Below, one piece after another: positions 1 to 64,000 of a stretch of DNA of 64,000 nucleotides (the first letter of the stretch is position 1; each line of letters opens with the position of its first letter). Source of the DNA: Candidatus Taylorbacteria bacterium RIFCSPHIGHO2_12_FULL_45_16 (GTDB taxonomy: Bacteria; Patescibacteriota; Minisyncoccia; Phycocordibacterales; PALSA-1337); the NCBI GenBank assembly GCA_001821055.1, contig MHRT01000007.1, positions 7,931 to 71,930 on the forward strand, given 5' to 3'. Both the position numbers and the translations under genes were made by a program. Below the pieces are notes generated by a model, which was not told where the DNA came from, did not search any database, and saw nothing but the letters and a program-made list of their open reading frames with translations.

Positions 1-1071
1 GGCCATGATGTCGCCGTGGCTCTTGGTGGTGACGGAACATTGCGTCTCAAACTGGAGGCCGCAGGAATTTATACCCATGCCATAACCACGCTCAGACGAG
101 ACATCTCTACCGGAAAAGACATCAACTCATTGAAGGAAATAATCTCCATCATTCGTCATCGCCGACCGGACATTCTCCATGTCCATAGCCCCAAAGCGGC
201 CGGCTTGGGTTCGGTGGCAGGAAGACTGCTTCGGGTAAAATCAATCATCCAAACGGTCCACGGTTGGCCCTTCAACGAAGATCGCCCCATTCATCAACGA
301 CTCACCATCGTATTTTTCTCATGGCTGACTATGTTGTTTTGCCACACAACCATCCTCCTGTCCGAGCGGGAATACGGGCAAGCCCTCAATTTTCCCTGGG
401 TCAAAGAAAAACTAAAATTAATACCCCTCGGCATCAAAACTCCGACCTTCCTTTCGGTTGATGGAGCCAAGCAGTCCATCGCCAAGCATATCGCCATGAA
501 TATTCCTGATTTCAATAAAAAAATCATTATCGGGACCATCGTCGAACTACATCCGAACAAAGGTCTGTCGTATCTTATAAACGCCTTCTCCTTGGTTGTC
601 ATGGAGTATCCACAAGCGACACTGATCATTATCGGTGGTGGCCAAGATCAAGCGACCATGCATATGCTCATCAAGGAAAAGAAGCTTGAGCAGTCGGTAT
701 TTCTGGCCGGTTACATGGATCAGGCAGCTGAATTCCTCAAAGCATTCACCATCTTCGTACTCCCTTCTCTCAAGGAAGGACTGCCGTACGCCATCCTTGA
801 AGCCGGATCAGCTTCACTCCCAGTCGTGGCCACCACTGTCGGCGGTATTCCGGAAATTATTGAAGACATGAAATCCGGTCTGCTGGTCCAGTCCAAAAAC
901 ATTCGTGAATTGGCCCACGCCATCTCTTTCATGATTGAGCATCCCGATGAACGCAGGAGATATGGGGCAACCCTGAAGGAGAAAGTTTTGAGGTATTTTC
1001 CGGTGGAGAGGATGGTGAAGGAGGTAGAGGAATTGTACTTGAAGGAAGAAATCAAACCTTCTCACGTTTGA
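1..1071 (+). CDS. Glycosyltransferase family 1 (GT4), 5'-partial (frame is open to window start)
   Basis: C-terminal GT1 motif EGLPYAILEAGSASLPVVATTVGGIPEII. The reading frame continues upstream of the first Met at 16. Confidence 0.8.
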   Translation, partial: GHDVAVALGGDGTLRLKLEAAGIYTHAITTLRRDISTGKDINSLKEIISIIRHRRPDILHVHSPKAAGLGSVAGRLLRVKSIIQTVHGWPFNEDRPIHQRLTIVFFSWLTMLFCHTTILLSEREYGQALNFPWVKEKLKLIPLGIKTPTFLSVDGAKQSIAKHIAMNIPDFNKKIIIGTIVELHPNKGLSYLINAFSLVVMEYPQATLIIIGGGQDQATMHMLIKEKKLEQSVFLAGYMDQAAEFLKAFTIFVLPSLKEGLPYAILEAGSASLPVVATTVGGIPEIIEDMKSGLLVQSKNIRELAHAISFMIEHPDERRRYGATLKEKVLRYFPVERMVKEVEELYLKEEIKPSHV

Positions 1072-1369
1072 TGTAGATATAATCAAGCAGAAAATGCAGT
1101 AACAAACCAACGCCGAGAAACATTACCGGCCGAACAAAAAATAAAATAAAACTGAGGGCAATCATGTACATCCACTTCTTATGAAGAAAATGCGTCTTGA
1201 ATGGATTCCTTTTCGGGTGATAAATTGGCCGCGAGAATAAGTGGTCAAGATCAACCAGATTGGAAGAGATTATCAAAGCTAGGTCGTAATAGTTCGCTTC
1301 AATTCCAGGTATATTTGATAAAATCAAAAACACTGCTAGATTCGTCGCAATATGTATTGGAATCGTCAT
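1052..1369 (-). CDS. Small hypothetical membrane protein
   Basis: 105-aa ORF with hydrophobic segments and no recognisable motif. Confidence 0.3.
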   Translation of the reverse strand: MTIPIHIATNLAVFLILSNIPGIEANYYDLALIISSNLVDLDHLFSRPIYHPKRNPFKTHFLHKKWMYMIALSFILFFVRPVMFLGVGLLLHFLLDYIYIKREKV

Positions 1370-1371
1370 AA

Positions 1372-1399
1372 ATAGTTCCTTTGTAGAATTGTTTAATTT
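1372..1399 (+). repeat. Solo copy of the 'tagttcctttgtagaattg' motif (the terminal repeat of the four-helix-bundle cassette)
   Basis: Sequence atagttcctttgtagaattgtttaattt matches the motifs at 10932-10962 and 29533-29560 / 29941-29980. Confidence 0.6.
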
Positions 1400-1404
1400 T
1401 TCTC

Positions 1405-2568
1405 CTACTGCGGCCCAATAAACTCATTTTTGACCGCGTCTTTGTGCGCCGGGCGTGAATAGCGACGCATGGCCACGACCACTCCGAGAGCCAGAAATTC
1501 CGTCAGAATATGCGTTCCGCCATAGCTCATAAATGGCAGGGGGGTGCCGGTCACCGGCAACAAATGAACATTCATGCCCACATTGATGACAATATGCACA
1601 ATGAAAAAAACCGCCACGCCGGCCCCGAATAATATTTCGAAATTGGTAGCGCCATTCAGAGAGTTTTTGACGATGCGCCAAATGATAACCCCGTAAAGAG
1701 AGAACAAAATGAGTACGCCGACAAATCCCCATTCTTCAGCAAAAGCCGCGAAGATAAAGTCAGTCTGATATTCAGGCAGAAATTTTAAACGTGACTGCGT
1801 GCCATATCCCAGACCTTTACCCCAAATTTGACCGGAACCGACCGCAATCGTAGATTGGTAGGCGTTATAACCGGCGCCATGAATGTCAGCCAGGGGATCA
1901 ATGAAACTGCGAATGCGATCCTTTTGATATTCTTTGAAGCCAAAGCTCCACAAAAGACCAAATATCAGAAGACTGACGCCAATCATAGCGAATAAGTGCT
2001 TCTTGGAAATACCCGAAACCATAACCATACCCAGCCAGATAAAAAATATGATCATGGCCGAACCAAGATCTGGACTTCCTAAAACCAAAGCGAATAATAC
2101 AAAAGCATAGAGACCGGAGACAAGTATGTGGCGGACATTGGCAATCTCTATGTGCCGCCGCGAAAAATATTTCGCTAAAATGACTATGACAACCAGCTTT
2201 GCCAGATCAGATGGCTGGAATGAGAAACTTCCAAGGTCAAACCAGGAACGCGAACCGTTGGTTATGGTGCCAAAGGCAAAAAGACCGCCAAGTAATAACG
2301 CGGAAACAACAAAGGCAGAGACCGACACCCAGGTTGATCGCAGAAAACGCACGTCTATAAAGCTGACCCCAAAAAAGAAGGCCATGCCGATCATGATCCA
2401 AATAAATTGATGACTGGCAAAAGCATTATTGCCCGTAAAAGAAAACATCGTCATCAACCCCGCCGCAAGTATCGGTAATGTGGCCCCAAAAAGCCACCAG
2501 TCCATGTCACGCCGATGATTGGCGCTTAAGTTATAGAATGATTCAGTCTTTGATGGCAACGAGTCCAT
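1405..2568 (-). CDS. FtsW/RodA/SpoVE (SEDS) family cell-wall polymerase
   Basis: Polytopic membrane protein with the SEDS motif region YQSTIAVGSGQIWGKGLGYGTQSRLKFLPEYQTDFIFAAFAEEWGF. Confidence 0.85.
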   Translation of the reverse strand: MDSLPSKTESFYNLSANHRRDMDWWLFGATLPILAAGLMTMFSFTGNNAFASHQFIWIMIGMAFFFGVSFIDVRFLRSTWVSVSAFVVSALLLGGLFAFGTITNGSRSWFDLGSFSFQPSDLAKLVVIVILAKYFSRRHIEIANVRHILVSGLYAFVLFALVLGSPDLGSAMIIFFIWLGMVMVSGISKKHLFAMIGVSLLIFGLLWSFGFKEYQKDRIRSFIDPLADIHGAGYNAYQSTIAVGSGQIWGKGLGYGTQSRLKFLPEYQTDFIFAAFAEEWGFVGVLILFSLYGVIIWRIVKNSLNGATNFEILFGAGVAVFFIVHIVINVGMNVHLLPVTGTPLPFMSYGGTHILTEFLALGVVVAMRRYSRPAHKDAVKNEFIGPQ

Positions 2569-2658
2569 GTCTGTATGTTAGCAGAGAAGCTCTCCCGTGG
2601 CACACGTGTATTTTTGTGTACCGAGAATATCTGAGCAAGCTGAAAGTGGTTCTAATTT

Positions 2659-3414
2659 TTACTCCGCGACCGGCAAAATTTCAATGGAAATGACGGCACC
2701 CTTGCGATTGACCGGCCAGGTAAATGGCGCCAGAGAACTTCCCTGCGCAGGTATTTCATCAAGCAATGTCTTAGAAAACCCCAAAGCATTACCGTCTTTG
2801 TCATATAAAATCGCATAAACTCCTATATCTGACAACGGATAAACGCTTGTATTTTTCATAACCACTGTCAACGATGAACCCAACTCGTCTTCAAGATATT
2901 TTTTTTCTCCAACGGCAATAGCGGACAAGCCATCTTTCTTTTTGTACCAATCCGGCGGTGAAGTAAATTCAAACAGTGCTTTTACTGGAACGCGTTTGTC
3001 CACATCGATGGCCCCCTGAAAAGCAAGCGTATTGCGATGTGGGGGCAGAGTCACTGTCCCATAGGCGTCGGTAATGAGCACGCCACGATCGTCATATAAT
3101 GAAACATGATATGGCACATTCAACGCTTCGGCATCAATGTTCGGGTTGACAATATACGCGGCAATATTATATAGACCGGGAGCAATCTGTTCAATTCTAG
3201 TCCAGGCCAAAGATGGGGCCAAAAATGAAGTCTGACACAACTTTTGACAGGATCCGCCACAATCAACCCCCTGTTCATTACCATTCCTAATACCATCAGT
3301 ACAAGTCGGAGCTTTGTAGAAAAAATAGAAAACTGGTATGCCGATCACAACTATGGCGAGGACCAGAACTACGAGAGCGTATAACGATTTACGACGTTTT
3401 GACCAGGAGGACAT
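2659..3414 (-). CDS. Hypothetical membrane-anchored extracellular protein (N-terminal TM, Cys-rich segment)
   Basis: Single N-terminal TM helix and a CTDG...CGGSCQKLC segment. Confidence 0.5.
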   Translation of the reverse strand: MSSWSKRRKSLYALVVLVLAIVVIGIPVFYFFYKAPTCTDGIRNGNEQGVDCGGSCQKLCQTSFLAPSLAWTRIEQIAPGLYNIAAYIVNPNIDAEALNVPYHVSLYDDRGVLITDAYGTVTLPPHRNTLAFQGAIDVDKRVPVKALFEFTSPPDWYKKKDGLSAIAVGEKKYLEDELGSSLTVVMKNTSVYPLSDIGVYAILYDKDGNALGFSKTLLDEIPAQGSSLAPFTWPVNRKGAVISIEILPVAE

Positions 3415-3435
3415 AAGGATTTTAGGTTCTAATGA

Positions 3436-4506
3436 TTATTGAGTCGTGGTGTTAGTTTGGCCTTGTTGAATAGTTTCGAGGTTTACCGCATCGATTTGAC
3501 GTTGTACATCAGCCATTGAATTCTGAACATTTTGATTTGTCTGCACGGCTTTGGAGCGAGCAATGTTCACGGCCCAAAAAGAAATCATAATCGGTATAGT
3601 GATCATCACAACAACTCCAACACAAATAAAAGCTATCAGCCAATTTTTGAATGTTTTTGTCTCTATATTCGCAGAACGTGTGGCTTTTAGTGATTCATAT
3701 AACTTGTAGGTATATCCCATACCAATTGGGGCAAGGATGCATGTTCCAATTAGGTTTAGAATTGCGGAGATAGTGAACATGACAATTGAACCAGAAGCTA
3801 CCGGATTTACTGAATTGGTCAATGAGAAAAGATGAATACCAAATATTGCTGCGACGCCGGAGATTATTGCCCACAAAACTAACCATGCAACCATCATCAC
3901 AACGCCCAATAAAACAATCCTGCCCAAGACTGGCCACCAACGTTCGCGGATCAGACTGTAACTCTCAGTTAGAGCCGAGAATCCTTTTTTACCATCAACC
4001 GTAAGCGTAAACAAATACATAGAAGCATAAACCCAGACAACAATCCCTGGAATGACAAAGAGTACAAATGAACCCATTTGGGCAAATGTGAAAATTATTC
4101 CGACTAGGATAAAAGACCAGAAATACTTGAAGCCAAATTTGTATTGCTCTTTTGTGTTTATTACTGCTGTTGAATCTGTGGAAACTCTTCGAATTGCATC
4201 GATAACAGCCGGAACCATTGCCACAGAAAAGACCGCACCAACAATAGAGATAAGCACCCCGATAAAGACGAGGACCCCAACGTGAGTGATTCCAAGCAAA
4301 CTACCGATATAACTAATAATCGATGGCAAAATGAGAATTGGTACTAGAGTCTTCCAATGATTGATCAATAATCTCCAACCAAACTTTAGCAAAGTCATCG
4401 GACCATCAATCTCACGACCAAATGAAGATTGGGACGTTGAAGTTGGTGCGGGTGGCGTTTGGGAAAAAGGACTCGGACTCGAAGAAGCAAATGTATTTGG
4501 TTCCAT
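3436..4506 (-). CDS. Hypothetical polytopic membrane protein
   Basis: 356-aa ORF with multiple predicted TM helices and a low-complexity Ser/Pro/Thr N-terminus. Confidence 0.5.
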   Translation of the reverse strand: MEPNTFASSSPSPFSQTPPAPTSTSQSSFGREIDGPMTLLKFGWRLLINHWKTLVPILILPSIISYIGSLLGITHVGVLVFIGVLISIVGAVFSVAMVPAVIDAIRRVSTDSTAVINTKEQYKFGFKYFWSFILVGIIFTFAQMGSFVLFVIPGIVVWVYASMYLFTLTVDGKKGFSALTESYSLIRERWWPVLGRIVLLGVVMMVAWLVLWAIISGVAAIFGIHLFSLTNSVNPVASGSIVMFTISAILNLIGTCILAPIGMGYTYKLYESLKATRSANIETKTFKNWLIAFICVGVVVMITIPIMISFWAVNIARSKAVQTNQNVQNSMADVQRQIDAVNLETIQQGQTNTTTQ

Positions 4507-4672
4507 AAAATTATAATAAACTAATAAATAATGATAACTTACCGTCTATTATTCCATAAAAACAACTTGGCTACAATGTCACATTTCTTTAGAAGAATCG
4601 ACCAGTTTGGCCTGTGCATTTATCAAAAAACATCCTGAATTCCGAGATTTTTAATGATTTTGATTGAATACT

Positions 4673-4790
4673 CTGTTCCGGCGGCAAGCTACTTTCGCCC
4701 CGTGGGACTATCATCGCCGCAACTACGTTTCACTGCCGTGTTCGGAATGGGAACGGGTGTTGCCATAGCGCCAAACCACCAGAACAGAAG
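4673..4790 (-). rRNA. rrf: 5S rRNA
   Basis: Minus-strand sequence ...GTTCCCATTCCGAACACGGCAGTGAAACGTAGTTGCGGCGATGATAGTCCCACGGGG... matches the 5S consensus. The 5' CTGTTCTGGTGG pairs with the 3' CCGCCGGAACAG. Confidence 0.8.
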
Positions 4791-5231
4791 ATTCAATGGA
4801 ATCTCTATCACATATCTCAAATATAAGGCCATGTAATCTATCAAACAAGCAATATCCGCCTCACTCCTCGACAAGCTCGGAGCTACGGCGTGGCACCCTC
4901 CTTCGCGTAAAGCTACGGAAGGGTTTAAGCGATTTTCAAATTTCCTAATAGGATCGACGGATTAGTACTTCACGGCTCAACACCTTACGGCGCGTACACC
5001 TAAAGCCTATCAACGTGATCATCTCTCACGGGTCTTTAACGATACCTAATCTTGGGGCCGGCTTCCCGCTTATATGCTTTCAGCGGTTATCCGATCCGAA
5101 CATAGCTACCCTGCGTTGCTCTTGGCAGAACAGCAGGTAGACCAGAGGTTCGTTCAACTCGGTCCTCTCGTACTAGAGTCAAATCCCCTCAAGTATCAAC
5201 GCCTGCAGTAGATAGGAGACCAACCTGTCTC

Positions 5232-5590
5232 ACGCATGTTATAAATCCTGACGACTTTTATGTCGGAAGGATTATCAATGATTACTCATTGCATTGGACT
5301 ATAGCTTCCTTCAATTTCTTGAAGTGTCGATGTTTAGTCTCTACGGGCGATTATGAATTTCATAAACTTCCCTCGGTATTGCCCTGAGAAAATATGTAAT
5401 ATTTTCGAAGGGTTCCACCGATATAAATCGACTTGTTCCTACTACGCTCTTTCAGAGCTTCGTAGGACCGCCGTGGTTGATTGACCTACTTCCTAACTGT
5501 TACAACACAAAGCTTAAAATGACTTTGTGTGCTATTAAACAAAAAATATTCTCGAAGTGATTCAGACTGTCCTGAGGCAATCTTTATTGC
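5232..5590 (-). mobile_element. Group I intron, ORF-less, in 23S near the E. coli ~2590s site (approximate boundaries)
   Basis: The insertion breaks GCGAGCTGGGTTCAGA | ... | CGTGAGACAGG. It contains R-like (CGTAGAGACTAAA) and S-like (AAGCTATAGTCCA) group I core elements. Confidence 0.6.
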
Positions 5591-5595
5591 CGAAG

Positions 5596-5628
<33 letters not shown>

Positions 5629-5957
5629 TTGGCGAACAGCCAAACCTTTGGGAGCTTCTCCACCCCCAGGATGTGGTGAGCCGACATCGAGGTGCCGAAC
5701 TCCGCCGTCGATATGAACTCTTAGGCGGAACTAGCCTGTTATCCCTAGAGTAGCTTTTGTCCGATAATCTTCCGCCGCATCTAATGCGAACGGTCGGTTC
5801 ACTTGGCTCCGCTTTCGCGTCTGCTCGACACGTACGTCTTGCAGTCAAGCCAGCTTGTGCCCATACACTATCGCCACGGTTTCCATTCGCGGCTAGCTGA
5901 CCTTTAGGCTCCTCCGTTACTGTTTAGGCATTTGTGTTACTTTGTTTGTAATTTTTT

Positions 5958-6478
5958 ACAAAGGATAAGTATTTCTACTTACCTCTTCATGTCGCCATGA
6001 AGATCGGACTATAATTTCATTCGCTTTTGGCGAACGATTAGCGTTTAGTCTCTGAGGATCCTGAAATACCTGAAGGAAGAGGGTAGTACCAAACTACCCC
6101 TGTGTGTGGTTCTTACAATCCCCACACCGAATAAGCATTATCGTAACCAGGACCACGGTTATAGGTACCATCTTCTACTGACCGTTCCACGGCTCGCTGA
6201 TGCTCAAGAATATCATGCAGTTCGGCCACACTTGTTGTTGGGAATGCGCGAACGTGTAAACTTACATGCTTAATTTTCGTCTTTGATTTTTTCTTTTTCA
6301 TATTCTTTTCCTCCTTCAGATATTTCAGTTTCCTGCTGATTGTCCGCACCAAACAGATTTTCACTCTGCAAATTTAATTGCCGAGTACTGTTGGATACAA
6401 CCGGATTTTCCAGCATATAGCTAATCACCTATTCAATTTCTTGAATACCCCCTAAATTTATTTATTTGAAGAGATTAA
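5958..6478 (-). mobile_element. Group I intron in 23S (near E. coli ~2256) carrying a small ORF
   Basis: Breaks GGGGCGCTATCC | ... | CCTAAACAGTAACGGAGG. Contains P/Q-like (TATGCTGGAAAATCCGG), R-like (CCTCAGAGACTAAA) and S-like (AATTATAGTCCGATC) elements. Confidence 0.65.
6113..6364 (-). CDS. Intron-encoded small ORF (83 aa), possibly a degenerate homing-endonuclease remnant
   Basis: ORF lies entirely inside the group I intron at 5958-6478, is Lys-rich, and has no clear motif. Confidence 0.25.
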   Translation of the reverse strand: MKICLVRTISRKLKYLKEEKNMKKKKSKTKIKHVSLHVRAFPTTSVAELHDILEHQRAVERSVEDGTYNRGPGYDNAYSVWGL

Positions 6479-6899
6479 ACTTCTGGTGGCGCTATAGTAA
6501 GGCCGAACTATTCATTTGAATGAATAACACGGCCAAGGATAGCGCCCCACTAAAACTGTCCATCATATACTGTCTCCCGGTGGTTGTGCCACTGAGGTTA
6601 GAATATACATTTTTAAAGATTGGTGTTTCATCGACGGATCCACGCCCCCCGAGAGGAACGCTTCAAATCCTACCAACTACGCTACGCATCAAAAACGTAT
6701 AGTCAATATAAAATTACAGTAAAGCTTCTAGGGTCTTTTCGTCTAACTGCAGGTAACCGGCATCTTCACCGGTACTGTATTTTCACCGAGCAAGTCTCCG
6801 AGACAGTTCTCCAGTCATTACACTATTCAACGCGTCAGAACTTACCTGACACAAACTGTTACTTTTGTCCGAGATGGACATGACTTGCAAAAATTTATA

Positions 6900-7928
6900 T
6901 AAATAAAATCTTGCAAGCGGTGTGACGCGAATCACACTCTGCATGTCGCCATGCAGTTCAGACTATATCACATTCTCTAAAACCACTGGTTTCAGAGATC
7001 TTGGCGTGTAGTCGTTGAGGAGCTGTTGAAGTAACATCAATCTCTTTCTTTGTCGTTCGTGATGTAATGGATATTGATTGAGAAACATCTTGCATACTTT
7101 TTTGAGTATGATCCGACTGTTTATTTCAAGATGGTAAACACCATCTTTTCTCAATCTGACATTTCCATAATTCACAAACTTATTTATCAATTCAATTATC
7201 TTTTTATCTTTCATTGCAATCATGAAGAATGGTTCTTGGACAAGCCCTGAAGACTTATATCCAAAAGAACCTTCTCCATCAATCACTCCCGCTATAAAAT
7301 AACCGAGAGAATCCTGATCAAGAGGAAGTAAATCAAACTGCTGATCTACGATTCCTCTGGTTTTAACCTCTCGTAATTTTCTTCGTAATTCTTCAATTTC
7401 TATAGTTTTCTCCTTTTGAAATCTATGTGCCCTGTGACTTTCTAGGTACACAAGAACAGTTTTCAAAAGAAGAATGCGATTTTTTGCGAGATCGCCTATA
7501 GGAATTGGGTACATTTCCAGAAAATTAAGTGCCGTTCGCACTTTACTTTTGCCTCGAGCTGAAAGATTATACGCACCCTTAACCGGGGATATGACTCCTC
7601 GATTATTCATTACCACGCGGTTAACTTCATTAAGAAGTTTTCGATCTGCGTTCGTAACTGTCAGAACGACCATGTAGTAATAATCATTGGGCTTTTTATT
7701 TGTTGTTTTAATAATTGAACATGACATTTCGGCGGCAATGAGCCCCGAAAAATAGAAATTGTTTTTCAACATTTCCTGCGGATTGTCCGGCCTTTGATTT
7801 TTACCAAAGTCATTGGAAGCATTTTTACTCATGAAACAATTATCTCATGAGTAGCTCCAAATACAACCGGATTTTCCCGCATATAGCCAAGTTTTCCATA
7901 AAGATCACTCTCTATGGTCCCAGTCTTC
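6900..7928 (-). mobile_element. Group I intron in 23S (about E. coli 1943/1944, downstream of the 12-nt micro-exon AGCGCAATTCCT at 7929-7940), encoding a LAGLIDADG endonuclease
   Basis: Exon resumes TTTGTGTCAGGTAAGTTCTGAC. The P/Q-like and R/S-like elements (CCGGATTTTCCCGCATATAG / CATGTCGCCATGCAGTTCAGACT on plus) are shared with introns 5958-6478 and 7941-8477. Confidence 0.65.
6963..7832 (-). CDS. LAGLIDADG homing endonuclease (double-motif type), intron-encoded
   Basis: Second motif is YFIAGVIDGEGSFGY. The degenerate first motif is NFYFSGLIAAEMSCSI. The ORF is located inside the 23S group I intron. Confidence 0.8.
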   Translation of the reverse strand: MSKNASNDFGKNQRPDNPQEMLKNNFYFSGLIAAEMSCSIIKTTNKKPNDYYYMVVLTVTNADRKLLNEVNRVVMNNRGVISPVKGAYNLSARGKSKVRTALNFLEMYPIPIGDLAKNRILLLKTVLVYLESHRAHRFQKEKTIEIEELRRKLREVKTRGIVDQQFDLLPLDQDSLGYFIAGVIDGEGSFGYKSSGLVQEPFFMIAMKDKKIIELINKFVNYGNVRLRKDGVYHLEINSRIILKKVCKMFLNQYPLHHERQRKRLMLLQQLLNDYTPRSLKPVVLENVI

Positions 7929-7940
7929 TAGGAATTGCGC

Positions 7941-8477
7941 TAATTTTTGTTAACTGCATGTCGCCATGCAGATCGAACTCTATCTTCTTAACTCACTTTG
8001 AATTAAGTCTGACGTTTGGTTTCTGAGGATTCTACAATACCTTAAGGAAGGGGTGAGGACGAATCTCACCCAAGTTCATTTCGGACTTTCGGCCTCTTTT
8101 GGTCTATTAACAGACAGCTCGAAATCCAATTTGCACTTATCCGAACATGTGCTACGAACATTCCAGTTGGGTGAGTTCAGACGATCAATTGGAATTAATT
8201 TTTCGCACATTGCACATCTAGTTGATCTTTTACTTTTCATAATACCTCCTTAAGGTATTGTAGTCTTTCCTGCTGATTGCCCGCACTTTCCGATTGTCAC
8301 CACTTTAACTAGCTAAAGTGGTACGAAAAGATACTCGGACTTCCCAGCATATAGTCAGATATTTTTGGACATCTATTCGTTCAATAGATAGGCAGCGTCT
8401 TAATTTACTGCGTTGTTTGTGTTTCTAAATTGTTTAACATTTCGCCATAACAGTCCTAGTCCTTCTTGGTTCACCTT
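7941..8477 (-). mobile_element. Group I intron in 23S at E. coli position 1931 (after GGTCCTAAGGT), ORF-less
   Basis: Upstream exon ends CGGTCCTAAGGT at plus ~8478. Shares P/Q and R/S-like elements (ACTCGGACTTCCCAGCATATAG / GCATGTCGCCATGCAGATCGAACT) with the other two introns. Confidence 0.6.
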
Positions 8478-8491
8478 GCGGAAAACCAAGA

Positions 8492-8526
<35 letters not shown>

Positions 8527-8699
8527 CAGGGCTTATAACGCTCACCACTATATCTTGCGACATAGCAACGGCATTATTTGACCTTCTGGCATTGGTCAAG
8601 TGTCACCCCCTATACATCCTCTTACGAGTTCGCAGGGAGCTGTGTTTTTGTTAAACAGTTGCCAGAGATACTTTAGCTGCGGCCAAAGTAGGGGTTAGA

Positions 8700-8985
8700 A
8701 GTTAGAAATATATTATGATACAATTATGTACATGGTAACAGACGGACCTTGGACAGTAATACTTATAGTCGACCTGTTTATCTTTTCATTTCTCTTTGGT
8801 GGTGGGCTGTATGTACGATCAACTCATGGAATACTAGCTATTAAAAGAGTGTTCGCCAAAATGCCACCAAAACAAAAACGTAATACAATGGACTATAAAC
8901 TTAGTCTCTTCCTGAAAATAGTTTTTGTTACCACTCTCCTCATAGCTATTGTAAGCATCATCGCACTAATAATTTTTTTCTGATT
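8700..8985 (-). other. AT-rich stem-enclosed intervening sequence in 23S domain IV (between GCCGTAACTTCGG... and ...GATACC/CAGCTAAAG)
   Basis: Flanked by the complementary arms CCAAAGTAGGGATTAGAGTTTAGAAAT and ATTTCTAACTTCTAACCCCTACTTTGG. The insert has no rRNA homology. Confidence 0.55.
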
Positions 8986-9743
8986 TCTAAACTCTAATCC
9001 CTACTTTGGCAAGCCTTATTCCGAAGTTACGGCTGCTTTTTTGCCGAGTTCCTTGGAGACCTCTCACTCGTTCGCCTAGGTCTACTCGACCTGATCACCT
9101 GTGTCGGTTTGCGGTACGGTTTTTACGTGGTTATGCTTAGAAGTTTTTCTTGGAAGCGTGCTTTGATGCATTAGCCTTTTTACAGGCGACTGTGCTTCGC
9201 TTGCGTTCGACATTGAAGTCAGGATCCGGATTTGCCAAGACCCACACTTACGCTACACACATTAAATCCAATTATATGCGCATCATACTACACTCCGTCA
9301 CTCCATCGCACCACGCAAAAGTTATGGAATATTAACCATATGTCCATCGGGTGCGGCGTTCGCCATCCCCTTAGGACCGACTAACCCTTGGCTGATATAC
9401 ATTGCCAAGGAAACCTTGATCTTTCGGCGTGCGGGTATCTCACCCGCATTGCGGTTACTTGTGCCAACATTCTTACTTCGCAACGCTCCAGCATGGGTCA
9501 CCCCTTTGCCTTCAACGCAGATGCGAATACTCTCCTACCGCTTGTGTACTTAATTAAGGGGGCAACTCTCACGCAACATGGTCGATTAAGTTCGACCTGA
9601 CATATTTCCAGGTTCACGCCTACGTTCCCCAAACCTTCTGGTCTAAGATACGGGCAAGAGAAGCAGAAAATGCTGGGAGAGTTACCCAAAGACAAGAAAT
9701 CATTCTTGGTTGCGATTTTTACCTGAAAAATCGACGAAAAAAG

Positions 9744-9816
9744 TGGCTCCCAGGAATGGGCTTGAACCATTAACCTTCGCATCGCTGCGTTGCTCTACCA
9801 ATTGAGCTACCTGGGT
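9744..9816 (-). ncRNA. tRNA-like element 2 inside the helix-45 IVS (73 nt, encoded CCA); anticodon arm replaced by a GNRA-capped hairpin
   Basis: Sequence ACCCAGG-TA-GCTC-AATTGGTA-GAGC-A-[CGCA-GCGA-TGCG]-AAGG-TTAATGG-TTCAAGC-CCATT-CCTGGGA-G-CCA. Confidence 0.4.
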
Positions 9817-9875
9817 AACCGATTCAAATTTACTTACTTCCGTAAAGTGACGACCTTTTCGTCACTCTGAAGAAG

Positions 9876-9951
9876 TGGTGCGAGTGGGGCGGTCTCGAAC
9901 CCCCGACCTCCGCCGTGTTGGGGCGGCGCTCTGCCTCTGAGCTACACTCGC
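9876..9951 (-). ncRNA. tRNA-like element 1 inside the helix-45 IVS (76 nt, encoded CCA); non-canonical anticodon loop
   Basis: Sequence GCGAGTG-TA-GCTC-AGAGGCA-GAGC-G-CCGCC-CCAACAC-GGCGG-AGGTC-GGGGG-TTCGAGA-CCGCC(C)-CACTCGC-A-CCA. The acceptor stem is a perfect 7 bp. Position 33 is C and the anticodon reads AAC. There is one mismatch or an extra nucleotide in the T-arm. Confidence 0.45.
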
Positions 9952-10879
9952 ACAATGATTTAAGTGTGTGGAAGGATGACGCATGCACGTTCCCTTCATC
10001 CCTATGAACAGGACAAGTTACGAACTTGCGGGATTTCCCATTTCCGGATCCGCCATTCCTGTTCTAATTAATACGGATCCATTCAAGAGGTGACTATGAA
10101 AATTGACCAATTTACGCGCATCAAATTCACCATCACCTTATGCGAGAGATCTGCACAATCCCCAGGAACACACAATCGTTGCCTCTATGAGCAGAATTTG
10201 AATCCGAATTCTCCGGAAACAAATTCCGCCCATAGAAGCCAAAGAACAAATTTTCCTTAATAAAGTACACAAGCCCTCAGTTTCGGTACAACATTTTAGC
10301 CCCGATTATCTGCGGCGCGAAATTTCTCGATGAGTGAGCTGTTACGCTATCTTCGAATGATGGCTGCTTCTAAGCCTACATCCTCATTGTTATAGAAATT
10401 TCACTACCTTAAGCGCACTTAATGTTGATTTAGGGACCTTAAATTGAGATCCGGGCTGTTTCCCTTTTGACCAATGGAGCTTAGCCCCCACAGTCTAACT
10501 GCCGGATAATTACCTTACGTATTCGGAGTTTGATAGGTTCAGGGATCTTTCGACCTGTCAGAACCTTCCAGTGCTCTACCCCGTAAGGGTACATCCGACG
10601 CGAACCCAAAAGTTCTTTCGGAGAGAACCAGCTATTACCAGATTCGATTAGCTTATCACTCCTTACCACACGTCATCCGATAGTTTTGCACGGCTAACCG
10701 GTTCGGGCCTCCATCCTCCTTTCGGAGAACTTCACCCTGCGCGTGGCAAGCTCATCTGGCTTCGGGTCTTTAGCAAACTACGAGCGCCCTGTTCAGACTC
10801 GGTTTCCCTGTGACTCCGTCCTCGCGGACTTAGTCGAGCAGCTTGCTAAAACTCGTTGGCTCATTCTTCAATAGGCACG

Positions 10880-10980
10880 CCGTCACGGACAACACAAATT
10901 AAACAATTTAACTATTCAACAATTGAACTATTAATAATTGTTAAATGGTTCCTTTGTAGAATTATTTAATTTGTGTTGTC
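10880..10980 (-). other. Helix-25-region intervening sequence of 23S, an AT-rich hairpin carrying the four-helix-bundle cassette end motifs (ORF-less)
   Basis: Inverted arms GACAACACAAATTAAA / TTTAATTTGTGTTGTC enclose ttcaacaattgaactatt + aattgttaaatggttcctttgtagaatt. Confidence 0.55.
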
Positions 10981-11038
10981 CGCTCCGACTCCTTGTAGGC
11001 ATATGGTTTCAGATCTATTTCACCGCCCTTCCGGGCTG

Positions 11039-11078
<40 letters not shown>

Positions 11079-11494
11079 TAGAAAAATATTTAGACTTGCC
11101 AGTTAGTTCTGGCGGATTCCACCGAGCTTTTCGTGTCCCGGTGTACTTGAGAATCAAGACAAAGAAGATCTTTTATTTTCGCTTATGGGACTATCACCCG
11201 CTAGGGTCGAGCTTTCCAGCTCGTCAAGCTAATAAAAAATTTGATAACTTCTCTGCCAATTCTAAATAAATAGAATAGCACGTCTCAACCTCGCAACCCC
11301 CTACTCCGCTCGTTACTACGTAACGAGCTTCGAAGGGCAAGTTCCTTTATTTAGGGCCTGCCCTTCGTAGCTCATGCGTAGCAATGAGCGAAGTAGGGTT
11401 TAGTCTTCTCCGCGTTCGCTCGCCGCTACTGACGGAATGCATGTTTGTTTATTTTCCACCTGGTACTGAAATGTTTTACTTCCCAGGGTACGCT

Positions 11495-11686
11495 CCTGCT
11501 TAGATTTTTGGGTTCTTGACAAAAAGAATATAATTTGATACTATATCTAGTGAAGATTTACAAGGTTTCTTACCCTAAGACTTTCTGAAGCCTTCCGCTT
11601 CGACAAGTTCTTGGAAGTCACCCTTGAAGTTTTCACTAAGGCCCCCGTGGGCCTTTTTCTTTTTTGAACACAAAAATCTAAGCAGG
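11495..11686 (-). other. Helix-9 intervening sequence of 23S (~150 nt from the 5' end), closed by a 16-bp stem
   Basis: Arms CCTGCTTAGATTTTTG / CAAAAATCTAAGCAGG. The insert has no rRNA homology. Confidence 0.55.
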
Positions 11687-12240
11687 TCTCCAGGTTTTAC
11701 CTGAAGGGGTTTCCCCATTCGGACATCTTCGGATCAAAGGTTGCTCGGCACCTCCCCGAAGCGTATCGCCGCCACGCCACGTCCTTCATCGCTTTTTCTA
11801 GCCAAGGCATCCACCATACGCCCTTTAAATTTCCTATTAGGAAATTTAAAAACCGTTTTCACCCTTCGAAGCTCCTTTTTAGGAGCGAAGTAGGGTTTGT
11901 CACGCCATAGCCATTTTTCAATGGCGACGGCGGACTATTACTTATTTACCTACATGGTATCTGTCATATGCTCGACCCGAGCACATAACAAACCGGTTCG
12001 AAATGATTCTACTCGAATCACCTGAACCCCTTATAATTTGAGATATGTAATTTTCAAGATTCATTCGTCCTGCATTGTCCTCCGAAGCTTTCCTGACCTC
12101 CGAAGCTTTAGCGTAGGAGGTAGCGAAGGAGGAAAAGAAAAAACCGCTTCGGCGGTTACAAGCTAAGCTCTATTACTAGAGTTTGGCTATGGCCGCTTTA
12201 ATATTCGGTTAATCTTTGTATTCATATCTGAGTACAAGTA

Positions 12241-12269
12241 AGTATACGGATGGCCAAGAATATGTCAAG
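12241..12269 (-). promoter_or_regulatory. Sigma70-like promoter for the 23S-5S operon (TTGACA-17-TATACT), about 395 nt upstream of the mature 23S 5' end
   Basis: -35 element is RC of plus 12264-12269 and -10 is RC of plus 12241-12246. It sits immediately downstream of the terminator of the upstream gene. Confidence 0.55.
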
Positions 12270-12293
12270 GGTTTTGCCGAGGTGTAACCTCGA

Positions 12294-12323
12294 CAAAAAG
12301 CGGTCAATTTGACCGCTTTTTGT
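12294..12323 (-). terminator. Rho-independent terminator (AAAAAGCGGTCAA-TTGACCGCTTTTT)
   Basis: Perfect hairpin flanked by A/T runs, directly after the stop of the 12349-13035 gene. Confidence 0.7.
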
Positions 12324-12348
12324 GAAATAATAAATGTCGTGGAAACCA

Positions 12349-13035
12349 CTAGTCCTTTTCTTCAACGGCCCGAATAGTCTTGTCAATAATCTTGGCAGCC
12401 GCATCCTTACCACCGAGACCAAATGCCAATCCGGCAGCCAATGCGGCACCAGCAAAAATGGCGACAATGATAGTCTGGATCCAAGGAGCAATACCGAGAT
12501 TGAAGAGAGCGGTCAGGATAGCAAATATCCAGATGGCCCACTTGGTAACACGGCCTAGGAGCTCTGCCATCTTGACATGGGCAGCGCGTGCACTGGCAGC
12601 GACAATCCTTTGCATGGCACTACCGACAATAACGGCCGCCATAAGAATGAGAATCGCAACAATAACTTGTGGAAGATAATTGACCACATCCCGAAGGAAG
12701 TTGTTGACCTGAGTCAAACCAAGCACATCAAAAGATGCGATCAAAAAGACGACGATGACAAACCATTTGACGACGGCCCCAACGAACATGCCAGAATTAA
12801 GATTGTGGCCGGCACGTTTGACGACATCCTCAAGACCGGCGCTCTTCAAAGCGGCGTCAATCTTGAGAGATCTGAAAATAGTCTCAACAAGCTTTTCGAT
12901 GAGCGCAGCGAGCACCCAACCGATAGCAAATATAATAAGAGCGATGACGAGGTTCGGTATAAAACCGGCAACACCGTACCATACGCTCTGGAGAGAACGG
13001 GCAAATACATCGCCCCACGACTCAATAAACATCAT
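12349..13035 (-). CDS. Membrane protein with conserved-TM-helix repeats (MscS-associated TM_helix-like)
   Basis: Two repeated TM modules plus a C-terminal segment LAAGLAFGLGGKDAAAKIID. Confidence 0.55.
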   Translation of the reverse strand: MMFIESWGDVFARSLQSVWYGVAGFIPNLVIALIIFAIGWVLAALIEKLVETIFRSLKIDAALKSAGLEDVVKRAGHNLNSGMFVGAVVKWFVIVVFLIASFDVLGLTQVNNFLRDVVNYLPQVIVAILILMAAVIVGSAMQRIVAASARAAHVKMAELLGRVTKWAIWIFAILTALFNLGIAPWIQTIIVAIFAGAALAAGLAFGLGGKDAAAKIIDKTIRAVEEKD

Positions 13036-13131
13036 ATGATTATAATTAAAATAATAAATTTCTTTCTAATATCTCTATTATACCATGTATAAACCTCGTA
13101 CAGAGGAGGGTGGGGACAACCTGGTAACTAG

Positions 13132-13761
13132 TTACTGGTTCATCTCAACCCCCAACCTATCCAAAAGAGTAATATGAGGATAATCGAGTATATCCCGAAC
13201 CAAACGGTCATGTATGCCAAGTCTGTATTCAAAATCTTGCACCTCAAACGCCGAATAGGCTATCTCCTTTCCTATCTCCGACTCAATGGCCTTGATGACC
13301 GTCTCAATCTTGTTGAGATTAAGCTCTTCGCCGACAATGAGAAGATCAACTCGTGAATCCCAATTTTGAATGAAGACTCCGGCGGCGACAAAAAGTTTTA
13401 TGCGCCCGGCATTGGTAAACCTCCTAGCCAAAGACTCATCGGCATGCAGGCTCGCGACCGTAAGCAGATTCTTGAGAGGTTCCAGATATGGAAACTTATC
13501 ATCAAGGATGTATCCTTCACCACGAAGTTTCTTGAAGATGATTTTGTCTCCCTGTCGCGCTTCAATACTCTTCAGGACCTGCTTGCGTTTGATAATGCCG
13601 GCTTTCGCCAAGACACCCAATTCTTTGCGCACTGCCGTTGGCGCGGATTTGCTCCTATAGGCAAGCTCTCTCGGCAAGAACGGTGTTGATCCATTGAACA
13701 AAAATTGGCGAAGCAATTTGACCTTCGTCTGACTTCCAAAAAGTGCGATGAGAGTTTCCAT
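13132..13761 (-). CDS. Hypothetical protein with an N-terminal winged-helix-like segment (start moved to Met51 of the track ORF)
   Basis: METLIALFGSQTKVKLLRQFLFN...LPRELAYRSKSAPTAVRKELGVLAKAGIIKRK. The longer track ORF would overlap the 27-bp inverted repeat. Confidence 0.4.
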   Translation of the reverse strand: METLIALFGSQTKVKLLRQFLFNGSTPFLPRELAYRSKSAPTAVRKELGVLAKAGIIKRKQVLKSIEARQGDKIIFKKLRGEGYILDDKFPYLEPLKNLLTVASLHADESLARRFTNAGRIKLFVAAGVFIQNWDSRVDLLIVGEELNLNKIETVIKAIESEIGKEIAYSAFEVQDFEYRLGIHDRLVRDILDYPHITLLDRLGVEMNQ

Positions 13762-13830
13762 GATGGTAAATCGTATTGTAGCAGAAATTGGCGCGAAAGG
13801 AAGCGCCTGACAACACAGGACTTCAGTCGA

Positions 13831-13933
13831 ACCAGCGCACAGCAAAAAACATGTGGGATTCGGATACGCGCGTTCGGCCGAGAGCGGCCTGCGCAATGTA
13901 TCCTCACCCACATGTTTTTTGCTGTGCGCTGGT
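13831..13933 (-). promoter_or_regulatory. Long perfect inverted repeat (27-bp arms, 49-nt loop) 8 nt downstream of the rplL stop
   Basis: Arms accagcgcacagcaaaaaacatgtggg / cccacatgttttttgctgtgcgctggt. The loop itself contains GGCCGCTCTCGGCC. Confidence 0.6.
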
Positions 13934-13940
13934 TCGGTGA

Positions 13941-14327
13941 TTATTTGAACTCAACCTTTCCGCCTGCAGCTTCAATCTGTTTCTTAAAGGCTTCAGCGTC
14001 TTCTTTCTTCATGCCATCCTTGAGAAGGGTCGGAGCCGCGTCAACCAAATCCTTTGCCTCTTTGAGACCGAGAGCCAGGACTTCTTTGACGACTTTGATA
14101 ACGGCTATCTTCGTCCCACCGGCGGCCGCGAGATGAACCGCGACTGTTGATTTTTCGTCAGCCACGGCGACGACCGGAGCAGCAGCAACGGCTACGGCTT
14201 GGGCCGAAACACCGAATCTCTTTTCGAGCAACTTGACCAATTCGTTAAGGTCAAGAACAGGCATTTTTTCGATTGATTCCACCAAGGCTTTGAACTTTGA
14301 GGGAATCTCTACTGGAGTATTTTCCAT
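13941..14327 (-). CDS. rplL: Ribosomal protein L7/L12
   Basis: Ala-rich hinge plus a C-terminal domain ending ...[42 protein letters not shown]. Confidence 0.9.
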
Positions 14328-14452
14328 GATAAATTTTATTATAATTTAGTAATCTCTAAAATTAGATAAACAAATGACCAAGTTACCGATGATCAATATC
14401 TGTGATTGGACTTGATCACTGAACATTGCATCATTGATTCATTGTCTAATAA

Positions 14453-14944
14453 TTATACTGTCTTCTTTTTACTAATTTCTCCCAACGCCATCACAAATCC
14501 TTGAATTGGGAAATTGATGACATTGAGAAACATGCCTTGAAGGACCGGTAGCGCTGGGATTGAGGCAATATCGATCATTTCTTCCTTCGTCATGTATCTG
14601 CTTTCAAATACACCACCAATGATAGCCACTTGACCTTTCAATTTCTTTTGGAATTCGTAGACGCCGCGGGCTGGGGCCACTAGATCCGTGCCATAGGCGA
14701 AACCAAATTCCCCCACCAACTCAGGCGCTGTGCCTGCGTATTTTTTGCTGGCTAGGGCCAATGAAGTCAAGGACTTTTTGGCGACGAAGAATCCGACCCG
14801 CTCCGCCTTGAGCGTGCGACGCATCTTGGTGGCATCTTCAAGCTTGAGTCCGTGAATATTCACAAAGACAAGTGACTTGGCACCCTCCATGAGTGTCCGC
14901 ACTTTTTCAATGATTTCTTTCTTTTGTGCTTTTGTACGAGCCAT
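14453..14944 (-). CDS. rplJ: Ribosomal protein L10
   Basis: MARTKAQKKEIIEKVRTLMEGAKSLVFVNIHGLKLEDATKMRRTLK..., located upstream of rplL. Confidence 0.85.
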   Translation of the reverse strand: MARTKAQKKEIIEKVRTLMEGAKSLVFVNIHGLKLEDATKMRRTLKAERVGFFVAKKSLTSLALASKKYAGTAPELVGEFGFAYGTDLVAPARGVYEFQKKLKGQVAIIGGVFESRYMTKEEMIDIASIPALPVLQGMFLNVINFPIQGFVMALGEISKKKTV

Positions 14945-15111
14945 TTTTAAATAAGGAAATAAGCAAATATTTTTGCATTTTCCAATGTTATTTTATCGAC
15001 CTTTGCAGGCCTAACAGAGAGTAACCTCGGAAGGTCTTATGCGCTTTGCTACGCCGAAGCGTATGCGGAAGCGAGCCTTCTGTCTTAAGCCGTGCGAAGA
15101 CAATATCATAT

Positions 15112-18006
15112 TTACTCAAATTGGGCAAGAAAAGCGTCTATCATCACCACAATCTGGTCTTTTTCGGCAGCGGATAACAATTTTACTTTCTTATGCTTTA
15201 TTACTTTTTTCAGCTTATCGGCATTGTTGTGAATTTTCTTTAATTTGCCGTCTTTGACAAACCCTTGGAGACGATCAATTCGCCTGATTATATTTTTGGA
15301 ACGATTCGTCAGACCGACAAGCTGTATAATGGTTTTTTCGAGAGATTCCAGAAATAATTTCGGGTCCGGCTTGGTATTGGCTTTGACTGTAATATCCGTT
15401 GAACCATTACCATCTATGTCTACTTTTAAGGCCGGTGTTGAGGAGGCAAGTTTTATCGGAATAACTGTTCCGTCCGTTCGCGGAACCTGCGTACTGATTG
15501 TGGTCGAAGCGGTCATAAGAGGTGTCGCCGGTAATCCCGCGTAAGTTATGCTATCCAAAACATCCCCACCCCGAATCCGCTCCACATTGTAAGTGAATTC
15601 TCCCACCCCGATACCCTGAATGGCTACCGAATATGTCTGACCGCCATCATCCGGCAATGAAATATAAGTTTCCGGCTGGTCCTCGTCGCCATAAATTTCG
15701 AAACTGCTTCCCCTTATATTGTTTTCAACATAAGTATACAGGCCTTCTTCAATTTCTTCATCCGTACCAGCCGGCAGCGGAGCCATGCCGGTATGATTGC
15801 CATCGTCATCATAAACATGAAGCTCGACTGGTGAGTGCGTGCTGACTACCAGAAATGTCGCTTCTTGACTATAATCCGGTTCTCCAATAGTCACTCCGGG
15901 AATCTTGATCAATTCTTCCTCAATTATCTTGGCATTTTGGTTGTGATTATTTGTCATCACCAAATTCTCAATGGCCTTTTGCGTCGCCGTCGCACCCAAA
16001 ATATTTGAATGATATATATCCTTGCCGGCTGACTTGGAAATTAACGGTAAATTGATCGCCGTCGTAGTTCCAGCATTATAGGCCGCGCTTTGTGCTACAA
16101 CCGTGCCGTCACCCATCGAAGTAGTTGTCGCGTTATATTTTCCCAAATCCGTCCCCGAATAGACTACACCCTTTGCTGTTTTATTTCCCCAGCCAACTAT
16201 TGCCCAACGGGCGATGTTAGCCGGCCAAGAAAATGGATCCAAAATTCCGTGGACTATCTCCGCCGCCTTCATTAGCGCCAAATTTGTCCGCGAACCAATA
16301 AATAAATTCTGTTTGAGAGATGAATCTATCGACGTCGTGGTGCCATTCGCATAGGCGATGGTTGGTCCAAAGACTTTCGTAAAATATCCGGCAGAAGGAA
16401 TAAGGGAGTAGGCGCTCGACATATTCAATCCCAATTCCTTGGCCACGCTTTTTTTGAGGATCAATCCGCCGAATATTGACTGATTATCGCCATGCAATAG
16501 ACCGAGTATAGCTTGGGGCGTCCCCAGATATGGCACGGCCACGGAAATAACCGAATCTATCAGGTTTTCTTTACCCATGTCGGTCAGAGTTTTTACCAGA
16601 TATTTCACCACTAGTCCGCCATTACTATGAGCTATCAAAGTCACTTTGCCGGTCCTTGACCTTGAGGCCAATTGCTCAACCGTCTCCAATAATGATCTCG
16701 TGGTCGTCGCCCGTCGCGTCCCTCCTTCTGCTATCTGTTGAACAGGTCGGCGCCAATCATAGCCAAATGATTCCCATTCGGCGATTTTTCCGTCCGCTAG
16801 CAAACCGTCCAAAAAATTCATGAAGGAGCCATAAACATCTTTTAGGCCCAATGCCTTCCCAATTGGGTCGCCAGCATAAACAGCCGAGTCAACGCTCGTC
16901 CCATCCGGATTCAAGAATAATTTCCTGACATCGTCATTTCGGTTAGGTTCCCAGAGTTGGTTGACTGAGGAATCGAAACCTAACAATCCCTGCTCTAGAC
17001 GATACAACCTACTGGCTTCAAATCCCGGTAAAAATACAACGCTTGAACAACAAGATGGCACTTTGGTCTCAAATGGATCATAGACAAGCCATGGGTCATA
17101 CGCAATCGGACCTTTTAGGCCATTGGGCGCAAAAATATCACCAAAAACGGCCGAAGAATCCGCAGGGATAATTCGCGGCCCGTCAACGCTTCCCCACCAA
17201 TTGTGTTCGGCACGCACATCTATCGAAGTGTTATTAACAATCGCCGCTTCTCTATTATTCAATAAACTGGAACCCGTTATAGTCACATACGAGGGACCAA
17301 ATTCAAAAGCATGGGAGATTTTTGCCAACCCGATCTTTGCAAGCGCGTCAAGTATCGGATTCTGTATCTTGTCTCGCGGAGATGATTCGGCGTTATTCCT
17401 TGCGTCAGACAAGAACAATCTGTTGGATTTGACTTGGAAAATTCCACTTGAATCTTTCACGGTAATGCCGTTGCCGTTTCCTTCTATCTTACTGCCTTGA
17501 ATCGTGACCAAACTATTTTCTATGCCAATTCCATCTGAAACAATGCCATCTGCCACATTGGAAATAGTCGTCGTCGAAATATATCCTTCCGCGCCGACGA
17601 AAGTCAGGGTGCCTTTCATGAAAATTGACGCGTAAGAGATGTCCGCGCGACCATGATCTATGGTTATCCCAAAAATATCCACAATACGAATAGGGTCCTG
17701 TTCTGAACCATGAGCCGATAATGTTCCTCCAATGTACATATAGGGTTCATATTCAGAAGCCGGATCGGCTCTGACTTCAACGCCCGGCTCTATAGTCAAT
17801 GTCATGTCAGACGAGACCGTGATTGTGTCACTTAGAATATAGGGACTATGGACTTTGTCCCACACAGTATCTCCCAGTAAAAATCCATCGGTGATAATAG
17901 TTTCCGCCCTAACAGTCGGCAAAAATCCAATGAACGCGATCAAACCCGTAGCCACCCAGTTAAGAGTATGTGAAAGAAGTTTTTCATATGCATTAGAGGT
18001 TAGCAA
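15112..18006 (-). CDS. Secreted protein with an N-terminal right-handed beta-helix region and an LCAT/PGAP1-like alpha/beta-hydrolase (lipase) domain
   Basis: Signal/TM LNWVATGLIAFIGFLPTVRA followed by beta-helix repeats. Lipase features are YDWR and the GxSxG-type motif LIAHSNGG. The start codon is TTG according to the ORF track. Confidence 0.65.
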   Translation of the reverse strand: MLTSNAYEKLLSHTLNWVATGLIAFIGFLPTVRAETIITDGFLLGDTVWDKVHSPYILSDTITVSSDMTLTIEPGVEVRADPASEYEPYMYIGGTLSAHGSEQDPIRIVDIFGITIDHGRADISYASIFMKGTLTFVGAEGYISTTTISNVADGIVSDGIGIENSLVTIQGSKIEGNGNGITVKDSSGIFQVKSNRLFLSDARNNAESSPRDKIQNPILDALAKIGLAKISHAFEFGPSYVTITGSSLLNNREAAIVNNTSIDVRAEHNWWGSVDGPRIIPADSSAVFGDIFAPNGLKGPIAYDPWLVYDPFETKVPSCCSSVVFLPGFEASRLYRLEQGLLGFDSSVNQLWEPNRNDDVRKLFLNPDGTSVDSAVYAGDPIGKALGLKDVYGSFMNFLDGLLADGKIAEWESFGYDWRRPVQQIAEGGTRRATTTRSLLETVEQLASRSRTGKVTLIAHSNGGLVVKYLVKTLTDMGKENLIDSVISVAVPYLGTPQAILGLLHGDNQSIFGGLILKKSVAKELGLNMSSAYSLIPSAGYFTKVFGPTIAYANGTTTSIDSSLKQNLFIGSRTNLALMKAAEIVHGILDPFSWPANIARWAIVGWGNKTAKGVVYSGTDLGKYNATTTSMGDGTVVAQSAAYNAGTTTAINLPLISKSAGKDIYHSNILGATATQKAIENLVMTNNHNQNAKIIEEELIKIPGVTIGEPDYSQEATFLVVSTHSPVELHVYDDDGNHTGMAPLPAGTDEEIEEGLYTYVENNIRGSSFEIYGDEDQPETYISLPDDGGQTYSVAIQGIGVGEFTYNVERIRGGDVLDSITYAGLPATPLMTASTTISTQVPRTDGTVIPIKLASSTPALKVDIDGNGSTDITVKANTKPDPKLFLESLEKTIIQLVGLTNRSKNIIRRIDRLQGFVKDGKLKKIHNNADKLKKVIKHKKVKLLSAAEKDQIVVMIDAFLAQFE

Positions 18007-18037
18007 GCCTAATAATGCACACAGCGTATCAGACAGC

Positions 18038-18080
18038 GATAAAGATTCGCTGAAGAAGTGATAAAGTTTTGCTGAAGTTT
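18038..18080 (+). repeat. Copy 1 of the ~43-nt intergenic repeat (GATAAAGAnnnGCTGAAGAAGTGATAAAGTTTnGCTGAAGTTT), 32 nt upstream of the 15112-18006 start
   Basis: Near-identical to copies at 31427-31480 and 59071-59113. Confidence 0.7.
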
Positions 18081-18276
18081 CGCGTCTCGAGAATAAACCT
18101 CGATAAGAATATCCTACAGAGTTGAGCCGTATCGGCCGACCAAAAATAAAACCGCAAAGCTGGCCATGAGAATAAGCATAAAACCTATTAGAAATCGGAA
18201 GAAACTGCGGTCAAAAGGATTAATCATATTGGAAATAGTATAACATGAACTAGCGAGGTCTACCCTCGCTTACAAC

Positions 18277-18305
18277 CAAAAACCATCCTTTCGGATGGTT
18301 TTTGG
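18277..18305 (-). terminator. Rho-independent terminator (AAAAACCATCC-GAAA-GGATGGTTTTT)
   Basis: Hairpin plus U-run downstream of the stop of 18335-19468. Confidence 0.7.
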
Positions 18306-18334
18306 ACTACATTCATCTAGATGAATCATGCACT

Positions 18335-19468
18335 CTACAAACCAAGCTGATTGAGTCTCATTCTTGTCTTAGGTCCTACTTGTCCATAACCTTCATCTCC
18401 GGGGTTGGCAATGCCATATTTGACTTGGAATTTCTGTACTGCTTGTTCAGTCAAAGATCCGAAATAATCAGTTTCATTACCTGGAGAACCAGTCCCTTCA
18501 GTTGTAATCTGAGTCTCAGGATCTTTGTTAAGTATTTTCTGAAGATTCTTCACATCCTCACCAGAAGTACCTTTAGTTAAGCGCGTGTTAAAGACTACTA
18601 CAGCAGTGGTTGCTGGAGTTACACCTGACAACGGAGTTATAGTCGGCGCAGGAACTGTCGCAGGCACAGCGCCACCAGTTGCCGAAACTTCTACAATCTT
18701 TGCTCGAGTTGCCGGACCAACTCTGCCTACTTGCGATATGCCATACTTTGCCTGAAATCTCTTCACGGCTCGTTCTGTCGCTGGACCAAAAAAACCATTG
18801 GCGATGCCTTCGGGATATATCTCACTAAACCGCGCTAGGAATTTCTGAAGTGTTTCCACATCAGATCCTTCGGTACCGCGGGAAAGGTCACTTGTAAGAA
18901 CAACAGAGGCGGAGAAAGCCGAAGGGATGGGAGTACACGTCACACCTGCTGGACAACCAGGAACCGTGGCTAGAATAACCGCTGGAATGACTACGGGGGC
19001 GGTAACGGCAACTGGTGCAGGTGATCCAAATCCTCCTGGACTGCTACCGCTACTTATGTTACTGCCCGCGGATGCCGTACTACATACGGTAGCTGTAGGA
19101 ATAATCAGCGCCGTAGGTACAGCTTCACTTCCACTAGGAACAGTGATTGTTAAAGTTGAAACACTATCCGAACATGACTGTGTAACATATGCACTAGTAA
19201 CGCCATCAACAGTAAAAACTTTTCTATCGGCTGATGTTACAGTCATAGCAGATCCTGTGGCAATAGTGATTGAAAAATCTGACGAGCCAACTTCTATGGA
19301 TTGTAGAAGTGCCGATGAACCACTTACTGTCAGATTGTAACCCCCGACAGTCAAAACTGTATCAGTTGTCAAAGTCACATCATTATATGCCGCCTGTGCA
19401 GAGATTATTGGTACCAATAGTAATAGTGAAAAAACTATTGTACCAATATGTAATTGGTATTTAGGCAT
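18335..19468 (-). CDS. Secreted protein with two peptidoglycan-binding-domain-like repeats and an S/T-rich N-terminal region
   Basis: Signal peptide MPKYQLHIGTIVFSLLLLVPIISAQA. PG_binding-like repeats ...LQKFLAR...GFFGPATERAVKRFQAKYGI... appear twice. Confidence 0.65.
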   Translation of the reverse strand: MPKYQLHIGTIVFSLLLLVPIISAQAAYNDVTLTTDTVLTVGGYNLTVSGSSALLQSIEVGSSDFSITIATGSAMTVTSADRKVFTVDGVTSAYVTQSCSDSVSTLTITVPSGSEAVPTALIIPTATVCSTASAGSNISSGSSPGGFGSPAPVAVTAPVVIPAVILATVPGCPAGVTCTPIPSAFSASVVLTSDLSRGTEGSDVETLQKFLARFSEIYPEGIANGFFGPATERAVKRFQAKYGISQVGRVGPATRAKIVEVSATGGAVPATVPAPTITPLSGVTPATTAVVVFNTRLTKGTSGEDVKNLQKILNKDPETQITTEGTGSPGNETDYFGSLTEQAVQKFQVKYGIANPGDEGYGQVGPKTRMRLNQLGL

Positions 19469-19478
19469 AGTTAATAAT

Positions 19479-20006
19479 TTAACGAATAATGATATAAGAT
19501 GTGCTTGAACCTACACCAAGAGCTGAAGGAACTGCAGTCGGACCATTATTATAAAGCAAGACTGTAATATATCCCGAAGTTGTAGATGCTTGTGCTCCAA
19601 TAATGTTCCAGTAAGCAGAACCCGCTGTTGTCGTAATAGGTGTTGAAGATGCCAGTTGGGCAATCACCACATCTCCAGATACTACTCCTGTCACAGCACA
19701 ATCATAGGCCTCGGTAGTAGAAGCTGTCTGACTGCCATCCATACTATTTAGACCTGTTCCATTCCACGAAGAACAACTCCCTTTGATAACTTGTGTAAGT
19801 GCTGTTCCACTAGAACCAACGGTGAGTGTACCGCTCGTAGTCACAGCAGCTAGAGAGCTTGCTCCTGAGACAGTAAGCGTCCCTGCTGTATTAATATTTG
19901 TACTAATAGTCGTGGCAGCAGATACTCCGGTGGTGACAATCAAGACACCGAGTATTATTGAAAGTATGACTGTTAAAAAAGGACTTTTTGAATAAAGTTT
20001 TTTCAT
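19479..20006 (-). CDS. Small secreted S/T/G-rich protein
   Basis: Signal peptide MKKLYSKSPFLTVILSIILGVLIVTTGVSA followed by low-complexity sequence. Confidence 0.45.
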   Translation of the reverse strand: MKKLYSKSPFLTVILSIILGVLIVTTGVSAATTISTNINTAGTLTVSGASSLAAVTTSGTLTVGSSGTALTQVIKGSCSSWNGTGLNSMDGSQTASTTEAYDCAVTGVVSGDVVIAQLASSTPITTTAGSAYWNIIGAQASTTSGYITVLLYNNGPTAVPSALGVGSSTSYIIIR

Positions 20007-20116
20007 AATTTAATTATTAATAGTTGGTACTAATAAATAGTACCTGTTAATTTGTGAATTATAAACCCTCATTGAGTTAATAGATAGATAGAGTTGGGGA
20101 TAACTTCCTCAAACAC

Positions 20117-20145
20117 AAAAACCACTCCGAAAGGGGTGGTTTTTG
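20117..20145 (-). terminator. Rho-independent terminator (AAAAACCACCCC-TTTCGG-AGTGGTTTTT)
   Basis: Hairpin plus T-run downstream of the stop of 20227-22167. Confidence 0.7.
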
Positions 20146-20226
20146 TTTCTCTGGACTTCGAAGCTCTGAGCTTGCGAAGAGCGGAGTAGTCCAACATTGT
20201 GACCAGTTGGGAGGAGAGAAGGTTAA

Positions 20227-22167
20227 CTAAATACCGATGTTAACCGCTGGAGTCTGCCATGCCTCAAGTCCGAAATCAATGTTGAACTCATTAAGACCAG
20301 TTGTATCATCATCGAAGTAAACTTTTGTAATGGCGGTCGAGTGGTTTGCACCAGCTGTAGCGGTGTTATCAAGAACACCAGTGTAGAAGAATGATCTTGA
20401 TGTGCCACTTGGGATTATCCATTCGGTAGTTGAATCACCTGATCTCGTACCAGGACTAGCTGTTGTAAGAGCTTGTGTCAGTGTTGATGACGCAGCAGCG
20501 CCTACAGTTGAACTTGTAGCAAAAGCCGTATTTGGGTTCTTGGCTATATACAAGTCAGTAGTACCAAGGTTGTTGAAGGTGAAGTTAAATCCAATAGTAG
20601 CTTGTTTTGCTTTTGAAGTACCATTGTCAACAAGTACCGAAGTTGCAGGCGCGTACCCTGTTACAGGAGTAAGACTTGCAGCTGATGCTAGGAATGTAAG
20701 ATCATTCGCAGTAACAACATTCGCTCCAGAAGCTGTAACGGTTGTGAAGTTGCTGTCAATACCAACAATGTTTGTTGTGCTGACAGTAATAGTCGTAGAA
20801 GCTACTGGAACATTTGTCAAGTCTGTGACTGGCGTAATATCATCCGCATCAGCAATATCTGCCGTAAGAGTAAGGGTCTTCCATACATCTTGCGGAAGAT
20901 CAAATGTCAGATTAGAGAATACAGACGATGTGGCAACAGAATCAACTTGCACTGTCTTGCCTGCTTCGTCGGAGATATACAGCCTCTTGTACAGAGTAGA
21001 GAAGCCAGGTGATGCAAGAGGGGCACCTGTATTGTTCTGCTTCAATGTGAATGTAAGAGTGTTAATCGTAGATGATCGATTTTCTGACTTGAAATCAAAC
21101 TTACCTATGACAACGCCCGAGGTTTCACCATTCGTTGATATCTTAACAAACCCCGCAGAAGGGCTGTTTGGACTGACCCTTGCCACGATATTTGCCGTAG
21201 AACCACTTGCTGACAATGTCATCGTGCGACCAGATGTACCAGATGTGGCGACTGTGCCCAAACCGATAGAATCTGTGTATCCTTTTCCATTAACAGTTCG
21301 GATAGAACTGTTTGGAACAGAGACAATAACTGAAACGTCAGTTCCACTTACTATCTTGTCTGTCGTTGACATGACGCGACCAGAAACAACGAGGGTTCTA
21401 TCTGTCCCAGGAGTAATTACGGCATTGATGCCTTCAAATCTTACAAGGTAGTCAGATCCGACTGTAATTTCAGTTGCATCAGCAGAACCGTTGAGATTCT
21501 TCGTAGCAACAACCACACCATTGCTATCCTTCAATGTAATCACATCAAAGTAAAGCCATGGGCGAGTATTGAAACGAACATCAAAACGAGTAACTGATAC
21601 TGGACCTGCTGTTGCCTGGAGTTTTACGGCAACCATATCCTTTGTCTCACCCTTTTTGATTGTCGTATTACTTGCGTAACTAGACAGGGAAACAGTGACT
21701 GAGCCATCGGTTCCATCCATTGTGATTGGTGTACCTGGATTTGTGACAACCGTCCCAGAATTTGCCGTACATGTATAACCCAATGGGCATACTGGGGCAA
21801 CTACTGCGTTGTTGGACGTACAAGTATAACCTGCTGGACATGTAGCTGATGCTACTGTTCCACCTGCATTAACGATTGCTCTGGTCATAGGACCGAAGAA
21901 ACCGAATGAAGGGAGGTTGACTGTCCTCTGATAAGCGGCGACGGCTGCTTGGGTTTGTGAACCAAAGTAACCTGGGGTTGCGGCACCAGACTGGATAGCT
22001 GGGATGCTGAAACCTTTACTAATTAGCCAATTCTGGAGAACGACAACACTATCACCTGTTGAACCAACTGAAAGATTGGTATTGAATGTATTGTTCAATG
22101 ATTGTGCGGCTACAAACGAGGTGATTGCCAGAACAGCTACACCTGAAGCGATAAGTAACTTTTTCAT
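20227..22167 (-). CDS. Large secreted surface protein with an N-terminal peptidoglycan-binding domain and a long Thr/Ser/Val-rich beta region
   Basis: Signal peptide MKKLLIASGVAVLAITSFVAAQS. PG-binding-like motif LSVGSTGDSVVVLQNWLISKGF...GYFGSQTQAAVAAYQ. Confidence 0.65.
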   Translation of the reverse strand: MKKLLIASGVAVLAITSFVAAQSLNNTFNTNLSVGSTGDSVVVLQNWLISKGFSIPAIQSGAATPGYFGSQTQAAVAAYQRTVNLPSFGFFGPMTRAIVNAGGTVASATCPAGYTCTSNNAVVAPVCPLGYTCTANSGTVVTNPGTPITMDGTDGSVTVSLSSYASNTTIKKGETKDMVAVKLQATAGPVSVTRFDVRFNTRPWLYFDVITLKDSNGVVVATKNLNGSADATEITVGSDYLVRFEGINAVITPGTDRTLVVSGRVMSTTDKIVSGTDVSVIVSVPNSSIRTVNGKGYTDSIGLGTVATSGTSGRTMTLSASGSTANIVARVSPNSPSAGFVKISTNGETSGVVIGKFDFKSENRSSTINTLTFTLKQNNTGAPLASPGFSTLYKRLYISDEAGKTVQVDSVATSSVFSNLTFDLPQDVWKTLTLTADIADADDITPVTDLTNVPVASTTITVSTTNIVGIDSNFTTVTASGANVVTANDLTFLASAASLTPVTGYAPATSVLVDNGTSKAKQATIGFNFTFNNLGTTDLYIAKNPNTAFATSSTVGAAASSTLTQALTTASPGTRSGDSTTEWIIPSGTSRSFFYTGVLDNTATAGANHSTAITKVYFDDDTTGLNEFNIDFGLEAWQTPAVNIGI

Positions 22168-22548
22168 ATTTTATAATTTAACGCAGCTTCCCAATTTTAC
22201 TAATAAAGATGAGGGAATTACCACGGTTTGTAAACTGATTAATAATACGTTTCCACATTTTTCGCCTGCGCTATCGACACGCAAACAAAAAACTTTGTGG
22301 CTAGAACCCCTCTGCACTATAAATTATTATAATGACATTGGGAACGAATGTACAAAAGCAAAGCTTTCACACACTCGTTACAAGGCATTATACATTACAA
22401 TAAAGATCTTTTGCAAATACTATGTGGATAACCCGCACTACTATTACAGTACGGTATAGATTACCTAAAATAGGCCTGAAAGTCAAGGAAAATAGATCAA
22501 GTGTAGTAGATTTATCCCACCCTCGTCCCTCGGGAGTGACATTTTGGA

Positions 22549-23337
22549 CTATTTGAGCGAATATCTACTCCAACGACGTTCCCCTTCCCTTTTAACAACT
22601 CCACGGTCAACCAATTCTATAAGCTCACGTTGTATCGTCTTCTCACTACAGTCCTTTATCACTTTAGAAAAGTCCTTAATAGTTAGATTGGATTGGCTTT
22701 TAAGAACGATAATTATTGAATTTTGTCTTTGAGATTTCTTGGCTTGAATATTTGAATGTCCTTGTGAGAAGCTCGTATCTTTTGATTTTGGATTACTGGT
22801 TATTGGATTTTGTCCATTGGAATTGATGGAATAATTTTGATCTATGGTCTTATTACCCATCTTAAATCCAGAACTAAACAAATCCGGTGTCTTAAAGAAA
22901 CTCTCAGAAAGAACATAGCCAGCGTTTTCCGCGCTCTGCGCCAAACGATCACGCAACATGCCAACAATGTTATCTATCTCCCGCACCAACAGTGAGTGAT
23001 TCATCTCTGTAATAAGGTTGGAAATACGAGCTACATTAAGTAAAGAGATTGTTTCGAGCGCCGCAGTGAAAAGCGATTGGATTATACCACTCTTGTCGCC
23101 CGGAGCGTTACTCGAAGCCATAAAGGACGAAGACATCAACCCCATGCCATGATCACGCAATTCCCATTTCATCGGTTCATCGTCCTTGAGAAGGCCAGAG
23201 ACAAGATAAATGCCAGCAGTTATCTTTTCTGTTTTTTTGAAAATATAAAGCAAATAGTCCTCAGCCGAGAAAAAACCAAGTGATTTCCACTTTAGTGAGT
23301 CATTTACATCACCTTGATTATAATCTTTTTTGTCCAT
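22549..23337 (-). CDS. Hypothetical protein with a C-terminal winged-helix DNA-binding-like segment
   Basis: C-terminus ...KDFSKVIKDCSEKTIQRELIELVDRGVVKREGERRWSRYSLK. Divergent from ftsK. Confidence 0.45.
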   Translation of the reverse strand: MDKKDYNQGDVNDSLKWKSLGFFSAEDYLLYIFKKTEKITAGIYLVSGLLKDDEPMKWELRDHGMGLMSSSFMASSNAPGDKSGIIQSLFTAALETISLLNVARISNLITEMNHSLLVREIDNIVGMLRDRLAQSAENAGYVLSESFFKTPDLFSSGFKMGNKTIDQNYSINSNGQNPITSNPKSKDTSFSQGHSNIQAKKSQRQNSIIIVLKSQSNLTIKDFSKVIKDCSEKTIQRELIELVDRGVVKREGERRWSRYSLK

Positions 23338-23524
23338 ACTTTTTGTCTATAAGAAAGTCCTTAAACTGTCCTCTATAAAAATATCTTGTCTTTTACAAAA
23401 ATCCGTGTTTTCTTGTGTCTTTGATGTGTCCATTATAATCCAAAAGAAAAAGAGCGCAAGGGTATGGCAAATGTACTATGATTTGATTTTAAGTTTTTGG
23501 ACACAAATATGATACAATAAACCT

Positions 23525-25846
23525 ATGTCAAAGAGAAAAAAAGATCTCGGAAAAAAGTCCACTTTTTTGAGTGATATGAAAGATGAAACAATCCGGACAA
23601 TTCTAGCCCTTCTTTCTTTCCTGATAGTGATACTTTCCCTATTGGCGGCATTTGGCAAGGCCGGCTTTGGTAACTATGTCTACACATTCTTTATGCGATT
23701 TTTCGGAGTCGGCTACTATTTGATACCGATCGGTTTTACCATGCTTGGTATCTCGTTTCTCCAGGGTGCCACAAAACGGGTAGAGGGCACCAAGATCGTC
23801 GGGATGATTTTTTTCTTTGCCTCCAGTCTCAGCTTGATTCATATCACCTATGCGGAAGCCGGCGGAGTTGTCGGTCGTTGGATCGCTTCGCCCCTGGTAC
23901 GACTCCTGGATGCTTGGGCGGCGGTGACACTTCTCACAGTGATCTTCATCGTTTCTATTATAATGACTTTCAACTTACATATCACTCTGAAACAACTTAT
24001 GTTTTGGAAATGGTTCAAGAAAGCCGGCAACGCCGACACGGAAGGCTTTTTGCAGAAAAAATCCGGCAAAATGGACAAGACCGAAGAAGGCCGCGTAGAT
24101 GCCGCGTTAGCCTCTATTGGAGAGAACGGACCGATCAGCAATCTCGAGAGAGAAGCGATGGAACGAGCTGCCGCTGAACAAAAAAGACGAGAGGACGAAA
24201 AGACCGTGAAGATGGCTTCACGAAAATCCGGCGACTTATCATTTTCCTATGAAGACGACGCTGGATTCGTCGCTCCCATATCCACCGCGTACCTAAAAGA
24301 TTTTACTCCGCCACCGCTTTCGCTTCTCGAAAAAGACAAAGGCAAGCCGGAAACCGGCGACATAAAAGCCAACGCCAACATCATCAAACGAACTCTGCAA
24401 AACTTCAATATCACAGTAGAAATGGACGAGATTTCCATCGGCCCATCGGTTACCCGTTACGCCTTGAAGCCGGCGGAAGGCGTAAAATTGTCCAGAATCG
24501 TCACGCTCAATAACGACTTGGCTCTCGCTCTTGCTGCTCACCCTATCCGTATCGAGGCACCAATACCTGGAAAATCATTGGTCGGCATTGAAGTTCCGAA
24601 TACCGCCAAGACTATGGTCGGCCTAGCGACTCTACTAAGCGCGCATGAATATCAAGATTCAGAAAAACCCTTACTCATGTCACTCGGCAAAGACATTGCC
24701 GGCAAAGCCCATTTCACCAATCTCGCCAAAGCTCCACATACCCTCATCGCTGGTGCGACCGGTTCGGGTAAGTCCGTGACTATTCACGCCCTCATCACTT
24801 CCCTTCTATACCGCAATTCTCCGGAAGATTTGAAATTCATCATGATTGATCCAAAGCGTGTTGAATTGACTATGTATAACAAGATTCCTCATTTGCTCAC
24901 ACCAGTCATTACCGACCCGAAGAAAGCCATCTTGGCTTTGAAGTGGGCAACAAAAGAAATGAGCCGCCGTTATGATGTACTCGAAAAGAACGGCAGTCGC
25001 GACATTGATTCATACCACAAAAATATCTTGGCGCCGGCGGTAGCAACCTGGAAACTTCAGGGAGGTCGGACCTCAAGGTCCGACCTCCCTGAAACCATGC
25101 CTTATATTGCCATCATCATCGACGAGTTGGCGGACATTATGTCTACTTATCCACGAGAATTGGAATCCGCTATCGTTCGCCTAGCGCAAATGAGTCGCGC
25201 TATTGGCATCCATTTGATTATCTCCACTCAACGCCCAAGCGTAAATGTCATTACGGGCCTCATCAAAGCCAACATTCCCACCCGTATCGCCCTCCAAGTG
25301 GCCTCACAAATCGATTCACGCACCATCCTTGACCAACAGGGCGCCGAAAAACTCCTCGGTGCGGGCGATATGCTTTATCTTGGCGGTGAGATGTCCAAAC
25401 CGGTTCGTCTGCAATCCGCGTTTATCACCGAATCAGAAGTTAAGAAAGTTGTGAAGTATTTGATTGATCAATACAAAGACGAAATCGGCGGTGAAATAAA
25501 TCTTACGCCGATCGAGACAGGTTCGAGTGCCGCGTTTGACGTCATGATGGACGATAATTCTCTTGAAGAGGAAGATGAATTGTACGAAACGGCTCGTGAA
25601 GAAGTCACTTCAAGCGGCAAAGCTTCAACTTCATATCTGCAAAGAAAGTTGGGTGTTGGTTATTCTCGCGCAGCCAAATTGATGGACATGTTGGAGGAGC
25701 ACGGAATCATCGGACCAGCAAATGGATCTAAGCCAAGAGATGTGATAGGGGTTGGTGCGGGAATGGAACGAGAAGTACCGGATGATACTCCACCATCAGA
25801 AGACAATTTATCCGCTGATTCCACAAAGGAACAATCTAACAATTAA
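23525..25846 (+). CDS. ftsK: DNA translocase FtsK/SpoIIIE
   Basis: N-terminal TM helices, Walker A motif AGATGSGKSV, and a C-terminal gamma-like domain ...TSYLQRKLGVGYSRAAKLMDMLEEHGIIGP. Confidence 0.9.
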   Translation: MSKRKKDLGKKSTFLSDMKDETIRTILALLSFLIVILSLLAAFGKAGFGNYVYTFFMRFFGVGYYLIPIGFTMLGISFLQGATKRVEGTKIVGMIFFFASSLSLIHITYAEAGGVVGRWIASPLVRLLDAWAAVTLLTVIFIVSIIMTFNLHITLKQLMFWKWFKKAGNADTEGFLQKKSGKMDKTEEGRVDAALASIGENGPISNLEREAMERAAAEQKRREDEKTVKMASRKSGDLSFSYEDDAGFVAPISTAYLKDFTPPPLSLLEKDKGKPETGDIKANANIIKRTLQNFNITVEMDEISIGPSVTRYALKPAEGVKLSRIVTLNNDLALALAAHPIRIEAPIPGKSLVGIEVPNTAKTMVGLATLLSAHEYQDSEKPLLMSLGKDIAGKAHFTNLAKAPHTLIAGATGSGKSVTIHALITSLLYRNSPEDLKFIMIDPKRVELTMYNKIPHLLTPVITDPKKAILALKWATKEMSRRYDVLEKNGSRDIDSYHKNILAPAVATWKLQGGRTSRSDLPETMPYIAIIIDELADIMSTYPRELESAIVRLAQMSRAIGIHLIISTQRPSVNVITGLIKANIPTRIALQVASQIDSRTILDQQGAEKLLGAGDMLYLGGEMSKPVRLQSAFITESEVKKVVKYLIDQYKDEIGGEINLTPIETGSSAAFDVMMDDNSLEEEDELYETAREEVTSSGKASTSYLQRKLGVGYSRAAKLMDMLEEHGIIGPANGSKPRDVIGVGAGMEREVPDDTPPSEDNLSADSTKEQSNN

Positions 25847-25887
25847 AAATAGCTAGAGTTGTTCAATGGTTTAATAATCAAATTACA

Positions 25888-26244
25888 ATGCCCCTCACTC
25901 GTACCGCTTTCATCCGCGTACTCAAAATCGGATTCGCAATCCTCGTCATGTTTATTATTGCGGCCTATGCCCTGTGGCGTTCATTCGCCTACGCCCGTGG
26001 ACCAAATATCATTATCTTGGGACCAGCCAATTACGCGTCAATAAATTCAACTACGACGAACATCACCGGTCGGATTGAACGCGCCAATATGATCACACTC
26101 AACGGCAAAGCCATCACAATAGATGAACAGGGAAATTTTAATGAAACAATCATTGTTTTTGTCGGTACGAACATTTTGACTCTTGAAGCGCGTGATCAGT
26201 TTGACAGAACAGCGTGGAAACAGATTCAAATAGTACGGCCTTAG
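25888..26244 (+). CDS. Small membrane-anchored hypothetical protein
   Basis: Single TM helix IGFAILVMFIIAAYALW. No motif. Confidence 0.35.
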   Translation: MPLTRTAFIRVLKIGFAILVMFIIAAYALWRSFAYARGPNIIILGPANYASINSTTTNITGRIERANMITLNGKAITIDEQGNFNETIIVFVGTNILTLEARDQFDRTAWKQIQIVRP

Positions 26245-26334
26245 GGAAATGGCGCGAAACGTATAACTCTTGAATTTATAATATGCTACAATTATCCCAC
26301 GCCTGCGATTTATCAGATCTAACAAATTGAATTT

Positions 26335-27453
26335 ATGTCCATAAAGAAAAAAACTGCTTCCGCTCTAGAGGCGAAGCATGGGAAAAATGGCGTGCCCGCG
26401 GAAACCTCTTCCCTATCAGAAGAAAACTCATCAGAAATAGGAAATAAAGCCAGCGACACGGCTGGCGACAAAAAAAGATCTATCGGCATCTCCGACGCCC
26501 TTGATGCTATCCGCACAAAATTCGGCGAGGACAGCATCATGAAGCTTGGTGAAAAACCAAAGGTCAATGTCAACGCCATACCCACCGGTTCGCTCGGACT
26601 TGATTGGGCGCTGGGCATCGGCGGTATGCCTCGTGGCCGCGTCATAGAAATATTCGGCCCGGAATCATCCGGCAAGACCACCCTCGCCCTGCATGTTGTC
26701 GCTGAAGCACAGAAGAAAAATGGTGTTTGCGCATATATAGATGCAGAACACGCCATGGATCCAGAATACGCCACCAAGCTTGGAGTTAAAATCAACGACC
26801 TGTTGATTTCCCAACCCGATACCGGTGAGCAAGCCCTGGAGATCGTAGACAGCCTCATTCGTACAAACAAGATGGATGTCATCGTCATTGACTCGGTGGC
26901 CGCCCTGACTCCGCGCGCAGAGATTGAGGGCGACATGGGCGCGCATCATGTCGGCGCTCAAGCCCGCCTGATGTCCCAAGCTCTGCGCAAACTGACCGCC
27001 ATCGTCGCCAAGTCCAAGACTGTCGTCATATTCATCAACCAGATCCGCATGCAGATCGGAGTCATGTTCGGCAATCCCGAGACTACTCCAGGCGGCAAGG
27101 CCTTGAAGTTCTACGCCTCTGTCCGCCTCGACATCCGTCGCATCGCCCAGATCAAGAAAGGCGAAGAGGTCATGGGCGGTCGCTGTCGCGTAAAGGTCGT
27201 GAAGAACAAAGTCGCCGCACCATTCAAACAGACTGAGTTCGACCTCATGTACAACGAGGGTATTTCCCAGGAAGGTGAGATCATCGCTCTTGGCGAGAAA
27301 TATGGGATTTTATCCAAGTCCGGTTCGTCATACTCATTCGGCGAGGTAAAACTTGGCCGCGGGTATGATGCGACAAGACAATTCCTCAAAGAAAATGTGA
27401 AAGTGAAGAATGATGTGCTGAAAGTGATCAGAGAGAAGTTGGGTCAGCAGTAG
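26335..27453 (+). CDS. recA: Recombinase RecA, with a ~40-aa Lys/Ser-rich N-terminal extension
   Basis: Walker [10 protein letters not shown] plus ...[18 protein letters not shown]...[20 protein letters not shown]. Confidence 0.95.
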
Positions 27454-27519
27454 AAGTAAGTCCGACTATTCGACAAAGAAACTACCGGGCCATTATCAAA
27501 ATAATAACTTGTAAACATC

Positions 27520-27795
27520 ATGAATAGTGATATCATTTTAGGCATGGGAAAGTATACCTATGTCGCGAAAATCGAAGAAGCAGAGGAAGGTGGATATATA
27601 GCTTATTTCCCTTCTTTGCCTGGTTGTCATACCCAAGGCGAAACATTGGAAGAGGTCCTCGCTATGGCAAAAGAGGTTCTTGAACTGTATCTTAGTGTTC
27701 TGAAGGATGATGGCGAAACCATTCCGAAAGAAAAGAAGTCTCTTATTAGAATGGGTCGAAAAATGAACATTCCATTGAGCGTATCTGTCGCTTGA
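27520..27795 (+). CDS. hicB: HicB-family antitoxin
   Basis: YVAKIEEAEEGGYIAYFPSLPGCHTQGETLEEVLAMAKEVLELYL. Confidence 0.7.
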   Translation: MNSDIILGMGKYTYVAKIEEAEEGGYIAYFPSLPGCHTQGETLEEVLAMAKEVLELYLSVLKDDGETIPKEKKSLIRMGRKMNIPLSVSVA

Positions 27796-27808
27796 TGCAA
27801 CTTGTCAA

Positions 27809-28018
27809 ATGATCCCTCCCAAAAGGCTCATTCGAGCCCTGAAGAAGGCCGGCTTCGTAATCATTCGCCAGAAAGGAAGCCATGTAGCAATGAAAAATAT
27901 TGAGAACGGTTTGACTACATCTGTCCCTCAACATCCAGGTAATCTGAAAAAGGGTCTGTTCAAAGCAATTCTGAAGCAAGCCAATATAACAGAAGATGAG
28001 CTCCGGAAATTGCTATAA
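27809..28018 (+). CDS. hicA: HicA-family toxin (YcfA-like mRNA interferase)
   Basis: LIRALKKAGFVIIRQKGSHVAMKN...TTSVPQHPGNLKKGLFKAILKQANIT. Confidence 0.7.
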   Translation: MIPPKRLIRALKKAGFVIIRQKGSHVAMKNIENGLTTSVPQHPGNLKKGLFKAILKQANITEDELRKLL

Positions 28019-28028
28019 AAAGTACTAC

Positions 28029-28053
28029 AAAACTCCGCCTAGGCGGAGTTTTG
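28029..28053 (+). terminator. Bidirectional rho-independent terminator (AAAACTCCGCC-TA-GGCGGAGTTTT)
   Basis: Perfect hairpin flanked by A/T runs after hicA. Confidence 0.7.
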
Positions 28054-28063
28054 TTTGTCGGGA

Positions 28064-28342
28064 TTACCACCCTCTCCAATAACATGTTGGGCATTCCCAA
28101 TATTCAACGTGACCGTAAGGCTTTGGATCCTTTTTCATGACTTGAATTTCCCAATCACCTATCATAGATGTCCGCGTCCCAAATTTCGACACTCTGGCCC
28201 ATTCCTTCTTTGTGATAAGGGGCGCCTCGCCGAAATAGTGACCACCTCTATAGGAATGATCCTTATACATGATTAAGTTTATTTGCTTGCCACAAACAGA
28301 GCATTTCTTTATTGTACGTTTTTTAATATTGATATTAGCCAT
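28064..28342 (-). CDS. Small zinc-ribbon protein (CxxC...CPxC), 92 aa; start moved to MANINIKK
   Basis: CSVCGK...CPTCYW. The longer track ORF (to 28705) overlaps a better-supported plus-strand gene, so its extension is taken as spurious. Confidence 0.45.
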   Translation of the reverse strand: MANINIKKRTIKKCSVCGKQINLIMYKDHSYRGGHYFGEAPLITKKEWARVSKFGTRTSMIGDWEIQVMKKDPKPYGHVEYWECPTCYWRGW

Positions 28343-28538
28343 ATACCCATAGTATACTATAGTTAGCATAAGAAAACGATACAAAAATAAAAAGCGAAGT
28401 TGCGCGCTCTGCCATCCCAACAAAACTAGCCACTGTTGTCGCTGGAAGGAAAAGGATTTGGCACGGTTGAAGGAGTTTGAGCGGGAGAGAATGGCTTTGT
28501 TATGTTGAGAGGGTCTCAAGTCTGAATGGAGTAACTGG

Positions 28539-28567
28539 TTGACTTTATTTGTATGACAAGGTAATTT
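28539..28567 (+). promoter_or_regulatory. Sigma70-like promoter (TTGACT-17-TAATTT) for the 80-aa ORF
   Basis: Followed by the RBS GGAGAAAGG and an ATG at 28602. Confidence 0.45.
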
Positions 28568-28601
28568 TACTTCAAATAAGTAACCAGGAGAAAGGACTAG
28601 A

Positions 28602-28844
28602 ATGTACCCTGACCCAGTTTGTGGTATTGAAAATATTTCGGTTCCAACCGGAACAGTAATTGAGGTTGCAGGCTTCAAACCATTTGTGGTTGAGCATGAC
28701 TCCACAACACATCAAGTTTTGTTGGATTTTTTCAGAAGGCAGCACCCCACATCCGACGCAACAGACGACGTAGTACTCCGTTGTCTTGGCGAGATGGAGA
28801 AAACTCCGGAAAAACGAACATTTTCTCACTCATTCTATTACTGA
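28602..28844 (+). CDS. Small hypothetical protein (80 aa) with its own promoter, RBS and terminator
   Basis: RBS ggagaaagg 8 nt before the ATG. The terminator at 28866-28900 follows. Confidence 0.4.
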   Translation: MYPDPVCGIENISVPTGTVIEVAGFKPFVVEHDSTTHQVLLDFFRRQHPTSDATDDVVLRCLGEMEKTPEKRTFSHSFYY

Positions 28845-28865
28845 TGCCGACGAGGCACAAAACCA

Positions 28866-28900
28866 ACTGAGGGTCCCGAGCTGACCTCAGTTTTTTATTT
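28866..28900 (+). terminator. Rho-independent terminator (CTGAGGGTC...GACCTCAG + T-run)
   Basis: Hairpin followed by TTTTTTATTTTTTT. Confidence 0.65.
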
Positions 28901-28953
28901 TTTTGCATTTTCCCCCAAAACCCTATAGAATGCCAACCTAATCACAAACACCC

Positions 28954-29526
28954 ATGTCCCTCCTCGAATACAGCGAAATTACCGAAAAGAAATTCATCGT
29001 CATGGACGGGGCGCCATTTGAGGTCATTTCGGCCCACGTCTTCCGAAAACAGCAGCGCAAGCCGGTCAATGCCACCAAGCTGAAAAATCTGATCACCGGC
29101 AAGGTCACCGAGTATTCATTCCATGTGTCCGACAAGGTCGAAGAGGCAGAAATCGAGTCCCGCGAGGTCAAATACCTCTATAACGCCAAGGGCGAATGGT
29201 GGTTCTGCGAAGCCGAAGATCCAGCGAAGCGTTTCAAGTTCACCGCTGAGCAAGCCGGTCCTCAAGCCAAATTCCTCAAGCCTAATACCATCGTCGAACA
29301 ACTTCTATTCAATGAGCTCCCTATGGGCTTCAAAATGCCTATTACCGCCGAATTACGCGTTACCGAGGCGCCTCCTGGCATCAAAGGCGACACCGCCACT
29401 GGTGGCCAGAAAGTCATCACCCTCGAAACTGGCGCCACCATCAACGCTCCCCTGTTCGTCAATGAAGGAGAGATCATTCGAATAAATACCGACACCGGCG
29501 AATACCGCGAGCGCGTCGGAAAATAA
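28954..29526 (+). CDS. efp: Translation elongation factor P
   Basis: Three OB-domain architecture ...KLKNLITGKVTEYSF...GEWWFCEAEDPAKRFKFTAEQ...ELRVTEAPPGIKGDTATGGQKVITLETGATINAPLFVNEGEIIRINTDTGEYRERV. Confidence 0.9.
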   Translation: MSLLEYSEITEKKFIVMDGAPFEVISAHVFRKQQRKPVNATKLKNLITGKVTEYSFHVSDKVEEAEIESREVKYLYNAKGEWWFCEAEDPAKRFKFTAEQAGPQAKFLKPNTIVEQLLFNELPMGFKMPITAELRVTEAPPGIKGDTATGGQKVITLETGATINAPLFVNEGEIIRINTDTGEYRERVGK

Positions 29527-29532
29527 TTCAAC

Positions 29533-29980
29533 AATTCTACAAAGGAACTATTGAACTATTTGCTAACGCCTCTCTTCAAAATAAATGACCTGAAATTTGA
29601 AAGCTGAGTTGACACAGTTTCAATCTCATAACGAACCTGGGTCAACTCAGATACAGGCACATGATTATTATCCTCTATGATATATAGAATAGATCTTACC
29701 TCACCAGCTGAACCCTTGGCCACGTTTAGAAAATATGCGAATTCTTTGTTTGTGTCTCTTTCAAATCCTTCCGAGATATTTAACATAATAGAATAGCTGG
29801 CACGTTTCAATTGATCAGACAAAGAAAAATCCCTTCGCAGTTTTTCGTTTCTGCTCAATAAATCGTATATGTCCTTAACTACCCGTCTAGCATCTTGCCA
29901 AACGGGTAGTTCCTCGAATCTCTTATAAACCATTTTGTTTAATTGTTAAATGGTTAAATGGTTCCTTAGTAGAATTGCTG
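29533..29980 (-). mobile_element. ~450-nt cassette bounded by ~25-nt inverted repeats (CAATTCTAC[A/T]AAGGAAC...ATTGAAC) that encloses the four-helix-bundle gene
   Basis: Left end caattctacaaaggaactattgaactatt. Right end aattgttaaatggttaaatggttccttagtagaattg. It lies between convergent efp and rpsR. Confidence 0.55.
29556..29933 (-). CDS. Four-helix-bundle protein (23S rRNA intervening-sequence protein / Avd-like family)
   Basis: ELPVWQDARRVVKDIYDLLSR...FSLSDQLKRASYSIMLNISEGFERDTNKEFAYFLNVAKGSAGEVRSILYII matches the family consensus. Confidence 0.8.
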   Translation of the reverse strand: MVYKRFEELPVWQDARRVVKDIYDLLSRNEKLRRDFSLSDQLKRASYSIMLNISEGFERDTNKEFAYFLNVAKGSAGEVRSILYIIEDNNHVPVSELTQVRYEIETVSTQLSNFRSFILKRGVSK

Positions 29981-30184
29981 TTAACTCGCCACATACGGCA
30001 GCAAACCCATAAACCTGGCGCGTTTGACAGCCATCGCCAACTGACGCTGATACTTGGCGGCGATTCCGGTGCGCTTACGGGAAAGAATACGGCCGTGAGG
30101 ATTCAAGAATTTTTTCAAGACTTCCGTGTCCTTGTAATCAATATGCTTGATATTATGTTGACTGAAATAACACTGCTTTTTCAT
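29981..30184 (-). CDS. rpsR: Ribosomal protein S18
   Basis: [63 protein letters not shown]. Confidence 0.9.
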
Positions 30185-30204
30185 GATTGTTTGGTGGTTA
30201 AATT

Positions 30205-30675
30205 TTAGAATGGTATATCGTCTGGGTTAATTTCCTCGGCCGGATATTCGATCTTGTCCGCCGGAGCATCTGGCTGCTCTGCTCCACCCTTTGTGGCGAC
30301 TGGAGCTGATGACACGCCACTGGATCCTGCGCCAGCTCCGGATCCCATTGGTTTATTGCCAAACTGGACATTGTCCGCAATAATCTCTGTGCGATATCTC
30401 TTCTCTCCATCCTTACCCTCCCAGCTCCTTGTCTGGAGGCGACCTTCAATAAGCACTTGTTGGCCTTTCTTCAGATATTGGGCTGATAGCTCCGCGGTTC
30501 GACCAAAAACGGCTACATTGTGAAATTCCACTGAATCTTGACGATTGCCATCTTTGTCCTTGTAGGAGCGATTGGTGGCCACTCCAAAACTGCAGACCTT
30601 AATGCCAGACGGTAAAGCTTTGAGTTCTGGATCACGGGTAAGATTTCCTATAATGAGTGCTTTGTTTAGATACAT
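30205..30675 (-). CDS. ssb: Single-stranded DNA-binding protein
   Basis: OB fold ...[12 protein letters not shown]...[12 protein letters not shown]... and the C-terminal acidic tip DDIPF. Confidence 0.9.
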
Positions 30676-30750
30676 GGTATTTTAATAGTTAGTTATTGGT
30701 AATTGGTTATTAGCGACACAACTAGTCACTAGTTACCGGTAACTGGTTCT

Positions 30751-31317
30751 CTAGATTCCCTCTTTCACCATATTGTCTATACTCTTGTCCATTTCTTCAA
30801 CGGTTGCCGGAACAATGTCTTTTCTATCGTCAGTCAAGGCGCCTGAAATGGTGGCGGGCGCTATCGGAACAAAAGATACTGGGACTAGAGCCGGCGCGCG
30901 TTTGCCGAGATAGGTATCCTCGCGGACCGTGGAAACTAGAAGCGCGCGTAAAACAGACGGAAGAAGCTCAACGGCCTTCTTGACTGTTTCTATTTTATCG
31001 GAGCCAAGCTCGAATTTGATCCAGCCAAAATAGGCATTATCGTGTCTCTCGTATCCGCCGGATAAGTTCTTTTTGCTGATAGTATAGGCGAGTTGTTCGC
31101 GATGTGGAGTTTCATCCGTGATGACCGTCGCTCCGGCGTCAACAATAATTTTTTTCACTGCGTCCGCCTCTTCCGGAACTTTCTCCTCCGGAATAGCAGA
31201 AACAATGAGGTATCCGATCTCATACACCGACACCTCGTTGTGAGTAGTTGTCATAAGTATTTTTGCGGCCTGTGACCCGCCGGATATTCCTTTGGGACCT
31301 TTCGACAGAAAGGACAT
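30751..31317 (-). CDS. rpsF: Ribosomal protein S6 with a C-terminal extension (true start may be Met22)
   Basis: YEIGYLIVSAIPEE...REQLAYTISKK...GGYERHDNAYFGWIKF, in the conserved rpsF-ssb-rpsR order. Confidence 0.75.
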   Translation of the reverse strand: MSFLSKGPKGISGGSQAAKILMTTTHNEVSVYEIGYLIVSAIPEEKVPEEADAVKKIIVDAGATVITDETPHREQLAYTISKKNLSGGYERHDNAYFGWIKFELGSDKIETVKKAVELLPSVLRALLVSTVREDTYLGKRAPALVPVSFVPIAPATISGALTDDRKDIVPATVEEMDKSIDNMVKEGI

Positions 31318-31426
31318 ACCGCTTTAATTGTAATAAATGACAGGCTATCACAAATCCTACCCCAACGCAAGAACATGCAGCCCGCGCGACGCGTAGCGCG
31401 AAGGCCATGAAAGTGTATCAGAAAGA

Positions 31427-31480
31427 GATAAAGAAATGCTGAAGAAGTGATAAAGTTTTGCTGAAGTTTTGCTTTTACCG
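31427..31480 (+). repeat. Copy 2 of the ~43-nt intergenic repeat, upstream of rpsF
   Basis: gataaagaaatgctgaagaagtgataaagttttgctgaagttttgcttttaccg. Confidence 0.7.
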
Positions 31481-31512
31481 CCAATTATCGTAGTCCAAAC
31501 CTGATAGTCATG

Positions 31513-32049
31513 CTACTGCCTCACCCTTATTGCCCGCTCCACATTACGAGCGCTTGACGATGGTCCACCCGACACGCAGTCTATATTATAGCCACGGGCT
31601 TCAAAGATTTTCCTCAGATTACCGCTGGAGTCATAACCAACCCAAATCTTCAGTAGCGCGCATCCGCTCTGTCCAAATGAAATCGGGATGCCTTTGTTAT
31701 TATTATAAGAGTCTATTGAATAAAATGGCGTGATGAATGTGTCTGAAAACTCGCTTGGAACAAAATCTATTTTTTGAAACAGGTTTCCCGTGACAGTGAA
31801 ACTTCCACATCCAATTGTCGCCGGCGAAGAGGTCGCGCCGTTCCAACCGGAGCCGGAAACAGCGCATTCAATCGCGCTATCGGCATTATAGAACGAATAC
31901 ATTGAATCCCTAGCCGCGGCCGAAAGTATGTATTGCTTCTTGGCGATACCTGTCACGAATGCCGCCACGCCAAGAACAAGCGAGGAGACCAAGACCGCGA
32001 ATAGAAGTGTGTAGCCGGAATGTTTGTTTTTTTTGTTCATAGTAATCAA
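31513..32049 (-). CDS. Pilin-like protein (hydrophobic N-terminal helix; atypical prepilin motif GYTLL)
   Basis: MNKKNKHSGYTLLFAVLVSSLVLGVAAFV. Adjacent to three canonical prepilin-type genes. Confidence 0.45.
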   Translation of the reverse strand: MITMNKKNKHSGYTLLFAVLVSSLVLGVAAFVTGIAKKQYILSAAARDSMYSFYNADSAIECAVSGSGWNGATSSPATIGCGSFTVTGNLFQKIDFVPSEFSDTFITPFYSIDSYNNNKGIPISFGQSGCALLKIWVGYDSSGNLRKIFEARGYNIDCVSGGPSSSARNVERAIRVRQ

Positions 32050-32720
32050 AGCATTGAATCGGTCATTATATTGGTCAACCTTATTTCATTTGGTATGTTC
32101 CCGTCTTTCCATGTGACCACGACTGTGACCTGCACTTCATCTCGCCGGCCATTTATTTCTGTGATATAAAGATAACGAGAAAAGATAGTTGGGCCTTCAA
32201 CGTCCTCATTATAGAATGAACCCTTGTTTACATAACCGGTATTTTTTAGGATTTCAAAGTCATATTTATTATATAGATAACAATCGACAGAAGAACTATT
32301 CGGACCCGAAGATGGATCGCATGACTCGACGACGGTCCTCATGCGTTTTTCTAATCTATCCTCGAGAGTAAGGGTAGGTGTATCAATAATCTTGTAAGTA
32401 ATAAAACAAGGGGTCGTATTTCTACATGTGTCAAAAATAGCGATTACTTCACCTGACGAAAGAGTAAAAAAGAGGTCTTCAAAAGTGTACAAGTTCGGAA
32501 GATTGAATTTGTTATTCTTTGTTTCCTTTATCAATTCCATAGCTTCTTGTGCCAAGAAAGATGCCGTCATTTGGTTTTTTGCATACAAAGCCGCCGTCAG
32601 GCTCTTGTTTGCCGCAACCAAGGGACCGGCAATGGCAATCATGAGCACGGTGATTGCCACCAAAGTCTCAACGATAGTAAAACCTCCGTCTTTGTCCTTG
32701 AATTGTTTATTATTGATCAT
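32046..32720 (-). CDS. Type IV pilin / pseudopilin-like protein (prepilin-type N-terminal methylation domain)
   Basis: GGFTIVETLVAITVLMIAIAGPL. Confidence 0.7.
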   Translation of the reverse strand: MINNKQFKDKDGGFTIVETLVAITVLMIAIAGPLVAANKSLTAALYAKNQMTASFLAQEAMELIKETKNNKFNLPNLYTFEDLFFTLSSGEVIAIFDTCRNTTPCFITYKIIDTPTLTLEDRLEKRMRTVVESCDPSSGPNSSSVDCYLYNKYDFEILKNTGYVNKGSFYNEDVEGPTIFSRYLYITEINGRRDEVQVTVVVTWKDGNIPNEIRLTNIMTDSML

Positions 32721-32748
32721 GATTGATTCTAAATGAGAAGTACTATAA

Positions 32749-33384
32749 CTATTGTTTGACTCTCTGTGTTATGGAAGTCTGCACATCAAAATAAGTCTTT
32801 TCTTTTTCATCCACGCCGGCATAGCCGATCAGACGAACAAGGATACGCGGATAAGGAAGGGCGGTTCCATTTTCTTCTTGAGACATTACAGCAAGACGAT
32901 AGTCGGTAATCACAACATTGGACGAGATAACCGGCAAAAAACCATTCGAATTATTCTGGAGCAAATTTATGTTATCGGCGCACAAGTTTTGTTGAGCCTT
33001 CATAAGTTGATAGCCATCGGTCGGGTCACCATAAAAGCGGTAAGCATAGACCAGACGACATTGGTCACCTGACGCTGGAGTTCTTGATGATTCAAAAAAT
33101 ATACCAGAGTTCCTACCCAAATTACATTTATTTACCGTCAAGCCCGATGAGCCATTATAGTTGAAGTTGCCATCTATGACACAGTGGTAACTGGTCCCGA
33201 CCCTCAATTCACGTGACATTGACTCAAAGGCAAAATTCAGATTGGTAAATGCCTCCTGGATGGCCTGGGCCTTGTGGTTGGCGGAGATGATTCTGACCAA
33301 AGCGCCCAGAGCCACGACCGCCACCACGGAAAATATGCCGAGAGCGACAATCATTTCTATCATAGTAAAACCGCTCTTCCCCAT
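32749..33384 (-). CDS. Type IV pilin / pseudopilin-like protein (start set at MGKSGFTMIE)
   Basis: GFTMIEMIVALGIFSVVAVVALGAL. Confidence 0.7.
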   Translation of the reverse strand: MGKSGFTMIEMIVALGIFSVVAVVALGALVRIISANHKAQAIQEAFTNLNFAFESMSRELRVGTSYHCVIDGNFNYNGSSGLTVNKCNLGRNSGIFFESSRTPASGDQCRLVYAYRFYGDPTDGYQLMKAQQNLCADNINLLQNNSNGFLPVISSNVVITDYRLAVMSQEENGTALPYPRILVRLIGYAGVDEKEKTYFDVQTSITQRVKQ

Positions 33385-33437
33385 GAAAAAACTGGAGCGT
33401 ATCGGTATATGGATCTTTACTTTTTTATTTTTCATTG

Positions 33438-34022
33438 TTAATTCTCCACTGAAATCTGACCATTTTTCCTCACGACAACATGCCTGATGCCATTATCAGG
33501 GGCTTGTAAGAATATTTTCGCGTATGAAGACGACGCGCAGGGACTGCCACTACAAATAATAGCATCCGGATGCGGGCGCTGGAAAGAAACATTCAAATTT
33601 GAAACGGATGAATTTATCATGGAACATGGATCTGTTAGACAAAAACCGGCAACTTTGGCGCCACGTTTGATGGCATATGAATTTATCAACAAGTCACTAC
33701 TACTGTATATCTTGTCTCCATTATTGTCGGCAAAAATCACAATCTTCTGATTGGTCATGCCTGAGACGCAATTGTTTGAACAAAATGCCACCCCGTAAGG
33801 GCTCTGGAACTGCGAGCTCTCTCCTCGCACGCTCAATCCGTATGTTTGGGCCGTGCGCAAAGTCAAAGCGACATCATAGGCAAGATTGGTCAGAAGGACG
33901 CTTTGGTTGAAATTGCCGTATTTTGCCATGAGAAGAGCGGTCATAAAGACAAAAATTGCCACGGACACAAGCAATTCCACTAACGTGAAGGCGCCAATCA
34001 TTTTACCGCGTGGTCTACTCAT
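33438..34022 (-). CDS. Type IV pilin / pseudopilin-like protein
   Basis: GAFTLVELLVSVAIFVFMTALLM. Confidence 0.7.
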   Translation of the reverse strand: MSRPRGKMIGAFTLVELLVSVAIFVFMTALLMAKYGNFNQSVLLTNLAYDVALTLRTAQTYGLSVRGESSQFQSPYGVAFCSNNCVSGMTNQKIVIFADNNGDKIYSSSDLLINSYAIKRGAKVAGFCLTDPCSMINSSVSNLNVSFQRPHPDAIICSGSPCASSSYAKIFLQAPDNGIRHVVVRKNGQISVEN

Positions 34023-34080
34023 GGGTTAATTATAGCTCCATTAAGATTTTTAGTCACTTTTGAGAAGCCTAGAGAAGGAA

Positions 34081-34911
34081 TCAAAAATCAAAAAAACTTC
34101 TAGCGTTCCGCGATAACTGTTCGGTGATGCCGGCAAAGCTCTGACCACTGATTTCAGAGATCTTTCTGATTGTCTCAATAACATGCAACGGCTCGCATCT
34201 CTTCCCTCGGTATGGCAGAGGCGCCACAAATGGGCAATCCGTCTCCGACATTATATTTGTAAGCGGTATTTGTTTGATTACCTCATCGTAATTTCGCGCA
34301 AATGTAATCACACCCGTAAATGACACTGTGTTTCCCATGTTTACTATGTCTCGTGCGTCCTCCAGAGTCCCCGCGAAAAAATGGAAATTGGCTCGGACTT
34401 TGGCGTGTTTCTTGATGATTTCAACAGCTTCCTGATATGCATTGTGCGTAGAAATAGTCTCAATTGATTTCGAACCAGACGAAACAGACTCTAGATTGGT
34501 CTTACCATTCCTTACATGCAACATCAGCGGCTTGTCTACTTCATTGGCAAGCTCGATGTGTCGCAAGAACATTTCTCTCTGCCGTGGAATCTCTTCCGGT
34601 CTTGAGTGAAAGTAATCCAAGCCGCACTCCCCGATGGCCACAACTTTTGATTGCTTCGCCAATTCTTTGACGCCTTCGAACTCTTTTTCAGCAACACTTG
34701 AATGCGTACTTGTCGGATGAATGCCCACAACCGCCCACATATTCTCATGAGTTTCAGCCAAAGAAATGGCTTGTCGAGATGATTCTAAATCCACGCCAAC
34801 AGTAATTATACCCACACCCGCTTCTTGGGCGCGTCTTATGACTTCTTCCCTGTCCGCCTCGTATTCAGGAAAATTTACATGGCCATGAATGTCGATATAT
34901 CGTGGATTCAT
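34081..34911 (-). CDS. tatD: TatD-family metal-dependent hydrolase
   Basis: N-terminal YIDIHGHVNF... and internal His/Asp/Glu metal ligands (...GECGLDY..., ...HVRNG...). Confidence 0.8.
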   Translation of the reverse strand: MNPRYIDIHGHVNFPEYEADREEVIRRAQEAGVGIITVGVDLESSRQAISLAETHENMWAVVGIHPTSTHSSVAEKEFEGVKELAKQSKVVAIGECGLDYFHSRPEEIPRQREMFLRHIELANEVDKPLMLHVRNGKTNLESVSSGSKSIETISTHNAYQEAVEIIKKHAKVRANFHFFAGTLEDARDIVNMGNTVSFTGVITFARNYDEVIKQIPLTNIMSETDCPFVAPLPYRGKRCEPLHVIETIRKISEISGQSFAGITEQLSRNARSFFDF

Positions 34912-34941
34912 ATCATTTTGTTGAGGCCTACTCTCGGATTT

Positions 34942-36384
34942 TCATTTCCTCAAAAAAAGCGGCTGTGCCGGAGATTTATTTTCCGCGACGCACTTTTTTA
35001 TGATCTCAGCGCTTATCGGCAATATCGGCTCGAGAAGTAAAGCGACGTCGGCCAATCCCCTGACTAATTGCTCAATAATCCGTGTCGCGTGATCTTTGGT
35101 GGCAGAATCTTTGGCTTTTTTGAACGGCTCTTCTTTCTGAATCAGAGCATCGAGCTTGCCAATCTTTGACCAAATAATATCCGATGCCGCTTTGACATCG
35201 TACCTGGCCAGCGCCGCGTCATATGATTCCGGAATGACCGGCGTAACCGGAACTTTTTTTATATTCACCTCCGCCATTTTCATAATCCGGCTGGTTAAGT
35301 TGCCGACGCCATTCGCCAAATGCGCGTTGTAAGCTTCTCTGAATTTTTCCATCGTAAAAGGACTGTCTTCAAAAGGACTCAATTCGCGAGCCACATAATA
35401 ACGCAACGCTTCCGTGCCATATTCCTTGACAATATCAAGCGGATCAACGGTATTGCCGAATGACTTTGACATCTTGACGCCTCCATCACCCGTGACAAAG
35501 CCGTCAATGACGATAGCGTGAGTCGGTGGCAACTTCGCGGCCATAAGCATCGCCTGCCACATGGCAGACTGTTGACGAAGATTGTCTTTGCCGCAATATT
35601 GGACCGGAGTCCCGTTTTTCCAAAATGTCTCAAATGTCTTCATGTCTTCCGGCCAGCCAAGCGTAGAGACATAATTGACCAATGCGTCGAACCAAACATA
35701 CATCACATGCTTGTCGTCGCTGGGGACGGAGATACCCCACGGCATTTTGGTCGCCAGACGGGAAATACTAAAATCTTCCAACCCACGCCCAACAAAAGCT
35801 TTTATCTCATTGAACCGGAAATCCGGCACCACCAGCATCGGATTTTCGGCGTAAAGTTCCAATAGCGGCTTTTGGAAGGCGCTGAACTTAAAAAAATAAT
35901 TCTCCTCATCAATCAGAATCAACTCCGTGGTAGGGTGAATGAAACATCTGCCTTGATCGTCAAGCTCGACGTCTGTTTTCTCCAGCTCACAGCCAGGGCA
36001 ATATTTCGTCTTGTAAAGTTTTTTGTATATAAAGCCGTTCTTGTCACACCGGCGCCAAAACTCTTGGGCGGCCGAAACATGATGCGGATCGGTCGTGCGG
36101 ACAAAGTGTATATCATCGCTCAAACCAAGCACGCTCTTGAGCTCTTTAAACTTGGTGGCATATCGATCAACAAATACTTGCGTATTCTCGTTGGAATTGA
36201 AGGCTTTTTGGTAAATTTTAACCCCATGCTCATCGGTCCCTGTATTGAAAAAAACCTCATATCCGGCTATTTTTTTGGCCCTGGCAATGATGTCGGCTCG
36301 GATAATTTCCATGGCAAAGCCGATATGTGGGTCGGAATTGACATATGGAAGCGTGGTGGTGATATAGAAAGGTTTTTTGCTCAT
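34942..36384 (-). CDS. metG: Methionyl-tRNA synthetase
   Basis: Class I HIGH-region YVNSDPHIGFAME, KMSKS, and a C-terminal anticodon-binding domain. Confidence 0.9.
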   Translation of the reverse strand: MSKKPFYITTTLPYVNSDPHIGFAMEIIRADIIARAKKIAGYEVFFNTGTDEHGVKIYQKAFNSNENTQVFVDRYATKFKELKSVLGLSDDIHFVRTTDPHHVSAAQEFWRRCDKNGFIYKKLYKTKYCPGCELEKTDVELDDQGRCFIHPTTELILIDEENYFFKFSAFQKPLLELYAENPMLVVPDFRFNEIKAFVGRGLEDFSISRLATKMPWGISVPSDDKHVMYVWFDALVNYVSTLGWPEDMKTFETFWKNGTPVQYCGKDNLRQQSAMWQAMLMAAKLPPTHAIVIDGFVTGDGGVKMSKSFGNTVDPLDIVKEYGTEALRYYVARELSPFEDSPFTMEKFREAYNAHLANGVGNLTSRIMKMAEVNIKKVPVTPVIPESYDAALARYDVKAASDIIWSKIGKLDALIQKEEPFKKAKDSATKDHATRIIEQLVRGLADVALLLEPILPISAEIIKKCVAENKSPAQPLFLRK

Positions 36385-36509
36385 GTAAAATATAGTCTAG
36401 CGTAAAATTGTAGTTCAGGAAAGCGAACATGCACATATTTTTCTGCACTCGGAGAACTGTTTGAGCGACGATGTGCATGTCCACTTTCCCATTTTGCACT
36501 TTACATTTC

Positions 36510-37610
36510 TCACTTTGCATTATTCCCCACCGTTTCCCTCTCGGCCCGCTCCAACTTTTTGTACTTTTCAATATCGTGAACGTATTCCATAAACGCCGCG
36601 GACAACGGGACGGCTATCAACGCGCCCAGTACGCCGGCCAATTTCGCTCCAATAACAAGGGCAATTATGACCACAATCGGTGATATACCGACGATTTTTT
36701 TGACGACCAGAGGGTAAAACAAATGGTTTTCAAATTGATGAATGATAAGATAAAGACCGACTATCAGAAAGCCGACGCCCGTGCCGCGATTGGTAAACGC
36801 AATCAAGGCGGCCGGCACCGCGGAAACGATGGGGCCAAAAACTGGGATGATCTCCAACGCGGCCGCAAAAACTGCCAACAAAAGCGCGTGCGGTATTCCA
36901 ACCACGATCAATATCAGATAAACAAGCAATCCGACGATGATTCCCAGCAAGACCTGTCCCTGCAACCACAAACCTATCTTGCGCTGTGAGCGTTTCCAAA
37001 GATCCAGAATATAATCATAATGCTTGACAGGCGTGACAATACGAAGAAAATCATCCACACCCTCTTCTTGGGCGGCCAAATAGAAAGACAGGACCAAAAT
37101 TAAGATCAGACTCAACATGCCACCAAAAATCATACTGACGGTCTGAACCGCGCTATTGCTCGATCCTATGAGAAAGTCCTGCAAACCTTTGGCTAAATCA
37201 GACAGTGAGAATAAATGAGACGATACCGATGGGACGCTACCAACTTGGAGACCGGCGTTGCCGGCTGGATTCCAGAGCGAATCAAGCGAAATCGTCTTTG
37301 GCAAAGCATCAAGAAAATTGACCGTGTCGCCAATCACCATCGGCAGAAAAAATACCACAACAGAGACGACCGCGACGGCAATGCAAAGATATATGCAGAC
37401 GACCGCGACGATGCGATGGAAATGATAACGTCTGAGGCGACGCACGATAGGCTCCATGCCTGACGCGAGGACTACAGCGGCTAGAATAACCAGAAGTATA
37501 TCAGACACATAATAGAGTAACGCCAAAACTACCAGCACGCCAAAAAATCTGACAATCGTCCCCGTACTGATATCAAAATGCGTGTCACGTGATGGGAATT
37601 CCATGAACAC
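36510..37610 (-). CDS. AI-2E family transporter (PerM/YhhT-like)
   Basis: 8-TM protein with the family-typical ...LEIIPVFGPIVSAVPAALIAF... Confidence 0.8.
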   Translation of the reverse strand: MFMEFPSRDTHFDISTGTIVRFFGVLVVLALLYYVSDILLVILAAVVLASGMEPIVRRLRRYHFHRIVAVVCIYLCIAVAVVSVVVFFLPMVIGDTVNFLDALPKTISLDSLWNPAGNAGLQVGSVPSVSSHLFSLSDLAKGLQDFLIGSSNSAVQTVSMIFGGMLSLILILVLSFYLAAQEEGVDDFLRIVTPVKHYDYILDLWKRSQRKIGLWLQGQVLLGIIVGLLVYLILIVVGIPHALLLAVFAAALEIIPVFGPIVSAVPAALIAFTNRGTGVGFLIVGLYLIIHQFENHLFYPLVVKKIVGISPIVVIIALVIGAKLAGVLGALIAVPLSAAFMEYVHDIEKYKKLERAERETVGNNAK

Positions 37611-37613
37611 ATC

Positions 37614-38897
37614 TTAGCACAAGAGATCGTTGATCTTGAAGTATTCCTCAAACGCCACTACGTCCTTGTACTTGCCAACGACGGCCATATTGAGATTTTC
37701 GTCGATGAATATCTCTCGCGCCAATTTCAAGATATCATCAACCGTCACTTTATTCATCTTATCTATAATATCTTCCGGCAATTCAATCTTCTTTTTTAAT
37801 ATTTCCTGTAGGCCGGCGTATTCGGCGCGGGACTCGGATGTCTCCAATTCCAATAGGGTTGTCCCGGAAATGTAATCCTTGGCTTTTTTCAATTCGGCGT
37901 CGGAAACCGGTTCGTTTTTGAGTTTTTTGAATTGGACTAATATCTCTTTGACTGCTTCATGAACACGGTTAGTATCAACCCCGACCGAGACAGTGAGATC
38001 ACCATGGTCAGTATTTGGATTGTGCGAAGAACGGATGTAATAACATAAACCCAACTGATCTCGCAGACGCTCGAATAGTCGTGAACTCATTCCTCCACCG
38101 AGTATGGTTGACAAAACTTGCATAGTTGGTATGCGTTTGTCCAAAATTGGAAATGTGCGAAACCCAACGACCAAATGCGTCTGGTCCGTTTCTTTGTATT
38201 TCAGTTTGACAGCCGGGGCAATCTGCGATTCTATGACAGGAATCTTTTCCTTTTTCCCTGACACGGAAATACCGGAAAATGCCTGGGTGATTTTCTGTAT
38301 GACGCTAGTTTGGTCAAAGGAGCCAGAAACCACCACTGTCGTGGCTTTGCTGACATAGTGCTCGGTCCTATATTTTACAAGTTGTTCACGGGTGTATGAA
38401 CGGACATGATTTTCGGTGCCCAGAACATTCCATCCTGCCGGTTGATCTCCAAAGAGAAGTGAGGCAAAGATATCCTGGACATCTCGTTGCGGCAGATCCT
38501 GATACATGCGTATTTCTTCAATAATCACGCCCTTCTCTTTTTCCATATCCTCTGTTTTGAATATGGGATTGACATAAAGGTCGGAAATAATATCAAGCAC
38601 CTGACCAAAACGATCGGCACTGACTTTAGCGTAATATCCTGTGTATTCTTGACTGGTAAAGGCGTTGTAATGAGCCCCCAAACCATCCAATTCGCGTGAA
38701 ATATCCGTGGCATTCGGTCTGCGTGATGTGCCCTTGAACATCATATGCTCCAGAAAATGCGAAATGCCGCTGATTTTCTTAGTCTCGTATTTTGATCCGG
38801 TTTCAACCATGACAAGCACGGTGACCGAAGGATTGTCTGCCATGGGTATGGTGATAACGCGCAAACCGTTCGGGAGAGTGGTTTTGGTGAATTGCAT
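37614..38897 (-). CDS. M16-family (insulinase-like) zinc peptidase
   Basis: Inverted zinc motif GISHFLEHMMFKGT. Confidence 0.85.
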   Translation of the reverse strand: MQFTKTTLPNGLRVITIPMADNPSVTVLVMVETGSKYETKKISGISHFLEHMMFKGTSRRPNATDISRELDGLGAHYNAFTSQEYTGYYAKVSADRFGQVLDIISDLYVNPIFKTEDMEKEKGVIIEEIRMYQDLPQRDVQDIFASLLFGDQPAGWNVLGTENHVRSYTREQLVKYRTEHYVSKATTVVVSGSFDQTSVIQKITQAFSGISVSGKKEKIPVIESQIAPAVKLKYKETDQTHLVVGFRTFPILDKRIPTMQVLSTILGGGMSSRLFERLRDQLGLCYYIRSSHNPNTDHGDLTVSVGVDTNRVHEAVKEILVQFKKLKNEPVSDAELKKAKDYISGTTLLELETSESRAEYAGLQEILKKKIELPEDIIDKMNKVTVDDILKLAREIFIDENLNMAVVGKYKDVVAFEEYFKINDLLC

Positions 38898-39000
38898 GGA
38901 GATAATGTAACAGAAAAATCACGAATGAGCGAATCATTTCGTACCAAATCCGGAAGTCATGACCGCCGGTATATGCACCTACTACGAACTTACAGACGTG

Positions 39001-40404
39001 TCAGACCATACTCACTCTAAGTTTGTCAACCAGCTCCTTCTCTGAAACCCTCTCCTGCCCACCCGTATCCCTATCCCTCACAGTCACCCCTGCGTGTTTT
39101 TCGATAGTCTCAAAATCAACAGTGACACAGAATGGCGTACCGATCTCGTCTTGTCTGCGGTAGCGCTTGCCAATGTTGCCATTGTCATCAAAAACGACCG
39201 CTCCGAATTCTTTTTTGAGTGTGGTGTAAATTTCGCTGGCTTTTTCAACAAGCTGTGGTTTATTTTTCAGCAATGGAAAGACGGCGATTTTCACAGGCGC
39301 CAGCTTCGGCGATAGTCTCAAAACTACTCTAGTTTTTCCTCCAAGCTCGTCCTCGTGGTAAGCATCTGCCATTACTGCGAGAAATACACGGCCTAGTCCC
39401 ATGGATGTTTCGAGTATCCATGGTATATATTTTTCAACAGTCTTTGGATCCGTATAGCGCAAATCTATTCCAGAGAACTTCATGTGCTGTGTTAGGTCAT
39501 AGTCCGTACGATCATGAATGCCTTCAATTTCATCAAAGCCGAATGTTGGAAAATCATATTCAATATCCCATGCATCTTTCGCATAAAATACGAGATGTTC
39601 ATGCTGTTTGAAACGCAACTTCTCTTCATCGATGCCCAACGATAGATACCACTGCCATCGATCCTTCTTTATTGCTTCATATGCTTCTTTGTTCTCATTT
39701 GGGCGGACAAAAAACTGAGTGTCAGCCTGCTCGAACTCGCGTGTTCTGAAAAGGAAGTTACGTGGAGAGATTTCATTTCGGAAGGCCTTACCCATTTGAG
39801 CAACTCCAAATGGAATTGACGGTTGGAGCGTATCAACTATATTCTTGAAATTAAGGTAGATACCCTGACATGCTTCACCGGGCAAATATACAGGCTCACT
39901 GCCTGCTGAAGTGAAATCACCTAGATTGGTCTTTACCAAAAGATTGAAAGCTCGTACTGCAGTAAAATCTTTCTTACCGCAACTAGGACAAACCATTTCG
40001 TTGCGATGCGCATCAAAAAGGTCATTCAGATCCTTTTCTGACATCTTTTCGTCTGCGGCGACGCCAATTTTTGCGAGTTCCTTGTCTACGCGGATACGTG
40101 TGTTGCATTTGCGACATTCAGCCATAGGATCCACAAAGCCTTTTGTATGTCCGCTGGCTTCCCAGACACGAGGATGCTTGAACATGCCCGAATCAAGACC
40201 GTAATAATTTTCCTTATCGTATACGTTCGCTTTCCACCATGACGCTTTGATGTTATTCAAAAGTTCTACTCCCCGTGGACCGAAGTCATAAACGCCAGCT
40301 AGTCCACCATAAATCTCCGAACCCTGATAGACAAACCCTCGCCTCTTGCACAAAGCGATCAGGTTTTCCATGCTGTTTTCTTTCGTTGCTTCCTTTTTAC
40401 TCAT
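39001..40404 (-). CDS. glyQS: Glycyl-tRNA synthetase (alpha2 dimeric type)
   Basis: LIALCKRRGFVYQGSEIYGGLAGVYDFGPRGVELLNNIK... and class II motifs. Confidence 0.9.
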   Translation of the reverse strand: MSKKEATKENSMENLIALCKRRGFVYQGSEIYGGLAGVYDFGPRGVELLNNIKASWWKANVYDKENYYGLDSGMFKHPRVWEASGHTKGFVDPMAECRKCNTRIRVDKELAKIGVAADEKMSEKDLNDLFDAHRNEMVCPSCGKKDFTAVRAFNLLVKTNLGDFTSAGSEPVYLPGEACQGIYLNFKNIVDTLQPSIPFGVAQMGKAFRNEISPRNFLFRTREFEQADTQFFVRPNENKEAYEAIKKDRWQWYLSLGIDEEKLRFKQHEHLVFYAKDAWDIEYDFPTFGFDEIEGIHDRTDYDLTQHMKFSGIDLRYTDPKTVEKYIPWILETSMGLGRVFLAVMADAYHEDELGGKTRVVLRLSPKLAPVKIAVFPLLKNKPQLVEKASEIYTTLKKEFGAVVFDDNGNIGKRYRRQDEIGTPFCVTVDFETIEKHAGVTVRDRDTGGQERVSEKELVDKLRVSMV

Positions 40405-40541
40405 TTTGCTATTCTATATCAAAAACAGCTAACAATCAAAACAGATTTCGTCATGCCTCCTTCTTTGAGGCCAGATACTTCTTGATCTTTCGAACGCCCT
40501 TGGCTTGCAACTTTACGACTCCATGACTTTCTGGCTTTCGA

Positions 40542-42518
40542 CTACTTTGTTACCGTCGCCTGGCCTTCTTGATAATTCGGATCCGTGCTAAATCTTGTCG
40601 TCAAATAATCCTGCCGACTCTGTAACTGCGCACCTGTAAAATTATCCATTGCCGTCAGAGTCGCTTGATTGAGCAGAGTCGGCGACTGATCCACTTGATT
40701 GACGCTCGGCTGGAATGAAATCTGGAAATTGACTTCCCGTCGGCGTGACGAATCGACCGTATAAGTACTGACATTGCCGATGTTCCAGGTGATAAGCCCG
40801 CTATCTTCATCATAGGTCACGACTTCATTGGCTGGACTTGTAGCCTTCAGCCATTTTACATAAGGAGGCAAGGTTGCTGTCACTTGCGCGTCGCCAACAG
40901 CACTCGTCGTATTATCAACTGTCCAAACAATCGTATACGATGTAGGCTGTTCCACTTTTGGCGGAATCGGACCGGTGTTGATGAACGGACCGGTCGTCCG
41001 GACAATACGACCCGTCAATGAGATATTGGATGAGACCCTTGTCGTCCGCGAAACCGCCGCAGAAAGACTCTCTGGAACATTTGACTCTTGTGTGCGATCT
41101 CCCGACACTCCGACGGTCACGACGACGGTCGGATTCACCACCGGGTTTGAAGCCATACTCGTGTCCTTTGGAATCAAACCAAATGAGATGGTACCACTAT
41201 CACCAGCCCTCACAGAAGCAAATTCTGGCGTCGTTTTTTGATTCCAGACAATCTGATTATTGGCGGAATCAAAATATCCTTGATCCGGTTGTATGGCCGT
41301 CTTGTCATACGCCGAACCGCCGAACTTCGCCGTAATGACCATATTTGAGACTGAAGTCGGAAGATTGTTGAACCAAGATATCGTCACGCGCTCGTTTTGG
41401 TTGAATTGACCGATAAAATCATTTGGTGATGTGTCACCGTCAATGCCGATAACCAGAGATATGAACGGTCTTTGTATGGTCATAGTCTGATCGACGGACA
41501 TATATTGCGTGCCGATAATCTTTGGATCAGTCGAACTTTGTGCTCCCGCTGTAAAATGGAAAACGCGGGTTTCACTGTCTTCTCCTTGAATCTTTCCTTT
41601 GATGATTATTGTGCGTTCCGCAGCGGGAGGGATATCACCTATTTTCCATGTCACATTATCATTCAAAGGCCTGATATCTGATGAGATGAAGGTAAATCCG
41701 AACGGATAACTGGCTTTGAGGATGACATTTTTGAGAATGTCTGCAGAGTTCGATTTTAGACTGACTTTAGTTTCGAACTCCTGCCCCGAGGTGATTTCTT
41801 TGAACGAGGAAACCGTCAACAATAACGGCGACGAATTGATCAGTACTTCATATGAGGTTTTTTTGGTAAAGAGCGTGGTCGAGCCTTTTACTTTGTAAGT
41901 CACACTGATGGCAATTTGTTTTTGGAGATTTTCTTCGCCAAACATGATGGCACTCACGGTCTTTTGCGCTGAACCGCCGGCCGGTATGTCACCCAAAAGT
42001 TCACGAAATGTTTTGAGTTCTTGCGTCGAGTCAATAGGGTTTGTCGTCCCCGCTGGAAAATCGACGGCCAAATCCGCGGATTCAAGGTCAACATTATTCT
42101 TGTTGACGACTTGAATATCAAATGAAACCGGCGCTCCCCCGGGGATGGAAATCGGTCCGTTGATGCTTATGGCAATGTTGTTAGCTGAAATCAGATTGGA
42201 ACCATTGAAAAATAGATAGGCACCGATGCCAATGGCGACAACACAAAAAACAAGCGAGGCTATGAGAAACTTTATAAAAAATGACATGGAGTGATCTTCG
42301 TATTGTTTATTGAGAACTGCGACCGGTTGATTGTCTCCGGCTTCGTCTGGATTTTTCCAATCAGTCTGAATTGTGCTTTCGGCCGGAGTGAATCTGAGTT
42401 TGCGTCGCGTCCGCACATCAGGCGCATTCCGCGAATACAGCGACTTTTTCAATTCTTCAATCCGGTTTTTCTCGTCAGAAGGGGGCACAGGAGTAATTAT
42501 ACAATGATCAACGCCCAA
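40542..42518 (-). CDS. Single-pass membrane protein with a large extracellular beta-rich repeat region (hypothetical surface protein)
   Basis: Cytoplasmic N-terminus, TM helix FFIKFLIASLVFCVVAIGIGAYLFF, then ~550 aa of repetitive beta-strand-like sequence. Confidence 0.5.
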   Translation of the reverse strand: MGVDHCIITPVPPSDEKNRIEELKKSLYSRNAPDVRTRRKLRFTPAESTIQTDWKNPDEAGDNQPVAVLNKQYEDHSMSFFIKFLIASLVFCVVAIGIGAYLFFNGSNLISANNIAISINGPISIPGGAPVSFDIQVVNKNNVDLESADLAVDFPAGTTNPIDSTQELKTFRELLGDIPAGGSAQKTVSAIMFGEENLQKQIAISVTYKVKGSTTLFTKKTSYEVLINSSPLLLTVSSFKEITSGQEFETKVSLKSNSADILKNVILKASYPFGFTFISSDIRPLNDNVTWKIGDIPPAAERTIIIKGKIQGEDSETRVFHFTAGAQSSTDPKIIGTQYMSVDQTMTIQRPFISLVIGIDGDTSPNDFIGQFNQNERVTISWFNNLPTSVSNMVITAKFGGSAYDKTAIQPDQGYFDSANNQIVWNQKTTPEFASVRAGDSGTISFGLIPKDTSMASNPVVNPTVVVTVGVSGDRTQESNVPESLSAAVSRTTRVSSNISLTGRIVRTTGPFINTGPIPPKVEQPTSYTIVWTVDNTTSAVGDAQVTATLPPYVKWLKATSPANEVVTYDEDSGLITWNIGNVSTYTVDSSRRREVNFQISFQPSVNQVDQSPTLLNQATLTAMDNFTGAQLQSRQDYLTTRFSTDPNYQEGQATVTK

Positions 42519-42588
42519 TAACCAACTAACTAACTAATTAATTGTCTATGTTAGTCTATTGATCATTGCATTATTGAACATTGGCGAC

Positions 42589-43176
42589 TTACAGATGCGA
42601 CTCCTTCAAGGCCTTATTGATGTGCCGATTCATGTTAGTTCTCTGTTTCATTGCCTCATCAATCAAACTGGTGCTTAGTGGTTCGCCGATAATTCTAGCA
42701 TCAAGTTTTTTATCGGTTCCGATATAGCCAAGCAGATGTAAAATCCTGAAGACGATTATTGATTCTAGAGTTTGCATTTGTTCTGCTGATAGCTTATTGG
42801 AATCGGTTGAATCTTCCAAAAATAGAAAAGACCGTTCGATATGCCCAAATAATTCGACATGAGCCTCCTCCCCATGAAGCAAGCGACATAGAAGAAAAGC
42901 GACGCGTCCAGTGAGGCTAGACCTTGATATATCAAGGTCGGGCCTCACTGAATCAGCATTCGTCAGCCGCCAAAACTCTTTTCCACGCACGAACGAAAAT
43001 TCGCCAAACGAATATTCCTGCGAATGATAGCGCAGTTTTGACTTTTCCAGCCGTATTCCCTGCGCAGTTGCCAAGACCAATCCAAGGTCACGAGTAAAAA
43101 TTGACAGCAATTTTCCCGATTCACCTCTAGGGCGAGATTTAATGATGAATCCTGGAGTGGTGTGGATTATGTGCAT
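42589..43176 (-). CDS. recO: RecO-like DNA repair protein (short form)
   Basis: N-terminal OB fold PGFIIKSRPRGESGKLLSIFTRDLGLVLATAQGIRLEKSKL. Confidence 0.55.
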   Translation of the reverse strand: MHIIHTTPGFIIKSRPRGESGKLLSIFTRDLGLVLATAQGIRLEKSKLRYHSQEYSFGEFSFVRGKEFWRLTNADSVRPDLDISRSSLTGRVAFLLCRLLHGEEAHVELFGHIERSFLFLEDSTDSNKLSAEQMQTLESIIVFRILHLLGYIGTDKKLDARIIGEPLSTSLIDEAMKQRTNMNRHINKALKESHL

Positions 43177-43180
43177 GATA

Positions 43181-43208
43181 GCTTTTACCGAGGTGGAACC
43201 TCAGTAAG
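43181..43208 (+). repeat. Partial copy of the intergenic repeat family (gcttttaccgaggtggaacctc); it supplies the last six codons and stop of ileS
   Basis: Matches the 3' part of copies 2 and 3. The ileS C-terminus TEVPPR* is encoded within it. Confidence 0.55.
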
Positions 43209-46200
43209 AGTTACTTTAAACTCAACATCCCCTGTCACCACTGGTTCTCCAACCACACTCCCAAATCTAACTTCAGAAATAGTGCACGCCGCCTTCACTT
43301 GTTTTTCATTATCCTCAACAAATTTCCGTCCAGCGCCATTGGTATCCAAAATAAGCACAGCTTTGTCATTCATACTCAATCCTTTTTCTTTACGCAGATC
43401 CTGAATGGCACGGATAAGTTCGCGGGTCATACCCTCCTCTTTGAGTGTGGGGGTGATGGTCGTATCCAATTCGACATCTTTCTCGATTGTAACTCCAAAG
43501 ACGACCTCCTTCACATTCACTTCATCCTTGATCAGTCCCACAAAATTATCCGCCAATGACTTTGATTTTTGATTTTTAACTTTTAACTTGCTCAAGGGCT
43601 GTCTGATATTGATCTTGGCCGCCATGCGCGCTTCCAGGCCTTTTGAACAAAGAGTGCGGACCGTCTCCATGTTGGCGATTAGATCCGAGTCAATTTTCTC
43701 CGCCGCCGGCCATGTTTCAAGATGCACACTCTCCAATCCTCCACCGACTTCTTGATACAAATAATCAGCGAAGAATGGTGAAAACGGCGCCATGATTTTT
43801 GCCAAAGTAATAAGCACATATCGCGTGGTCAAAATAGCCATTTCTTTGTCAACTAAATCGCTTCCCTTGAACCGATCACGCGAGCGACGGATATACCATT
43901 GCGACAAATCACCGACAAAGTCCCGAATTGAACGAGTTGGTTCTTGAAATGTGTAAGCATCCAATCCTCTAGTCACAATCTCTGTGATCTGATTGAGTCG
44001 GGTTATTATCCAGCAATCAAGGATATTGACACTAACCTTTATCCCTCCGCTTCTCTGCTTCTTTTCTCCCCCATACATCTTGTAAAACGACAATACATTC
44101 CCCGCTAGATTGAAGACTTTCTTGACTATTTCATCTACTGTTTTCTCCTCAAAATTCTTTGAGTCACCGGGCTGATTGACCGAATACATCCAGTAGCGCA
44201 GGGCGTCAGCTCCATATTTATCCATCATCTCCCAAGGAGAGATGACATTACCAACCGACTTGGACATTTTTTTGCCATGGGCATCTAGGATATGGCCCAA
44301 ACAGATGACATTTTTGAATGCTTTACCCTTGCCCATGAGTATGCCGACTGCGTGCAATGTATAAAACCAACCACGCGTCTGATCTATGGCTTCGGAGATG
44401 AAGTCTGCTGGGTAGGCTAGATCTTGTTTTTCGGAAAAAAAACGGCTGAATGTATTTCCTCCTTTTACAAATGGGTAATGGTCCTGCGCGAACGGCATAG
44501 ATCCAGAATCAAACCAGACGTCCATGACTTCTTTGACACGCGACATCGTGCCGCCACAGGCACAAGACAATTTAACTTCGTCGATATGCGGGCGATGTAG
44601 ATCAAGCTCGTATTCGGCGTTGTGCGGAATCACCGAAAAATCAACCAGACGAATCTCTGAATTGTTTATGTATTGGCTTTTTTCCAATTCGATGGAGCAG
44701 ACGCGGTCAAGACCCTTGGCAGAGGAGAGCAACATCATGGCCGGTGTCGCATGAGTAATGATGAGTATCGTCTTGTTAACATATTTTCCGTCAATTTCAT
44801 AGAGAAAATCCCCGGTGCGTTTTTTGACATCGCCGTATCTTTCGGCGCCAGGTGGTACATGTTCGAAGCGAGACTCAAACGGAAATGTTTCAGACAAATC
44901 CTTGACTTTCTTGCCATCATAGTCGCCAAAATCAAGTTCATTCAGTCGTTCGTCGATAATGACCTTATCATCTGAAAAACCGAGCGCCTCTTGAATAATG
45001 GCCGCAGTCCGGCGCGCTCGCAAAAACGAGGAGTGATAGATGAGATCAATGCCTTTGCCTTTGAGAGAGATAGCTGTTTTATTTACATCTTCTTCGCCGA
45101 CAGAAGTGAGATCAAACAGTTCACGGTCTTGGGAATTTAAGATTCCTTCAGTATTATTTTCCGCTTCCCCGTGGCGCATAATATGATAGGTATTTCGCGA
45201 CTTCTGGGCAATCTCCTGCACCGAACCAACAACTTTACTCTTTTGACAAGTACCACAGATCCAAACAGGCAATGGCGTGCCCCAATATCGTTCGCGGGAA
45301 ATAGCCCAGTCTTTGATCTCACGAAGCCATTCGCCAAATCTGCCATCCTTGATATATGCCGGTTCCCAGTGAATACCTTCGTTTTCTTTGATTAGTTCCT
45401 TTCGTAAAGAAGACATTCTGATGTACCAAGAGTCGCGAGCAAAGTAGATTAGAGAAGTTTTACAGCGCCAACAAAATGGATAGCTATGCTGGTGCTTTTC
45501 TTTGTGAAATAGAAGGCTACCGTCCGGGCGATTGGCTAGATCCTTTATTATCTCAACATCGGTGGCCTCATCTCTGACGAATTTTCCCGCCAAAAACCCA
45601 GCCACCTTTTTGAAAGTTCCATCTTCATTGACCAAATGATATCTTGGCAAACCTACTTTGGTCCCAAGTTCAAAATCGTCCTGACCGTACATGACGGCCG
45701 TGTGTACGATACCAGTGCCGTCCGTAGTTGTGACGAAATCAGCGGCATATACTTTGTAAGCATTCGAAAGTTTTTCCTTTTCAGCACCGGAGATAGAATC
45801 TTGTAGAAAGGAGTAAAGAGGTTCATATTCAAGACCGATAAGTTCTTTCCCTTTTATTGTTTCAAGAATTTTGGCGTCTTTGAATCGTTCCCCAAGGACA
45901 CTTGTGCGATCCTTAGCAAGAACATAGTATTCCAAATCCAAGGTTGGACTTTGCACAGCCACTTGTACGTACTCAATGTTCGGATTCACCGCCAGGGCGA
46001 CATTCCCCGGCAATGTCCACGGTGTGGTTGTCCAAGCCAATAAATACACTTCTTTACTGTCAGATGTTTTCGGAAAAATCTTCTCAATGTTTGTGATTCG
46101 AAACTTCACTGTCACAGCCAAATCTTTCACATCCTGGTAACCCTGCGCCAATTCATGCGAAGACAGCCCCGTTCCGCAACGCGGACACCAAGGCACAACC

Positions 46201-46747
46201 TTGTAATCTTTGTACAAGAGTTTCTTCTCGTCAATCGTCTTCACGATATTCCAGAGAGACTCAATATATGAAGACTTATAAGTGATGTACGGATCCTTTA
46301 AATCAACCCAATATCCCATCCGGTTAGTGAAATCAGCCCACTCATGTACATGTTTCCAGACACTTTCCTTGCATTTTTCGTTGAACGCGCCAATGCCGTA
46401 GGCTTCTATCTCTTTCTTGGATTTCAGGCCCAACTCTTTTTCAACCTGCAACTCAACCGGCAGACCATGAGTATCCCAGCCACCTTTGCGCCTCACATGA
46501 AAACCACACATTGTTTTGTAACGCGGAATAGCATCCTTGAAAGCTCGGGCTTCAAGATGGTGAATGCCCGGAAGTCCATTGGCCGTCGGTGGACCTTCAA
46601 AAAATACGAACTCTTTGCCGCCCTCGGTCTTTTTAAGCGACTTCTCAAAAATCCCTCTCTCTTTCCAGAAAGTCAAGATCTTCTCTTCACGCTCGGCGTG
46701 GGGAGATTTGGTTTGGTTATTTTTTTGTTGATTATTTAATTCAGCCA
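43185..46747 (-). CDS. ileS: Isoleucyl-tRNA synthetase with a nested histidine-phosphatase (PGM/SixA-like) domain (start set at MAELNNQQ)
   Basis: HIGH-like GIHHLEA, CP1 WCPRCGTGLS, WAISRERYWGTPLPVW, zinc knuckle WICGTCQ...SCACGG, DVWFDSGSMPF and KMSKS are all present. A ~200-aa insert sits between the two halves of the zinc knuckle. Confidence 0.9.
44700..45190 (-). other. Histidine phosphatase superfamily (branch 1, PGM/SixA/CobC-like) domain nested in ileS
   Basis: YHIMRHGEAENN (RHG catalytic His), SSFLRARRTAAII, RLNELDFGDYDG, PPGAERYGDVKKR, ILIITHATPAMML (second His). Confidence 0.8.
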
Positions 46748-46783
46748 TAATGTCCACACAAATCAATTGGTTCCAACAGAATA

Positions 46784-48610
46784 TCACATCCTCTTCGGCA
46801 CTTTTATCCCCAACAGCCACAAACCATCCGTCATTGTTATAAGGAATGCTTGCGTCAGATTCAGGCGATATGAAGTCAGCGGATCATTTTCGACAATAAT
46901 CTTATTAGTCGCATAGTAGACGTTGAAAGCCCCGGCCAGAGTGATCAAATAATTGGCGACATGTTGTGGTGCGTATTCCATCCTGGCGTGTTCAACAATA
47001 TCCGGAAATCTTGATATTAATTTTTCTAATAATGTAACCGACTCTGGAAGTATCCCAACAAGGTCGGGCCTTGGGATGATCTGCGCCTGACTTTCAGTTT
47101 GCGAATTTTGATTATTTCCTTCTTTGTTTCTTTGCTTGTCTTTCGATACTTTAGCATAGGAGGACTTTTTTCCTTTTTCCAATACTGCTCCCGCCCTCAC
47201 CGCCGCGTATTGCAAATAAGGCCCGGAATCCCCTTCAAATGAGATAGACGCCGCTGAATCAAAAATAACATCACTGCCGATGGTTTGGCGTAGAATCGTG
47301 TATTTTATCGCCCCGACCGCCACAATATCGGAGATTTCCTCTTTTTCAGCCGGACTCAATTCGCGATCGGAGATTTTATCCATCACCAAAGATTTGATCT
47401 CGCCAAGCAATGATTCAGCTGAAATAACATTGCCTTTCCGCGAAGCCATCTTCCCCGAAGCGAAACGAAGCATGCCGTGTGAAATATGTTTTGTTTTGGT
47501 GAATATGTTTTGGTCAATCAGTGAGAATGCTTTCAAAAGGACTTTGAAATAATCATTTTGTTCATTGGCTGTAATGATTATCGATTCAGTCAGATCGGGA
47601 TATTTTTTGAATTTTTCGATATTCAAACCGATCTCTTTGGCCTCATAGGTGGGCAGTCCCTGCGAAGTGATGAAGACGCGGGTATGCAGTCCATAATCCT
47701 CTCCTTTGAAGATTACGGCTCCTTCACTTTCGGTGAATACGCCTTTCTTGAGAAACTCACGGACGACCTTGATTCCATTGTCAGCAACCTCACTTTCAAA
47801 AAAGAATTCATTGAACTTGGTACCGAGGCTGGCGTAAATAATATCAAAATATTCCAGGCTCCATTTTCTACCCTGGACATATATTTCATTAATATCTTTA
47901 TCCGATTTTTCAAAGATTTTCTTGTTTATCACCGCGATTTCTTTTTGAACCGCCTCATCATCGTCAAATTTTGCCCCAGAAACATACATCTCCCCAAGCC
48001 ATTTGACTTTTTCCGTAACAGAACCGAGATTTTCCCCACGCTTCTCATTTTTGCTTCTTTCCTTTTCTTTTTGTATCGCCCAAATCGTCTTGGCCACATG
48101 CAAACCCACATCACCTTGATAACAGGCGCGGATGACCTCCGCACCGGAGCCTTCAGTCAACCGAGAAATCGACTCGCCGATTGCATTTGACATCAGATGC
48201 CCAATATGAAAAGCCTTGAATGGATTTGGATCAGTATACTCAACCATCACTTTTTTGGAGGTCCGACCTCCAGATCTGTGGATCCGACCCACAGATAGAG
48301 CCGTGGCAACAATCTCTTCCACGAAAACTTTATCCTTGATTTTAAAATTGATAAATCCGGGACCATCAACAGAAATCGATTCGACAAAGCTTAATTTCTC
48401 GCCCAAATATTTTTTTAGTTCGGTAATTATTTTCTCCGCCAGAATTTTCGGTGCCATGTCGAGCTGTTTGGCATAAATCATCGCCACATTGCAGGAAAAA
48501 TCACCATGTGCTGGGTTTTCGGGATATTCCAGCTTGAAAGATGGCATGTCGATGCCCAATCCGACCAAAATCTTATCCACAGCTTGTCCCAGTTCGACTT
48601 TCATATTCAT
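46784..48610 (-). CDS. argS: Arginyl-tRNA synthetase (start set at MNMKV)
   Basis: HIGH motif PFKAFHIGHL, an N-terminal Arg_tRNA_synt_N-like domain, and a C-terminal DALR anticodon-binding region. Confidence 0.9.
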   Translation of the reverse strand: MNMKVELGQAVDKILVGLGIDMPSFKLEYPENPAHGDFSCNVAMIYAKQLDMAPKILAEKIITELKKYLGEKLSFVESISVDGPGFINFKIKDKVFVEEIVATALSVGRIHRSGGRTSKKVMVEYTDPNPFKAFHIGHLMSNAIGESISRLTEGSGAEVIRACYQGDVGLHVAKTIWAIQKEKERSKNEKRGENLGSVTEKVKWLGEMYVSGAKFDDDEAVQKEIAVINKKIFEKSDKDINEIYVQGRKWSLEYFDIIYASLGTKFNEFFFESEVADNGIKVVREFLKKGVFTESEGAVIFKGEDYGLHTRVFITSQGLPTYEAKEIGLNIEKFKKYPDLTESIIITANEQNDYFKVLLKAFSLIDQNIFTKTKHISHGMLRFASGKMASRKGNVISAESLLGEIKSLVMDKISDRELSPAEKEEISDIVAVGAIKYTILRQTIGSDVIFDSAASISFEGDSGPYLQYAAVRAGAVLEKGKKSSYAKVSKDKQRNKEGNNQNSQTESQAQIIPRPDLVGILPESVTLLEKLISRFPDIVEHARMEYAPQHVANYLITLAGAFNVYYATNKIIVENDPLTSYRLNLTQAFLITMTDGLWLLGIKVPKRM

Positions 48611-48646
48611 AGGCCTATTGTAGCAAATCAGGCCACAAATCACGCC

Positions 48647-48674
48647 TTGACAAACATAAAATTGGGGTTATACT
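48647..48674 (+). promoter_or_regulatory. Sigma70-like promoter TTGACA-16-TATACT driving the candidate ncRNA
   Basis: Near-consensus hexamers on the plus strand in the argS/glyA intergenic gap. Confidence 0.5.
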
Positions 48675-48681
48675 ACGACGC

Positions 48682-48972
48682 AGACAAGCAACGCCGGGGA
48701 ATTGGGTGTGTCATTCCCAACCGGACCCTGCTGACGGGAGTGGAATAGCGTCGCCACGATGACGCTCGTCAAAGGTACTCCAACAAATTGCGTTTGGTTC
48801 CTCATGCCGACAAGGCGAAAGGCCAACAACCAAAAGGTTGCTCGTCCCCCGCTCCGCCGAGAGCGTCGTGAACGGTTGAAAACGCGATTGACACGCCTGC
48901 CTTCCTCGCAAAAAACGAGAAGGCACCACCTTTACGGTGCGGTTCGCTTCGAGCGGGCCGCACCCCTTTTAT
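48682..48972 (+). ncRNA. Candidate structured ncRNA of unknown class (~290 nt, GC-rich, many short hairpins) with its own promoter and terminator
   Basis: No plausible ORF. Examples of hairpins are CCGGGGAAT...ATTCCC...CCGG, AGCGTC...GACGCT and CAACCAAAAGGTTG. Ends in GGTGCGG...CCGCACC + CCTTTTATTTAT. Confidence 0.4.
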
Positions 48973-48975
48973 TTA
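48936..48975 (+). terminator. Rho-independent terminator (GGTGCGG-loop-CCGCACC + U-run)
   Basis: 7-bp GC stem followed by CCTTTTATTTAT. Confidence 0.6.
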
Positions 48976-50229
48976 TACTGGGTATGATTGCGCCTCCCTC
49001 AAAATCTCATCGATCTTTTTCGCGATTATCTTGAAATCTTTTTCTCTCTTCCCTCTCGTCGTTTCAGCCGCGGTACCCAGCCGAATCCCCGATGGATCAG
49101 TTGGTGGTCTTGTGTCAAATGGGATGGCGTTTTTATTCACAATAATACCCATCTTTTCAAGCTTGTCACTGGCGATTTTTCCTGGAACGGCTCCGGCGCC
49201 TTTTGAGTTCTTTTGACCACTCATCCAAGTATCAATGAGAATCAGATGGGAATCCGTTCCTCCGGAAATAACCTTCCAGCCCATGTTAGCCAATCCATCA
49301 GCCAAAACTTTCGCGTTTTTATTGATTTGGGCGGCGTATCTTCTGAATGCCGGAGTGGAAGCCTCTTTGAGAGCAACAGCGACCGCCGCAATCTGATTGA
49401 CATGCGGACCGCCTTGCAATCCTGGGAAGACTGCCTTGTCAATTTTCTTGTGCCAATCAAGCAACTTACCCGAAGCGTCTTTTTTGTCAGATCGGACAAA
49501 AATCAAAGCCGCCCGAGGACCACGAAGAGTCTTGTGCACGGTAGTCGTCACGACATCGGCATATTCAAACGGTGAAAGATATGCCCGACCAGCCACCAAT
49601 CCAGCAATGTGGGACATGTCAACCATCAAGATGGCTCCGCAAGCATCGGCAATCTCCCGCATTTTTTTCCAATCTATAATTCTGGGATAGGCGGTATAAC
49701 CCGAGACAATGATGGCCGGTTTCTCGCGCAAAGCAATCTCTTTTAAATTGGCGTAATCCAAAACTTCAGTATCTTTATCAACGCCGTAAGGAACTTGAAT
49801 CCAAAACTTTCCCGTGGCTGAGACTTTGTGACCATGGGTAAGATGCCCACCTTGATCCAGAGACATGCCCATAATCTTCTGTTGGACCAGCCTGCCCTCT
49901 CTGACGATTGGTGGCACAAGAGCCAAATACACAGCGGTGTTGGCTGGTGAGCCAGAAAGTGACTGGACATTGACATGCCATTTTTCCGGCTTGAGACCAA
50001 AGAGTTTAAGCGCCCGAGCCTTGCAAAGATCTTCGATTTTGTCCACATTCTCATTACCACCATAATAACGGAATCTTGAATACCCTTCGGCGTATTTGTT
50101 GGTCAGTTCTGAACCTAATGCCTCAAGCACATCTTTTGAAACATAATTTTCCGAAGCAATCAGATTGATAACTTTTTTCTGGCGTTTCTTTTCGGCTGAA
50201 ATAAGTTTTTTTATTTGAATATCTTTCAT
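48973..50229 (-). CDS. glyA: Serine hydroxymethyltransferase
   Basis: ...LIASENYVS..., the PLP-Lys region VVTTTVHKTLRGPR, and typical length. Confidence 0.9.
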   Translation of the reverse strand: MKDIQIKKLISAEKKRQKKVINLIASENYVSKDVLEALGSELTNKYAEGYSRFRYYGGNENVDKIEDLCKARALKLFGLKPEKWHVNVQSLSGSPANTAVYLALVPPIVREGRLVQQKIMGMSLDQGGHLTHGHKVSATGKFWIQVPYGVDKDTEVLDYANLKEIALREKPAIIVSGYTAYPRIIDWKKMREIADACGAILMVDMSHIAGLVAGRAYLSPFEYADVVTTTVHKTLRGPRAALIFVRSDKKDASGKLLDWHKKIDKAVFPGLQGGPHVNQIAAVAVALKEASTPAFRRYAAQINKNAKVLADGLANMGWKVISGGTDSHLILIDTWMSGQKNSKGAGAVPGKIASDKLEKMGIIVNKNAIPFDTRPPTDPSGIRLGTAAETTRGKREKDFKIIAKKIDEILREAQSYPV

Positions 50230-50282
50230 ATGAATATAGTCATTCTAGCACGAGAAAAAGTAGTCGCAGAAATAAAAAAGGG

Positions 50283-50322
50283 GGCCACACGCACCCACGT
50301 GTGACCCCGTCCACTGACCCGT
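50283..50322 (-). terminator. Strong rho-independent terminator on the minus strand (GGGGTCACACG-TGGGTG-CGTGTGGCCCC + TTTTTATTT), ending the unexplained 50.3-50.9 kb non-coding region
   Basis: 11-bp GC-rich stem and a U-run, located just upstream of the glyA start. Confidence 0.65.
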
Positions 50323-50908
50323 CCCAGTCCTCGAGGAAGACCGAAGTTGTGAAAAAAGCAAACTGAAACTGAAGAAAGTGGAAGCCGGTGGCGGAATCTG
50401 CCAGCCTATACCAACAAAAATCCTTGACCTAAATTACACGCCTAACTATCAAGGACTCCTGAAAGCGGAGGTTGACTAATGTCGGCCCTTAAACCTTTCG
50501 GTGCCGGCTTCGGGGGAATCGTTCTTAAACTCATATGAATTGGGTGATGTCAGGTCTCTTTGCAGAGCGTGCGATTTTGGAATTTCTCCAGACGCTTTGC
50601 TTCTGAGAAACAACCAACACAACCCCCATCCTTATGATCGCCGGACGATTCGATGGAACCCGGAGGGTTCCCAAGTGCCTCTTGTCAAGAGGCTAGGAAA
50701 CGAGCCACAATCCACCTGTCAGGTGGGATCGCGCTTATGTTTCATCTTTGTAGATTGACTGACAAGAAGACCTTTTCAGGTATCTCCTGCAGCCATCGGA
50801 ACCCCTACTAGCATTCCAATTAACGATACTACTCCCCTAGTAAAATTTGTCAAGTAGCCTGTCAAGTACTTATCCCCAGGTTGTTTTTTGAGTGAGGTTT
50901 ACCATCGT

Positions 50909-51562
50909 TCAAATCCTTTTCCTAATCTCCGCGATAAAATCTTTTTTCACCTCTTCCAGCGGCCTATTTGCGTCAATCACGATGTGTGGAACTTTGGCAA
51001 AAAATTTTAAATACCCCTGACGCACTTTTTCGTGAAATTTTATTTCCCTGTTATCAAAATGATCATATTGTTTTCCTTGAAGAAGCGACTGGTTGCGCGA
51101 ATGTGCTCGTCGCACTCCTTCTTTTGAATCAACATCGACGAAAATGTAAAGGTCCGGTTTGATCGCCAGGCGTTCACGGAGATCCCAAAAAATTTTTGCA
51201 AGACTGTCGCCAGATTGCGCCCAAACATTATAGGCATAAGAAGAAGCGTCGTAACGATCGGCGATTACGGGCTTGCCCGTTTCTATGGCTGGTATAATAG
51301 CGTTCTTGGTATTATCAAAACGCGCCGCGAACATCAGACACAGGGTTGTCTCCACGGGCGCGTCTTTGGCTAGTGGATTTTTCAAAGTAGCCTCGCGTAT
51401 CGCTTCCGCGTAAGGAGATCCTCCCGGTTCTCGAGTCGTGAAAATCGCGTCGCCCAACTCGTCTTTGAGCACAATCAGCAATGAAGACTTGCCAGAGCCC
51501 TCTCCGCCTTCAATGACAATGAACGGCGGTCTTTTCTTTTTTGAAATAAATGGGGAAATCAT
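50909..51562 (-). CDS. tmk: Thymidylate kinase
   Basis: P-loop IEGGEGSGKSS, DRY-like motif, and a lid region. Confidence 0.9.
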   Translation of the reverse strand: MISPFISKKKRPPFIVIEGGEGSGKSSLLIVLKDELGDAIFTTREPGGSPYAEAIREATLKNPLAKDAPVETTLCLMFAARFDNTKNAIIPAIETGKPVIADRYDASSYAYNVWAQSGDSLAKIFWDLRERLAIKPDLYIFVDVDSKEGVRRAHSRNQSLLQGKQYDHFDNREIKFHEKVRQGYLKFFAKVPHIVIDANRPLEEVKKDFIAEIRKRI

Positions 51563-51661
51563 GTTGGTCTTGTAATGCGTAGGCCTATCCTACGCGGATT
51601 ATTACTTTCCAGTACTGCCGAAACCTCATTCCTCTGGAAGTATCTGTCAGCTCGCTTATCG

Positions 51662-52162
51662 TTATTTGTGCGAATCTGTACCAGCCCCTCTCTGAAACTG
51701 TCCTTTCGCCCCTTCAACCAAGTATACATCCTTTATCCCAGCCACGATCATGGCATCCCAGCAAGACTTGCAACACCACCAGTGCCCCCAATGATACAGA
51801 TCCGCGCCTGTAATGTCACCGTAAGCTTTTTGGGCCGCTTTAATGGCACGAGGTTCTGAGTGCAATCTTGGAGAAGCACAGCCTCGACAGATCCAGTACT
51901 TCTGTCCAGTCGGAATTTTGAGGAATCTGCGAACGCAAAAAACTTCCCGGTGAAATTTCATCAATCTCTTGCTCTTCAGAGCCGATTGATTGGCCGCTGA
52001 GCCGATAATTTTTCCACTCACGACAATAACGGCACCCGTTGGCCAAAGCCTATCTGTCGACCCCTCCAACGCCATCCTTTTGGCCGCCGCCATAAAAAAA
52101 TTCGCGATCGGCACATAAATAAATTTTCTCCCCTCTGGAATATATGGATAGTCATTTAGCAT
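51662..52162 (-). CDS. dCMP deaminase-like (cytidine/deoxycytidylate deaminase fold) with an extra Cys cluster
   Basis: HSE...CCKSC zinc motif, additional CVRR...CRGC cluster, divergent from thyA. Confidence 0.6.
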   Translation of the reverse strand: MLNDYPYIPEGRKFIYVPIANFFMAAAKRMALEGSTDRLWPTGAVIVVSGKIIGSAANQSALKSKRLMKFHREVFCVRRFLKIPTGQKYWICRGCASPRLHSEPRAIKAAQKAYGDITGADLYHWGHWWCCKSCWDAMIVAGIKDVYLVEGAKGQFQRGAGTDSHK

Positions 52163-52230
52163 TTGCGTATGTCAATTGGCAAACCGCAAGGTTGTCCAAT
52201 CGTCTGTTGATTATATATAATAAAGAGACT

Positions 52231-53091
52231 ATGACCAAGTTTGACGAGATATACCAGAACATGATCAAAAAAATCATGACGGAAGGGATCGATGAACTCA
52301 ACAAAAGCAAACAAGCTGGAAGTGAGCGTGCAACATATTATACAAGGGCAATGCCTGGGATACATTTTTCCACTGACATAGAAAATGACGGTTTCCCTCT
52401 CTTGACTTTACGAAAAATTCCAATCAAAGCGCCGGTCGCCGAACAGGCTTGGTTCATTTTGGGGTTGAGAAAACCAGAAGATTTCCTAAGGAACTACACA
52501 AAAATTTGGGATGACTTCACAAATCCTGGCGATGTAGTCACAGTAGCTTATGGATATAGGTGGAGAAAACATTTTGGTCGCGACCAGCTTCAACTTTTGA
52601 TTGATTTGCTAAAAAATGAGCCCGGATCAAGACATGGAGTGGTTGTCGCTTGGGATCCATCCCAAGATGGTCTGTCTTTACAAAAAAAGAAGAATGTCCC
52701 ATGTCCATATACTTTCACGGCCAACATCATAGGTGGCAGGCTTCATCTGCATCTCATGATTCGTTCAAATGATGTTATTCTCGGTTTGCCTTTTGATGTT
52801 CTGGGTTTTGCCCTCCTCCAATGTCTTCTTGCCCAAGAATTAGGAGTTAAGCCCGGAATATACAGCCACTCTATTTCCAATGCCCATATATATGACTCCC
52901 ATTACCGGGCGGCGGAAGAATTGACCAAGAGACAAAACGACCACAAGAAAATTGTCTTGAATCTACCTGAAAATGCCTTCCGAAAAATAGAGCAAAGAAA
53001 ATACGAGGTTGTGGACGCCATAATAAATAACCTCACGGAACAGTATCATCCATCGGAAGCTATTACAGGTATCAAGATTGTCCCCTATTAA
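52231..53091 (+). CDS. thyA: Thymidylate synthase (ThyA) family enzyme with Asp at the E. coli-Asn177 position (start at ATG 52231)
   Basis: ...EQAWFILG..., SRHGVVVAWDP, catalytic Cys in NVPCPY, MIRSNDVILGLPFDV, HSISNAHIY. It aligns with E. coli [16 protein letters not shown]. Confidence 0.8.
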   Translation: MTKFDEIYQNMIKKIMTEGIDELNKSKQAGSERATYYTRAMPGIHFSTDIENDGFPLLTLRKIPIKAPVAEQAWFILGLRKPEDFLRNYTKIWDDFTNPGDVVTVAYGYRWRKHFGRDQLQLLIDLLKNEPGSRHGVVVAWDPSQDGLSLQKKKNVPCPYTFTANIIGGRLHLHLMIRSNDVILGLPFDVLGFALLQCLLAQELGVKPGIYSHSISNAHIYDSHYRAAEELTKRQNDHKKIVLNLPENAFRKIEQRKYEVVDAIINNLTEQYHPSEAITGIKIVPY

Positions 53092-53178
53092 TTAATGCTA
53101 TACTAATCTATAATTGTTCAGTCGCGCCATTTCTTTTTTCTTAATTTCATCTCAATCTTTTAACAGTTAGGCCCCGAA

Positions 53179-53820
53179 TTGTTCAACTACATGTCCATCA
53201 TCACCAAAAAAGACATACTTGGACGCGTCCAATCCGGATCGCTTTCTTTCAAACCAGTCCTTGATCAATTCCAGCTTCAGGAACATTCGGTAGACTTGCG
53301 TCTCGGTTTTACCTTCATGATTCCCAAAATGTGGCATGTGACTCCACGCGGGCGTGAATCTCTGGACATTACCCACTTCGACAAACGCAATCATGAGTAT
53401 TTTGAGGTTATTGAGCTTGAACAAGGACAGTATTTCGAGCTTTTGCCGCAAGAATATATCCTCGTCTCAACTCTTGAATCCATAAAAATGCCAACCGATC
53501 TGATGGGCGTGCTATATCCGCGTTCATCAACAAATCGCAAAGGACTATCTTTGGACCTGACCGGAATTATTGACGCCGGATATGAAGGTCAGCTCGTCCT
53601 TCCCATTCGCAACAACACCCGTTCACAAGCGATACGCCTTTATCCCGGTGAACGACTCTGCCAGGTTGTGTTTGAGGAGCTCAAATCAGAAGTCACGCCA
53701 CGTCCCAGCAAGTACCATCAAAAAGACATCATAGAGGGTGTATTGCCAGAGAAAAAGACTGAGGTTGATTTGATTGCCCGCGGAGACATCAAAAGTCTTA
53801 AAGAAAATTTCAAGATTTAG
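53179..53820 (+). CDS. dcd: dCTP deaminase (dUTPase superfamily)
   Basis: ...GIIDAGYEGQLVLPIRNNTRSQAIRLYPGERLCQVVFEEL. Confidence 0.85.
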   Translation: MFNYMSIITKKDILGRVQSGSLSFKPVLDQFQLQEHSVDLRLGFTFMIPKMWHVTPRGRESLDITHFDKRNHEYFEVIELEQGQYFELLPQEYILVSTLESIKMPTDLMGVLYPRSSTNRKGLSLDLTGIIDAGYEGQLVLPIRNNTRSQAIRLYPGERLCQVVFEELKSEVTPRPSKYHQKDIIEGVLPEKKTEVDLIARGDIKSLKENFKI

Positions 53821-53896
53821 AATATCAAATTGTGTACCGGTGGTTTACGAACCCGCTCTTGATGGTTCAATTATCAAACGGCCGAATTAAATTTTT

Positions 53897-54409
53897 ATGA
53901 CCAAATGTTTCATCATCGCCGCCATGACGGCCGACGGTTACATAGCCAAAGAAGTCAAGCATGCGGCTTTTTGGACCAGTAAGGAAGACAAAAAGCGTTT
54001 CGTGGAACTGACCAAGCAGGCCGGGGTGGTGATTATGGGTCTGAATACTTTTCATACTCTTCCTCGTCCGTTAAAAGAGCGCATCAATATCGTCTATTCA
54101 CCGGATAAAATAGAGGGCATTGAGACTACGGCCAAGGAACCAAAAGAACTACTTGACGAGTTAGACGGCCGAGGTATAAAGGAGGTCGCGATATGTGGAG
54201 GATCACAAATTTACACTATGTTCATGAAGGCCGGAGTCGTCGACCGGCTGTATTTGACAATTGAACCACTGATCTTCGGCAACGGTCTCCGTCTTTTTAG
54301 GGAAGATATGCACTACCATCTGGAATTGAAAAGCGTTGTCCAAGCGGAACACGGCGCTTTACTCTTGGAATACAAAGTTGATTATTCAGGAAGTATGAAG
54401 CTCAATTGA
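53897..54409 (+). CDS. folA: Dihydrofolate reductase family protein
   Basis: MTKCFIIAAMTADGYIAKE...VIMGLNTF...IVYS, of DHFR-like length and motifs. Confidence 0.75.
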   Translation: MTKCFIIAAMTADGYIAKEVKHAAFWTSKEDKKRFVELTKQAGVVIMGLNTFHTLPRPLKERINIVYSPDKIEGIETTAKEPKELLDELDGRGIKEVAICGGSQIYTMFMKAGVVDRLYLTIEPLIFGNGLRLFREDMHYHLELKSVVQAEHGALLLEYKVDYSGSMKLN

Positions 54410-54457
54410 AATTGGACATTCGACGATGCGTTGTTTTGCGCCGAGTCTCTTGGCTGT

Positions 54458-54880
54458 TTATTTCACTTCAACTCCCATTGATCGTGCGGTCCCGGCGATG
54501 ATCCTTGAAGCCGCGTCCGCGTCTCCGGCATTGAGATCCTGCATTTTTTTGACGGCAATATCCTTGATTTGCGACTTGGTAATCGTGCCAACCTTAACTG
54601 TGTTCGGTTTGCCTGAACCCTTCTCTTTACCAATGACTTTCAAAATCAAACTTGATGCCGGTGGAGTCTTGAGCACAAAATCATACGAGCGATCCTCGTA
54701 AACCGTTATAACCACTGGAATCATATCCCCCATCATGCTCTTGGTGGCCTCATTGAACTTCTTGGTAAAATCACCGATATTGACACCAGCCTGTCCCAGT
54801 GTCGGCCCGAGCGGTGGAGCAGGAGTGGCTTTGCCCGCCGGAGCAATAACTTTTACTTTTTTTACAATCTTTTTTGCCAT
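54458..54880 (-). CDS. rplK: Ribosomal protein L11
   Basis: [38 protein letters not shown]. Confidence 0.9.
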
Positions 54881-54970
54881 AGAATTAGTTTGGGTATCCT
54901 ACTATAGTTAACATTAATAATCAAACATCAATTCAATGACCTAATCGGTTATTGGTATTTGATTATTTTC

Positions 54971-55516
54971 TTACATTTTCTTGATTTGCAAGAAATCCAG
55001 CTCCACGGGAGTATCACGGCCAAACATCGACACAAGAACTTTGACCTTCCCGCGCTCTGTATCCACTTCGGAAACTTTGCCTTCAAAATCCTTGAACGGA
55101 CCGTCGGCAACTTTTATTAGGTCTCCCACCGAAAGATCAATGGAGTGCTGCGTATTGCCTTGTTGCATGCGCATGAACAGAGTCTCCACCTCTTTTGGTT
55201 CAAGTGGAACCGGAGACACTCCGGCGCCGACGAAACCGGTCACACGGGGCGTATTGCGCACGACATACCATGAATCATCAGTGACAATCATGTCTACCAG
55301 CACATAGCCGGGATATATTTTCTCTTCTTCTTCCACGCGTTTGCCACCTTTAATCTTGATCTTTTTTTCGGTCGGAACAATTACCGCAAAAATTTTATCC
55401 TCCATGCCGAGCGACTCAATGCGTTGCTTCAGATTGCGAGCGACAGCATTCTCATATCCGGCGTAAGTATGGATAGCATACCAGTTGCGTTCGCCAGTGG
55501 TTTGTTGTTTGGACAT
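54971..55516 (-). CDS. nusG: Transcription antitermination factor NusG
   Basis: NGN domain WYAIHTYAGYEN and KOW domain ...GDLIKVADGPFKDFEGKVSEVD. Confidence 0.9.
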   Translation of the reverse strand: MSKQQTTGERNWYAIHTYAGYENAVARNLKQRIESLGMEDKIFAVIVPTEKKIKIKGGKRVEEEEKIYPGYVLVDMIVTDDSWYVVRNTPRVTGFVGAGVSPVPLEPKEVETLFMRMQQGNTQHSIDLSVGDLIKVADGPFKDFEGKVSEVDTERGKVKVLVSMFGRDTPVELDFLQIKKM

Positions 55517-55522
55517 ATGAAT

Positions 55523-55702
55523 TTATTAAAAAAGTAGCGTAAGTAGCTTCGAAAAAACAAAATCGGACAAACCAAGCAAAGCCGCAACAACTAGAGAAAC
55601 AATGATTACCATCAAGGTAAAGCGTATCGTCTGTTCACGGGTCGGCCAATTGACATGGGTCATCTCCGCGCGCGTTTCTTTGACATATTCAGTGAATTTC
55701 AT
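55523..55702 (-). CDS. secE: Preprotein translocase subunit SecE (59 aa; below the ORF-track length cutoff)
   Basis: Manual translation gives MKFTEYVKETRAEMTHVNWPTREQTIRFTLMVIIVSLVVAALLGLSDFVFSKLLTLLF. It lies immediately upstream of nusG. Confidence 0.7.
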
Positions 55703-55718
55703 AAATGATTCGATTGTG

Positions 55719-55779
55719 TATTAAAAAATCCCGCTGGGGATTACCCTGGTATAATATAGCATAAGTAAAACAAAGTCAA
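55719..55779 (-). promoter_or_regulatory. Promoter (TTGACT-17-TATTAT) followed by a short hairpin + U-run (ATCCCCAGCGGGAT-TTTTTT) in the secE 5' region
   Basis: -35 is RC of plus 55774-55779 and -10 is RC of plus 55751-55756. The hairpin is at plus 55726-55739. Confidence 0.4.
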
Positions 55780-55824
55780 TGCTTTTAGGCGCATTCAGAA
55801 AAATCTTGCCTGTGTATTCTCCAA

Positions 55825-56616
55825 TTATTTTATCTCGTAAGTAATAGTCACATTGCTCGTCACTTTGTCTTCTCCAACGGGAATTTGCGGGGGCATAGGC
55901 GCAGATGACTTTATTGACATTACATCGGAAACCATTCCTTCGCCACGACCATAATACATCGGCTGATCTGTTGAATCGTAGAAGCTCGTAATTTTGATTA
56001 TGCGGACTTCTAGTTGTTTCGCCAATTCCTTGGCTTTGGTTTTGGCATCTGTGATAGCTTTTGAACGAGCCTCCGCTTTCACCTTTTCAATATCATCAAT
56101 TGAAAATGAAAGTCCATTGACATCTTGCACATCAAGGGCGCCAATAGATGTAAAGATGGCTCCGGCCTTCGAAAGATCACGGATTTTGATCTCAACTGAT
56201 TGACTTACATCATAACCAGTAAGAACTGACTTGCCTGGTTTGCAATATCCGGTAGTGCATACGCTGTCTTGGTAATCATAATGCGGATTGATGGAATATG
56301 ACGTCGTCTTGATATCTTTTTCCGCCACGCCAGCGTCTTTTACCGCTTTGAGGGCAGCATTGGTCTTGTTGGTGGCTTGAGCTTGAGCTTCGGCAACAGT
56401 CTTCGCGGTTTCAGTCACACCAAATGAGAATGTCGCGACATCAGGGATTGAGACTACTTCCCCTTTTCCGTTTACGGAAATAGTGTTATAGACAGGACTG
56501 TCTTTGCCGATATAGCCAATTGATTTGATTTCTTTGATTGAAACAACCACGAGAAAAATCGTCAGGGCCCCGACCGCTCCAATAAGAATTTTCCAAAAAT
56601 TTGATGGGATATTCAT
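55825..56616 (-). CDS. SIMPL-domain (DUF541/YggE-like) periplasmic protein
   Basis: N-terminal TM anchor plus the SIMPL-like ...TFSFGVTETAKTVAEAQAQATNKTNAALKAVKDAGV... Confidence 0.75.
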   Translation of the reverse strand: MNIPSNFWKILIGAVGALTIFLVVVSIKEIKSIGYIGKDSPVYNTISVNGKGEVVSIPDVATFSFGVTETAKTVAEAQAQATNKTNAALKAVKDAGVAEKDIKTTSYSINPHYDYQDSVCTTGYCKPGKSVLTGYDVSQSVEIKIRDLSKAGAIFTSIGALDVQDVNGLSFSIDDIEKVKAEARSKAITDAKTKAKELAKQLEVRIIKITSFYDSTDQPMYYGRGEGMVSDVMSIKSSAPMPPQIPVGEDKVTSNVTITYEIK

Positions 56617-56716
56617 GATATTTCTTTTATATAATTATTAATCATCTTTATGTGGATATAATATCTCCTCTGCCATAGTAAATGCAAGTGTGGACTACGC
56701 GAATAATCACGATGCA

Positions 56717-57550
56717 TCAGAGAGACGCGTCAATGATATTTTCAAATAAACCGAGAACCGTCATCGGACCGACGCCGCCTGGCACTGGACTAATCGCCGA
56801 AGCTATATCCTTTACGGCCTCAAAATCAACATCCCCTTTTAAACTGGCGTCGGGCATTTTGGATATGCCGATATCTATGACTATGGCACCTTTTTTGATA
56901 TGATCCGCGCCGATCAACCCCGGTTTGCCGACGGCCACAATGACAATATCGGCTTTTTTCGTTTCATCGGCCAGATTGACTGTCTTGCTGTGACAAACCA
57001 TCACTTCAGCTCCGTCATTTCTACACAATACGGCTATTGGAGCCCCAACCAATCTGGAACGACCGACGACTGCCACTCTTTTCCCTTTGAGGGAAATCAG
57101 ATAATACGCGAGTAGTTCTTTCACCCCGCGCGCCGTTGCTGGAACTATGGCAAAGGTATCGCCTGACAGTAATTTATCGTAATTGGTTGAAGTCAATCCA
57201 TCAACATCCTTCGTTGGATCAATAGCTTCTATGATTGTCGCCCGATCAATATCGGCCGGTAGAGGCAACTGGATGATGATGCCTTGAATGGAATGATCCA
57301 CGTTGAGGTTTTTAACTGCAGCAAGAACTTCCGGTTGTGAAATTGTCTCTTTGAAATTAGTGTATTTTATATCCACGCCAATTTTTTTTGCAAAGGCCAT
57401 TTTAGCCTTGATATAGGCCGTAGAATCGGATCTATCGCCAATTTGTATGATGGCGAGCTGCGGAATATAAGAAAGTTTTTTGACTTTTTCAACAAGTCTG
57501 GACACGCGCGCGGCGCGGGCGACAAGACCTGAAAGAATAGTTGCTGACAT
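56717..57550 (-). CDS. folD: Bifunctional methylene-THF dehydrogenase / methenyl-THF cyclohydrolase
   Basis: ...IQLPLP..., GRSRLVGAPIAVLC, PGGVGPMTVLGLFENI. Confidence 0.9.
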   Translation of the reverse strand: MSATILSGLVARAARVSRLVEKVKKLSYIPQLAIIQIGDRSDSTAYIKAKMAFAKKIGVDIKYTNFKETISQPEVLAAVKNLNVDHSIQGIIIQLPLPADIDRATIIEAIDPTKDVDGLTSTNYDKLLSGDTFAIVPATARGVKELLAYYLISLKGKRVAVVGRSRLVGAPIAVLCRNDGAEVMVCHSKTVNLADETKKADIVIVAVGKPGLIGADHIKKGAIVIDIGISKMPDASLKGDVDFEAVKDIASAISPVPGGVGPMTVLGLFENIIDASL

Positions 57551-57640
57551 AGGAAGAGCATAGCATACCTGCGCTTACAAATTAATCACGAAAATATCAA
57601 TATTTACAGCCGCATTTTTTACATGACAACAAACATTTCC

Positions 57641-59047
57641 CTAAAATAGAAGAAGCTTTCTGCTCCAAAAAAGACCAGTGAACAACACATAAAATCCAAC
57701 CACCCACCAACCGGAAAAAGCTGGCAATGTCACCGAGGCAAACGGAATATTGGCGAACAATTCAACCAGATACAACTCATAAGTAAGCAACAAATGCGCT
57801 ATCCAACCAAAAATATGAGCGCAGACCATGGATAAAAAGCCGCTTGCACCAGTCAAAAACACGACCAACATGGTAATTGGAATTATCGGCAACACCAAAA
57901 TATTCACAACTAGACCGATGATGGAAATCTGACCCATCATATAGAGGATAAAGGGTGAGACAAATATTTGCGTGGCAATGGTGGAGGCCACGATGCCGCG
58001 CAAGCCAAATTTTTCTGGAATAAATGACAGTTTACTTTCAATGGGACTCGCGAGGAGAATCAAACCAAGCGTCGCCAAAAATGAAAGTTGAAACGATGGA
58101 TCGTGCAACAAGATCATCGGATTTTGAATAAGCATTATTAGACCGGCAAAAACAAGTGCGCGAGTCACATCATAATCACGACGAATAAGGTCGGCCGACA
58201 GAGCGATACCGGCCATAAAACACGAGCGCACGACCGTAGCTCCACCGCCAACCATGATTCCAAATAAACCGATGCCAATACCGCCGACTGTAATGCCCCA
58301 AACGCGTGGCATAAACGAAAATAACCGGCGCATGGCATCGCCGACGATGGTAATATTGAAACCTGATAAAACAACGATGTGGATCAGGCCGACAACGCGA
58401 AAATCATCAAGCAAATCCGCGCCAAGAGCGTTCTTTTCACCGACGACAAGACCAGCGGCCAAAGCGGCATGCGGTTCTCCAAGCACTTCTTCCAAATGAG
58501 AGACAAATCTCCGCTTCAAATGGAAAAGTGCGCCAAGAATATAGTGGTTTGCCCGCACCGTAGACATGACATTTTCCATGCTTTCAGCCGGAGAACCAAT
58601 CGGGAGATTTTCAACTTTCGCACTTTTTATTTCATAAAAAATATTGTCTTTAGCCAAATATCCGATATAATCAAACACGCGCCCGGCATCACTCCTAAAA
58701 TTATAGGGCTCTGAAACTTTTCCGGAAAATGAAATCCTGTCGTCAAACACAAAACGTGGATGAAGTCTGGTCTTCATCCGAATCAAGACTGAGGATATGC
58801 AAGGACTATTCATGGACGCAGTGATAGCGCCTGTACTGGTTGTCGCCAAGAATAATTCATCCACTAACACCGAGAGTATCTGTCCGCCCTCTTTCCTTTC
58901 CGGCTCTTGAACAACCGTCCCGACACCCGTGACTAGTTGCCTATCGCACGCTCCGATGTCCTTCGCGTCTTGTTGTAGCGAAAATAACACGCGTATCACC
59001 GCCAATCCAATAAATAATGACCAAAAAATGGCAACTCCCCGTTTCAT
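57641..59047 (-). CDS. comEC: ComEC/Rec2-family DNA-uptake channel protein
   Basis: Polytopic membrane protein with a competence domain ...VVGLIHIVVLSGFNITIVGDA... Confidence 0.8.
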   Translation of the reverse strand: MKRGVAIFWSLFIGLAVIRVLFSLQQDAKDIGACDRQLVTGVGTVVQEPERKEGGQILSVLVDELFLATTSTGAITASMNSPCISSVLIRMKTRLHPRFVFDDRISFSGKVSEPYNFRSDAGRVFDYIGYLAKDNIFYEIKSAKVENLPIGSPAESMENVMSTVRANHYILGALFHLKRRFVSHLEEVLGEPHAALAAGLVVGEKNALGADLLDDFRVVGLIHIVVLSGFNITIVGDAMRRLFSFMPRVWGITVGGIGIGLFGIMVGGGATVVRSCFMAGIALSADLIRRDYDVTRALVFAGLIMLIQNPMILLHDPSFQLSFLATLGLILLASPIESKLSFIPEKFGLRGIVASTIATQIFVSPFILYMMGQISIIGLVVNILVLPIIPITMLVVFLTGASGFLSMVCAHIFGWIAHLLLTYELYLVELFANIPFASVTLPAFSGWWVVGFYVLFTGLFWSRKLLLF

Positions 59048-59070
59048 TTGGGATCATTGTAATCGATCGC

Positions 59071-59150
59071 GATAAAGAAATGCTGAAGAAGTGATAAAGT
59101 TTCGCTGAAGTTTACCGAGGTGGAACCTCGGTACCGAGGTTCCACCTCGG
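59071..59150 (+). repeat. Copy 3 of the ~43-nt intergenic repeat (59071-59113) plus an adjacent 37-nt perfect palindrome (ACCGAGGTGGAACCTCGG-T-ACCGAGGTTCCACCTCGG)
   Basis: Lies in the divergent comEC/sod promoter region, 24 nt upstream of the comEC start. Confidence 0.7.
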
Positions 59151-59174
59151 TATCACCCATGCTACAATCAACCC

Positions 59175-59768
59175 ATGAAACAATTCATCCCAAAAATATT
59201 TGACATCCCTCCACTCACCGGCATATCAACGAAGACTATCGAGGAACATCTCAAGCTATATGTCGGCTATGTGAAGAACAGCAACCTTATTCTTGAAAAA
59301 ATACCAGAGCTAAAGGCTAACATTGAAAAAAACGCCTATGCGCTCGGCGAAATCAATCGTCGTTTTGGCTTTGAGTACAACGGTATGCGAAACCATGAGA
59401 TATATTTCGCGTCCCTAGGTGGCGGCGCGCGGGCCTTAATTGATTCAAGTCCGCTCAAACAAACCATCACTGCCGAATGGGGTTCATTTGACGCCTGGCT
59501 TCTAGAATTCAAAGCGATCGCCCTCACTCGCGGCATCGGTTGGGCCATGCTTTATTATGATCGTGCCGACAAACGCCTCTTGAACGCTTGGATTGATGAA
59601 CAGCATCTTGGACAACTTCAAAATTGCGCGCTCATCCTCGGACTTGACATGTGGGAACATTCGTATGTCGCCGATTACCAACCATCAGGCAAAAAGAATT
59701 ATATTGAAGATTTTTTCGTGAACCTCAATTGGAGCGTGGCCGAAGAAAACTTTAAAAAAGCCGTGTAA
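59175..59768 (+). CDS. Fe/Mn superoxide dismutase
   Basis: ...NHEIYFASL..., GSFDAWLLEFKA, LGLDMWEHSYVADYQ. Confidence 0.85.
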   Translation: MKQFIPKIFDIPPLTGISTKTIEEHLKLYVGYVKNSNLILEKIPELKANIEKNAYALGEINRRFGFEYNGMRNHEIYFASLGGGARALIDSSPLKQTITAEWGSFDAWLLEFKAIALTRGIGWAMLYYDRADKRLLNAWIDEQHLGQLQNCALILGLDMWEHSYVADYQPSGKKNYIEDFFVNLNWSVAEENFKKAV

Positions 59769-59769
59769 T

Positions 59770-60783
59770 TTACTTCAAAAACCACCTTGCGAAAATACCA
59801 GCCGGCAACAATCTGACTTCCGTATTTGTTCCTTCCTCTTCAATCGTCAACTCCCCCACCTCAATCTCTCCACTAAATTTTTCCATGAGCGGAAGCAAAA
59901 CATTCTGGTATGACAGCGCCGAATAGCCCGCCGAATAGCCATTTATCAAAAAGAAAAGCGGCTTGTCGGAGAGTAGTTTGAAACAGTTTCCAACCAACGG
60001 TAAAAAATGTTCCTCTATCTTCCAAAGCTCATCGTCAGCCCCGTGACCGAAGGCCGGAGGATCCATGATGACGGCGTCATATTTTCTGCCACGCTTGATC
60101 TCGCGCTCCACGAACACGCGAGCGTCTTCAACAATCCAGCGGATCGGTTTATCCGTAAGACCGGAAATCTCAGCGTTTTCGCGCGCCCAAGCAACCGCCG
60201 TCTTTGAACTATCTATATGGACCACTTTCGCCCCAGCTTGAGCGCAAGCAAGCGTCGCCCCGCCCGTGTAGCCGAATAAATTGAGAACTTCGATTTGTGA
60301 GTCGGCGAAGAAAAGAGGGTTTGAGGGACGCTTCGGGGCGAGTGAAAGCGAGCGAGAACCAGCCGCAACTTCACCAGAGGTTGACGGCGTGTCCCGAGAA
60401 ACCTTGTTTTCCTGAGCAGATTTTCCCCTCTTCCATTCTTCAATTTGTTTTTTAACCCACCCCCAATTCGTTGCTTGCTCCGGAAATAATCCCGTGTGTT
60501 TGAAGGCCGTCAGCTTTATCCAAAACTTTAGACCACTAAAAGAAACCGCCCATTTTGCCGGAAGGCCTGATTTGAGCGACCATTTACCGCCGCTTTCTTC
60601 ATGAACAAAATGTCCATCGACTTTTTTCCATTCCGCCGGAGAAAGTTTTTTTGTCCACAAGGCTTGAGGGTCAGGACGCGACAAAACTACTTTGCCGAAC
60701 CGCTCCAGCTTCTCACCATCGCCGGAATCTAAAAGGGCGTAATCGGCGGTTGATTTAGTTACAAGAATTTTTGAAGTGGTCAT
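59770..60783 (-). CDS. Class I SAM-dependent methyltransferase (RlmI/RlmK-like rRNA methyltransferase fold)
   Basis: VLNLFGYTGGATLA (motif I) and AVIMDPPAFG (motif IV, DPPxF). Confidence 0.7.
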   Translation of the reverse strand: MTTSKILVTKSTADYALLDSGDGEKLERFGKVVLSRPDPQALWTKKLSPAEWKKVDGHFVHEESGGKWSLKSGLPAKWAVSFSGLKFWIKLTAFKHTGLFPEQATNWGWVKKQIEEWKRGKSAQENKVSRDTPSTSGEVAAGSRSLSLAPKRPSNPLFFADSQIEVLNLFGYTGGATLACAQAGAKVVHIDSSKTAVAWARENAEISGLTDKPIRWIVEDARVFVEREIKRGRKYDAVIMDPPAFGHGADDELWKIEEHFLPLVGNCFKLLSDKPLFFLINGYSAGYSALSYQNVLLPLMEKFSGEIEVGELTIEEEGTNTEVRLLPAGIFARWFLK

Positions 60784-60791
60784 TGTCGTTT

Positions 60792-61340
60792 TTAGATTGA
60801 TTGAGGCAATTCCGGCGGGAGAGCAGAATCATTCCTCATATGTTCCGTCTGTTTTATCGAACTGTGACGAAGCATGACAATGGCAGTGATGAACAATATC
60901 GTCGAAGTCAAAGCCGACCCTATGCAGTATGTACAGATAGAATGTAAAACAAACAGCTGAATATAAACAAACCACAAGGACATGCCGAAACCGAAGACTG
61001 TGATGATCAGCGTCCATTTCAATATGGACGAATGATGGGTGGCAATTTCACCTTTGCCGTGTTTGGATTCCAAATATATGAAAGCTCCCAAGGAAACCAA
61101 CAAATAATAAAGCGCGCCGAGCAATGATACCGGTACGCCGAACAAAACAGAATAAGGACTAGTAAGAACAATCTCACAGCCCTTTATAATCGAGCATGGA
61201 GGAATGACTCCACGATAGTGTTCAATCGTGAGATATGTGGCATCGGCAAAACCAAGCATGGCCACGATTAATAAAATAATCACGGCGACGCTACTAGCTT
61301 CAGCGAATGGCAGAGTCAATGATCGCTTTAAATGCTTCAT
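60792..61340 (-). CDS. Vitamin K epoxide reductase (VKOR)-family membrane protein
   Basis: 4-TM core with the Cys pairs CSIIKGC and CTYC. Confidence 0.7.
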   Translation of the reverse strand: MKHLKRSLTLPFAEASSVAVIILLIVAMLGFADATYLTIEHYRGVIPPCSIIKGCEIVLTSPYSVLFGVPVSLLGALYYLLVSLGAFIYLESKHGKGEIATHHSSILKWTLIITVFGFGMSLWFVYIQLFVLHSICTYCIGSALTSTILFITAIVMLRHSSIKQTEHMRNDSALPPELPQSI

Positions 61341-61947
61341 AGCCGTTTGGATTAACTATCGCTTTGCCATTGACGAAAAATGTTGGAGTGGAGTTGATTC
61401 CGAGAGTCCTGGCTTCATCCCAATCTTTTTGTACCCGGGCCTTGACTACGTCGGAAACAACGTCTTTCTTGTATGTCTCAACATCCAAACCAATACGCTC
61501 GGCATATGTTTCAAAGATGGTGCCGGCCGTGCTGGATGTTTCCCATAATTTCTGATTATCAAATAAAATATCATGCATCTCCCAGAACTTGCCTTGCAGA
61601 GCCGCGGCTTCGGAAGCCTCTGAGGCCATAAGAGCATTTTTATGTGGCACCGGATACAAAGGAAAATGACGATAGACAAAACGTACCGTCGTTGAAGACT
61701 CATTTAACAAGCGTTCGGCCAACGGATAATAAGTCGCACAGGCCGGACACTGGAAATCGCTGTACTCGATGATCGTGACGGACGCATCGGCGGAGCCTCG
61801 GGCATGGTCAGTGGAACTAACATCAGCTGGAGTGCCAAGCGTAGGTGTTGTATCTAGCGGTTTGTTCATAGCCACAAACAGACCCCAAATGATAAGTCCC
61901 AAGATAATGATAAAACTGGCCCAAAAAATAAGGCGTTTTGTATTCAT
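61300..61947 (-). CDS. DsbA-like thioredoxin-fold protein (likely the VKOR partner)
   Basis: Signal anchor plus the CPAC active site (YSDFQCPACATYYP). Overlaps the VKOR start by 41 nt. Confidence 0.8.
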   Translation of the reverse strand: MNTKRLIFWASFIIILGLIIWGLFVAMNKPLDTTPTLGTPADVSSTDHARGSADASVTIIEYSDFQCPACATYYPLAERLLNESSTTVRFVYRHFPLYPVPHKNALMASEASEAAALQGKFWEMHDILFDNQKLWETSSTAGTIFETYAERIGLDVETYKKDVVSDVVKARVQKDWDEARTLGINSTPTFFVNGKAIVNPNGYEAFKAIIDSAIR

Positions 61948-62012
61948 GGAAGATAGTATTACACAAAGTAGAGGTATTTTCTACTCTGGGAACATAATAT
62001 GTTCGCGGCACT

Positions 62013-62567
62013 TTATAGTATTGACACTAGACGCGCAAGCAGATATATGCCAAGAGCGTTCATGACAAATGAGATTGGTACCAAGAAAGCAAGACGTGTT
62101 TTTGACAATCCCAGGAGCGTGAGTCCAAGCTCATCCGGCAATGGTGAAGCGATGACGACGGCTCCCAGAATCGGCGCCAACCATTTTAAGAACCCAAAAT
62201 GAAATGACCGGGCAATATGTCTGACAAATGAGGGTTTCAGGGAATTCTTGAGATCATCGGCAAACCGATCTCGTATAAAAAAGAAGAGAATGATGTCACC
62301 AGACAAGGCACCGAGTGCTCCCCATAATATGACCGTGAACATTGGCGTTGTTTCTATGAGATGTACTAGGGCGACCGAAGACGGCGCAATCGTGAACGCA
62401 GATGTAAAAAAGACACCGGCGATAAAGCTGGCGAACACTCCATTACCGAGATTATCCAGAATCAAATCAAAAAATCCGCTCCAGGAAAGAACTATGGCGA
62501 TGCATATGCCAAAAATGACATAAAAAAGATCTCTGGTCAGCTGATGGCGAGCTTGTCTGCAACGCAT
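62013..62567 (-). CDS. Hypothetical small polytopic membrane protein
   Basis: Four or five predicted TM helices. No motif. Confidence 0.4.
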   Translation of the reverse strand: MRCRQARHQLTRDLFYVIFGICIAIVLSWSGFFDLILDNLGNGVFASFIAGVFFTSAFTIAPSSVALVHLIETTPMFTVILWGALGALSGDIILFFFIRDRFADDLKNSLKPSFVRHIARSFHFGFLKWLAPILGAVVIASPLPDELGLTLLGLSKTRLAFLVPISFVMNALGIYLLARLVSIL

Positions 62568-62893
62568 GGGTGTATTATAACCTACTTATTGATCCACAAT
62601 AGGCAAAAACTTATTTCATAAATACAAACTTCAGGAGTCGCGACAGGTATGTATTTATGACGGTCCTTTGCGACCACGAATATTTGTGCGGGGTACGAGA
62701 AAAAATAAGGCTTATTCAGCAGTTTCAGAGGGATGAAAAAGCGGTTGCGGTTTGAGCAGAAAAATGCCAGATTTTGCACTTGGCGCCGGTGACTGCGAAA
62801 TTTGCACCGACTGCCACCTGATTCACAGGCGATTGACAATATCCTGAAAACGACTAGTCTTTAATTCCAGACAACGAAAGGAAAAATTGATCT

Positions 62894-64000
62894 ATGAAAA
62901 CAATGAAAACTGCGTTGATCTCGGTGTACCACAAAGACGGTATCACTGATTTCGCGCTCGAACTCGTAAAATTCGGATTCACCATATATGCTTCTGGCGG
63001 CACCGCCAAGCATCTCACAAAAGCCGGCATCAAGGTCCTCGACGTCGCGACCCTAGTCGGCGGCGAAGCAATTCTCGGGCACCGGGTTGTTACCCTCTCC
63101 CGTGAAGTGCACGCCGGACTTTTAGCCCGCTATGATGTCCCGGAAGACATGGCTGAGCTTGAACGCCTTAATATTCCGTGCATCGACCTCGTGTGCGTTG
63201 ACCTCTATCCGCTCGAACAGGAGATCGCCAAACCGGACAGCACAGAATCGTCAGTCATCGAAATGACCGACATCGGCGGACCGACCATGATCCGTTTGGC
63301 GGCAAAAGGCTGCCGCGTCATCGTCTGTGATCCAGCAGACCGCCTGCCTGTAATCGAGTGGCTGAAATCAGATGGGCAAAAAGACCCAGGCCTGCTTGGC
63401 AGATTGTGTGCAAAGGCTGAATTCGTCGTCGCAAACTATTGCATGGCATCCGCTACATACCGTAGTGCGGGATGGTACCGTGGCCTTTCCGGCGAGAGTG
63501 TCGCTGAATGTAAATACGGCGAGAACGCCCACCAAACACCGGCAGCGTTGTTCTCTTCGGGGATCGACGATCCGCTGGGGCTCGATAAATTCACTGTGGT
63601 TGAAGGTACGCCTCCCAGCTACAACAACTACTGCGACTTGGACCGGCTGTTACAGACGATGACACATATTGCGATCGCCTTTCGCAACATGAGCGGAAGA
63701 AAAGACAGCAAAATTGCGATCGGAGGAAAACACGGCAATGCATGTGGCGCATGTACCAGTTACAACGATGAAGATGCGCTGCGTTGTGCAATGAATGGTG
63801 ATCCGCTGGCCATCTTCGGAGGACTGGTGATGACGAACTTCCCGATAGATGAGAGGCTCGCTGAATCTCTCTCCGGTAAGATGCTCGACGGTATCATCGC
63901 CCCCGGTTTCTCCGTAGAGTCCATCGCTAAGCTCCGGCGCCGAGGCGATAAATGCCGGTTCATCGAGAACAAAGCTCTGTCATCCGAGATAGGGCTGGAC
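62894..64000 (+). CDS. purH: Bifunctional AICAR transformylase / IMP cyclohydrolase PurH, 3'-truncated by the window end (absent from the ORF track for lack of a stop)
   Basis: Manual translation gives MKTMKTALISVYHKDGITDFALELVKFGFTIYASGGTAKHLTKAGIKVLDVATLVGGEAILGHRVVTLSREVHAGLLAR...IDLVCVDLYPL (MGS-like IMPCH domain). There is no stop before position 64000. Confidence 0.85.
   Translation, partial: MKTMKTALISVYHKDGITDFALELVKFGFTIYASGGTAKHLTKAGIKVLDVATLVGGEAILGHRVVTLSREVHAGLLARYDVPEDMAELERLNIPCIDLVCVDLYPLEQEIAKPDSTESSVIEMTDIGGPTMIRLAAKGCRVIVCDPADRLPVIEWLKSDGQKDPGLLGRLCAKAEFVVANYCMASATYRSAGWYRGLSGESVAECKYGENAHQTPAALFSSGIDDPLGLDKFTVVEGTPPSYNNYCDLDRLLQTMTHIAIAFRNMSGRKDSKIAIGGKHGNACGACTSYNDEDALRCAMNGDPLAIFGGLVMTNFPIDERLAESLSGKMLDGIIAPGFSVESIAKLRRRGDKCRFIENKALSSEIGLD

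What the first reader, a model, noticed from the sequence alone, without database searches (positions are those of the whole stretch)
52231..53091. ThyA-family enzyme has Asp at the dUMP/dCMP specificity position (E. coli Asn177), next to dCMP and dCTP deaminases
Aligning ...MIRSNDVILGLPFDVLGFALL with E. coli ...[21 protein letters not shown] places Asp189 (codon GAT at 52795-52797) where ThyA has the Asn that reads the uracil O4/N3. Asn-to-Asp at this site is the classic switch that lets ThyA-fold enzymes act on dCMP, as in dCMP hydroxymethylases and engineered N177D ThyA. Other deviations are SRH instead of SRR, PCP instead of PCH and WDP instead of WNP.

The gene is divergent from a dCMP-deaminase-like gene and is followed by dcd and a DHFR-family gene. 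The wider cluster also has tmk, glyA and folD.

Two readings are possible:
- A divergent dUMP methylase.
- A dCMP C5-methylase or hydroxymethylase, in which case 5-methyl-dCMP deamination could be an alternative route to dTMP, or the DNA could carry modified cytosine.
Basis: partly seen in the sequence, partly recalled or inferred. Interest (0 to 1): 0.6.

Follow-up and report, generated by a model that had tools for sequence, protein, structure and literature searches.

The report
Xp12-type dCMP methylase in Patescibacteria
The thymidylate-synthase gene of this ultra-small (CPR) bacterium has the active site of the phage Xp12 enzyme that methylates dCMP instead of dUMP, and it sits in a conserved island with its own deaminase, so these bacteria probably make thymidine through 5-methylcytosine nucleotides, a route so far described only in phages.

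Summary
ORF 52231-53091(+) is a full-length ThyA-fold enzyme, and Asp189 (GAT 52795-52797) aligns with E. coli Asn177 and T4 Asp179.

- **Not chance:** Asp is invariant in 120/120 close homologs. It co-varies with Asn143 and Pro147, where canonical enzymes have Leu143/His147.
- **Closest relative:** the motif K-N-V-P-C-P...D is identical to the thymidylate synthase homolog of phage Xp12, which makes 5-methyl-dC in an in vivo assay. The query scores 181 bits against Xp12 and 102 against E. coli ThyA.
- **Setting:** the window is core chromosome of a Candidatus Taylorbacteria bacterium.
- **Conserved island:** in 80 related Patescibacteria genomes the gene is always divergent from a private dCMP-deaminase-like family. 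It is nearly always followed by a DCD-like gene and a DHFR-like gene, beside tmk, glyA and folD.
- **"dcd" label not supported:** the catalytic Glu is Pro in 78/78 homologs.

Best reading (about 0.5): dCMP is methylated to 5-methyl-dCMP, which is deaminated to dTMP. This would be the Xp12 phage module used as cellular housekeeping.

Rivals are an Asp-bearing dUMP synthase and genome-wide 5mC. Substrates are inferred, and I could not test whether another thyA or thyX exists elsewhere in the genome.

The parts
52231..53091 (+). thyD: ThyA-fold enzyme, 286 aa, predicted Xp12-type dCMP C5-methyltransferase
   Evidence: Pfam PF00303 at 1.6e-50. AF2 model has pLDDT 83, and Foldseek best hits are full-length thymidylate synthases at TM about 0.75. 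BLASTP gives 181 bits / 38% identity to the Xp12 enzyme against 102 bits / 28% to E. coli ThyA.
52795..52797 (+). Codon GAT = Asp189, in the column of E. coli Asn177 and T4 Asp179 (the base-specificity residue)
   Evidence: Invariant in 120/120 close homologs.
52690..52707 (+). K154-N-V-P-C158-P159, equivalent to E. coli 142-147 (A-L-A-P-C-H). Contains the catalytic Cys, with Asn at 143 and Pro at 147.
   Evidence: Identical to phages Xp12 and ZQG1. Positions 143, 147 and 177 are reported as product- or substrate-diagnostic.
51662..52162 (-). deam: divergently transcribed CDA-fold nucleotide deaminase (H101-x-E103, C131-x-x-C134, plus invariant H71/C76/C92/C95). Predicted 5-methyl-dCMP (or 5-methyl-dCTP) deaminase.
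   Evidence: Pfam dCMP_cyt_deam_1 at 4.4e-11; ComEB 24.6 bits against a cut-off of 219. Family of 428 clusters whose named members are all Patescibacteria. Profile and fold searches put dCMP deaminases first. Adjacent and divergent in 80/80 loci. Most homologs are 157-158 aa, so the true start may lie a few codons downstream.
52163..52230 (.). 68-bp divergent intergenic region between deam and thyD
   Evidence: Sequence. One sigma-70-like match on each strand, but the regional count is no higher than in shuffles.
53179..53820 (+). dcdL: DCD/dUTPase-fold protein without the deaminase glutamate (Pro142, CCC 53602-53604). Predicted dNTP diphosphatase, not a dCTP deaminase.
   Evidence: Pfam DCD at 4.1e-35. 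Alignment to PDB dCTP deaminases and to E. coli Dcd puts Pro at Glu138, in 78/78 homologs. Motifs PRSS, IDxGYxGQ and GERxCQ resemble dUTPase.
53897..54409 (+). dhfrL: DHFR/RibD_C-like reductase, predicted to recycle dihydrofolate
   Evidence: Pfam RibD_C at 5.9e-19 and DHFR_1 at 2.7e-17. Similar to the DHFR of the Xp12 module, E = 7e-13. Present in 66/80 loci.
50909..51562 (-). tmk, thymidylate kinase
   Evidence: Pfam Thymidylate_kin at 4.4e-33. Found in 43/80 loci.
48973..50229 (-). glyA (serine hydroxymethyltransferase), the source of 5,10-methylene-THF
Evidence: ORF; homolog found in 63/80 loci by phmmer.
56717..57550 (-). folD (methylene-THF dehydrogenase/cyclohydrolase), outer member of the island
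   Evidence: ORF; homolog found in 38/80 loci. I did not scan it against Pfam.

Best explanation
The gene encodes a folate-dependent deoxycytidylate C5-methyltransferase of the phage Xp12 type. It has the ThyA fold and catalytic Cys158. Asp189 would read cytosine N3 and N4, and the enzyme would use CH2-THF as both carbon and hydride donor, giving 5-methyl-dCMP plus dihydrofolate.

In this Candidatus Taylorbacteria bacterium and its Patescibacteria relatives it sits where a housekeeping thymidylate synthase would sit. The proposed pathway is:
1. dCMP is methylated to 5-methyl-dCMP by ThyD.
2. 5-methyl-dCMP is deaminated to dTMP by the divergently transcribed dCMP-deaminase-like protein.
3. dTMP is phosphorylated to dTDP by Tmk.
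4. The DHFR-like protein, GlyA and FolD regenerate CH2-THF.
5. The DCD-like protein cannot deaminate because it lacks the catalytic Glu. It acts as a dNTP diphosphatase that either feeds dCMP from dCTP or removes 5-methyl-dCTP/dUTP from the pool.

Shown here: residue identities, family signature, fold, synteny and taxonomic spread.

Inferred: the substrate and product of ThyD, the substrate of the deaminase, the role of the DCD-like protein, and that no dUMP-type synthase exists elsewhere in the genome.
For: **Active-site residues**
- Asp at the N177 column is confirmed by HMMER and MAFFT.
- Every natural ThyA-family enzyme listed in the papers I read has Asp with cytosine substrates and Asn with uracil substrates. 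N-to-D mutants switch toward dCMP (PMC5175136; PMC8670742; PMC13326640).
- The diagnostic positions are identical to Xp12 and ZQG1: K142 N143 V144 P145 C146 P147 D169 D177 W80 F83 Y94. Longer shared motifs are AYGYRWRxHFGRDQ and AWDPxxDGLxxQxxKNVPCP.
- The Xp12 enzyme and five metagenomic Asp-type homologs made 5mdC in vivo (bioRxiv 10.1101/2024.12.05.627091).

**Relatedness**
- The query scores 181 bits against Xp12 TS, 102 against E. coli ThyA and 38 against T4 gp42.
- The best phage hits are Xp12-like phages.

**Module architecture**
- Xp12 and ZQG1 carry NTP hydrolase, then TS(Asp), then dCMP deaminase, then DHFR.
- The Xp12 DHFR is homologous to the one in the window.
- In viromes, a deaminase within 3 kb of a TS was found in 70% of cytosine-modified contigs against 6% of unmodified ones.

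**Conservation**
- 231 species-representative genomes carry a close relative, and the 80 listed loci are Patescibacteria or unclassified MAGs.
- deam is divergent from thyD in 80/80 loci, dcdL is present in 78/80 and dhfrL in 66/80.
- The deaminase family is small, and its named members are all Patescibacteria.
- It also lies next to an Asp-type TS on a phage-like contig (L092) and on contig L085.

**Methyl rather than hydroxymethyl or hydroxyl product**
- No acidic residue at position 143, and D169 is kept.
- The fold is full length with the C-terminal tail.
- A DHFR-like gene lies next door.

**The neighbour is not a dUTP-forming deaminase:** Pro replaces Glu138 in 78/78 homologs.
Against: - No enzyme of this Patescibacteria clade has been assayed. 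Specificity is read from residues and from 38% identity to Xp12.
- The same gene set (nucleotide deaminase, dUTPase-fold enzyme, TS, DHFR, Tmk, GlyA, FolD) is what a textbook dUMP pathway needs. The context alone does not discriminate.
- A protonated Asp could in principle pair with uracil (inference).
- NCBIfam TIGR03284 'thymidylate synthase' is passed, narrowly (117.5 bits against a cut-off of 108.35).
- The CPR deaminase is not detectably similar to the Xp12 deaminase. The one 5mC-selective phage deaminase studied in depth acts on triphosphates, not on 5mdCMP.
- I could not search whole genomes for thyX or a canonical thyA. Only 1.3 Mb of loci was checked, with no credible ThyX motif.
- A cell making 5mdCMP must keep it out of DNA or tolerate it there. 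No mechanism for this is shown.
Confidence: 0.5

Rival explanations
1. It is a genuine, divergent dUMP thymidylate synthase, or a dual dUMP/dCMP enzyme, that tolerates Asp at the specificity position. The deaminase makes dUMP from dCMP, and the DCD-like protein is a dUTPase making dUMP from dUTP. This is the classical pathway.
For: - The island contains everything the classical route needs.
- All other catalytic residues of thymidylate synthase are kept: R21, E58, W80, Y94, R126, C146, R166, S167, D169, H207, Y209.
- The fold is that of full-length dUMP synthases.
- The TIGR03284 cut-off is passed.
- The DCD-like protein has dUTPase-like motifs.
- The nearest solved relatives of the deaminase are dCMP deaminases.
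- It is the only TS-family gene seen in the window and in 80 loci.
Against: - In the papers read, no natural Asp-type enzyme is reported to use dUMP.
- The substitution is not isolated. It co-varies with Asn143, Pro147 and Gln/His127 across a large clade whose tested members make 5mdC.
- Similarity to the Xp12 enzyme is far higher than to any dUMP synthase.
- The other NCBIfam thymidylate synthase equivalogs are missed by about 200 bits or more.
- Five loci carry an additional classical Dut, so dcdL need not be the dUTPase.
Confidence: 0.22
2. It is a dCMP methyltransferase used as in phage Xp12. 5-methyl-dCMP is phosphorylated and 5mC replaces much or all of the cytosine in the bacterial chromosome. 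The DCD-like protein removes dCTP, and the deaminase converts part of the 5-methyl-dCTP (or 5-methyl-dCMP) pool to thymidine nucleotides.
For: - The module matches that of Xp12, whose DNA has 5mC fully replacing C: NTP hydrolase, TS(Asp), deaminase and DHFR.
- The characterised phage partner deaminase works on 5mdCTP.
- A Glu-less dUTPase-fold enzyme is available as a candidate dCTPase.
- tmk is adjacent.
- Phage-like contigs carry 55-58% identical thyD together with a deam homolog.
Against: - As far as I know, wholesale base replacement has not been reported for any cell.
- Window GC is 44.9% and CpG observed/expected is 1.09, so there is no sign of strong 5mC-deamination pressure. This is weak evidence.
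- No dedicated 5mdCMP kinase was identified.
- The dCTPase activity of dcdL is speculation.
Confidence: 0.12
3. It makes a different C5 product from dCMP, either 5-hydroxymethyl-dCMP (T4-type) or 5-hydroxy-dCMP (RB69-type).
For: Asp at position 177 is shared with those enzymes. His147 is also absent in T4 gp42.
Against: - Position 143 is Asn, not the Asp/Glu of hydroxymethylases. Position 169 is Asp, not the Asn diagnostic of 5-hydroxy-dCMP synthases.
- Identity to T4 gp42 is only 22%.
- The C-terminal tail and a DHFR neighbour fit reductive methylation.
- A cell has no evident use for these products.
Confidence: 0.04

Closest known systems
Deoxycytidylate C5-methyltransferase (thymidylate synthase homolog) of Xanthomonas phage Xp12 and its TS-deaminase-DHFR module
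   Same: - 38% identity.
- Identical diagnostic residues: K-N-V-P-C-P, D169, D177, W80, F83.
- Shared motifs AYGYRWRxHFGRDQ and AWDPxxDGL.
- A homologous DHFR-like gene and a CDA-fold deaminase sit next to it, with an NTP hydrolase nearby.
   Different: - Here the genes are chromosomal housekeeping genes between argS/glyA/tmk and rplK/nusG in a bacterium, and the arrangement is conserved across many Patescibacteria genomes (231 species-representative genomes matched; synteny checked in 80 loci).
- R127 is His or Gln rather than Arg.
- The deaminase belongs to a different, Patescibacteria-restricted family and is divergently oriented.
- The NTP hydrolase is a DCD-fold protein rather than the HAD-superfamily hydrolase / nucleotide pyrophosphohydrolase annotated in the phages.
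Engineered E. coli N177D and L. casei N229D thymidylate synthases (dCMP methylases)
   Same: A single Asn-to-Asp change at the same position turns a dUMP methylase toward dCMP (cited in PMC8670742 and PMC13326640).
   Different: The natural protein carries further co-varying changes: Asn143, Pro147, His127 and Asp134. From memory only, removing the His equivalent to E. coli H147 improved the engineered dCMP methylase (Agarwalla et al. 1997); I could not check this.
5mC-selective deaminases (mSCD) encoded next to Asp-type thymidylate synthases in phage metagenomes (bioRxiv 10.1101/2024.12.05.627091)
   Same: A dCMP-deaminase-family gene in cis with an Asp177 TS, proposed to turn 5-methyl-C nucleotides into thymidine nucleotides.
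   Different: - mSCD-B5 acts on 5mdCTP and on ssDNA, not on 5mdCMP.
- Those genes are viral.
- I could not compare sequences with mSCD-B5.
- The CPR deaminase has an extra His/Cys3 cluster.
Canonical ThyA-FolA thymidylate cycle (EC 2.1.1.45)
   Same: Same fold, catalytic Cys, folate-dependent chemistry, DHFR partner, and Tmk/GlyA/FolD context.
   Different: N177, H147, L143 and R127 are all replaced. Identity to E. coli ThyA is 28%.
T4 gp42 dCMP hydroxymethylase
   Same: Asp at the specificity position, with Cys, Glu58, Tyr94 and Arg166 conserved.
   Different: gp42 has Asp at position 143, is shorter and lacks the C-terminal tail. It shares only 22% identity with the query, and no DHFR is needed for its reaction.

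Membership tests
ThyA / Thymidylat_synt superfamily (PF00303) | Significant match to the family model and the TS fold | tested here: met
   Pfam 172 bits against a cut-off of 24.3. AF2 model plus Foldseek gives TM about 0.75 to many solved TS structures.
ThyA / Thymidylat_synt superfamily (PF00303) | Catalytic Cys146 and core residues E58, Y94, R166, D169, H207, Y209 | tested here: met
   All are present in the query and invariant in 120 homologs.
Canonical dUMP thymidylate synthase (EC 2.1.1.45) | Asn at E. coli position 177 reading uracil O4/N3 | tested here: not met
   Asp189 in the query, and Asp in 120/120 homologs.
Canonical dUMP thymidylate synthase (EC 2.1.1.45) | His147, Leu143 and Arg127, as in the Asn-type relatives | tested here: not met
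   Pro, Asn and His in the query. All 16 Asn177 representatives typed at positions 143 and 147 have L143/H147.
Canonical dUMP thymidylate synthase (EC 2.1.1.45) | Passes curated equivalog cut-offs | tested here: inconclusive
   TIGR03284 scores 117.5 against 108.35 (passes). The other thymidylate synthase equivalogs that hit (six NF models and TIGR03283) score 73-135 bits against cut-offs of 175-576.
Canonical dUMP thymidylate synthase (EC 2.1.1.45) | Methylates dUMP to dTMP | not testable with these tools
   Needs an enzyme assay or complementation.
Xp12-type dCMP C5-methyltransferase | Asp177 together with the K142-N143-V144-P145-C146-P147 active-site strand | tested here: met
   Identical to Xp12 and ZQG1.
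Xp12-type dCMP C5-methyltransferase | Closer to the validated Xp12 enzyme than to dUMP synthases or hydroxymethylases | tested here: met
   181 bits against 102 (E. coli ThyA) and 38 (T4 gp42). The top phage hits are Xp12-like phages.
Xp12-type dCMP C5-methyltransferase | Encoded with a nucleotide deaminase and a DHFR | tested here: met
   The window has both. deam is present in 80/80 loci and dhfrL in 66/80.
Xp12-type dCMP C5-methyltransferase | Produces 5-methyl-dCMP and dihydrofolate from dCMP and CH2-THF | not testable with these tools
   Shown only for Xp12 and five metagenomic homologs.
T4-type dCMP hydroxymethylase | Acidic residue at position 143 admitting water | tested here: not met
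   Asn155 in the query; T4 has Asp.
5-hydroxy-dCMP synthase (RB69/DLP3 type) | Asn at position 169 (D169N) | tested here: not met
   Asp181 in the query, and Asp in 120/120 homologs.
dCTP deaminase (Dcd), for the neighbour at 53179-53820 | Catalytic glutamate (E. coli Glu138) | tested here: not met
   Pro142 in the query, and Pro in 78/78 syntenic homologs. TIGR02274 is nevertheless passed (118.7 against 92.8).
dCMP deaminase (CDA fold), for the neighbour at 51662-52162 | H-x-E and C-x-x-C zinc/catalytic motifs, with nearest relatives being dCMP deaminases | tested here: met
   H101/E103 and C131/C134 are invariant. Profile search against PDB gives 4p9c at 3.8e-7 and 2hvv at 9.3e-7. Foldseek best hits are the S-TIM5, human, T4 and PBCV-1 dCMP deaminases.
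dCMP deaminase (CDA fold), for the neighbour at 51662-52162 | Curated ComEB/dCMP deaminase equivalog score | tested here: not met
   TIGR02571 scores 24.6 bits against a cut-off of 219.

The most novel reading that the evidence does not exclude
These Patescibacteria (Taylor-, Adler-, Kaiser-, Colwell- and Doudnabacteria and relatives) do not merely pass through 5-methyl-dCMP. They use the Xp12-like module as the phage does, so most or all cytosine in their chromosomes is 5-methylcytosine, with the Glu-less DCD-like enzyme clearing dCTP. They would be the first cells with a wholesale non-canonical base. For DNA-scavenging episymbionts (comEC lies 4.5 kb away) this could mark self DNA against imported DNA.
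Probability: 0.1. Interest if true: 0.95.

Novelty: new variant of a known kind. Interest (0 to 1): 0.66.

Why it matters
De novo thymidylate synthesis in cells is taught as dUMP methylation by ThyA or ThyX. If this island works as inferred, a large bacterial lineage makes dTMP by methylating dCMP first and deaminating afterwards. That order has so far been proposed only for 5mC-containing phages.

- **Annotation:** hundreds of 'thymidylate synthase', 'dCTP deaminase' and 'dCMP deaminase' labels in CPR genomes would need changing.
- **Metabolic models:** reconstructions of these reduced genomes would be affected.
- **Enzyme resource:** it would supply a new family of candidate 5mC-selective nucleotide deaminases, a class already used for methylome sequencing.
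- **Genome chemistry:** it raises a testable question of whether these cells carry 5mC-rich DNA.
- **Evolution:** it links a housekeeping pathway of CPR bacteria to a phage DNA-modification module.

Tried and rejected
- **T4 gp56 dCTPase as a relative of the DCD-like gene:** rejected. gp56 does not align (best BLASTP E = 0.25).
- **SIRV dUTPase as a precedent for a Glu-less DCD-type dUTPase:** rejected. It keeps the Glu.
- **Direct similarity between the CPR deaminase and the Xp12/ZQG1 deaminases:** none found (E = 0.053 pairwise; no HMM hit at E < 10). The only phage-record hit was one unannotated faecal contig.
- **Single-sequence PDB search with the deaminase:** nothing at E < 0.1. Only the family profile and the fold search worked.
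- **ThyX motif (RHRxxS...SxR) scan of the window plus the fetched Patescibacteria and related loci (1.3 Mb):** only two spurious matches.
- **Regex typing of TS genes in 80 viral loci:** failed for 66 of them, so no Asp/Asn statistics are drawn from that set.
- **Neighbour-joining tree of 130 sequences:** timed out. Relatedness is argued from scores and identities instead.
- **Promoter and terminator scan of the island:** promoter-like count no higher than in shuffles.
- **Literature searches for any report linking CPR/Patescibacteria to Asp-type thymidylate synthases or 5mC-rich DNA:** nothing found.
- **Hardy and Nalivaika 1992 (PMC50205):** not held.
- **N229D/His199 search:** found nothing.
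Full report
**1. Observation**

ORF 52231-53091(+) encodes 286 aa and matches Pfam Thymidylat_synt at 1.6e-50. The mechanical ORF starts at 52144. Homologs are 286 aa and begin with the conserved MTKFDEIY, so 52231 is the start.

HMMER alignments to solved thymidylate synthases align RSNDVILGLPFDV with RSADIFLGVPFNI without gaps. MAFFT with E. coli ThyA and T4 gp42 places Asp189 (GAT, 52795-52797) in the column of E. coli Asn177 and T4 Asp179. My remembered gp42 sequence proved identical to the T4 record.

The AF2 model (pLDDT 83, pTM 0.85) is a full-length TS fold, with TM about 0.75 to many solved dUMP synthases.

**2. Not a chance substitution**

All 120 closest database homologs (68-100% identity) have Asp at this position and keep R21, E58, Y94, R126, C146, R166, D169, H207 and Y209.

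Among the 150 best cluster representatives from a 1.8-billion-protein library, about 120 have Asp177. The Asp co-varies with Asn143, Pro147 and Gln/His127. The combination D177/N143/P147 occurs 89 times. The canonical N177/L143/H147 combination occurs 16 times, and every Asn177 member typed at 143/147 has it.

Published work singles out exactly these positions:
- Positions 177 and 147 are the two residues most associated with cytosine-modified phage contigs (PMC8670742).
- Position 143 (Leu versus Asp/Glu) tracks methyl versus hydroxymethyl products, and D169N marks 5-hydroxy-dCMP synthases (PMC13326640).

**3. Closest relatives**

Against 50,697 phage records, the best matches are Xp12-like phages: Xp12, Bosa, DLP4, AXL_1, Mallos, ZQG1 and Achromobacter phage 83-24. 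BLASTP scores for the query are as follows:

| Subject | Bits | Identity |
|---|---|---|
| Xp12 TS homolog | 181 | 38% |
| E. coli ThyA | 102 | 28% |
| T4 gp42 | 38 | 22% |

Query, Xp12 and ZQG1 are identical at K142-N143-V144-P145-C146-P147, D169, D177, W80, F83 and Y94. They also share AYGYRWRxHFGRDQ and AWDPxxDGLxxQxxKNVPCP.

Xp12 DNA has 5mC in place of C. Its TS homolog, and five of seven metagenomic Asp-type homologs tested, produced 5mdC in an in vivo assay (bioRxiv 10.1101/2024.12.05.627091).

By the published diagnostic residues, the query is therefore read as follows:
- A dCMP enzyme, because of D177.
- Not a 5-hydroxylase, because D169 is kept.
- Not a T4-type hydroxymethylase, because there is no acidic residue at 143.

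It also keeps the C-terminal tail that gp42 lacks.

**4. Genomic setting**

The window is core chromosome of a Candidatus Taylorbacteria bacterium (100% match to a RIFCSPHIGHO2_01 MAG protein). It carries ftsW, rplJ/L, ftsK, recA, efp, ssb, several aminoacyl-tRNA synthetases, rplK, nusG and comEC. There are no phage genes and no second TS-family or ThyX gene.

The local order is:
- glyA (-), tmk (-), deaminase-like (-)
- then, divergently: thyD (+), DCD-like (+), DHFR-like (+)
- rplK (-), nusG (-), and further on folD (-)

A scan of one genome per GTDB species found 231 close relatives. The 80 listed are named as Patescibacteria lineages (Taylor-, Adler-, Kaiser-, Colwell- and Doudnabacteria, Paceibacterota, Parcubacteria) or as unclassified MAGs. 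Gene presence in these 80 loci is as follows:

| Gene | Loci with it (of 80) |
|---|---|
| deaminase, divergent from thyD | 80 |
| DCD-like | 78 |
| DHFR-like | 66 |
| glyA | 63 |
| tmk | 43 |
| folD | 38 |

**5. The neighbours**

(a) *Deaminase-like gene.* It has invariant H101-x-E103 and C131-x-x-C134, plus an extra invariant H71/C76/C92/C95 set that could bind a second zinc (inference).
- It scores far below the ComEB equivalog cut-off (24.6 against 219).
- It belongs to a family of only 428 clusters, and those that carry names are all Patescibacteria.
- A family profile and the AF2 model (pLDDT 84) both place dCMP deaminases first: cyanophage S-TIM5, S. mutans, human, T4 and PBCV-1.
- It is not detectably similar to the Xp12 deaminase.

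(b) *'dcd' gene.* It is DCD-fold (Pfam 4.1e-35; TIGR02274 passed). It has Pro142 where E. coli Dcd has catalytic Glu138 and where the Mtb and B. halodurans enzymes have the aligned Glu. This holds in 78/78 syntenic homologs.
- Its PRSS, IDxGYxGQ and GERxCQ motifs resemble dUTPase.
- I conclude it is a nucleotide diphosphatase, not a deaminase. Its base preference is unknown.
- Five loci carry an additional classical Dut.

(c) *DHFR/RibD_C-like gene.* It is homologous to the DHFR of the Xp12 module (E = 7e-13).

**6. Link to phages**

Xp12 and ZQG1 carry the order hydrolase/NTP pyrophosphohydrolase, then TS(Asp), then dCMP deaminase, then DHFR.

The next-nearest TS clusters (43-58% identity) lie on phage-like contigs:
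- P0125, with a terminase and the order TS, one small ORF, dUTPase/DCD, dCMP deaminase.
- IMG/VR contigs L091 and L092, with DNA polymerase exonuclease subunit, RecE-like exonuclease, RNA ligase and terminase. L092 has a homolog of the CPR-type deaminase directly upstream of thyD.
- L085 repeats the divergent deam/thyD pair.

In viromes, a deaminase within 3 kb of a TS was seen in 70% of cytosine-modified contigs and 6% of unmodified ones. The authors proposed that such deaminases make thymidine nucleotides from 5-methyl-C nucleotides.

**7. Most likely mechanism (confidence about 0.5)**

ThyD methylates dCMP with CH2-THF, giving 5-methyl-dCMP and DHF. The adjacent deaminase converts 5-methyl-dCMP to dTMP, and Tmk takes it on. 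The DHFR-like protein, GlyA and FolD close the folate cycle. The Glu-less DCD-like enzyme supplies dCMP from dCTP or clears 5mdCTP/dUTP.

Residues, signature, fold, synteny and distribution are shown here. All substrates are inferred.

**8. Rivals**

(i) *A dUMP or dual-specificity synthase with an unusual Asp (0.22).* The island is also exactly the classical gene set, the other catalytic residues are intact, and TIGR03284 is narrowly passed. Against it stand the co-varying signature, the Xp12 affinity and the lack of any reported natural Asp-type dUMP enzyme.

(ii) *Xp12-like wholesale 5mC in the chromosome (0.12).* The module is the same, and the studied phage partner deaminase works on 5mdCTP. 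However, as far as I know, this is unprecedented for a cell. GC of 44.9% and CpG observed/expected of 1.09 show no obvious deamination pressure (weak evidence).

(iii) *A hydroxymethyl or hydroxy product (0.04).* Positions 143 and 169 and the DHFR neighbour argue against it.

**9. Limits**

- I could not search whole genomes for thyX or a canonical thyA.
- No member of this clade has been assayed.
- The sequence of the characterised 5mC-selective deaminase was not available for comparison.
- The claim that removing the His equivalent to H147 improved engineered dCMP methylases rests on my memory only (Agarwalla et al. 1997).

**10. Novelty**

The enzyme type and the TS-deaminase-DHFR module are known from phages. 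Their use as a conserved chromosomal thymidylate island across a bacterial lineage was not found in any paper searched. The island has its own deaminase family and a Glu-less DCD-like protein. I rate it a new variant of a known kind, with interest 0.66.

Noticed in passing
window 4954-11837 (- strand): The 23S rRNA gene is split and expanded. Rfam LSU matches cover 8386-11837 (3.45 kb) and 4954-6776 (1.8 kb for model positions 2046-2912), with a LAGLIDADG endonuclease ORF at 6963-7832 between them. A 5S gene lies at 4676-4783, and no 16S gene is adjacent. It looks like intron/insertion-bearing, unlinked rRNA genes.
   Followed up: partly
window 9876-9951 (- strand): A tRNA-Val with the unusual anticodon AAC is called by both Rfam (50.8 bits) and ARAGORN inside the 23S rRNA region. 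It is the only tRNA in the 64 kb. Unexplained.
   Followed up: no
window 43185-46820 (- strand): The isoleucyl-tRNA-synthetase-like ORF of 1211 aa carries a histidine phosphatase (His_Phos_1) domain inserted at residues 547-705, within the catalytic domain.
   Followed up: no
window 53179-53820 (+), Pro codon 53602-53604: The protein passes the NCBIfam dCTP deaminase cut-off (TIGR02274) and would be named 'dCTP deaminase', yet it lacks the catalytic Glu (Pro in 78/78 homologs). It has dUTPase-like motifs, so the name is probably wrong for this whole Patescibacteria family.
   Followed up: yes
loci L016, L033, L053, L064, L082 (- strand, 1-4 kb upstream of thyD): Five related genomes carry an additional classical short dUTPase (VIDAGYRGE...KIAQ) near the island, alongside the Glu-less DCD-like gene.
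   Followed up: partly
L091 and L092 (IMG/VR contigs 3300031521_000456 and 3300025858_000007): Phage-like contigs (terminase, RNA ligase, RecE-like exonuclease, DNA polymerase exonuclease subunit) encode thyD at 55-58% identity to the window gene. L092 also has a CPR-type deaminase homolog directly upstream. These may be phages of Patescibacteria carrying the same module.
   Followed up: partly
window 29556-29933 (- strand): An ORF matching the Pfam '23S rRNA-intervening sequence protein' (PF05635, 1.4e-29) lies far from the rRNA genes.
   Followed up: no
window 32046-33435 and 57641-59047 (- strand): Two type IV pilin-like ORFs with N-terminal methylation motifs, and a comEC competence channel gene 4.5 kb from the thymidylate island. 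These fit DNA uptake and nucleotide scavenging.
   Followed up: no
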